Assembly: GCA_049322255.1 (NCBI GenBank)
Contig: JBMORE010000013.1
Span: 1-36,513 of the forward strand
From: Myxococcota bacterium
GTDB taxonomy: Bacteria; Myxococcota; Myxococcia; Myxococcales; Myxococcaceae
Reading direction: 5' to 3'
Length of the DNA stretch: 36,513 nt
The notes beneath the pieces were generated by a model, which worked only from the letters and a program-made list of their open reading frames with translations, made no database searches and was not told the origin of the DNA. The position numbers were made by a program, and so were the translations under genes. Shown here piece by piece: positions 1-36,513 of the stretch. The stretch's first letter is position 1, and each line of letters starts with the position of its first letter.

Positions 1-82
1 GAATTCAACCGCTTGGTTTGACACCTGAGCGAGCGGGCCGCTAGGTTCCCGCGCCCTTCCATCATCCGCTCAGAGGACTGCC

Positions 83-1264
83 ATGCCTACCGATTTTCTG
101 TTCACCTCCGAGTCTGTCACCGAGGGACACCCGGACAAGATCGCCGACCAAATCTCCGACGGAGTGCTCGACGCCATCATCGAGAAAGACCCGTACGGCC
201 GCGTGGCGGTGGAGACCCTGGTGAAGACCGGTCTGGCCATCGTCGCTGGGGAAGTGACCACCAGCTGCTACGTGGAGATTCCCCGCATCGTGCGCCAGAC
301 CATCTGCCGCATCGGCTACACCGACAGCTCGATGGGCTACGACGGCAATACCTGCGGGGTGATGGTGGCCATCGAGGGCCAGTCGCAGGACATCGCCCGG
401 GGGGTCGACTCCAAGCCCAAGAAGGAGCAAGGGGCCGGCGACCAGGGAATGATGTTCGGCTACGCCTGCGACGACACTCCCGAGCTGATGCCTGCCCCCA
501 TTTCCTTCGCCCACGCCCTCACCCGGAAGCTGGCCGACGTCCGCCGCAAGCAGCACCCGTGGATGCGACCCGACGGCAAGAGCCAGGTCACCGTGGAGTA
601 CAAGGACAACCGCCCGGTGCGCATCGACGCGGTGGTCGTCTCCACGCAGCACGCCGAAGAGGTCTCGAACAAGAAAATCCACGACGCGGTGATGGAGGAC
701 GTCATCCAGAAGGCGCTCCCCAAGAAGCTGGTGGACAGGAAGACCAAGTACTTCATCAACCCCACCGGCCGGTTCGTCATCGGCGGCCCGATGGGTGACT
801 CGGGCGTCACCGGGCGGAAAATCATCGTCGACACCTACGGCGGCATGGGCCGGCACGGGGGCGGAGCGTTCTCCGGCAAAGACCCCTCGAAGGTCGATCG
901 CTCCGCCGCGTACATGGGCCGCTACATCGCCAAGAACGTGGTGGCCGCCGGTCTGGCGCGCCGCTGCGAGGTGCAGGTGAGCTACGCCATCGGCGTCGCT
1001 GAGCCGGTGAGCGTGATGGTCGAGACCTTCGGCACCGCCGCCGTCGAGGAGGACAAAATCGCTCGCGCGGTGCGGCAGGTGTTCGGCCTCAAGCCACGGG
1101 AAATCATCGAGCACCTCGACCTGCTCCGCCCCATCTACCAGCGCACCGCCGCGTACGGGCACTTCGGGCGCTCCGAGAAGGAGTTCACCTGGGAGCGCAC
1201 CGACAAGAAGGACGCGCTGCGCGAGGCGGTGGGCACTTCGGTGCGGCTTCGAGTCGTCCCGTAG
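83..1264 (+). CDS. metK: S-adenosylmethionine synthetase
   Basis: 393 aa; [35 protein letters not shown] and TAAYGHFGR signatures; GAGGA RBS upstream. Confidence 0.98.
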
Positions 1265-1873
1265 ATGAGGGCCGAGCCCAAGTTTCCAATCTCAGACGCC
1301 CGCCGCCGCTACCCGCGTGCGGAGCTGCGGGTGAAGACTCGCCTGTTCGTCGCCGCCGACCGCCGCCGTCAATTCGAGGCGGTGTTGCCCACCTCCAACA
1401 TCAGCGTCGGAGGGGTGTTTCTCGAGAGCACTTTTTTTCTCAAGGTGGGGGTGGTGCTGGAGGTCGAGCTGCGCCTGCCCCCTGATGATCGCCTGGTGCG
1501 AGCGCGAGGGCGAGTGGTGCGGGTAGAGCAGGGCGGGCGCGGCAAATCGGGCTTCGCCGTCAAGTTCGAGCACTACTTCGACGGCAGTGAGCTGGTGCTG
1601 GCCCATTACTTTCTCTCCCCGGTGCTGCGCGAGTTCATCTTGGGGTATGCGAAGGAGCACCGGCACGACGCCACCCCCGACTACGTCGCCCACCTTGCTG
1701 ACGTGCTGACTGCCTGGGAGTTCACCAAGTCCACCTCGCCCGATGCGCTGTGGTTGGCGCAGCTCGAGCGGCGGCCCGGGGAGCCGGCAGCGAAGGCGGC
1801 TAGTTCTTCACGCTCGACAGCCGCGCCAGCTGCCCCGCGAAGTAGGAGCGCTGAGCCTCGACGGCGTGGATGA
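1265..1873 (+). CDS. PilZ-domain protein (myxobacterial type) with C-terminal extension
   Basis: RRRYPR (RxxxR) and NISVGG (D/NxSxxG) motifs, ARGRVVRVE, GFAVKF; ATG directly follows the metK stop. Confidence 0.8.
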   Translation: MRAEPKFPISDARRRYPRAELRVKTRLFVAADRRRQFEAVLPTSNISVGGVFLESTFFLKVGVVLEVELRLPPDDRLVRARGRVVRVEQGGRGKSGFAVKFEHYFDGSELVLAHYFLSPVLREFILGYAKEHRHDATPDYVAHLADVLTAWEFTKSTSPDALWLAQLERRPGEPAAKAASSSRSTAAPAAPRSRSAEPRRRG

Positions 1874-2123
1874 GCCGCACGCCCATGCCACCTTCCTCGG
1901 TGCGCACCACCTCGGCGGCCACCTCCACCGCAACCTCGATGCCCGGCAGCTGCACCTTGAGGACGCAGCGGGTGCCCACCGGGTGGGGACGCGTGGTGTG
2001 AATGAACATGCCCTCGAAGGAGACGTCGCGCGTCACCCCCAGCCGTTCGCTGCGCTTGTCCGCCACCGCCAGCGACAACCGCGTCCGCGGCGCCCGGCGG
2101 GTATTGGGGGGAGTCAGCTCCAT
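1800..2123 (-). CDS. Stand-alone PilZ-domain protein
   Basis: 107 aa; RRAPR and DVSFEG motifs, AEVVR...GMGVR strand pattern. Confidence 0.8.
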   Translation of the reverse strand: MELTPPNTRRAPRTRLSLAVADKRSERLGVTRDVSFEGMFIHTTRPHPVGTRCVLKVQLPGIEVAVEVAAEVVRTEEGGMGVRLIHAVEAQRSYFAGQLARLSSVKN

Positions 2124-2249
2124 GGGGGCCGCAGGTGAATATCAAGGAGAGAGACGCGGGCAAGCTCGTATTCACCTCGCTCGCCTTCCAAGCCGGCGCT
2201 CGTCGTGCACCTTGCTCCTGATGCGTTCGCGGATTAACAGCGTGCGGGC

Positions 2250-3098
2250 ATGACGCTTTTCGAGGCGGCGGTGCTGGGACTGGTGCAGGGGCTCACCGAG
2301 TTTTTGCCCATCAGCTCCACCGCGCACCTGCGCATCGTCCCCGCGCTCGTGGGGTGGAAAGACCCGGGGGCGGCGTATTCGGCGGTCATTCAGTTGGGAA
2401 CGGTGGCGTCGGTCATCATCTACTTCGCCAAGGACCTAGGGCGGCTCTCGCTGGCCTTCGTCGCCGGCGTGCGTGCGCGGCAACCCTTCGCCACCGTCGA
2501 TTCGCGGCTGGCCTGGTTCGTCTTCTTGGGCACCGTGCCCATCGGGGTGTGCGGCCTGTTGTTCAAGGACGCCATCGAGACTTGGCTGCGCTCGCTGTAC
2601 GTCATCTCCGGCTCGCTCATCGTGCTGGCGCTCATCCTCTTCGTGGTGGAGCGGGCGGCAAAGCATCGGCGCACGGTGGAGGAGATGACCTTCAAGGACG
2701 GGCTCGTCATCGGGGTGTGGCAGGCGCTGGCGCTCATCCCCGGTGCGTCACGCTCGGGCACCACCATCACCGGAGGGTTGGCGCAAGGCCTGCGCCGTGA
2801 GGATGCCGCGCGCTACTCCTTTCTCCTCTCCATTCCTGCCACCGCGCTGGCGGGCGTGTTCGAGCTCAAACACCTGCTCGAGGCCACCGAGCGGCCTTCC
2901 ACCGCGGCCTTGCTGGTGGGGACGGCGGTGGCGTTCGGCTCGGGAATGGCGGCCATCGCCGGGCTTTTGCGTTTCTTGCGCACGCGTACCACGTTGGTTT
3001 TCGTGGTGTATCGAGTGGTCTTGGGTGTGCTCCTGCTCGCGCTGGTTTACGCCGGAGTGCTTTCGCCGGAGGCCGGTCTTGCGGCTGGAGGCCCCTGA
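2250..3098 (+). CDS. uppP: Undecaprenyl-diphosphate phosphatase (BacA/UppP)
   Basis: GLVQGLTEFLPISSTAHL and LALIPGASRSGTTI motifs; multiple hydrophobic helices. Confidence 0.96.
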   Translation: MTLFEAAVLGLVQGLTEFLPISSTAHLRIVPALVGWKDPGAAYSAVIQLGTVASVIIYFAKDLGRLSLAFVAGVRARQPFATVDSRLAWFVFLGTVPIGVCGLLFKDAIETWLRSLYVISGSLIVLALILFVVERAAKHRRTVEEMTFKDGLVIGVWQALALIPGASRSGTTITGGLAQGLRREDAARYSFLLSIPATALAGVFELKHLLEATERPSTAALLVGTAVAFGSGMAAIAGLLRFLRTRTTLVFVVYRVVLGVLLLALVYAGVLSPEAGLAAGGP

Positions 3099-3100
3099 AA

Positions 3101-3697
3101 TTGGACCCGCTCTTCGAGCATCTGCGCGAGCGGCTTTCGCGCCACCCCGCGCGCGCCCTCAATCTCCCCGGAGTCTCTTTGCGGGAGTCGGCGGTGCTGG
3201 TGCCGCTGTTCTTGCGTGGGGGTGTGCCGCACGTGCTCTTCACCAAGCGGCCGATGACGCTGCGCAGCCACGCGGGGCAAATTTCCTTCCCCGGCGGGGC
3301 CCGCGACCCCGAAGACGCCACCTCGCTGCACACCGCGCTGCGGGAAACCTACGAGGAGCTGGGAGTGCCCGCTGAGCAGGTGGAAATCCTGGGGATGCTC
3401 GACGAGATTCCCACCATCTCCCGGTTTCGCGTCGTGCCCTACGTGGGTGTCATTCCCGGCAGCTGGGTGTATCGGCCCAGCGCGGAGGAGATTGAAGAAA
3501 TCATCGAGGCGCCGCTGCCGGCGCTGATGGACCCCGCCATTCACCGCGCGGAGAAGCGCTTCGTGGGGGAAGGAGAACGGAAAATCTACTTTTACGACTT
3601 CGGCCCCCACATCATCTGGGGCGCCACCGCGCGGATTCTGAAGGACCTCTTGCATCACATCGCCGAGCTGGCCGCGGGGTCGAGATTCAGGACCTAA
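3101..3697 (+). CDS. Nudix hydrolase, CoA pyrophosphatase (NudL/PCD1-like)
   Basis: SAVLVPL, LFTKR...LRSHAGQISFPGG, ALRETYEELG Nudix box, IWGATARIL; TTG start. Confidence 0.9.
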   Translation: MDPLFEHLRERLSRHPARALNLPGVSLRESAVLVPLFLRGGVPHVLFTKRPMTLRSHAGQISFPGGARDPEDATSLHTALRETYEELGVPAEQVEILGMLDEIPTISRFRVVPYVGVIPGSWVYRPSAEEIEEIIEAPLPALMDPAIHRAEKRFVGEGERKIYFYDFGPHIIWGATARILKDLLHHIAELAAGSRFRT

Positions 3698-3716
3698 AGA
3701 GCTCACCGTGCGCTCG

Positions 3717-3763
3717 TTGCTGCGGGTTTCTGCGGCCCCTATAATCTGACCAGAGTGGTCAGA
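3717..3763 (+). promoter_or_regulatory. Sigma70-type promoter with overlapping operator palindrome for the TA operon
   Basis: TTGCTG (3717-3722), 17-nt spacer, TATAAT (3740-3745); inverted repeat TCTGACCA-gag-TGGTCAGA at 3745-3763. Confidence 0.75.
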
Positions 3764-3777
3764 ATTCGGAGCCCGGC

Positions 3778-4029
3778 ATGGGAACTTGGCAAATACAGGA
3801 GGCGAAGGCGCATTTCTCCGAGGTCGTGAACGATGCGGAGCGGGAGGGGCCTCAGGAGATAACCCATCACGGGCGTTCGGTGGCGGTGGTTCTCTCCCGT
3901 GCGGAGTACGACCGCCTCGCGGGGACCGGCGAGTCGCTGGTCGAGTTCATGCGGCGCTCGCCTCTGTTCGGCCACGATGACGTCAAGCTGAGGAGGGACA
4001 AGAGTCTTATCCGCAAGGTGAAGTTCTGA
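3778..4029 (+). CDS. Phd/YefM-family antitoxin
   Basis: WQIQEAKAHFSEVV...GPQEITHHGRSVAVVLS pattern, 83 aa, immediately upstream of a PIN gene. Confidence 0.92.
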   Translation: MGTWQIQEAKAHFSEVVNDAEREGPQEITHHGRSVAVVLSRAEYDRLAGTGESLVEFMRRSPLFGHDDVKLRRDKSLIRKVKF

Positions 4030-4439
4030 GTTACCTCGTCGACACCAACGTGCTCTCGGAGCTGCGACGACGTCGGCCCAATCCCAGTGTGTCGGGATGG
4101 TTCTCTCAGCGACCAGCGACGACCCTCTACTTGAGCGTCTTGACCCTCGGGGAAATTCGCAAAGGCATCGAGGCCCTACCGGAGGGCGACCGCAGGTTTC
4201 GGCTGACGGATTGGCTCGAGGTGGATTTGCCGAGATTTTTCGGCGGCCGAATCCTGGCCGTGGATGCCTCCGTGGCTGACCGCTGGGGCCATCTGCTGGC
4301 AGTGGTGGGGCGCCCGGTGCCTGCCGTCGATAGCCTGCTCGCAGCCACTGCTCTGCATCATGGCTTGCGCCTGGTCACCCGCAACGCCCACGACTTCGCG
4401 TATCGCGGTCTCGAGGTCATCGACCCCTGGGTTGAATGA
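4026..4439 (+). CDS. vapC: VapC-family PIN-domain toxin (probable CTG start)
   Basis: (L)SYLVDTNVLSEL, TLGEIRKG, VDSLLAATA, LVTRNAHDF motifs; the ORF-track GTG at 4050 would lose the catalytic DTN motif. Confidence 0.9.
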   Translation: MSYLVDTNVLSELRRRRPNPSVSGWFSQRPATTLYLSVLTLGEIRKGIEALPEGDRRFRLTDWLEVDLPRFFGGRILAVDASVADRWGHLLAVVGRPVPAVDSLLAATALHHGLRLVTRNAHDFAYRGLEVIDPWVE

Positions 4440-4498
4440 GCCGTGCCTTGACGATGCGGGCGGCCTCCCATAAGCGCCTCATCGTTGCGGAGGGGTTC

Positions 4499-5569
4499 GT
4501 GAGCGAGCGGTTGTTCCCCGTCATCATCGCCGGCGGGTCCGGCACGCGTTTTTGGCCGTTGTCCCGCAAGGCGCGGCCGAAGCAGTTTCTTCCGCTCGCC
4601 TCCGACCGCCCGCTCATCGTGGAGACAGCCGCGCGGGTAGAGCACATCTCCCAGCGCAAAGACCGCTTCGTGGTGTGTGGGCGAGCCCACGCGGCGGCGG
4701 TGAAGCGGCTGACGAAGGCAGTGCCGGCAAAGAACGTGCTCGTCGAGCCGGTGGCGCGGAACACCGCTCCGGCGATCGGGCTGGCCACCGTGCACGTGGC
4801 GGCGCGCGACCCGCAAGGCGTGTTGGCGGTGCTGCCAGCCGACCAGCACGTGCGTGACGTGCCGAGCTTCCAGCAGGCGCTTCTGCGGGCGGCCGAGGCG
4901 GCGAAGCGTGGCGACATCGTCACCTTGGGCATTCGGCCTACCCGGGCCGAAACGGGCTACGGCTACATCCGTCGCGGAGTGCCGGTAGCCGCCGGCGTCG
5001 ACCGAGTGCAAGCGTTCGTGGAGAAGCCCGACGCCGGCACCGCGCAGCGCTACCTCGCCTCGGGCGAATACCTGTGGAACGCGGGCATCTTCGTCTTTCG
5101 CGCCGACGTGATGCTCGCCGCCTTCGAGCGTCACTTGCCCGAGCTGGCCGGCGGTTTGTCGCGCATCGCCGCCGCCCTCGGCACCCGCCGTTACCCCAAA
5201 GCCCTCGCCAAAGAGTTCCCCCGGCTTCCCTCCATCTCCATCGACTACGGGGTGGCGGAGAAGGCGCCCAACATCGCGGTGGTGCCGGGAGATTTCGGTT
5301 GGTCCGACGTCGGCTCGTTCAACGCCCTGCCCGACGTGCGCGCCGCCGACGAGGCGGGCAACGTGGTGCTGGGAGAGGGCGCCATCGTCCTCGACTCCCG
5401 AAGCAGCGTGGTGTTGGCCGGCGAGCGCCCGCTGGCGGTGGTGGGAATGAGCGACGTGGTGGTGGTCGACGCCGGCGACGCCGTGCTGGTTCTTCCCAAG
5501 GAGAAGAGCCAAGACGTGCGCAAGGTGGTGGCCCAGCTCGAGCAACGCGGGTGGAAACGCTACCTCTGA
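4499..5569 (+). CDS. manC: Mannose-1-phosphate guanylyltransferase
   Basis: PVIIAGGSGTRFWPLSRKARPKQFL, EPVARNTAPAI, FVEKPD, WNAGIF, SIDYGVAEK, WSDVGS; GGAGG RBS before GTG at 4499. Confidence 0.93.
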   Translation: MSERLFPVIIAGGSGTRFWPLSRKARPKQFLPLASDRPLIVETAARVEHISQRKDRFVVCGRAHAAAVKRLTKAVPAKNVLVEPVARNTAPAIGLATVHVAARDPQGVLAVLPADQHVRDVPSFQQALLRAAEAAKRGDIVTLGIRPTRAETGYGYIRRGVPVAAGVDRVQAFVEKPDAGTAQRYLASGEYLWNAGIFVFRADVMLAAFERHLPELAGGLSRIAAALGTRRYPKALAKEFPRLPSISIDYGVAEKAPNIAVVPGDFGWSDVGSFNALPDVRAADEAGNVVLGEGAIVLDSRSSVVLAGERPLAVVGMSDVVVVDAGDAVLVLPKEKSQDVRKVVAQLEQRGWKRYL

Positions 5570-5577
5570 CGGCGGCG

Positions 5578-5961
5578 CTACTTGATGAAGCGGATGGTGA
5601 GCGGATAGCGGTACGGCAGCCCCTGGTTGGCCTTCACCGCGGCGAGGATGATCACCACCACGCCGAAGAGGACGAGGCCGATGAGGAGGAAGACGCCGAT
5701 CACCACCAACACCAGCACCGCCGAAACGAGCATGTAGAGGGTGAGGCTGATTTGGAAGTTGAGCGCCTCTTTCCCGTGCTGGTTCACCAGCGGCATGGTG
5801 TCTTTCTTGAGTACCCAGACGAGCAGCGGACCCAAGACGTTGCCGAAGGGGATGACCCACCCTGCGAACGCCGAGAGGTGTGCGAGCATGGCCATCATCC
5901 GCTCGTCTTTTTGCGCCTGTGAGGGAAGGTCTGCTTGGACGGGCTGTAGAGGTGTCGTCAT
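5578..5961 (-). CDS. DUF4870-like small membrane protein
   Basis: ERMMAMLAHLS...GPLLVW...HGKEALNFQIS...YRYPLTIRFIK pattern; three hydrophobic segments. Confidence 0.85.
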   Translation of the reverse strand: MTTPLQPVQADLPSQAQKDERMMAMLAHLSAFAGWVIPFGNVLGPLLVWVLKKDTMPLVNQHGKEALNFQISLTLYMLVSAVLVLVVIGVFLLIGLVLFGVVVIILAAVKANQGLPYRYPLTIRFIK

Positions 5962-6043
5962 GACGCCATCGTAGACCAGCTCGCCCCACAAGGGGGCGAC
6001 GACGTGCTAAGCGGCCGGCGCACGCCTACGAGGAGCGACTTCG

Positions 6044-7414
6044 ATGAACCCACACATCTTTCGCGAGTACGACATCCGCGGGCTGGTCGACAAAGACCTC
6101 ACCGTCGACGTGGTGGAGAAGCTGGGCAAGGCGCTGGGCACCACGGTGGCGCGCGCCGGCGGACGCTCGGTGGTGGTGGGGCGCGACTGCCGCGAGAGCT
6201 CGACCCGCTTTCGCGAGGCGCTCTGCAAGGGCATCACCTCTACCGGCGTTCACGTCACCGACATCGGGGTGGTGCCTACGCCGCTCACCTACTTCGCGGC
6301 CAACACTCTCCCCGTCGACGGGCTGGCGATGATTACCGGCAGCCACAACCCGCCCGAGTACAACGGCTTCAAGATGGGGCTGGGGAAGACCACCTTCCAC
6401 GGCCACGACATTCAGGCCCTGCGCCGGCTCATCGAGAGCGGCGACTTCGCGGTGGGCGCGCAGCCGGGAAAGGTGAGCGAATTCGACATCGTCACCCCCT
6501 ACAACCACTTCGTGCGACAGACGGTGAAGGTGGGCCGCAAGGGCATGCGCATCGTCATCGATGCGGGCAATGGCACCGGAGGCGAGGTCGCCGTGCCGCT
6601 CTTCCGCTCGATGGGCTTCGACGTGGTGCCGCTCTTCTGCGAGATGGATGCCACCTTTCCCCATCACCATCCCGACCCCACGGTGCTCGACAACTTGAAG
6701 GATTTGATCGCCGCGGTGAAGAAGGAGAAGGCCGAGGTGGGCATCGCCTACGACGGCGACGCCGACCGCATTGGGGTGATTGACGACCAGGGCACCGTGC
6801 TGTGGGGAGACCAGCTGATGGTGCTCTTCGCTCGTGACGTGCTCAAGGAATCACCCGGGGCGGCCATCGTCGGAGAGGTAAAGTGCTCGTACACCCTCTA
6901 CGACGACATCGCGGCCAAGGGCGGCAAGCCGGTGATGTGGAAGGCCGGCCACTCGCTCATCAAGGCGAAGATGAAAGAGGAGCACGCCGAGCTGGCCGGC
7001 GAGATGAGCGGGCACATCTTCTTCAAGAACCGCTACTTCGGCTTCGACGACGCGGTTTACTCCTCGGCGCGGCTGCTGGAGATTCTCACCCACGAGAAAA
7101 AGCCGCTCTCGGCGCTGCTGGCCGACGTGCCCAAGACCTTCGCCTCGCCCGAGATACGGGTGGACACGGTGGAGGAAAAGAAGTTCGACATCGTGCGCCG
7201 CGCCACCGAGCTGCTCCGGCAGGCGGGGCACAAGCTGGTCGACGTCGACGGGGTGCGGGTGACCTTCCCCGATGGCTGGGGCCTCATCCGCGCCTCGAAC
7301 ACGCAGCCCATCCTCGTCCTGCGCTTCGAGGCCAAGACGAAAGAACGCCTCGCCGAGATTCAGAAACTCATCGAGTCGACGGTGGACAAGGCGCGCAAAG
7401 ACGTAGGCGGCTGA
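6044..7414 (+). CDS. Phosphomannomutase/phosphoglucomutase (AlgC-like)
   Basis: IFREYDIRG, MITGSHNP (phospho-Ser), DGDADR metal loop, GEMSGH, RASNTQP; GAGGAG RBS. Confidence 0.96.
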   Translation: MNPHIFREYDIRGLVDKDLTVDVVEKLGKALGTTVARAGGRSVVVGRDCRESSTRFREALCKGITSTGVHVTDIGVVPTPLTYFAANTLPVDGLAMITGSHNPPEYNGFKMGLGKTTFHGHDIQALRRLIESGDFAVGAQPGKVSEFDIVTPYNHFVRQTVKVGRKGMRIVIDAGNGTGGEVAVPLFRSMGFDVVPLFCEMDATFPHHHPDPTVLDNLKDLIAAVKKEKAEVGIAYDGDADRIGVIDDQGTVLWGDQLMVLFARDVLKESPGAAIVGEVKCSYTLYDDIAAKGGKPVMWKAGHSLIKAKMKEEHAELAGEMSGHIFFKNRYFGFDDAVYSSARLLEILTHEKKPLSALLADVPKTFASPEIRVDTVEEKKFDIVRRATELLRQAGHKLVDVDGVRVTFPDGWGLIRASNTQPILVLRFEAKTKERLAEIQKLIESTVDKARKDVGG

Positions 7415-7420
7415 CGCGCC

Positions 7421-7624
7421 TCACTCCGGGTCGGAGCGCCGCGGGCCGGAGAGCACGCCGAAGAGGCCTCCCAGCGCCCCCAACGTTCCGGCGACCTCAG
7501 GCCGACACAAGAGGCTGCACGAGCCGCCGACGCGGGCGAAGAGTTGCCCCACACCGATGACCAGGAGCCCCCCGGCGACTGCGGCGCCGAGGGCGAGAAG
7601 CATTCGTCGAGCAGTGGAACCCAT
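7421..7624 (-). CDS. Small membrane protein (67 aa) with CxxxC motif
   Basis: MGSTARRMLLALGAAVAGGLLVIGVG...GGSCSLLCRPEVAGTLGALGGLFG; two hydrophobic stretches; AGGAAG upstream of ATG 7624. Confidence 0.55.
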   Translation of the reverse strand: MGSTARRMLLALGAAVAGGLLVIGVGQLFARVGGSCSLLCRPEVAGTLGALGGLFGVLSGPRRSDPE

Positions 7625-7686
7625 GCGTCTTCCTATGCCCAAGGCCCGCGCCCGTCGCAACCCATTCTGCGCTAGCGTCGAGCGCC

Positions 7687-8640
7687 GTGGACGAGGGCTC
7701 CTTGACGTTGGGAATCGACCTGGGAGGCACCAACGCCCGTGCCGCGGTCGTCGACGCGGCCGGCCATGTGCTGGCCTCGGCACGGCTGCCCCTTTCCGAG
7801 CGAACCCCTTCGGCAGTGGTCGATGTCGTGTGCGCCGCTGCCCACCTCGCCCTTCAATCCGCGCAGCGCGATGTTCGTGGCTGTGGCGTCGGAGTGGCCG
7901 GACAGCTGCGTGGGGAAACCGGCGTGGTGGCGGTTGCTCCCAACTTGGGCTGGCGCGACGTTCCGTTCGGCAAGCTCCTCCAAGAGCGCCTGGGTTACTC
8001 GGTGCGGGTGGTGAACGACCTTTCCGCCGCCGCCTGGGGCGAGATACAGGTGGGCACGGCGCGCGGAGCCTCCGAGGTCCTCACCGTCTTCGTCGGCTCG
8101 GGCGTGGGCAGCGCCATCGTCACCCACGGGCGTCTGGTCAGCGGCGCCCAGGGCTTTGCTGGCGAGCTCGGCCACGTCAAGGTGGTGCGCGACGGGCGGC
8201 TCTGCGGCTGCGGCGAGCGCGGCTGCCTGGAGGCATACGTGGGGGGACACGCCCTCCTCGCCCAGATGAAAGAAGCGCTCTTGGGTGACGTGCCCACCCT
8301 CTTGCGCGAGAAGGTGAAGGGAGATTTGACCAAGCTGAGCGCAGCGGTCCTCGAGGAGGCGGCGCTCGAGGGTGACGCGGTGGCGAAAGACATCTACGAG
8401 CGCGCAGCAGGCCACCTGGGCCTCGCCGTCGCCAATCAGGTCACGGTGCTCAACCCGGCGCACCTGGTGCTGGGCGGCGGAGTGCTCTCCCACTGCCCCC
8501 ATTTGCGCGAGCGCGTCGGTGAAGCCGTGGAGTGTTTCTCCTCGCACACGAGTCGCGAGGGGCTGAAGATTTCGCCCGCCGCCTTGAGAGACGACAGCGG
8601 CATCGTCGGTGCGGCTCTTCTCGCCCGGGAGTTGCGATGA
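7687..8640 (+). CDS. ROK-family sugar kinase (glucokinase-like)
   Basis: GIDLGGT, NDLSAAAWGE, GELGH and CGCGERGCLEAY Zn motif. Confidence 0.93.
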   Translation: MDEGSLTLGIDLGGTNARAAVVDAAGHVLASARLPLSERTPSAVVDVVCAAAHLALQSAQRDVRGCGVGVAGQLRGETGVVAVAPNLGWRDVPFGKLLQERLGYSVRVVNDLSAAAWGEIQVGTARGASEVLTVFVGSGVGSAIVTHGRLVSGAQGFAGELGHVKVVRDGRLCGCGERGCLEAYVGGHALLAQMKEALLGDVPTLLREKVKGDLTKLSAAVLEEAALEGDAVAKDIYERAAGHLGLAVANQVTVLNPAHLVLGGGVLSHCPHLRERVGEAVECFSSHTSREGLKISPAALRDDSGIVGAALLARELR

Positions 8641-10202
8641 GGTGCTTCGCCGCCGTCGTCGTGCTCTTGGCCGCCTCCGCCTGGGCAGGGGATTCACGCT
8701 GCAAAGGTTCGCTCAAGGAGCGGGCGGCGCGTTTCTCCAAACAGGCGCTGCCCACGCTTTCTGACCCAGACCGGCACGCGCAGTACGTGAAGGCCTGCGC
8801 GCTGGACGAGGTGGTGGCGCTCGCCAGCCGGCTCATCGAATTTCCCACGGTGAGCAGCGAGGCCAGCGCGGAGAAGAGCGAGGCGATTTCGGCGATGGGC
8901 CGCTTCCTCGCCGGCTGGGCGAAAGGGCGCGGCCTTTCCTTCCGGGTGGTGGGAAAGAACGACGTCTTCGAGGTGGGTTGGGGCGAGGGCAAACCGGCGT
9001 TGGGCCTGCTGATGCATGGCGACGTGGTGCCCGCTCCACCCACCGATTGGAAGCGGCCGCCCTTTCGGCCGGTGGTGGAGAACGGGCGGCTCTACGGCCG
9101 CGGCGCCGAGGACGACAAGGGGCCGATCGCCGCCGCGCTGGTGGCGATGGCCTTCGCCCGCGACCTGGGTCTTGTGCCCAAGGGCAAGGTGCTGGTCATC
9201 ATCGGTAACGGCGAGGAGAGCGACTGGGATGGGATGAAGGCCTACGCAGAAAAGGAGCCCAAGCCCACCCACGTCCTCTCGGTCGACTCGAGCTTCCCCA
9301 TCGTGGTCGCCGAGTCAGGTTTCGTCGCCTGGGGGTTGGAGGCCGAGGTGGGGGAACCTTCGCCGGGCGACGAGGGCGTCGCGGTGGCGCAGGAGGCCCT
9401 CGCGGGAGAGTTTCTCACCCAGGTGCCGGGTCGCGCGGAGCTCAAGCTTTCGCCGCGGGGGAAAACGACGCTGGAGGCGCTGGAAGCCCTGGTGAAAAAA
9501 GCCGCCGCCGCGCGCCCGGGCGCCACGGTGGAGGTGAAACGCGAAGGCGCGCTGGTGGTGGTGCGCGCGCAAGGCAGGTCGGTGCACTCCTCGACCGCCG
9601 AACAGGGGCACAACGCGCTGTGGGACCTCGCCGCCGTCTCGGCGCAGCTGCCGCTCGTCAAGAACGGCATCTCGGTCATGCTGGGAGTGGTGGCGCGCCG
9701 CTTCGACCAAGACCACTGGGGAGAGCGGCTGGGGCTGGCGTACGCCGATGCGCTGATGGGCAAGCTGCTCGTCGCCCCGACCCTCTTGCGGGTGAAGGAC
9801 GGGAAGGTCACCTTGGAGGTCAACATGCGCCGCCCACGGGGGAAGGACACCGCCGCCTTCACCGCCAGCCTCGAGGCCGCTGGCAAGTCCATCGTTGCCG
9901 AGACGAACGGGAGGGTGCGCCCGAGCGAGAAGCCCTACGTCGGAGAGCCGCACGTCGCCGATACCTCCGGGCCGCTCGTCTCCACCTTGAAGGCCATCTA
10001 CCGCCGGCACCGGCCGAACGAAGAGCCCAAGCTCCTCTCCATTCGTGGAGGGACGTATGCCCGCCTCTTTCCCGGCGCAGTCGACTTCGGTCCCTCGCTG
10101 CCGGGCGAGCCCTACACCGGCCACAGCCACGACGAGTGGATTGGCCTGGGCAACTTGGAGCTGCTCACTCGGATGCTCGCCGAGGTGGTGACCCAAAGGT
10201 AG
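8637..10202 (+). CDS. Secreted M20-family metallopeptidase (PepV/Sapep-like dipeptidase)
   Basis: Signal peptide MRCFAAVVVLLAASAWA; HGDVVP, GRGAEDDKGP, GEES, GGTYAR, HSHDE motifs; ATGA overlap with the ROK gene. Confidence 0.88.
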   Translation: MRCFAAVVVLLAASAWAGDSRCKGSLKERAARFSKQALPTLSDPDRHAQYVKACALDEVVALASRLIEFPTVSSEASAEKSEAISAMGRFLAGWAKGRGLSFRVVGKNDVFEVGWGEGKPALGLLMHGDVVPAPPTDWKRPPFRPVVENGRLYGRGAEDDKGPIAAALVAMAFARDLGLVPKGKVLVIIGNGEESDWDGMKAYAEKEPKPTHVLSVDSSFPIVVAESGFVAWGLEAEVGEPSPGDEGVAVAQEALAGEFLTQVPGRAELKLSPRGKTTLEALEALVKKAAAARPGATVEVKREGALVVVRAQGRSVHSSTAEQGHNALWDLAAVSAQLPLVKNGISVMLGVVARRFDQDHWGERLGLAYADALMGKLLVAPTLLRVKDGKVTLEVNMRRPRGKDTAAFTASLEAAGKSIVAETNGRVRPSEKPYVGEPHVADTSGPLVSTLKAIYRRHRPNEEPKLLSIRGGTYARLFPGAVDFGPSLPGEPYTGHSHDEWIGLGNLELLTRMLAEVVTQR

Positions 10203-10221
10203 AAGCGCCCGTGGTGCGCGC

Positions 10222-11481
10222 TCATTGCACACGCAGCTGTCGAGGCGGAGCGGGGGCGAGGCTCGGCGGGCTGGGGTCATTCTGGTAGCGGTAGGCCCAG
10301 GTTTCGAAGCCGCTCGGGCTTCCGCCGGTTCCGCCGCCTCCCACGTCTTGGATGCGAAGAAAGAAGGCGACGTTGTTGGCGCGGTCGTAGCCGAACACAC
10401 TCCACCGAGCCAACCAGGAGCTCGTGCTGGTGGGACGAATCGATGGCACCGGAAGCAGGGTAAACGTACCGGAGCGCACCCCTCCGACGTTGCTGGTCTT
10501 CAACGCCCACACCCGCACGGCCCCGTTGTTGGCCTCGGCAATCAACATCACCTGGTTCAAGGAGTCGTAGGTGAAGGAGTTGATGTCGCTCGCCATCCCA
10601 GAGGGCTTGGTGAGCGGGGTCCACACCTTGGCGGCGGCGTCATAGAGAAAGAAGGCGCTCTCGCCGGAAACGATGTTCCGTAGATGGACGAGGTGCAACT
10701 TCGAGGAGGCGTCGTAGTTGCCGTAGATTTGCAGGTAGCCGGAGAAGGGCGGGCTGGCGAAGGCGCTGTAGTTGCTCCAGGTGCCGCTGGCACCGTTCTC
10801 GTTGAGCTCGAAGACCCCGGGGTTGGAGACGGTCACCATGGCAAAGAGCTTTTGCAGGTCGGGGTCGTAGGTGAGGTACATCGTCGCATGGTCGGGGCCG
10901 TGCACGGCGCTCCCGTTCGCCGACAGGCGCTGCCACGCACGCGTCGACGGAAGGAAGGCGAAGAGCCCGTTGTTCGACAAGCCCTGCCCGCGCAGTAACA
11001 GGAAGCGATCGGAGCGCGGGTCGTAGGTCATGGTTTGGTACGTGTGCTCCGGCCAAGGTCGGCCCATCGGCGAGAGCGAGCCGCTCGCGTCCCCGTTTTC
11101 AATCTGGCAAGGATCAGGGCTGGTCGCTCCCTGGCAGTACGCAGGCAACGGCTCGGGCGTGTACTGCTGAGTCCAAACGTTCGCCCCCATGTCGTAGAGC
11201 TCGACGTCATTCGCCGAGTAGCTGGCGTGACCGCCGCCGAAATAGAAAATCTTGCCGCCCCCGAACACCGCGCCGCTGTAGGAACGCTGGGCCGGGCTCG
11301 TGCTCGACACCTGGGTCGTCGTGGTGAAGCTCGAGGAAACGTACCGAGAGGTGACCGAGGGCGACAGCTTGACCCAGGTGTTGTCGGCGAGGTTCGCCAA
11401 GGCGGGGTTGACGGAGGATTGCGCCCATGTAGGACAGGCCACCGTCAGGACCGCGACCAGGGCACCATATTTGGCTCTCAT
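10222..11481 (-). CDS. Secreted protein, probable Kelch-like beta-propeller
   Basis: Signal peptide (…TWA|Q); FYFGGGHASY..NDVELYD, repeated YD-x5-W blades; Ser/Thr/Gly rich. Confidence 0.65.
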   Translation of the reverse strand: MRAKYGALVAVLTVACPTWAQSSVNPALANLADNTWVKLSPSVTSRYVSSSFTTTTQVSSTSPAQRSYSGAVFGGGKIFYFGGGHASYSANDVELYDMGANVWTQQYTPEPLPAYCQGATSPDPCQIENGDASGSLSPMGRPWPEHTYQTMTYDPRSDRFLLLRGQGLSNNGLFAFLPSTRAWQRLSANGSAVHGPDHATMYLTYDPDLQKLFAMVTVSNPGVFELNENGASGTWSNYSAFASPPFSGYLQIYGNYDASSKLHLVHLRNIVSGESAFFLYDAAAKVWTPLTKPSGMASDINSFTYDSLNQVMLIAEANNGAVRVWALKTSNVGGVRSGTFTLLPVPSIRPTSTSSWLARWSVFGYDRANNVAFFLRIQDVGGGGTGGSPSGFETWAYRYQNDPSPPSLAPAPPRQLRVQ

Positions 11482-11548
11482 CGAGGAGGATTATTTCACA
11501 GGTCCAGGAACGAAGGTGTCTGGGGTTGGATACCGCTCCGCCTTCCTT

Positions 11549-12763
11549 CTAGGGCACGCGGTAACGGCCGGCCTCGACGTCTTCGCAGTGCTTGCCGTGT
11601 ACCATCACCGCGTGCTCCCCGCTCGGGAGCGCCGGGATGATGCCCGTGTAGCGCGTGCCGTCGGTACTGGGCCCAGCTTGTTGCAGCGCCTTGCCACCGA
11701 CCACGACCTCCAGCACCGAGGTGAGGCTGGTGCCGGTGAGGAGGAGTTGGGTGCTGCCGTCGGCCGGGCCGCTCGATGGCTGCAGCTCCGTCACCACGGG
11801 TGGCGGGAGCGCTTCGTCGCAGACGAACATCGGCCAACGCTCCCAGGTCTGGCCGCCACGGGTGTCGCGCACCACGGCATAGAGCTCGCCGGTGCGACGC
11901 TCCGGGATGGGGTCGTTCTCTGCCCCGGGGCCGGTGAATTCCTCCACTTCTTCCGAGCGCAAGGCGATGCGCGGCGCCGAGAAGCGGCCCGCCGTGGAAT
12001 ACCAGGCGGCGATGAGTCGTTCGTCGCGTTGCTCGCTGCCTTCGGGGAGGAGCTGCTCGTAAGACTCGAACGCCTCGTTCGGGGCCTCGAGCGTCAGGGA
12101 GAGCTTCTCCTCCGGCCTGACCCGCACCGTCGCTCCTTGGAAAGGCTCCTTTCCGTTGATCTGGAGTGCGCGCAAGGTGGGGTTGGTGTTGGGCTCTTCG
12201 CCCTCGAAGATACGGATGCGGAAGAGGGTGACCACCGAAGCCACCTCCTTGCTGCGCACCCGCGCGAAGAGCGCCTCCAGCTCGGGTGGAGTCGCCGCGT
12301 AAGAGACCTCCTCTCCGACGGCGATCGCCAGCACCTGTCCCACCACTCCCACCTTTCGTCTTCGGTCGTCGGCCGGGAGCTGGGCGAAGAGGTCGGGCGC
12401 CACCGCGTACGCCGCCTGGTCGTTGAGGCCAATCACCTTCATCCCCGCGGGCAATTGCCGCTCGCCTCCTTGCGGCGCGGAGATTGCCGAAGGGTTGGAC
12501 AGCTGCGAGGTGTCGGAGCAGGCGCTGCGGCCGAGGTTGAAGGGGTCTGGCTCGCAGCCCACCCACAAGACGGTGCTTCGCTTGCCGGGGCGCGAGGGGT
12601 CGACCACCAGCGCCGACAGCTGCGCCACCTCTCCGGGACGCAGCTCGGCCGGCTGCGCGCGCACCCCCAACACGCGCAGGCCCTCTACCAAGGTCTCGGG
12701 CGCAAAGCTCTCCCCGCACCCCAAGAGGAGAAACACGGCCAAAATCCCTCTCCCTGGCGCCAT
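11549..12763 (-). CDS. Lipoprotein with C-terminal IPT/TIG-like domain, associated with the TonB-dependent receptor
   Basis: Lipobox LLLGC; LRVLGVRAQPAE, VVRDTRGG motifs; PVVTELQPSSGPADGSTQLLLTGTSL resembles IPT/TIG; abuts the receptor stop. Confidence 0.7.
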   Translation of the reverse strand: MAPGRGILAVFLLLGCGESFAPETLVEGLRVLGVRAQPAELRPGEVAQLSALVVDPSRPGKRSTVLWVGCEPDPFNLGRSACSDTSQLSNPSAISAPQGGERQLPAGMKVIGLNDQAAYAVAPDLFAQLPADDRRRKVGVVGQVLAIAVGEEVSYAATPPELEALFARVRSKEVASVVTLFRIRIFEGEEPNTNPTLRALQINGKEPFQGATVRVRPEEKLSLTLEAPNEAFESYEQLLPEGSEQRDERLIAAWYSTAGRFSAPRIALRSEEVEEFTGPGAENDPIPERRTGELYAVVRDTRGGQTWERWPMFVCDEALPPPVVTELQPSSGPADGSTQLLLTGTSLTSVLEVVVGGKALQQAGPSTDGTRYTGIIPALPSGEHAVMVHGKHCEDVEAGRYRVP

Positions 12764-15448
12764 CTAAAATTCCCCCCGCACGCCCAGCGACGGAAGAATC
12801 GGCAGCCCGTAGAGGAACTGCTCGCGGGTGTAGTCGAAGTTGTAGCTCACCGCTTCCACGTTCCCCCGGTTGGTCACGTTCTGCACGTCGAGGTAAACGG
12901 CGAGCATGTGCTTGTCGAAGACGAAACGCTTGTCCAGCCGCACGTCGGCCTGAAAGAACGCGGGCAGACGGCGGCTGAACAGCTCTCCGGGCAGCGGGTA
13001 GTAGTAGTTGCCGTTGGCGTCATAGATGGCGCCCACGTACGGCGTGTTGAGCGCGCCCGAGGCGTAGCGCAGGCGCACCCCGGCGATGAAGTCCAGCGGC
13101 AGCTTGTAGCTGGCCACGGCGATGAGGTTGTGCGGTTGGTCGAGCGGGTGCAGACCCCACTTCCCGTCGAGCGTGTAGTAACGCTCGCTCTTGGAGAGGC
13201 TGTAGGAAATCCACCCGAAGAAGTTGCGGGTCAGCTGGTGCCGCAAGAGAAGCTCCACCCCGTAGCTGCGGCCCACTCCGTCGCTGGTGTAGCGCACGTC
13301 CACGGTGTCGGCGTCGGCCTCGCTGCCCGCCGCGGGCGCCAGCGTGGGGTTCGACTGATGGAAGAGGTCCTTGTAGTAACCCTGCACATCGAGGCTGAGC
13401 GCGTCGGTGAAGCGGTGCTCCACCCCCACCGAGTAATGTGACGCCGCCTCGGGCAAGAGGTCGGGGTTACCGAACTTCGGCGAGAGCAGGCCCTGCCGGT
13501 AGTCGGGCGGCTGGTGAAAAAGCCCCGCCGCCGCCTTGAGGGTGGTGCCTTCGCGCACGTCGAGGAACACCGCCCCGCGCGGGTCCACCCAGCCGTCCTT
13601 CATGTACGTCTCGTAGTCGGCGCGCAGCCCCGCCACTACCTTGAGCTGCGGCCACGGCTTCCACACCGCCTCGGCGAACACCGCTGGCTCGAGGGTCGCG
13701 GTGGAGCCGGTTTCCTTAACGAGCTGGCGCGAGGCGAAGGGGTCGGGAATCTGGTTGAGCTTGAAGCGCGGCGGGCTTTGGGCGTCGTAGAAGATGGGAA
13801 GCAAATAGACGTCCGCCCCGGCGACCAGCGACAGGTGGAGCGTGGGCAGCTCGATGTCCAGCGACTCGCGGGACATCACCGGCGTGGTGGTGGAGCGGAA
13901 GAAGATGTCGGTACCGCCGCCGAACTCGAAGCGGTCGTAGCCCACCACGTTGGAGGAGGAGAGGCGCAGGTTCTCCCCGAGCGGCGTTTCGAAGTGGACC
14001 GCCAGGCGGTTGTACATGAGCAGCGTCTGGAAGGTGCCGCGGCCCTCGGGGTCGTACGCCGGGTTGGGGAGCACGAAGGCCAGCTCGTCGTTGGAGCCGA
14101 AGAAGGAGACGGAGAAACGGCTCTTGCTCCCCTTGGGCCGCCGCTCGAGCTTGAGCTGGTAGTCGTAGTACCGGGGCGCGACGGTGAAGGCGAGGAGGTC
14201 GGCCTTTGGCACGAACGTCTTCACCACGAAGGGCAAGGTGACGTCGATGTAGCTTCGCCGCGCGCTGGCGGAGAAGGACCAGTCGTCGCTGAGAGGTCCC
14301 TCCAAAAGCCCCGAGGCGTCGATGAGGTTCACGTCCGCGTAGCCGTGGAACCCGTCCTTGGCGAGCGGGCGCGTCTTGCCGCTCACCAGCCCGCCGATGT
14401 TGCGGCCGTACTCGGCGCTGAAGTTGCCCGGGTGGAAGGTGATGTCCTCGAGCAAGTTGGAGTTGAACGTCGCGTACAGCCCGCCGAAGTGGAACAGGAG
14501 CGGAATGAAGGCCTCGTCCACGTAGGTGCGCGTGTCCCACGGTTTGCCCCCCCGCACCACCAACAGCCCCAGCGAGAACGGCGCCCGCGAAACCCCCGGC
14601 AGGTTTTGCACCACCTTGAAGGCGTCGCCCTGGGTGCCGGGGATGAGGCGAATCTCCTCCTGCTTGAGCGAAATCTGCGCGACCTCTTTGCGCTCCCGCG
14701 GAGCCCGCACCACGGTTTCGTACACGCCGTACACCTGGCGGCGCACGTGGTAGGTCGCCTCGGTGCGCGCGCCCGTGTGGATTTCCTCCGAAACCTCGTA
14801 GCGTGCGTGCTCCGGCGAGGTGACCACCACGGTGTGCTTGCCCACCGGCACGTCGGTGAAAGAGAAGCGCCCCGTTTCATCGGAATGGGTCGTTTGCTCG
14901 CCCACCGCCACCGTGGCCCCTACCAGGGGCCGCCGGGTGCCACGCTCGAGCAAGAGCCCGCTGAAGTTCACCACTCCGGACTCGACAGGCGTCTCCACCG
15001 CCTGGGGCTGGAAGAAGAACTCGTAGGCGTAGTGAATGCGCACCGGCGCCGGCGCGCCATCGACCTCGGCGGGAGAGAACTCGAACTGCTTCACCGCCTC
15101 GAGCGCGGCCTGGTCGAAGCTCGCCCCGGCGCTCTTCACCACCCGGGCGTCCATCACTTTCCCGTCGGGGCCGATGTCGATTTCCATCTCCACCACCCCG
15201 CCCACACCGGCGTCGAGCGCGTCGAGAGGAAAGACAGCCGCGACCTGCTTGAGCAAGGCAGGAGGTTTGGTGAGGACGCCAGCATCGCCGACGTCGGCGA
15301 GGCCACCGTCCACCAGGGTTTGCGCCCACCCGGGAGCGCCGAAGACCATGAGGAGCGCCGCCCAGCGCGCGCTGCGCCACGTCGGAAGCTGTCGTCGGAA
15401 AGCCACGTCGGGGAGGGGAGTGGATAGCGTCGAACCCGTTTTGTCCAT
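12764..15448 (-). CDS. TonB-dependent receptor with N-terminal TonB-C and carboxypeptidase-regulatory-like domains
   Basis: TonB-C motif (FDQAALEAVKQFEFSPA), plug (IPGTQGDAFKVVQNLPGV), barrel ending in RGEF; exact start uncertain. Confidence 0.88.
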   Translation of the reverse strand: MDKTGSTLSTPLPDVAFRRQLPTWRSARWAALLMVFGAPGWAQTLVDGGLADVGDAGVLTKPPALLKQVAAVFPLDALDAGVGGVVEMEIDIGPDGKVMDARVVKSAGASFDQAALEAVKQFEFSPAEVDGAPAPVRIHYAYEFFFQPQAVETPVESGVVNFSGLLLERGTRRPLVGATVAVGEQTTHSDETGRFSFTDVPVGKHTVVVTSPEHARYEVSEEIHTGARTEATYHVRRQVYGVYETVVRAPRERKEVAQISLKQEEIRLIPGTQGDAFKVVQNLPGVSRAPFSLGLLVVRGGKPWDTRTYVDEAFIPLLFHFGGLYATFNSNLLEDITFHPGNFSAEYGRNIGGLVSGKTRPLAKDGFHGYADVNLIDASGLLEGPLSDDWSFSASARRSYIDVTLPFVVKTFVPKADLLAFTVAPRYYDYQLKLERRPKGSKSRFSVSFFGSNDELAFVLPNPAYDPEGRGTFQTLLMYNRLAVHFETPLGENLRLSSSNVVGYDRFEFGGGTDIFFRSTTTPVMSRESLDIELPTLHLSLVAGADVYLLPIFYDAQSPPRFKLNQIPDPFASRQLVKETGSTATLEPAVFAEAVWKPWPQLKVVAGLRADYETYMKDGWVDPRGAVFLDVREGTTLKAAAGLFHQPPDYRQGLLSPKFGNPDLLPEAASHYSVGVEHRFTDALSLDVQGYYKDLFHQSNPTLAPAAGSEADADTVDVRYTSDGVGRSYGVELLLRHQLTRNFFGWISYSLSKSERYYTLDGKWGLHPLDQPHNLIAVASYKLPLDFIAGVRLRYASGALNTPYVGAIYDANGNYYYPLPGELFSRRLPAFFQADVRLDKRFVFDKHMLAVYLDVQNVTNRGNVEAVSYNFDYTREQFLYGLPILPSLGVRGEF

Positions 15449-15564
15449 AGTGGCTCCGCGGGGCTTTGTCGCCTCGTTTGTCTGAAGGAGCGAGGTGGGT
15501 TAGAGAGCCCGCCCGTGGCCGAAGCGCAGGGACCGGACTGGTTGGCCGCGAGGGGTTCAAACCG

Positions 15565-16587
15565 ATGAAAACGTTGCGTTGGATGATGTCGGGTTTCGTG
15601 CTCGGGCTGCTCATCGCCGTCGCGCCCGCGTGTGGCTCGTCCACGGGCAACTGCAACGCGGCCAACTGTCAGAACGGGTGCTGCGACAGCACCGGGCGCT
15701 GTCAGCTGGGGAGCATCAACTCCGCCTGCGGCAGCAGCGGGCGCGCCTGCACCGTGTGCCAGGCCAACCAGGTGTGCCAGTTGGGGTTCTGTACCTTCAC
15801 TGGTGGTGGCGGAGGCGGAGGGGGTGGAGGGGGTGGCGGGAACGACGGCGGGGTGTGCAACGCGGCATCCTGTGCGGCCGGATGCTGCTCCGCGGGTCAG
15901 TGCGTGCCCGAGAGCAACCTCACCTGCGGCATCAACGGCGTCGCGTGCGTGACGTGCGCTGGTACGGAGGTCTGCCAGAACGGCCAGTGCACTGGAAGCT
16001 CTGGCAACTGCAGCGCGAGCACCTGCACCGGCTGCTGCAGCGGCAACACCTGCATCCAGATCGGCCTGCAGAACAACTCCCAGTGCGGCAGCGGAGGCAA
16101 CGCATGCACGGCGTGCTCAGGCACTCTGAGCTGCAGCAACGGTTCCTGCCAGACGCCGACCGCGTGCCAGACGCTCAATTTCACTCCGGTGGCCCAGGCC
16201 GGAGCATACGACTCCCAAACCGATCTCACTTTCGGGCAGCTTCTAACGACCGCTACCCCTCCAGGGGACCTCCTCGCTCTCAGTGCTTTGCACAACGGCG
16301 GGACGCTTCAGCTTCCGGCCACCCGAAACCTGACGGGAAGCACGTTCGCCACCTGCCAGGTCTGCGTTCTTTACGGGCAGGGTTGTGATTCCAATGGGTG
16401 CACGAGGATTTTCCTGGGGACGTCGGGGTCGGCGACCGTCACCACCGCCAGCCGCTCCACGCCGGGCCAAATCTCCGGCTCCGTCAGCAACGTTCGCTTC
16501 GAGGAGTGGGACGCCCCGAGCGACACGAAAGTGAGCGGAGGACAGTGCTTCACGCTGGCCTCCCAGAGCTTCAACATCAGCTTCTGA
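15565..16587 (+). CDS. Cys-rich repeat secreted/lipoprotein (myxobacterial type)
   Basis: Leader MKTLRW...IAVAPAC; three repeats of C-x3-C-x2/3-GCC...CG..G.AC..C; poly-Gly linker; GAGGGG RBS. Confidence 0.8.
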   Translation: MKTLRWMMSGFVLGLLIAVAPACGSSTGNCNAANCQNGCCDSTGRCQLGSINSACGSSGRACTVCQANQVCQLGFCTFTGGGGGGGGGGGGGNDGGVCNAASCAAGCCSAGQCVPESNLTCGINGVACVTCAGTEVCQNGQCTGSSGNCSASTCTGCCSGNTCIQIGLQNNSQCGSGGNACTACSGTLSCSNGSCQTPTACQTLNFTPVAQAGAYDSQTDLTFGQLLTTATPPGDLLALSALHNGGTLQLPATRNLTGSTFATCQVCVLYGQGCDSNGCTRIFLGTSGSATVTTASRSTPGQISGSVSNVRFEEWDAPSDTKVSGGQCFTLASQSFNISF

Positions 16588-16611
16588 GGCGAGACCCCAG
16601 GGTCCCCGGCT

Positions 16612-17379
16612 TCAGTCGAGGAAGAATCGGTACGTATAGGTGATGGTGGTCGACACCTTCTCGCCGGCCTTGATCGCCGGGCTGAACTTGAACTGGCGAA
16701 TCGCCTTCAGCGCCGCCTCGTTCAGCCCGTAGCCGGGGCCGTTGAGCACCTTGGCGTCCACCACCCTCCCCTCGAGGTCGATGGTCAAAGAGAGAATCAC
16801 CGCTCCCTCGATGCCTGCGCGCTGCGCCTCCTCGGGGTAGGGCACCTTCACCTCGTGCACCACCGAGGGCACCGAGTCGATCTGGTGCACCGGTGCGTAC
16901 TTGGGCGCCGAATACGCTTTCACCTCTTCGGGCGCGACGGCCGTCTTCTCCGTCTTCCCGTACACGGTGTTGCCCACCGGGGCTGCGAAGGAACCGCCGG
17001 TGGTGGTGGAGGACATCGAAATGCCCACCACCAAGGGCACGGGCTTGGGAGGCTCCTCCGCCGCAGCCTCGTTGGGGGGCGGGGGCGCGTCTTCGGGGGG
17101 CGGAGTCTCTTCCACTTCCGCCACTCGTACCGGCGGCGGTTTCACCACTTTTTTGGGCGGCTCCGCTTCTTTGGGAGGAGGCTCCGGCTCGGGCGGCTTG
17201 GGAGGCTCGACTTCCACCACCACCAGCTCCACCGGCTTGCTGAGCTCTCCCGCGCGCATCGGCTTGGCGCTGAGCAAGGCGAGGATGATTCCATGCGCCA
17301 CCATCGACGCCACCAGCGCGCCCGAAAGAAAAGCCGCGCTTCGATCTCGGCCGGGCGGTCTCAACGTGGCCTCGTTCAT
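16612..17379 (-). CDS. tonB: Energy transducer TonB
   Basis: N-terminal TM with SxxxH (SMVAH), Pro/Glu-rich linker, C-terminal YPEEA...GIEG...LNEAALKAIRQFKFSPA. Confidence 0.88.
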   Translation of the reverse strand: MNEATLRPPGRDRSAAFLSGALVASMVAHGIILALLSAKPMRAGELSKPVELVVVEVEPPKPPEPEPPPKEAEPPKKVVKPPPVRVAEVEETPPPEDAPPPPNEAAAEEPPKPVPLVVGISMSSTTTGGSFAAPVGNTVYGKTEKTAVAPEEVKAYSAPKYAPVHQIDSVPSVVHEVKVPYPEEAQRAGIEGAVILSLTIDLEGRVVDAKVLNGPGYGLNEAALKAIRQFKFSPAIKAGEKVSTTITYTYRFFLD

Positions 17380-17420
17380 GCTCGATAGGCTCGGACCCCG
17401 GCCACCATACCGCGGTTCCT

Positions 17421-17852
17421 TCAGGGCGTCGCCGGAGGGGCGGGGGCGGCGTCCTTCTGAATGTTGAGCGCGAACTTGGCGATGCCTTCCCCCTTCACCA
17501 CGTCGATGAGGTGCATCACCCGGCCGTAGTTCAACGCCTGATCCGCGCTGATCACCGCGCGCGTCTGGGGGTCCTTCTGGAGCGACTCGGAAACCTTACG
17601 GCGCAGCTCCTCCTCTTCCACCGGGGCGCCGTCGAAATAAATCTTCGCATCCTTGTCGATCACCACGTTCACCAGCCCTTGCACCGTCTCGCCGCCGTGG
17701 GCAGCGCGCGGCAGGTCGACCTCCACCGTCTCACGCACGATGAAGCTCGCGGTGACCATGAAGATGATGAGCAGCACCAGCACGATGTCCACCAGCGGGG
17801 TGACGTTGATGCCGGTGATTTCCTCGTCGGAGTCCTGCGTGCCGGCGGCCAT
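17421..17852 (-). CDS. exbD: Biopolymer transport protein ExbD/TolR
   Basis: INVTPLVDIVLVLLIIFMVTA and ISADQALNYGRVMHLID; TGATG coupling to exbB. Confidence 0.9.
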   Translation of the reverse strand: MAAGTQDSDEEITGINVTPLVDIVLVLLIIFMVTASFIVRETVEVDLPRAAHGGETVQGLVNVVIDKDAKIYFDGAPVEEEELRRKVSESLQKDPQTRAVISADQALNYGRVMHLIDVVKGEGIAKFALNIQKDAAPAPPATP

Positions 17853-18535
17853 CAGCGCACCTCGCGGATCGCCGCCGGTGCCCCCCGGGGCCCGTTCTCG
17901 GCCCGCAGGTGTCCGACCAGCGCGTGTCCCAGCGCGGTGGTGCGCGCGGTGATGGTCTTCAAGGAGCGGGTGAAGAGGTTGTAGGCGATGACCGCGGGAA
18001 TGGCGACCGCCAGCCCCACCGCAGTGGCCACCAGCGCCTCGGAAATGCCGGCCATCACCGTCTGTTGCACGGCTGCTCCCTTGGCGTTCACCTGCCCCAG
18101 GTCGTGGAAGGCTTTGATGATGCCCAAGACCGTTCCGAACAGGCCGATGAAAGGAGCGTTGCTCCCCAGCGTGCCCAGGTACGACAGGAAACGCTCGTAC
18201 CGCGGCCGCTCGCGTGCGACGGTGGCGGCGATGACTTGCTCCACGGTGTCGGCGCCCTGTGCGACCGAGGCGATGCCATCGCGCAGCACTGCCGCTTCCA
18301 TACCCTCGCGGTCGGCCACTGATTGCCTCACCGCCTCGAGCTCGCCCTTGGCCAGCCGTACCGCCAATTCCTCGGGGTTGGGCAGCCGGCGCAGCGAGAA
18401 ATAGATGAACCTTTCGAGCATCACCGCGATCGAGCCCACGGAGAGCACCACGAGCAGCCACAGCACCCATTCGGCGCTGGAGAGCGTCACCGCGAGCAGC
18501 TTCGTGGTCAGCCAGCCTTGGTGCTCATTGGTCAT
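17852..18535 (-). CDS. exbB: MotA/TolQ/ExbB proton channel
   Basis: LGTLGSNAPFIGLFGTVLGII and GISEALVATAVGLAVAIPAVIAYN. Confidence 0.92.
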   Translation of the reverse strand: MTNEHQGWLTTKLLAVTLSSAEWVLWLLVVLSVGSIAVMLERFIYFSLRRLPNPEELAVRLAKGELEAVRQSVADREGMEAAVLRDGIASVAQGADTVEQVIAATVARERPRYERFLSYLGTLGSNAPFIGLFGTVLGIIKAFHDLGQVNAKGAAVQQTVMAGISEALVATAVGLAVAIPAVIAYNLFTRSLKTITARTTALGHALVGHLRAENGPRGAPAAIREVR

Positions 18536-18629
18536 GGGGCTGCGTTTCCTTCGTCTTCACCCCAAAGTCAAACGAATCGGCCGGCACGCCTTGTGAAACA
18601 CGGTCGCCTGCCAGACACTCGGAGGGCCG

Positions 18630-19946
18630 ATGGCTGCGGGTGAGGAACGCCGCAAGGACGCGCTGATTCTGGGGGGGGTTCGCCGTATCCAACGGCGCCT
18701 CAACGGGGATCTCTACCTGCGCCAGCTGGTGGCTCCCGTCTGGGTCGCGGCCACCGTGCTCGCCCTGTGGCGCTTCTTCCTTCGCAATCATCTGGCGGTG
18801 GCAACGGTGTTGACGCTCGTGTCCACGGCGTTCATCTGGTGGTGGCGGGTGCGCAAGGGACGGGTGCCCCTGTCGCACGCCGCCATCCTCGCCGACCGGT
18901 TGGCCGACGCGGGCGGTTTGCTCCTCACCCGGCTCGAGCTGCCCGTGGGGCAGTGGGAGCTCGGGCTCAACGAACGGGTGCGTGCCTTGCAGCCGCCGGC
19001 GCCAAAGGGTGCGCGGAGCGTGGCAGCAGTGGGTATGGCGCTCCTCTTCTTCGGCGTGGCGATGCTCGTTCCTCTTCCCACCCCCGGGGTGTTGCGGGTC
19101 AACGCGGCGGCGGCGAGCAAGGTGGCGCAGGTGGAGGCTCAGGCCGAAGCGCTCGCCGAAGAAGTCGTGCTCGATGTCTCGGTGGAGAGTGAGCTCGCCC
19201 GGCTGCGCGAGGAGCTCGCCGACCACCCGTTCGACGCCGCTGATTGGGAAGCGGCCGATGGGCTGGAGAGCTCGCTGCAAAAGCAGGCCGCCGAAGCCGC
19301 GGCAAGACTCTCGCGTGCCGCGGAGGCCGCGCGCTCGTTGGAGGAGGCGCTGGGGCAAGCCAACGGCGGCGAAGCGGCTTCGCAGGCGCGAGAAGAGCTC
19401 GAACGAGCGCTGCAAGCATTAGAGCGAGAGTCCGGTGAAACAAGCGGGGCTTCGACTCCGCTCAGCCCGGGCGGAGTCGAGGGCCAGCGCGCTCAAACAT
19501 CGCAGCTTCGGCAAGCGCTGGAGAAGCGGCAGCAAAGCCTCGCCCGCGCGTTCGGTCAGGGCCAGGCGCGGCAGATGGGCCACGCCCAGTCCGGTGAGCA
19601 GCGGCCAGGCGGACAGTCAGGAGGACAGGACGACGGGCATGCCAGTCGCTTGGGTCAAAAAGGAGGCCCCTCGCGCGGAGGCGGTGAGGCCGAGCTGGTC
19701 TTCGGGGCAGAGGCGCGGATGGATCCGGATCGACTGAAGTTCGAGCCGCTCCCCAAAGGTCAAGGCGGGGAAGGAGAGGAGCTGTGGGGCCTGCGCGCGG
19801 CGGATCCCAAGCCGGGTTCGGGGCCCTCGCAGCCGTCGGCCTCCGGGACGAGCGCAGAAGGAGAGCAGGGGGTGGGCCACCAAGACGGGCCGCGCCTGCC
19901 GCGGAACCGGGAGCTCATCAGGCGGTACTTCGATTCACCGAAGTAG
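18630..19946 (+). CDS. Membrane-anchored coiled-coil protein, first gene of the MoxR/vWA operon
   Basis: Three hydrophobic segments, Ala/Glu/Gln helical region, Gly/Gln-rich tail, C-terminal LPRNRELIRRYF. Confidence 0.7.
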   Translation: MAAGEERRKDALILGGVRRIQRRLNGDLYLRQLVAPVWVAATVLALWRFFLRNHLAVATVLTLVSTAFIWWWRVRKGRVPLSHAAILADRLADAGGLLLTRLELPVGQWELGLNERVRALQPPAPKGARSVAAVGMALLFFGVAMLVPLPTPGVLRVNAAAASKVAQVEAQAEALAEEVVLDVSVESELARLREELADHPFDAADWEAADGLESSLQKQAAEAAARLSRAAEAARSLEEALGQANGGEAASQAREELERALQALERESGETSGASTPLSPGGVEGQRAQTSQLRQALEKRQQSLARAFGQGQARQMGHAQSGEQRPGGQSGGQDDGHASRLGQKGGPSRGGGEAELVFGAEARMDPDRLKFEPLPKGQGGEGEELWGLRAADPKPGSGPSQPSASGTSAEGEQGVGHQDGPRLPRNRELIRRYFDSPK

Positions 19947-19956
19947 GAGGCGTGGG

Positions 19957-20949
19957 ATGTCCGAGCTTTTGCAGCCCCCCGAAGTGTCGTCGGCCCAAGA
20001 GACCATCGCCATGCTCAAGGGGGGGCTGAACCAAGTCCTCCTCGACCAGACGCAGGTGGTCGACCGGGTGGTCACCGCGGTGCTCGCGCGCGGCCATCTG
20101 CTCCTCGAGGGTTTGCCGGGGCTGGGGAAGACCGAGCTGTGCAAGGGGCTGGCGCGCCTGCTCGAGCTGCCCTTCAAGCGGGTGCAGTTCACCCCCGACC
20201 TCCTTCCGGGGGACATCACCGGCACCTACGTTCTCGAGGGCGACGCGCGACAGCTCGTCTTCCGCCCCGGGCCCCTCTTCGCCAGCGTGGTGCTTGCCGA
20301 CGAAATCAACCGTTCTTCGCCCAAGACGCAGTCGGCGCTCCTGGAGGCGATGCAGGAGCATTCGGTCACCGTGCTCGGGCACACCCACGCGCTCCCCGAG
20401 CCTTTCTTCGTCCTCGCCACCCAGAACCCCATCGAGCTCGAGGGCACCTATCCGTTGCCCGAGGCGCAGCTCGACCGCTTCCTGTTTCGGGTGCAGGTGC
20501 CTCCGGTGGGAGCCAAGACCTTGGCCACCTTGCTCACCCAGCGCGTGCGCGGGGAGCCGCCGAAGCTTCAGCCGCTCCTCGATGCACAGGCATTGGGCAA
20601 GCTGTTTGCCCTGGTCGACCGGGTGCACCTACCGCAGCCGGTGGCCGAGTTCATCGGTCGGTTGGTGGAGGCGAGCGATCCACGCAGGGAGGGCGCTCCC
20701 GAGGTGGTGCGGCGCTTCGTGCGCTACGGCGCTTCCCCCCGTGCCGCGCTGGCGATGGCGGCCAGTGCGCGCGCGGCGGCCTTGGCCAAGGGCAAGCCCA
20801 ACGTCGGCTTCGACGAGGTGCTGGAGGTGGCTCCCGCAGTGCTCAACCACCGGCTGGTGCTCTCCTACGAGGCGTCGCTGGAGAAGGTGGCCGCCGCCCA
20901 GGTGGTGGAGGAGCTGGTCCGTGCGGTGCCCGAGATCCCCCATGGATGA
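19957..20949 (+). CDS. MoxR-family AAA+ ATPase
   Basis: HLLLEGLPGLGKT (Walker A), RVQFTPDLLPGDITG, LADEINR, ATQNPIELEGTYPLPEAQLDRF, GASPRA; AGGAGG RBS. Confidence 0.96.
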   Translation: MSELLQPPEVSSAQETIAMLKGGLNQVLLDQTQVVDRVVTAVLARGHLLLEGLPGLGKTELCKGLARLLELPFKRVQFTPDLLPGDITGTYVLEGDARQLVFRPGPLFASVVLADEINRSSPKTQSALLEAMQEHSVTVLGHTHALPEPFFVLATQNPIELEGTYPLPEAQLDRFLFRVQVPPVGAKTLATLLTQRVRGEPPKLQPLLDAQALGKLFALVDRVHLPQPVAEFIGRLVEASDPRREGAPEVVRRFVRYGASPRAALAMAASARAAALAKGKPNVGFDEVLEVAPAVLNHRLVLSYEASLEKVAAAQVVEELVRAVPEIPHG

Positions 20950-20967
20950 GTCGAGCGCCGCCCCCGC

Positions 20968-21003
20968 CTCCCTCTCCCTCTGGGAGAGGGTCGGGGTGAG
21001 GGG
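20968..21003 (+). repeat. BoxC-like palindromic repeat, single arm (site a)
   Basis: CTCCCTCTCCC-TCT-GGGAGAGGG-TCGGGGTGAGGG. Confidence 0.9.
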
Positions 21004-22881
21004 CGTGGTCTTGACGTTGGCGCTTTTGCCCGGCACCGCCGTCGCTGGCCAGCTCGATTACACCTTCGCCTCCGTGGACATCGTCTCCGTCGGCGGAGGA
21101 ACGCTCCAGGTCAGCACCGAGAACGGGGCCCTCTCCTCCGACTCAGGGTACGTGCCCTTACGCGTCTTTCTCACCAACTCGGCGCGCGCGGCGCAGACGG
21201 TGCACCTTTCCTTCGACTCCAACATGCCCGGAGCGGCGCCCATCACCCGCACCGTGGAGGTCGACGGGGGCGAGCGGCGGTTCGTGCACTTGTACATCCC
21301 CGCGGAGCTCACCTACGGGGCGCTCAGTGCGCGCGCTCCCGGCATCACCGAGGGAGGGCGCCAGAGCGTGCACTTCAGCAAGGTGACCAACCCTCAGCAA
21401 GCAGTCCTCTCCTTGGGGACGGCGGAGGAATTCGAAACGCTGGTGGAAGAGGGGCCCGTCTACAGCGACCACAAGGTGATGGTGCAGACGGTGCCCGCGC
21501 CGGATGCGCCCCCTGAGCTCGCCGGCTACGTGGGGTACGACGCGGTGGTGCTGCCCGCCACTNNNNNNNNNNNNNNNNNNNNNNNNNNNNNNNNNNNNNN
21601 NNNNNNNNNNNNNNNNNNNNNNNNNNNNNNNNNNNNNNNNNNNNNNNNNNNNNNNNNNNNNNAACGCTGGTGGAAGAGGGGCCCGTCTACAGCGACCACA
21701 AGGTGATGGTGCAGACGGTGCCCGCGCCGGATGCGCCCCCTGAGCTCGCCGGCTACGTGGGGTACGACGCGGTGGTGCTGCCCGCCACTGCCCTCGACGA
21801 GTTGCCCGAGTCGGTCCGCCGCGCGCTCGAGGCCTACGCTGCTACTGGAGGAACGCTGGTGCTGGGCCGGCCCGGCCGCGCGGTGCGAACCCATCTTCCG
21901 CTCTTGGGCGATGTGGCTGCGGGTGGTGAGCCGTACGGTTTCGGCTTCGTCGAGCTCTGTCAGGGCGAGGGCACCTGTCTGCGGAGCCCTCCGCCCTCTC
22001 GTTCCGTCAAGGTTTTGCCCAAGGGTCCTCTGCAGTTGTGGCGGCGGCGGAGCAGTCCCATCCCGCAAGATGCGCTGCTCCCGCAGGCCACCGCCCCGGT
22101 GGGACGTTTTCTCGCCATCATCATCCTCTTCACCTTGGCCATCGGGCCGGGGAGCCTGGTGCTGGCGCGGCGCAAAGGGCCGCCGGTGCTTCTTCTCACC
22201 ATCCCCCTCACCGCCGCCGTCACCTCGTTGGCCATCGTCGGCTACGCACTCTTCAAAGAGGGCTTCGCGGCGCACGCCTCCACCCGCGGAGTCACCTTGC
22301 TCGATACGAAGAACCGGCGCGCCATCACCCTCGGGGTGGCGGCCTTCTACGCCAACCTCTCTCCTGGCGAGGCGCGCTTCTCCTCCACCACCGCCCTCCT
22401 CGTACCCGACAGTCGTGAGTCTGAGGTGCGCTTCGCCGCCGTCGATTGGACCCAAGGTGCCCGCTTCGGCGCCGACTTCGTGCCCTCGCGTACCTACCGC
22501 GAGTGGGGAATTCTCTCCGTCGAGCCCTCCCGCGCCCGCTTGCTGGTGCAAGCCGACGGCGGCGAGGCGCCCCTGGTGAAGAACGCGCTCGGCTCCCGCA
22601 TCCGCCGGGCGAAGTTTCGTTGGAACGATGAGCTGTGGGGGGTGGAGGACCTCGCCGAGGGGGCCGAGGGCCGCGCGGTGCCACGAGGAACACAGGAGGC
22701 CTCCTTCTGGGAGCTCGCAGGCGTCCACCACCGGCTCACCCCGTCCGGGGTCGTCTTGGAGGAGGGGCTGAAAGAGGGCGAGTTTTTGGCCCACGTCGAC
22801 GGGCCCAGCCTTCTGCCTTTGGGCGGAGTGCGCATCCAGCCCCATGACGCCGAGCACCTGATTCGTGGGGAGGTGGAGTGA
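20996..22881 (+). CDS. Exported/membrane protein of the MoxR operon (about 550-570 aa once the gap is collapsed)
   Basis: ORFs on both sides of the gap join in frame when the 127-bp duplicate and Ns are removed; signal-like MRGVVLTLALLPGTAVA from GTG 20996 (alternative ATG 20942); two central TM helices. Confidence 0.7.
21436..21789. other. Assembly gap (100 N, 21563-21662) flanked by an identical 127-bp overlap
   Basis: 21436-21562 is identical to 21663-21789. Confidence 0.95.
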
Positions 22882-23867
22882 TGGCGTTGCTCGAAGTGAA
22901 GGGCCTGACGCGCGAGTTCGGCTCCTTACGCGCGGTGGACGAGGTGAGCTTCACTCTGGAAGAGGGCGTCATCTTGGGCTTCATCGGGCCCAACGGCGCG
23001 GGCAAGAGCACCACCATGCGCATCTTGGCCACGCTCGACGTGCCTACCCAAGGGCAGGTGCTCGTCGGTGGCAAGAGCGCGGTGGAGCGGCCCGACCAGG
23101 TGCGCCCCCTCATCGGGTACATGCCCGACCGCTACGGCACCTACGACGACATGACGGTGTACGAGTTCCTCGACTTCTTCGCTCGCGCTTATCGGCTTCA
23201 TGGCCGGGAGCGAAAGGAGCGGGTAGCTCAGGTGATGGAGTTCACCCGGCTCACCGAGTTGGGCCCAAAGCTCACCAGCGCGCTCTCCAAAGGCATGAAG
23301 CAGCGGGTGGCGCTGGGGCGAACGCTCCTCCACGACCCCAAGCTGCTCATCCTCGACGAGCCGGCGGACGGGCTCGACCCGCGGGCACGCATCGAGCTGC
23401 GCGAGCTGCTCAAGGCGCTCGCCGCCCAGGGCAAGGCGGTGCTCATCTCCAGCCACATCCTCACCGAGCTGTCGGAAATCTGCGACGCCTGCGCCATCAT
23501 CGAGCAGGGGAAGCTGCTCGCCCTCGGGCCGGTGGAGGAGATTTTGGCCCAAAGCCGCGGCGCGGCGGCCTTCAGCGACTTGGTCTTACGGCTTGCGGGA
23601 GCGAACGTGGGGGAGGCGCTCGAGAAGGCAGAGCGGCTCCTCCTCGAGCAGCCGCGCGTGGCCAAGGTGAGCATCGAGGGCAGCGCGGTGCGGGTGCGGG
23701 TGGAGCTGCCTTCCGGTGCTTCGCCGAGCCCGGGGTGGGTGGACGAGGTGGCCGCGGCGCTACTCCGGGCGGTGGTGCAGGCCGAGCTGCCGGTGTGCGC
23801 TCTCTCCACCCAGGAGCTCGACCTCGAGGATGCGTTCATGACGGTGACTCAGGGGAGGGTGCGGTGA
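22881..23867 (+). CDS. ABC transporter ATP-binding protein
   Basis: GPNGAGKST, LSKGMKQR signature, LLILDEP, ISSHIL; GGAGG RBS, TGATG overlap. Confidence 0.95.
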   Translation: MALLEVKGLTREFGSLRAVDEVSFTLEEGVILGFIGPNGAGKSTTMRILATLDVPTQGQVLVGGKSAVERPDQVRPLIGYMPDRYGTYDDMTVYEFLDFFARAYRLHGRERKERVAQVMEFTRLTELGPKLTSALSKGMKQRVALGRTLLHDPKLLILDEPADGLDPRARIELRELLKALAAQGKAVLISSHILTELSEICDACAIIEQGKLLALGPVEEILAQSRGAAAFSDLVLRLAGANVGEALEKAERLLLEQPRVAKVSIEGSAVRVRVELPSGASPSPGWVDEVAAALLRAVVQAELPVCALSTQELDLEDAFMTVTQGRVR

Positions 23868-25360
23868 GCGGGGAATTGGCGCCGGAGCTGACGCCCCTCA
23901 CCCCCACCCTCTCCCAGGGGGAGAGGGAGTTGGGTGACCGCATCAATCCTATTGTGATCAAGGAGGTGCGCCAGGGCCTACGCACCAAAGTTTTTTGGAT
24001 TTGCTTTTCGCTGATGCTCCTGGCGTGCCTGGTCATCTCGCTCATCGCCTTCGCCGTCACCCGCGACGCGGGCACCCAGACGGTGGGGCAGGAGTTCTTC
24101 TTCTCCTACTTCGTCTGCCTGGGGGTGGTGCACTTCTTCGTCATCCCCTACAGCGCGCACCGCTCGCTGGCCAAGGAGCGCGAGGAGGAGACCTGGGTCT
24201 TGCTCACCCTCACCGGCTTGGGCCCGCGGCGCATCCTGCGCGGCAAGCTCGTCTCCTACCTCGTGCAGGCCGCGCTCTACGGCTCGGCGGCGGGGCCGTT
24301 CCTCGTCTTCAGCTATTACTTGAACGGCATCGACCTGCCCACCATCCTCGCGGTGCTCCTCTTGGGAGCGGCCTACCTCGTCTTCCTCACCGCGGCTTCG
24401 GTGAGCGCCGCCACCTTGGCCGAGCACAAAGTCATGCGGGCGCTCGCCCACTTCTTGCTCCTGGGAGTGTTGCTCGGCGGCACCTCGATGGGGCTGGGCA
24501 TCGCCTTCGCGCTCACCGAGGAGGGGCACAGCATCGTCAACGACAAGGACTTTCAGCTCGCCATCGGCATCGGGCTGTGGGCGATGCTCAGCTACGGTCT
24601 GCTCCTCTTCGAGGCGGCGGCGGCGCGGCTGTCGTTGCCCACCGAGAGCTACGCCAAGGGGCCGCGGCTGGCGTTTCTCTTCCAACTCTTGGCCACCGCC
24701 GGTCTCCTCTTCTACCTCTGGCTGCGCGAGGGCCAGGAGCCAGGGGTGGCCGTCGCCGGGCAGATTTTCTTCTGCCTGCACTTGACGGTGGTGGGGTTGT
24801 TTCTCACCAGCGACGTGGACGGACAGGCCCCGTGCCACCGCGACGGCACCGGGCCCTTCTCGCTTTTGCGCCCGGGGGCACTGCGCGGCTTTCGGCTGGT
24901 GATGGTGGCGCTCCTTGCCAGCTCGCTCTTCTTCCTCGTGCTCTTTCTTTTCTCAGAGGAGGCATCGTGGATGACGAGCGACCTGAGCCTCCAGGTGCTC
25001 CTCGCCGCCGGCGCCTACGTGGCGCTCTACCTGTCGATGCCCCTCGTCCTCACCCGCCTGTCCACCTCACCTCGCTGGCGCCAGCCTTTGGTGACCCGGG
25101 TGGTGTTCCTGGCCGTCCTCTTGGTGGGTGCCGGTGTGCCTCCCCTCGTCGGCGCCATCGCCTTCGGTAAGCCGGAGGAGCCGAGCTTGAACCTCTTCAA
25201 TCCGGTGGTGGGGCTCGTCAACCTCGTCGACCGACGGCAGGACGACTTCGGAGCGCTCCTCCTCTTGTGGGCGGTGGCGGCAGCGGCGGTCATCGCGGCG
25301 GACCGCCTGCTCGCCGCACGAGATATTGCTCCCTCTCCCTCTGGGAGAGGGCAAGGGTGA
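23864..25360 (+). CDS. ABC-2-type transporter permease
   Basis: NPIVIKEVRQGLR, KEREEETWVLLTLTGL..RRILRGKL; about 12 hydrophobic helices; GTGA overlap with the ATPase. Confidence 0.85.
   Translation: MSGELAPELTPLTPTLSQGERELGDRINPIVIKEVRQGLRTKVFWICFSLMLLACLVISLIAFAVTRDAGTQTVGQEFFFSYFVCLGVVHFFVIPYSAHRSLAKEREEETWVLLTLTGLGPRRILRGKLVSYLVQAALYGSAAGPFLVFSYYLNGIDLPTILAVLLLGAAYLVFLTAASVSAATLAEHKVMRALAHFLLLGVLLGGTSMGLGIAFALTEEGHSIVNDKDFQLAIGIGLWAMLSYGLLLFEAAAARLSLPTESYAKGPRLAFLFQLLATAGLLFYLWLREGQEPGVAVAGQIFFCLHLTVVGLFLTSDVDGQAPCHRDGTGPFSLLRPGALRGFRLVMVALLASSLFFLVLFLFSEEASWMTSDLSLQVLLAAGAYVALYLSMPLVLTRLSTSPRWRQPLVTRVVFLAVLLVGAGVPPLVGAIAFGKPEEPSLNLFNPVVGLVNLVDRRQDDFGALLLLWAVAAAAVIAADRLLAARDIAPSPSGRGQG
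23885..23929 (-). repeat. BoxC-like palindromic repeat, single inverted arm inside the permease 5' end (site b)
   Basis: GAGCTGACG-CCCCTCACCCCCA-CCCTCTCCC-AGG-GGGAGAGGGAG. Confidence 0.9.
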
Positions 25361-25421
25361 GGGCAGTATGCCCGACGAGCTGACACCCCTCACCCCGACC
25401 CTCTCCCAAAGGGAGAGGGAG
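25329..25421. repeat. Inverted doublet of BoxC-like repeats spanning the permease/DUF58 junction (site c)
   Basis: Arms 25329-25363 and 25386-25421, 22-nt spacer. Confidence 0.92.
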
Positions 25422-26252
25422 GCGGTGGAACGTGCTGCCCAGGGCAAGACGCTGCGGCTGCCGCGGGTACCGCACCGAGGTCGAGTGGGGGAAGTGCGGG
25501 CGGCGTCGGTGGGCAGCTCGATGGAGATGCACGACTTTCGCGCCTACCAGCCGGGAGACGACGTGCGGCATCTCGACTGGAACGCGGTGGCACGCACCGG
25601 TGAGCTCGTGGTGCGCGTGCGCCAGGAAGAGGTGTCTCCCCGGGTGGAGGTGCTCCTCGACGCCTCGCGCTCGATGGCGGTGTCCCCCGTGAAGGCCGAG
25701 CGTTCCACTGAGGTAGCGATGCTTCTGTGCAAGGTCGCCGCGCGACAGGGATTGGAGCCGACCGTACTGGTGACGTCGCGCTCGCCCCGGCGAGCCACTG
25801 GAGGCGGTTGCGAGGCCGTACTGCGAGCCCTCGAGCACGACGCCGCCGATCATCTCCTCGAGGCGCTCCGCCGCTCTCCGCCCCTTCGCCCCTGTGGTCT
25901 TCGCCTGGTGGTGAGTGACTTTCTCTTCGAGGCACCGCTCGACCAACTTGCCCAGCGCCTCTCGGCGCAAGCCTCCGCGCTCGCACTGATTCAGGTTCTC
26001 GACCAAGAAGACACCCGCCCCACCGGAGGCGAAGGCGCGCGCCTGGTGGACGCCGAAACAGGCGAGGTGCTCGAGCGCATTCTGGCGAGCTCGGTGGTGG
26101 AGAGCTACCAGCGGCGGCTGGCGGAGCACCAGCAACTGTTGCGCACAGCCGCCTTTCGGGTGCGGGCCACGCTGGTGACTGCTCCGGCGCAGCCGAGCAT
26201 CGACGTCCTCGCCCGCGGACCGCTCGCTCCGCTGTGGGAGGGCGACCGGTGA
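25368..26252 (+). CDS. DUF58-domain protein (vWA-like, MoxR partner)
   Basis: GSSMEMHDFRAYQPGDDVRHLDWNAVAR, LLDASRSM, VVSDFL. Confidence 0.92.
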   Translation: MPDELTPLTPTLSQREREAVERAAQGKTLRLPRVPHRGRVGEVRAASVGSSMEMHDFRAYQPGDDVRHLDWNAVARTGELVVRVRQEEVSPRVEVLLDASRSMAVSPVKAERSTEVAMLLCKVAARQGLEPTVLVTSRSPRRATGGGCEAVLRALEHDAADHLLEALRRSPPLRPCGLRLVVSDFLFEAPLDQLAQRLSAQASALALIQVLDQEDTRPTGGEGARLVDAETGEVLERILASSVVESYQRRLAEHQQLLRTAAFRVRATLVTAPAQPSIDVLARGPLAPLWEGDR

Positions 26253-28042
26253 GCTTCGGTTTTCCCTGGGGGCTGCTCGCATTGGGGGCGCTGCTCCCGC
26301 TGGCTGCGGCCTATTTTCTTCGCCGCCGCCAAAAACCGCGCACGGTGAGCGCGCTCTTCCTTTGGCGCACCCCCCATCAGCGCGCCCAGGCCGGCCCGCG
26401 GCTGGAACGCTTCACCCGCGAGCTTTCCTTCCTTCTCGAGGCGTTGGCCATCATCGCCGGAGCGCTCTTCCTCGCCGACGTCCGTTGGGGTGGAGACCTC
26501 GAGCAGCGGCATCTGGTGGTGGTGGTCGACGGAAGTCTCTCGCTCGCCGCCCATCCTCCTGCGGGAAAGCCCGTTGTCGAGCGGGTGCGGGAGGCGGTCG
26601 CGGCGGCCATCGCGCGCGAGGGAGCGAGCCTGGTCACCGTGGTGGAGAGCGGGCCCTATCCCAAAGTGCTCGCCGGACCGCAGGCGCGCGCCTCGGAGGC
26701 GCTCGCGGGCTTGGAGAACTGGCGCCCGCTGGGCCCTTCGCACGATGTGATGCCTGCGGTGCTCTTGGGGCGGGAGCTCGCCGGACCGGGAAAGCGGTTG
26801 TGGCTTTTCACCGACGGGCCGCTTCCGGAAGGAACGCCGCTGCCTGCGGAAGTGCAGCTCGTCGGCGTCGGCGAGGCGGTGGACAACGTGGCGCTGGTGT
26901 CGGCGCAGCGCAAAGACGAGGGCGCGCGGGTGGTGGTGACGGTGCGGGTGGCAAGCTATGCCGCCACACCGCGCAAGTTGCCGGTTCGCTTTTCCGGGGA
27001 GAACGCCGAGCGGGAAGAGTGGGTGGAGCTGCCCGCGGGTGGCAACGCGGTGGTGCGCGCCTCGTTGGCCAGCGCAGGACCCATCGAGGTGCGCCTGCCC
27101 GACGACGCCCTGGTGGAGGACGGCCGGGTGACGCTCCTGATGTCTTCGCTGGCGGTGGTGCCAGTGCGGCTGATGGAGGGGCTCTCTTCGGCGGAGCGTT
27201 CGGCGCTGCAGCGGTTTTTCGACGTGGCGGAGGGCGTCGCTTCGGCGAAGCCGGAGGAGAAGCAGGCGGGGACGCTTTCCTTCGGGCCGCGCGGCGTTGG
27301 CGCCTCGGTGCAGCTGGGTGCGCGTGGCGCCCTCGAGTCCTACGTTGGCCCCTTCTTCACGCAAAAAGGCCATCCGCTGCTCGACGATGTCTCTTTCGGG
27401 GGAGTGGTGTGGACGGCGGGAGAGAGTCCCTCCGGGCTGCCGCTGGTGACGGCCGGTGAGGCGGTGCTTCTCTCCGAGGAGACGGACGGCACGGTGCACC
27501 TGAACCTCGAGCTGTCGCGCTCCAACGTGCAGCGCACCGCGGCCTGGCCGGTGCTCTTGAGCAACCTCATGCGCCGCGCTCGCTTGTCGGTGCCCGGGCT
27601 GCCCAAGCGAAACTTTCTCCTCGGCGAGGAGGTGCCGGTGGTGACCGAGCCGGGTGTGCGCTACCTGCTCGACGGTCCGGGGGGAGAGCGGCCGGTGCTC
27701 GGGGTGGGCGCGGTGCGGCTTCCTCCCTTGTCGCCCCCAGGACGGTACCGGCTGTTGCGCGAAGGGAAGGAGGTCGACGCGCTGGAGGTGCTCACCCTCG
27801 ATGCCCGCGAGTCGGATTTGCGAGGCCGCGGGAAGGTGGAGCGCGCCGCGAGCATCAAGGGGGAATTGACCACCCGGGCGCTGGCCAGGCAGCGGTCACT
27901 GTGGCCACTGCTGCTCCTGCTTGCCTTGCTGATTGTTGACTTCGTCCTCCCTCTCCCTTTGGGAGAGGGCCGGGGTGAGGGGTCCCGAGCTCGCCGAGCT
28001 GCCGCCCCTCACCCTTACCCTCTCCCAGGGGGAGAGAGATGA
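26249..28042 (+). CDS. BatA-like N-terminal domain plus vWA protein
   Basis: FGFPWGLLAL..P...YFLRRRQKPRTVSALFLW (BatA N-terminus), VVVDGSLS MIDAS-like, LFTDG; C-terminal TM; GTGA overlap. Confidence 0.85.
   Translation: MSFGFPWGLLALGALLPLAAAYFLRRRQKPRTVSALFLWRTPHQRAQAGPRLERFTRELSFLLEALAIIAGALFLADVRWGGDLEQRHLVVVVDGSLSLAAHPPAGKPVVERVREAVAAAIAREGASLVTVVESGPYPKVLAGPQARASEALAGLENWRPLGPSHDVMPAVLLGRELAGPGKRLWLFTDGPLPEGTPLPAEVQLVGVGEAVDNVALVSAQRKDEGARVVVTVRVASYAATPRKLPVRFSGENAEREEWVELPAGGNAVVRASLASAGPIEVRLPDDALVEDGRVTLLMSSLAVVPVRLMEGLSSAERSALQRFFDVAEGVASAKPEEKQAGTLSFGPRGVGASVQLGARGALESYVGPFFTQKGHPLLDDVSFGGVVWTAGESPSGLPLVTAGEAVLLSEETDGTVHLNLELSRSNVQRTAAWPVLLSNLMRRARLSVPGLPKRNFLLGEEVPVVTEPGVRYLLDGPGGERPVLGVGAVRLPPLSPPGRYRLLREGKEVDALEVLTLDARESDLRGRGKVERAASIKGELTTRALARQRSLWPLLLLLALLIVDFVLPLPLGEGRGEGSRARRAAAPHPYPLPGGER
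27947..28038. repeat. Inverted doublet of BoxC-like repeats at the BatA-vWA 3' end (site d)
   Basis: Arms 27947-27982 and 28005-28038, 22-nt spacer. Confidence 0.92.
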
Positions 28043-30723
28043 CGCTGGTCCTGCCGCAAGCGCTGCTCCTCCTCGTGCCGCTGTGGCTGTGGGTGTGGAA
28101 GCGCGGGCGGGTGAACGGCCCGGCGTTCGTCTTGCGCTTCGCCACCGTCGGTGTGCTGGTGCTCGCGTTGGCGCAGCCGCACCTCTCTTGGCGCAGCGCG
28201 GGAAGCGACTTGATGGTGGTGGTCGACCGCTCGCGCTCGATGCCGCCCGGCTCGGAAGGGAAGGCCGAAGAGCTCATTCGGCTTCTCGAAGCGCAGCGAC
28301 GCCCGGGAGACAGGTTGGGGGTGGTGGCCTTCGGCCGCGAGGCACGGGTGGAGGCGGCGCTCTCGGAGCAGACCTCCTTCGGTGGCTTTTCCCGTGCGGT
28401 GGATGCCGAAGCCTCCGACCTCGCCTCGGCGCTCGACGCTGCGGGAGAGCTGGTTCCGTCGACGCGGGCGGCGCGGGTGCTGGTCATTTCCGACGGTCGT
28501 GCCACCGGGCTCGATGTGCGCGGAGCGGCCAGACGGCTGGCGGCGCGGGGCATCGCCGTCGACTACCGCTGGCTCGGGCGGGAAGAGAGCAGGCTCGACT
28601 TGGCGGTGGTCGCCCTCGACGGGCCCTCCGCCGTTTCGGTGAAGGAGCCCTTTCTGCTTTCCGCCACTGTCCACGCCAGCGCGGCGGCGAAGGGAACGGT
28701 GTTGCTCGAGCGCAATGGCCAACCACTGGTGAAGGGCCCGTACGACTTCCGTGCAGGACAGAACGTGCTCACCTTCCGTGACTGGGTGGAAGAGGAGGGG
28801 CTGGTCAGCTACCGCCTCACGGTGGAGGCCGCGGGCGACACGGTGGTGGAGAACGATGTCGGCCGCGCGGTGTTGCGCGTCGAAGGTCCGCCGCGGGTGC
28901 TCTTGCTCACCCACGCGCCGGAGGGCACGTTGGCGAAGACGCTCGCCGAAAGCGGCCTGCGCGTGGAGGTGCGAGCGCCCTTCCCCCTGACGATGGACGC
29001 TCTCGACGGAGTGGGGACGGTGGTGTTGGAGAACGTCGAGGCCGGCAGCCTGTCTGAGGCCGGGCTGCACGTGCTCGCGCAGTATGTGAAGGAGGCAGGG
29101 GGCGGCCTGGTGATGACCGGCGGGAAAATGAGCTTCGGCGAGGGCGGCTTTCGCAAGTCACCGGTGGAGGAGCTGCTCCCCGTTTCGCTGGAGGTGCGCG
29201 AGGAGCAGCGGCGCGCGGCGGTGGCGATGGCGATCATCATGGACTGCTCGTGCTCGATGGGCGCCACGGTGTCCGACGGCCGCACGAAGATGGAGCTCGC
29301 CGCCGAAGGCGTCGTCGGCGCGCTGGAGCTGCTCAATGACCACGACGAGGCCTCGGTGCACATGGTGGACACCCAGGCGCACGAAATCTTCGGCCTTGCT
29401 CCGGTGAGCGAGGGGCTGCCTTTGGGGAAGGTGGCGCGCGGCTTCTCCGGCGGCGGAGGCATTTACGTGGGGGTGGGGCTCGCCGCTGGCCGCGACGAGA
29501 TTCTCCAGAGCCGGAAGCCCACCCGCCATCTCTTGCTCTTCTCCGACGCCGCCGACTCCGAGGAGCCCGGCGACTACCTGCGCACCCTCTCCGAGCTGCA
29601 AAGGGAGAAAGTCACCGTGTCGGTCATCGGGTTGGGGCGGCGAACCGACCCGGACGGGGCGCTCTTGGAAGAAATTGCTCTCCGCGGCGGTGGGCGGGTG
29701 TACTTCGCCGAGGACGCCACCAGCCTGCCGCGCATCTTCAGCCAGGAGACCATCGCGGTGGCCCGGGCGACCTTCGTGGACACGCAGACGGCGGCGAAGC
29801 TGGGCCCCGACCTGGCGCTTTTGGGGCAGTCCTTCGGCACCCGTTTCTCCTCGGTGGGTGGCTACAACCTCTCCTATTTGCGCCCGCGGGCATCGGTCGG
29901 TCTTCGCACCAGCGACGAGAACGAGGCGCCGCTGCTCGCGCTGTGGCCCAAGGGCGCGGGCAAAGTCGTGGCATACACCGGTGAGGTGGACGGCGAATTC
30001 ACAGGGCCGATGCGCCACTTCGGTGGCTACCGCGCGCTGCTCGAACAGATGGTGCGCTGGACGATGCCGCCTCACGCCGACTCGATCGATGTGGTGCCTC
30101 GGGCAATCCGGTGGGGGAACGACCTGCACGTCACCCTCGACTTCGACCCCAAGAGCGCTCCGCCGGAGGGCGCAGCGACGCTGGTTCTCCTCACCGCTGA
30201 TGCGCGTACCGCCCCGGTGGAGCTGCCGCTGCGCTGGGAGGACGAAGACCGAATGGGCGTGCACTACTCGCTGCCCGGCAGCGGAACGTTTCACCCGGTG
30301 GTGAAGCTCGAAGGGCGGGTCTTGCGCGCTCCGCCGGTGACGCTGCCCTACGCTCCGGAGTTCGAGCCGAGCAGCGTGGCGGATGGAAGACAGCTGCTCG
30401 CCGCGATTGCAAAGGCGAGCGGCGGGGTGGAGCGGCTGGCGATGACCCACCTCTTCGCCGACGCCGTAGAGTCGGTGGCCTTCATACCCCTGGCGCCGCT
30501 CCTGGTGGCCGGCGCGCTGGCGCTGCTCCTTGCCGAAGTCATCACCCGACGCTTTTTCCAAAGCACCCCTCTCCCCTTGGGAGAGGGCAAGGGTGAGGGG
30601 CGCGTTCATCAAATGGGAGCTGACACCCCTCACCCCGCCCCTCTCCCAGAGGGAGAGGAAGTCGAGCCACGTTCGCCGTTTGAAGTCGCCCGCGAGCGCG
30701 CCAAGCAGCGCCTGCGCCGCTAA
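28039..30723 (+). CDS. Double-vWA membrane protein with a glutamine-amidotransferase-like region
   Basis: VVVDRSRSM...ISDG and IMDCSCSM...FSDA; YVKEAGGGLVMTGGKMSFGEGG..SPVEELLPV; N- and C-terminal TMs. Confidence 0.88.
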   Translation: MTLVLPQALLLLVPLWLWVWKRGRVNGPAFVLRFATVGVLVLALAQPHLSWRSAGSDLMVVVDRSRSMPPGSEGKAEELIRLLEAQRRPGDRLGVVAFGREARVEAALSEQTSFGGFSRAVDAEASDLASALDAAGELVPSTRAARVLVISDGRATGLDVRGAARRLAARGIAVDYRWLGREESRLDLAVVALDGPSAVSVKEPFLLSATVHASAAAKGTVLLERNGQPLVKGPYDFRAGQNVLTFRDWVEEEGLVSYRLTVEAAGDTVVENDVGRAVLRVEGPPRVLLLTHAPEGTLAKTLAESGLRVEVRAPFPLTMDALDGVGTVVLENVEAGSLSEAGLHVLAQYVKEAGGGLVMTGGKMSFGEGGFRKSPVEELLPVSLEVREEQRRAAVAMAIIMDCSCSMGATVSDGRTKMELAAEGVVGALELLNDHDEASVHMVDTQAHEIFGLAPVSEGLPLGKVARGFSGGGGIYVGVGLAAGRDEILQSRKPTRHLLLFSDAADSEEPGDYLRTLSELQREKVTVSVIGLGRRTDPDGALLEEIALRGGGRVYFAEDATSLPRIFSQETIAVARATFVDTQTAAKLGPDLALLGQSFGTRFSSVGGYNLSYLRPRASVGLRTSDENEAPLLALWPKGAGKVVAYTGEVDGEFTGPMRHFGGYRALLEQMVRWTMPPHADSIDVVPRAIRWGNDLHVTLDFDPKSAPPEGAATLVLLTADARTAPVELPLRWEDEDRMGVHYSLPGSGTFHPVVKLEGRVLRAPPVTLPYAPEFEPSSVADGRQLLAAIAKASGGVERLAMTHLFADAVESVAFIPLAPLLVAGALALLLAEVITRRFFQSTPLPLGEGKGEGRVHQMGADTPHPAPLPEGEEVEPRSPFEVARERAKQRLRR
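30567..30658. repeat. Inverted doublet of BoxC-like repeats, in frame in the vWA protein tail (site e)
   Basis: Arms 30567-30600 and 30626-30658, 25-nt spacer. Confidence 0.92.
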
Positions 30724-30779
30724 CCCCACCAACGCCCAGCGACATGCGGCCGTCCATACCCTAGGGTGCGCGCCCAAGC

Positions 30780-31862
30780 GTGGAGATTTCCGCCCTCAAA
30801 CCCGTCGAGCACGTGGCCAAGCTCTTGCTGGCGCTTTTCGCCGCCGTTCTCTTGTGGCGGCCGTGGAGGCGTCATCGCGCGCAGCGCCTGGTCGAGCGGC
30901 CGAAGAAGATTCTTCTGGTGCGCATCGACGACCGCGTGGGCGAGGCGCTGCTCACCACGCCGTTGTTCGAGTCGCTCCGCGCTCGCAGCTTCTCGCCCAC
31001 GGTGCATGTGCTCGTCCACTCCAGGGTGACGCGGGTGCTCCAGGGGCACCCGATGGTGGACCAGATGATTCCACTCGACCGGCGAGCGCTGGCGCTGGGG
31101 GCATGGGCGCCGGGCATCGCCGCGCTCCGCCGCGAGGGCTACGAGGTGGTGGTGAATTGCGCCAGCTGGTCGGAGCCGTCGGTGACCAGCGCGTTGGTGG
31201 CCAGGCTCGCCGGCCCTCGCGCGGCGGTGGTGGGGCCGAACGTGTGGCCGGTGCGCCACCTCCACGACGTCAACGTTTCTGCCCGGAAGGACACCGAGTC
31301 CGAAGTGAAGCAGCGGGTGCACCTGCTCTCGGCCCTCTCGGAACATCGCGCGGTCGAACGCCTCTCCTTCCGTCAGCCCCAGCCAGGCTCCGAGGTGCGG
31401 GCGCTGTTGGCGCAGTTGGCTGCCGCACCCTTTGCGGTGGTGAACCCCGGAGGACGGCTCGGCTGGCGGCGCGTTCCTCCGGCGGTCTTCTCCGCAGCCG
31501 CCCGGGTGCTCGCCGAGCAGAAGGTCAAACCGCTGGTCACCTGGGGCCCGAACGAAAGAGAGCTCGCCGAAGAGGTGGTGCGTCACGCCCCGGGCGCGCA
31601 GTTGGCGCCGGCGACCGACCTGGACGAGCTTGCCGCCCTGTTCGCCGCCTCCCGTCTGGTGGTGTGCAACAACACCGGGCCGATGCACTTGGCGGTGGCG
31701 GTGGGCGCTCCGACGGTGGCGCTCTTCTGGCGCATGCCGCCCTCGCGCTGGGGCCACTTCTTGCCGCCGCACGCGATGGTCGATCTCACCAGCGCCGCCG
31801 ACCCAGCCTCCCAAGTGGCGGGAGTGGTCCGAAAACAGTTGGAGGCGATTGTTGCCGTCTGA
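30780..31862 (+). CDS. Glycosyltransferase family 9 (heptosyltransferase-like)
   Basis: KILLVRIDDRVGEALLTTP, VNPGG, TDLDELAAL, CNNTGPMHLAVAVGAPTVALF. Confidence 0.9.
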   Translation: MEISALKPVEHVAKLLLALFAAVLLWRPWRRHRAQRLVERPKKILLVRIDDRVGEALLTTPLFESLRARSFSPTVHVLVHSRVTRVLQGHPMVDQMIPLDRRALALGAWAPGIAALRREGYEVVVNCASWSEPSVTSALVARLAGPRAAVVGPNVWPVRHLHDVNVSARKDTESEVKQRVHLLSALSEHRAVERLSFRQPQPGSEVRALLAQLAAAPFAVVNPGGRLGWRRVPPAVFSAAARVLAEQKVKPLVTWGPNERELAEEVVRHAPGAQLAPATDLDELAALFAASRLVVCNNTGPMHLAVAVGAPTVALFWRMPPSRWGHFLPPHAMVDLTSAADPASQVAGVVRKQLEAIVAV

Positions 31863-31910
31863 CAACTCTGCGAATCCGACGGTTCGAACCAAGATGGCTG
31901 CTCGCATACC

Positions 31911-32234
31911 GTGCCCGGGGTGCAGGTCGCTGGTCATGGTCGCCGTTGGCTGACGTGGGTGTTTGGAGCCGCGCTCCTCGCCGCGGTGATCGCGGTCGCG
32001 CTGGTGGTCCGCACCCGTCGCCCCTTCTACCGGAGCACGCCTGGCCGGGTGCTCTTGGTCACTACCTTGGTGCTCGTTCCGGTGACGTTCGCCATTCCTT
32101 TCTTGCCGCACGCGGGCGTTCTCGGTTTCGTTCCGCTGCCGACGAGCTTGCTGGGGGCCCTCGCCGGGGTGACCGGGCTGTACGTTCTATCGACCGAGCT
32201 GTTGAAGAAGTGGTTCTATCGGCGAGTGGTGTGA
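31911..32234 (+). pseudogene. C-terminal remnant of an Mg2+-transporting P-type ATPase (MgtA-like)
   Basis: LVVRTRRPFYRSTPG...IPF...LGFVPLP...LYVLSTELLKKWFYRR matches the recalled MgtA last TM helices; no DKTGT or other catalytic domain. Confidence 0.7.
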
Positions 32235-32319
32235 CGCCCGCCGCCGCCGTCGGTTTGCCTGCGCGCCGCGAAGTGCAGTAGACCGTGCCCTTCCCGAAGG
32301 GGCCGGAGCGGACGTTCGC

Positions 32320-34203
32320 ATGCAAACCCGAAGGTTGTTTTCGCTCGTGGTCGGCCTCGGGCTGGCCAGCGGCTGCGGTCAGTCGCCTAAGACGTTCGAA
32401 GCCGGTGGAATGGCGCCCCAAATCTCGGTGGTGGGCGTGGGTGGAGGTGGCGGTGGCGGCGGGGGTGCCAACGTCCCGGTGATCGACCTTCGCGTCGACG
32501 TGAACCGCAACGGGACGGTGGACCTCGACGACCCCACCGAAGACGCTGACGAGACGGTTTGGTCGGCGACCCACGGAGCCATCTTTCTCGCCAACCTCGA
32601 CGACGATCAGGATCGCTGCCCCACGGCCACGACCAGTGGCCAGGCGCTCACCGACGCTCAGTACGCCGGTTGCCACGACGCTTCCGATTCGGTGGTCAAC
32701 GGGCCCGACGACTTGCTCGACCTCGCCCGGATGTGGGTCAAGCCTTGGCCGTTGGCTCCGGATTCGGCGGTGGGCTCGCTCGAGCTGTCCTCCCCGGCGG
32801 ACCAGCACGTAAGGCTCTTCAAGAGCTCTGGGGGCCAGTTCACCCTCTTCAACCCGCTCACCGACAACTTCACCGCCGCCGAGCTGCGCGCGGGCGTCGA
32901 GCTGGCCATCGAGGGCAAAGACATCGTTCGCGACCCGGCGGTTTGGAACGGTTACCTCGACGTGACGCTCATCGTGCAGGCCCCGGGGAACCCTCCGGTG
33001 GCAGGAACGGACAGCGTGCGCCTGCGGGTTGCTCCGGTCATCACGTTCCACCACAACCTCTCCGCTGAACAGGTGTTCGTCAGCCGCCTCCCCGGCGACC
33101 CCGACTCCACCCGCTTCACCCAGGCGCTCTCCGACGCGCTCTCCCAGTCGATGGTGAGCCGGCCGCTGGTGCAATTCTCCGAAGACGACCCGTGGACCGA
33201 GGACTTCTTCGAGCCGGCCTACATGTCGATGCCGGCCGCCGGCGGCGCGCAGCACGTGGTGCGGGTCAACTTCCGCTCTGCCAACATCTACGGCAACCCC
33301 ACGGGCTCGCGGCCGCTGCGGCCGGCGGGCCGGGTCGTGTTCTTCATGCGCAGCAAGGACGTGGCGGCGATTCAGGAGTTCGACCCCGCATCTGACCCGA
33401 ACATGGACTCGCTCAACTCGATGGGGAACACCGAGACGGTGCCGCCCTACACGCTGGGCAGCGCCTCCTTCCCGCTGGGCCGAATCTTGCGTGGCAGCCA
33501 CCCGCAGTTCTACCCGGACCGGCGCTTCTCCAAGATGCTCGAGGCGCAGAGCGTGCAGCCGCCCATCTACATCGACACCTCCTGGCTCTTGGTGGGCCAC
33601 GTGGACGAGACGCTGAGCTTCCTTCCGTTCGACTCTCCCCGCGGGTGGATCGTTCTGGTCAACGACCCCCGGTTGGCGCGGCAGATGCTCGAAGCACAGC
33701 GCAGCGCGGGAAACGGCGATGTGCCGATGTTCGTGGGCAAGCGCTGGCTCGACGACTTCGGCCGGGAGCGCGACGCCCAGGTGACCGTCTCCGGCGTGCT
33801 CGACGACACCGGGGTGATGGCCGAGAGCGCGGCCTCCGCGGCCGAGGTCGACGCGCAGCTGGCCATTCTCCGCCAGGCCACTGGGCTCACCGACGCGGAA
33901 GTCGTCCCCATCCCCTTCCTGCACGAGCAGTACGCCGGCTACTCCCTGGCCTATCAGCCGGGCACGGTGAACGCGCTGGTGCTCAACGACAAGTTCCTGG
34001 TGATGCCCGACCCGTTCGGTCCGGTCATCAACGGGCAAGACATCTTCAAGGAGCAGATTCGCACCGCCTTGGCGCCCTACGGGTACACCGTCCACTTCGT
34101 CGACGACTGGAACCTGTACCACCGCAACATGGGCGAAGTGCACTGCGCCACGAACACCGCGCGGGCCATTCCCGCGGCGAAGTGGTGGGAGGGTGGCCGA
34201 TGA
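32320..34203 (+). CDS. Protein-arginine deiminase (PAD-family) lipoprotein
   Basis: Lipobox LASGC; GAIFLANLDDD, DSVRLRVAP, DPWTED, SMGNTETVPP, FPLGRILRG, WLLVGHVDE, GEVHCATN, collinear with vertebrate PAD motifs. Confidence 0.92.
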   Translation: MQTRRLFSLVVGLGLASGCGQSPKTFEAGGMAPQISVVGVGGGGGGGGGANVPVIDLRVDVNRNGTVDLDDPTEDADETVWSATHGAIFLANLDDDQDRCPTATTSGQALTDAQYAGCHDASDSVVNGPDDLLDLARMWVKPWPLAPDSAVGSLELSSPADQHVRLFKSSGGQFTLFNPLTDNFTAAELRAGVELAIEGKDIVRDPAVWNGYLDVTLIVQAPGNPPVAGTDSVRLRVAPVITFHHNLSAEQVFVSRLPGDPDSTRFTQALSDALSQSMVSRPLVQFSEDDPWTEDFFEPAYMSMPAAGGAQHVVRVNFRSANIYGNPTGSRPLRPAGRVVFFMRSKDVAAIQEFDPASDPNMDSLNSMGNTETVPPYTLGSASFPLGRILRGSHPQFYPDRRFSKMLEAQSVQPPIYIDTSWLLVGHVDETLSFLPFDSPRGWIVLVNDPRLARQMLEAQRSAGNGDVPMFVGKRWLDDFGRERDAQVTVSGVLDDTGVMAESAASAAEVDAQLAILRQATGLTDAEVVPIPFLHEQYAGYSLAYQPGTVNALVLNDKFLVMPDPFGPVINGQDIFKEQIRTALAPYGYTVHFVDDWNLYHRNMGEVHCATNTARAIPAAKWWEGGR

Positions 34204-35126
34204 GAACGCTGGCAATGACGATGGCGATGGCCGCGCTGCTTCACTCGGCGGCGGCATGGGCGGGAGAAGGGCTGGTGCTCTCGTCGAGCGCGCTTCCTCC
34301 CGAGGTTCGGCGCACGCTGGCGGCGGAGATTGCCGAGGCCAAAGCGGCTCAGCCCCAGGCCTTCGAGACGATGGCCGCGCTGTACGGGAAGATGAATGCG
34401 CTCGACCAGAAGAAGCGGGGCCGGCTCGCGGCGCTGTCTCCCTACCTGCGCGCGATGGGCCCCGAGGCGTTGTGGCCGGCGCTGGAGCTGCTCGCCTTCG
34501 AGGCGCCCCCGATGCCGCTGACTCCCAGCGCCGCCTTGTCCTTACGGCTGGGGCTCATCGAGGCGGTGGGTCGGTTGCGCGAGCCCAAGGCCGCCCCGGT
34601 ATGGGTCGCCCTCTTGAACAGCCAGCAACCAGAAAGCGCGGTCTACCGCTCGGCGGCGCAGGCCCTGGGGTTTTTGGGTACGGACGAAGCAGCGGCGCAG
34701 CTTTTGGCCTCGAGCCGTGAAGGGGGGCCGAGGGGAGCGGCGGTGCGTGCGGGAATGGGCTCCTGCCGCCGGCTGGTGGTGGCGCAGGCGCTGGCGGGGG
34801 CGCTGGCGCGGACGGGAGACGAGGCCGAGGCGGCGGCGCTGGCCAAGGCTTTGGGCGAGGTGGCCAACGCGTGGGCGTGGAAGACCCCGGCGGTGGCCGC
34901 CAAGGACGAGGAACCCCAGGTGCGCGCGACCGCGGCCAAGGCGTTGGTGAAGGCCTACCTGCGTTTCCCGGGCTTCGCGCGACAGGCGGCCTCCAACGCC
35001 CTGATGGTGGTCGATGCGCCCATCACCGGTGCGCTCATCGACCAGGCGCGCTCCGGCGCGTCGGAAGAGGAGCTGGCGTCACTCCAGGCGCTCGCGGCTC
35101 GGTGGGAGAAGAACCCCACGCGATAG
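34200..35126 (+). CDS. Secreted alpha-helical (HEAT-repeat-like) protein
   Basis: Signal peptide MRTLAM...SAAAWA; helical repeats (LIEAVGRL, AAQALGFL, AKALGEV, AAKALV); ATGA overlap with the PAD stop. Confidence 0.75.
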   Translation: MRTLAMTMAMAALLHSAAAWAGEGLVLSSSALPPEVRRTLAAEIAEAKAAQPQAFETMAALYGKMNALDQKKRGRLAALSPYLRAMGPEALWPALELLAFEAPPMPLTPSAALSLRLGLIEAVGRLREPKAAPVWVALLNSQQPESAVYRSAAQALGFLGTDEAAAQLLASSREGGPRGAAVRAGMGSCRRLVVAQALAGALARTGDEAEAAALAKALGEVANAWAWKTPAVAAKDEEPQVRATAAKALVKAYLRFPGFARQAASNALMVVDAPITGALIDQARSGASEEELASLQALAARWEKNPTR

Positions 35127-35133
35127 GCGACAC

Positions 35134-35392
35134 TCAAATCTCGAAGATTTGAACACTCATTTCGCGCGCCGCGAGCTTCTCGAGGTCGTCCGCGTCGTGG
35201 GTGGCGACGATGGTGTCGCCGAGCGCCGCCGCGGCACATTTCGGCGAGTACTGGAGCAGGCACCCGAATGGGCGCACCGATGTCTCGAGCGACCTGGAGC
35301 ACGGCCCGCGCGCGGAGCGCTTGCGATTCGCGACGCTGCGCACTGGCGAGAGCGCTGAGCGCTTCGGAATCGAGGATTAGGACCTGCGCCAT
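35134..35392 (-). pseudogene. PIN-domain toxin pseudogene (internal deletion plus frameshift)
   Basis: N-part MAQVLILDSEALS...VPAPVLAEMCRG and C-part AAALGDTIVATHDADDLEKL lie in different frames; only 259 nt in total. Confidence 0.75.
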
Positions 35393-35603
35393 GACCGTCG
35401 CGCTTCCTTCAGGACTTCCTCGGGAACAGGACCGTGCTTGCGTCAAGCTCCGCGAGGAGCTCGGTCAGCCGTTCGCGCTCAAGCGCCTGCTGAACGGCCT
35501 GGGCGATGAACTTCGAAACACCGCGGCTGCCGACCCGCTTTCGAAGAAGCCGCCCTATCGCACGAGGCACGCTGATAGAGAGCTTCTCGACGCCGCTTCG
35601 CAT
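35377..35603 (-). pseudogene. RHH/CopG-type antitoxin, probably frameshifted near 35440
   Basis: VEKLSISVP...VGSRGVSKFIAQAVQQALERERL; the shifted frame continues KHGPVPEEVLKEARRSW and overlaps the toxin start. Confidence 0.7.
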
Positions 35604-35631
35604 GGCAAAATGCTACTGGGCTGAAGGGCTG

Positions 35632-36513
35632 GTGAGGAGGATTCAGGTCAACACCGCGTCGAATTTCACTGGCTTCAGTATGTGGGGGTCGGGAATCGTG
35701 CCCATCACCACCGCGTCAGGAACGCGCACGGCGAGCATTTCCTACGGAGGCGCAGCCCTCGCCACGGGCACCAACTACTACTGGCGCATCCGCTTCTGGG
35801 ACTCCAACGGCTTCATGGGCCCCTGGAGCAGCTCCTGCCTGCTTCGCATCAACCGAGCGCCGACGACGCCCTCCAACGTTGATCCGCTGGGGCCGTACGT
35901 CTCCACCCTGACGCCGCTTCTCACCGGCTCGACCTACAATGACTTGGAGAACAACCCCCAAGCCGCGGCGCAGTTCCAGCTGCGCCTTGCGGGCGACACC
36001 TACGCCAACGGCATCAATTCGGGGCTTTTGGGGGGGGCGACGACGAGCTGGTTGGTGGCGCCCGCGCTGACGGAAGGTACCCAATACTTCTGGCAGGTGC
36101 GCTACCAGGACAGCGTAGGCGGCTGGTCCAATTTCTCCAACGAGACTTCCTTCACCGTCGACACGATTCCCCCCACGACGCCGGGCGCACCCTTCGTCGT
36201 CTCTCCTAACCCCACCAACGGCGTCGTCACCCTCTCTTGGAACCCGCCCTCCGCCGACAGCGTCAGCGGGATTGCGGGATACGAGTTGTACCGCTCCAAC
36301 GACGCTACCACTTGGACGGTGGTCAACCCCAACCCGGTCACCGGTTTGACGACGAGCGGCAGCATCAACTACGGCTACTCGCCGCCGGAAGGGAGCCACT
36401 ACTACCGGGTGCGGGGCAAGGACAACGCGGGCAACTTCTCTGCCTACTCGCCCTCTTCCGTCGAAGTCGTCGTGGACAAGACGGCGCCCTCCACCCCGGG
36501 CCAGCCGCGCGTG
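35632..36513 (+). CDS. Fibronectin type III repeat protein, partial (no stop in window, apparently 5'-truncated)
   Basis: Open frame missing from the ORF track: IQVNTASNF..MWGSG..TNYYWRIRFWD..PWS / TQYFWQVRYQD..WS / DTIPPTTPG..VTLSWNP..SGIAGYELYRS..YYRVRGKDNAGNFS. Confidence 0.8.
   Translation, partial: MRRIQVNTASNFTGFSMWGSGIVPITTASGTRTASISYGGAALATGTNYYWRIRFWDSNGFMGPWSSSCLLRINRAPTTPSNVDPLGPYVSTLTPLLTGSTYNDLENNPQAAAQFQLRLAGDTYANGINSGLLGGATTSWLVAPALTEGTQYFWQVRYQDSVGGWSNFSNETSFTVDTIPPTTPGAPFVVSPNPTNGVVTLSWNPPSADSVSGIAGYELYRSNDATTWTVVNPNPVTGLTTSGSINYGYSPPEGSHYYRVRGKDNAGNFSAYSPSSVEVVVDKTAPSTPGQPRV

Follow-up and report, generated by a model that had tools for sequence, protein, structure and literature searches.

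Within a 36,513-nt stretch of a Myxococcaceae genome (assembly GCA_049322255.1, contig JBMORE010000013.1), which we will call the window, a short palindromic repeat recurs at the gene ends of one operon. Does the repeat serve this operon, perhaps as punctuation, or are the copies those of a mobile element that was tolerated there? We favor the second answer: with a probability of roughly 0.7, the copies in the window are passengers of a genome-wide burst of BoxC repeats, kept where translation stays unbroken, with a DUF559 protein as the likely spreader.

The operon is made up as the initial annotation described it, with a MoxR AAA_3 ATPase, an ABC ATPase, an ABC-2 permease, a DUF58 protein, a BatA/vWA protein, and a vWA protein. 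By our own gene calling, from which all gene starts are taken, it contains:

18630-19946, + strand: operon gene 1, without a Pfam family, conserved among relatives
19957-20949, + strand: MoxR AAA_3 ATPase
20942-22881, + strand: gene C, no Pfam family, its start resembling a signal peptide
22881-23867, + strand: ABC transporter ATPase
23864-25360, + strand: ABC-2 type permease (weak Pfam match, under the cut-off); the repeat contributes peptides to each of its ends
25368-26252, + strand: DUF58 protein
26249-28042, + strand: BatA N-terminal/vWA protein
28039-30723, + strand: double vWA protein

Gene C is a single gene that is split by a scaffold gap (N at 21563-21662, with 127 nt repeated on either side). 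The genes are coupled almost end to end via overlaps of stop and start codons; for instance, the permease's GTG at 23864 overlaps the stop codon of the ABC ATPase. The exception in the window is the permease/DUF58 junction, which has a 7-nt gap instead of an overlap. No Rfam family reached its gathering score in the window, and there were no hits for sigma-70 promoters.

A weight-matrix scan of the entire contig confirmed eight copies of the repeat at five sites, with coordinates at most 1-2 nt from those first reported, and found no copies elsewhere on the contig. The reversed sequence, as a control, gave no hits. Three of the sites are inverted doublets, with spacers of 23, 24, and 27 nt from core to core. 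The copies, and a putative open reading frame that runs into the first of them, are:

20970-21002, + strand: copy 1, at the moxR/gene C junction; either an N-terminal extension from ATG 20942 or a relay mini-ORF crosses it
20946-20999, + strand: putative relay ORF of 17 codons, predicted to be translated; starts with an ATG that overlaps the stop of moxR and ends inside the repeat with a TGA that overlaps GTG 20996
23895-23927, - strand: copy 2, within the N-terminal tail of the permease
25331-25363, + strand: copy 3, left arm of doublet 1; its TGA (25358-25360) is the stop codon of the permease
25387-25419, - strand: copy 4, right arm of doublet 1, in the N-terminal extension of DUF58 from ATG 25368
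27949-27981, + strand: copy 5, left arm of doublet 2, in the C-terminal extension of the BatA/vWA protein
28006-28038, - strand: copy 6, right arm of doublet 2, abutting the ATGA at which the vWA gene overlaps; differs from the TM-ECO consensus by one substitution
30567-30599, + strand: copy 7, left arm of doublet 3, within the C-terminal linker of the vWA protein and in frame with it
30627-30659, - strand: copy 8, right arm of doublet 3, likewise in frame; differs from the TM-ECO consensus by one substitution

All eight copies, at all five sites, are predicted to be translated. GTG 20996 shares its frame with gene C, and the ATG of DUF58 sits in the spacer of doublet 1, 7 nt past the permease's stop. 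At the position of copy 7, relatives have a longer, Pro/Ala-rich vWA tail.

Judged by its sequence, the repeat is the known BoxC/PIT/TM-ECO element, a triplex motif. Resemblance to BoxC had been noted at the outset, and this was borne out: the published TM-ECO consensus is matched exactly by 6 of the 8 copies in the window (the other two have one substitution each) and by 170 of the 286 copies in the genome. That consensus consists of three blocks, each of 9 nt, plus one loop of 3-6 nt and one of 3 nt, which are matched here. The outer end of the consensus in this genome is a C/T run. BoxC/PIT/TM-ECO is an intrastrand-triplex repeat (Holder et al. 2015, PMC4666352), and HPG1/HPG2 is the same motif (Kaplan et al. 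2016, PMC5100583). Triplex formation in single-stranded DNA was shown in vitro for the E. coli copies and was not supported in vivo (PMC4666352). As in the known element, a C-rich stem, a loop, a G-rich stem, a 3-nt loop, and a second G-rich tract follow each other; both single copies and inverted pairs occur; and copy number differs strongly between relatives. But in E. coli MG1655, all 23 copies (including five inverted pairs) are intergenic, an observed trait that the motif's definition does not require, and they were not linked to mobile elements (PMC4666352). The present genome differs: of its 246 sites, 116 overlap a confident gene call and 34 are found deep within genes, and one DUF559 gene is bracketed by an inverted pair.

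Across the genome, we found 286 copies, of which 206 stand alone and the others form 40 inverted pairs (with spacers of 14-29 nt in the 28 doublets of a stricter scan), for a total of 246 sites. The proposal that the repeat is non-autonomous, dispersed, and patchy in its distribution is supported. The genome-wide scan also makes the clustering in the window expected by chance, which the initial annotation had named as something that would count against its interpretation: five sites in 9.7 kb form the densest cluster in the genome, yet P = 0.22 and 0.19 under two nulls. The share of doublets in this cluster is 3 of 5 sites (P = 0.03). Similarly, it is true that all the copies in the window lie within 160 nt of a gene end, but this is a genome-wide rule (210 of 246 sites, versus 35% of random positions). 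Among the gene 3' ends that flank sites, 113 of 222 have their stop codon 0-15 nt ahead of the site, and 38 use the repeat's own TGA. Divergent junctions are shunned (11/207, P = 6e-6).

The initial annotation's five repeat peptides and their five frames were correct. Being read in five of six frames is not special to this operon, however, as most copies in the genome are open in five frames: among 282 full-length copies, one plus frame is closed by a stop in 272, and any other frame in 24 at most. The closed frame carries its own GTGA stop/start overlap, with a purine run in front. Because of its five open frames and this built-in overlap, the repeat should be readily read through.

Reading through is also predicted far from gene ends. 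The 34 deep sites are in frame within 32 ORFs, such as murD, ftsI, kdsB, moaA, and hypF. We scanned 30 repeat-bearing ORFs, and 23 of them match NCBIfam families (at 1e-15), with gaps relative to their homologs. KdsB, TsaB, and MoaA have 8-17 more residues than their relatives. Other in-frame copies replace native sequence and leave the length nearly unchanged, as in WbpP (+2), MurD (+3 to +6), and the FtsI linker. We found no earlier report of coding copies of BoxC in the literature that we searched (mostly open-access papers); the supplements of PMC4666352 may list some from other genomes. According to PMC10969869, Rickettsia palindromic elements are likewise found in frame in unrelated metabolic genes, to which they add a common peptide. 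In that source, those elements are ~150 bp and belong to other sequence families, while the core here is 33 nt and a doublet is ~90 nt (we compared them by size only). Also unlike them, BoxC here can be read in whichever frame is open, and in some proteins it takes the place of native residues.

Why are all the copies in the operon translated? We compared three junctions of the operon across 61 genomes. Among the 39 expansions of up to 600 nt, which were found in genomes that are kin to each other and have 34 distinct lengths, 37 have a length of 2 modulo 3, as expected for a single relay ORF; the remaining 2 are double relays; and none are 0 modulo 3. All 39 keep the stop/start relay frame. 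(We rely on this length count, since an earlier count of relays was conditioned on a relay being found.) The inserts that keep the relay include BoxC, other hairpins, tandem duplications, and an antisense gene. BoxC is present in 11 of the 39, and the other 28 are not recognizable as BoxC, which points to host selection instead of targeting by one element. In other lineages, kilobase inserts break the coupling (20 large inserts: 10, 7, and 3 across three length classes), so coupling is not indispensable there. These results suggest that the copies in the operon are translated because selection favors translation without breaks, with the relays predicted to be translated as well: because the operon is coupled by overlapping stop and start codons, an insert would be retained only if translation is unbroken.

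The initial annotation had proposed that the element targets or survives at translation junctions. Survival agrees with the preserved relay frames, but targeting of coupled junctions does not hold up: junctions with a repeat are coupled in 46 of 141 cases (14 by relay and 32 directly), which is not above the background of 732 of 2,039 junctions without a repeat or the frameshift null of 68 of 282. On these counts, we rejected genome-wide coupling driven by the element. Relay coupling appears to be true of the first site in the window and of 11 junctions in relatives, and it is not a general rule. We therefore consider it rather unlikely that the element actively seeks out stop/start overlaps or stop codons, as is thought of MIRUs, and brings its own coupling signals. 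The crowding of sites just past stop codons would fit such targeting, as would the repeat's GTGA, which can complete a relay at the first site in the window, and the variable duplications of 4-11 nt (RTGA plus up to 7 further bases) around inserts at the DUF58/batA junction in genus g6. But these duplications are confined to the coupled junctions of g6, no fixed target duplication shows up next to the 40 doublets (mean shared word of 4.2, versus 4.1 if shuffled), and neither the deep intragenic sites nor the inserts that are not BoxC are explained. In MIRUs, an ORF across the insert also couples to the next gene by a 4-nt overlap, with little harm (PMC12548453; Huber et al. 2023, PMC10666635). 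As described there, MIRUs insert at start codons with their own ORF and are coupled at -4 (PMC12548453), whereas here inserts of unrelated kinds all preserve the relay frame of a single operon, and BoxC has no genome-wide preference for coupled junctions.

Has the repeat been domesticated in this operon, as punctuation to control subunit ratios or the processing of mRNA? The proposed comparison with orthologs found mostly empty sites. There was no copy or clear remnant in 16 of the first 20 orthologous operons, nor any copy in the fetched operon of 20 of 32 repeat-rich genomes; for the repeat-rich genomes of genus g16, this was 12 of 13. Filled and empty alleles are found between genera and within genus g6 (the comparison includes no close strain of the window's species). 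Three public sequencing runs showed no clear empty allele; among public runs, one DNA run contains the stretch and may be its source, and no RNA run was listed. These results count neither for nor against. The junctions that are occupied vary by lineage, no relative matches the window's set of sites, and unrelated inserts sit at the same junctions. (Related-locus scans gave 160 loci, mostly distant DUF58 genes, of which we used only L083, L084, L088, and L089.) Among the genomes with copies in the operon, G005, G009, and G013 are separated from the window by a branch with 100/100 support. In G005 and G013, the copies in the operon match the DUF559 flanks of the same genome.

Across 44 orthologous loci, there were 15 exact copies in the operon, versus 9.3 expected, and 0 in the flanks, versus 4.1 expected (P = 0.05, with kin that are not independent). 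The operon may be a mild hotspot for the repeat. A cross-genome hotspot had looked strong on the first 20 loci, and we rejected it once it fell to these values.

Domesticated punctuation is improbable, even though the operon holds the genome's densest cluster and the DUF58/batA junction is occupied in many g6 genomes. As RNA, the doublets are computed to form long stems (-67 to -82 kcal/mol, z of -6 to -8); the vWA gene starts at the foot of one stem, and the start of DUF58 falls in another's loop. However, the clustering does not exceed chance, the repeat is missing from most orthologous operons even in repeat-rich genomes, and the occupied junctions differ by lineage. None of the 15 terminator-like hits is a repeat copy, and E. 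coli copies had neither promoter nor terminator activity, as Holder et al. 2015 (PMC4666352) relate from Maher and colleagues.

If the copies are passengers, what spreads them? The initial annotation reasoned that any mobilizer would act in trans and suggested looking for a nuclease or transposase gene flanked by the same repeat. There is a candidate on another contig of this genome (G000, contig C47):

C47:17869-18222: DUF559 gene, 117 aa (PF04480, E = 8e-37; PDB 3hrl, E = 2e-23)
C47:17834-17866 and 18240-18272: inverted repeat pair that brackets the DUF559 gene

The ORF is intact. DUF559 is present in 33 of 38 repeat-rich genomes versus 4 of 170 other genomes of the family; like the 39 expansions, these counts are from related genomes, with 7 genera represented. 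Of ten full-length DUF559 genes that we examined, seven have the inverted pair, and the variant of the repeat that flanks them is the variant of the same genome's dispersed copies. In E. coli, one copy lies ~170 nt downstream of ycjD. We lean towards a DUF559 (YcjD-type) nuclease cassette as the spreader of BoxC, which would act in trans and without a fixed target duplication. We found no report of a link between BoxC and DUF559 in the literature that we searched, mostly open-access papers.

REPINs are inverted doublets with a short spacer, and their cognate Y1 transposase, RAYT, is encoded by a single-copy gene that is flanked by the repeat; the repeat's end has a GTAG or CGTC tag. The suggested likeness to REPINs holds for the layout, both in the 40 inverted doublets with spacers and in the candidate enzyme gene flanked by the repeat. 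It does not extend to the enzyme: no RAYT/Y1 transposase (PF01797) matched in this genome, which is 99.6% complete, and the flanked gene is endonuclease-like. Also, many copies are intragenic, and the C/T run takes the place of the tag. The lack of a fixed target-site duplication at the 40 doublets distinguishes BoxC from MITEs as well.

Spread without an enzyme (by structure-induced breakage, slippage, or gene conversion, with DUF559 as just a frequent neighbor) would suit the missing target duplication, the nearly length-neutral replacements, the motif's ties to local instability and not to transposons (Holder et al. 2015, PMC4666352), and the five repeat-rich genomes, including G017 (99% complete), in which DUF559 was not found at E = 1e-20, but it is improbable given the bracketing of DUF559 genes by the genome's own repeat variant, the co-occurrence, and the copy near ycjD.

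We prefer the passenger explanation, which would work as follows. A DUF559 cassette on another contig would spread copies in trans, and these would land widely. Selection would then retain the harmless ones, which would be those just past stop codons, those in a loop or linker, and those at the ends of proteins. In a coupled operon, an insert would be kept only as a terminal extension or as a relay mini-ORF, and this would be why every copy in the operon is translated. More tentatively, and less likely than not, BoxC might be the non-autonomous partner of a DUF559 (YcjD) element that needs neither a transposase nor a fixed target duplication to move, and that cuts and replaces host DNA. Thanks to its near lack of stops and its built-in stop/start overlap, it might then carry translational coupling from place to place and repeatedly give rise to Pro/Gly loops in essential proteins, with coupled operons recording selection as a nearly perfect length-modulo-3 rule.

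Operon-specific punctuation, which was the exciting claim, does not hold. Descriptions of BoxC go back to the 1990s and, to our knowledge, have given it neither a function nor a way to spread. The genome studied here gives a testable candidate enzyme for BoxC, as well as many copies that are predicted to be translated in genes for the cell wall, cofactors, and LPS. And the operon family provides a clean natural test of translational coupling: diverse inserts are found at the same junctions, and one ribosome-handing frame is kept.

The palindromic repeat in the MoxR-ABC-vWA operon is an already known element. The local cluster is real, and the initial annotation described it correctly: the window sequence contains eight copies at five sites. 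A weight-matrix scan of the contig found no ninth copy, which agrees with the reported absence of the repeat outside the operon. The annotation also noted a likeness to BoxC. The motif is TM-ECO (Holder et al. 2015, PMC4666352), formerly BoxC or PIT, and HPG1/HPG2 (Kaplan et al. 2016, PMC5100583) are the same motif. The published TM-ECO consensus is fit exactly by 6/8 window copies and by 170 of the 286 copies in the genome. Rfam had no match. The genome is 4.85 Mb with 66% G+C, and the closest DUF58 matches among named records are from Myxococcaceae/Archangiaceae. The host operon and the copies, all eight of which fall within an open frame, are:

18630-30723: operon, in the order unnamed gene, MoxR, gene C, ABC ATPase, ABC-2 permease, DUF58, BatA/vWA, vWA
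Copy 1: 3' of ATG 20942
Copy 2: in the permease N-terminus
Copy 3: source of the permease stop codon
Copy 4: at the start of the DUF58 protein
Copies 5 and 6: at the end of BatA, at the ATGA overlap with vWA
Copies 7 and 8: in the tail of the vWA protein

In most relatives the vWA tail has a Pro/Ala-rich linker of 70-90 residues, and the tail here (30567-30723) is shorter than that; its inverted pair (doublet) appears to replace much of this linker, with the final conserved residues retained. Gene C is split by a 100-N scaffold gap with an identical 127 nt on either side (21436-21789), most likely an unmerged overlap rather than a true duplication. At 21014-21050, in the signal-peptide region just 3' of copy 1, one contig of sequencing run X1 has eight differing letters, owing either to strain variation or to an artefact of alignment. 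Elsewhere in the window are a protein-arginine deiminase (PAD) family gene (32320-34203, + strand; PF03068, E = 2e-94) and, at 11549-18535 on the - strand, a cluster with TonB C-terminal, ExbD, and a TonB_C-fused TonB-dependent receptor, after which come genes with TIG and Kelch domains.

Is the clustering unusual? Genome-wide, the scan finds 286 copies, distributed over 246 sites of which 206 are single and 40 are inverted pairs; a stricter scan gives 237 copies at 209 sites. The proposed enrichment in this operon does not stand out from chance: its five sites in 9.7 kb are the densest spot in the genome, but 5,000 random placements reach this density with P = 0.22 (uniform) or P = 0.19 (at gene junctions), and with P of about 0.1 for the stricter set. 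Proximity to gene ends is real, but it is not special to this operon, since 210/246 sites in the genome lie within 160 nt of a gene end (35% expected by chance). Confident gene calls contribute 222 3' ends that flank a site: 113 of them terminate 0-15 nt ahead of it, 38 use the repeat's own TGA (some of these may be truncations), and 33 read further. The repeat avoids divergent junctions (11/207 vs. 653/4160). These gene calls are from a hexamer-based caller that we built for this analysis (4,356 genes, 90% coding), so gene starts are less certain than stops.

The annotation suggested that the repeat was possibly domesticated as operon punctuation. A DUF58 orthologue is present in 152 of 208 family genomes. 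Among the first 20 orthologous operons that we fetched, 16 had no repeat; three (G013, G005, and G009) had full copies, and in one (G020) a junction carried a remnant of 9 nt. Between the window and the three genomes with full copies lies a 100/100 branch. In G005 and G013, the operon copies are the variants that flank each genome's own DUF559 gene, which fits independent gain or turnover. (In G009, loci L057 and L041, a variant repeat with an extra hairpin in its second loop flanks DUF559 and also lies 3' of the vWA stop.) Most repeat-rich genomes (20/32, including 12/13 from genus g16) have no copy in the operon, and the window's set of sites recurs in no relative whose operon we compared. 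Operon-specific domestication is thus without support. The operon could be a mild hotspot: across 44 loci it contains 15 exact copies (9.3 expected from genome density) while the flanks contain none (4.1 expected; P = 0.05), counting copies rather than sites, in related and mostly repeat-rich genomes, with some contigs ending early.

Translation in five frames, as the annotation reported, holds, yet it is expected from the repeat itself because typically just one frame contains a stop (272/282 copies, with no other frame stopped in more than 24). In E. coli MG1655, Holder et al. (PMC4666352) describe 23/23 TM-ECO copies as intergenic and five sites as inverted pairs, with no link to mobile elements found. 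Here, 32 ORFs contain 34 sites at a depth of more than 150 nt, and all five open frames are used. With L268 and L274 excluded, 23 of the 30 repeat-bearing proteins scanned match NCBIfam at 1e-15, including MurD, FtsI-type PBP, KdsB, MoaA, TsaB, HypF (two sites), CysG, PilQ, LolA, AroA, and BioD. Compared to solved structures, the repeat peptides correspond to gaps of roughly 21 and 8 (HypF), 16 (MoaA), 14 (KdsB), and only 2 residues (a WbpP-like epimerase). Compared to family relatives, the proteins are longer by 8-13 residues (KdsB), 10-11 (TsaB), 15-17 (MoaA), and 3-6 (MurD), and the repeat lies in a variable linker in FtsI and CysG. Near-neutral lengths, and the absence of target duplication at 40 doublets, suggest that the repeat replaces host DNA, or inserts with later deletion. 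In-frame insertion works alike in Rickettsia palindromic elements (PMC10969869), but the repeat is not of that family.

In nearly all relatives, the operon is coupled via stop/start overlaps: of 355 junctions, 283 overlap directly, 50 use a relay (a mini-ORF between two overlapping stop/start codons), and 22 do neither. We examined 158 junctions with well-conserved starts (gene C/ABC, DUF58/batA, and batA/vWA) from 61 genomes: 99 were unexpanded, 39 were longer by at most 600 nt, and 20 were longer still. The length class is set by the frames of both genes alone, independent of the start chosen. Of the small expansions, 37/39 are 2 mod 3 in length and none are 0 mod 3; at 2 mod 3, a short ORF begins at the old start codon, and its stop codon overlaps the start codon that follows. 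The remaining two are tandem relay ORFs. The 39 have 34 distinct lengths; 11 contain BoxC, and the remainder consist of other hairpins, tandem duplications, or short fillers. Among the 20 large inserts, the length classes are mixed (10, 7, and 3). Because the inserts are unrelated to one another, host selection for unbroken translation would be the simplest cause of this rule. It is consistent with reports that ~20 nt of distance almost abolishes reinitiation (PMC10666635) and that RNA left untranslated is prone to Rho polarity (PMC12548453); the latter describes MIRUs that likewise keep translation unbroken, at start codons.

In the window, site 1 can, judging by its reading frames, act as a relay (ATG 20946 to TGA 20999, overlapping GTG 20996 in the gene C frame). 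Elsewhere in the window the copies form terminal extensions, and the permease and DUF58 genes do not overlap but are 7 nt apart. Across the genome, we found no preference of the repeat for coupled junctions (46/141, vs. 732/2039 without the repeat), so the unbroken translation is a trait of the operon and not of the element. Computed folding gives the doublets stems of -67 to -82 kcal/mol, with the DUF58 and vWA starts inside or next to them; the doublets might affect mRNA processing or initiation.

Several relatives have other rearrangements. At DUF58/batA, four loci (L083, L288, L292, and L293, from G013, G218, G217, and G219) have a ~0.9-1.1 kb insert, apparently with an antisense gene; in all four, a sense ORF of 300-371 codons links the overlap at the DUF58 stop with the one at the batA start. 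The same junction is tandemly duplicated in L044 (G012; 65 nt twice), as is the batA end in L050 (G001), and in L040 (G015) the ABC/permease junction is repeated around a 2.7-kb insert. In one clade (L036, L037, L039, L042, L045, and several g16 loci), 1.2-5.4 kb separates batA from vWA, so coupling is lost.

The annotation held that any mobiliser would act in trans. We found no match to Y1/RAYT in the genome. A search for a repeat-flanked nuclease gave one candidate, the genome's single full-length DUF559 gene, which lies between inverted copies:

C47:17869-18222 (another contig of this genome): DUF559 gene, 117 aa, related to PDB 3hrl, an endonuclease-like protein

We inspected 10 full-length DUF559 loci: seven have an inverted pair, one has variant copies on both sides, one has them on one side, and one is cut by a contig end. 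At E = 1e-20, DUF559 is found in 33/38 genomes with at least 20 exact copies, against 4/170 other family genomes, although these represent seven genera and are not independent; the repeat-rich genomes without it are G017, G093, G131, G156, and G007. E. coli K-12 has TM-ECO copy 9 between fabI and ycjD, which is a DUF559 gene. Our literature search, with most subscription journals and supplements outside it, found no paper linking BoxC to DUF559 and none on coding BoxC copies.

What is particular to the repeat here is its heavy translation, its in-frame copies in housekeeping genes, and its DUF559 cassette. These are testable, as is the relay-frame rule in this operon family.
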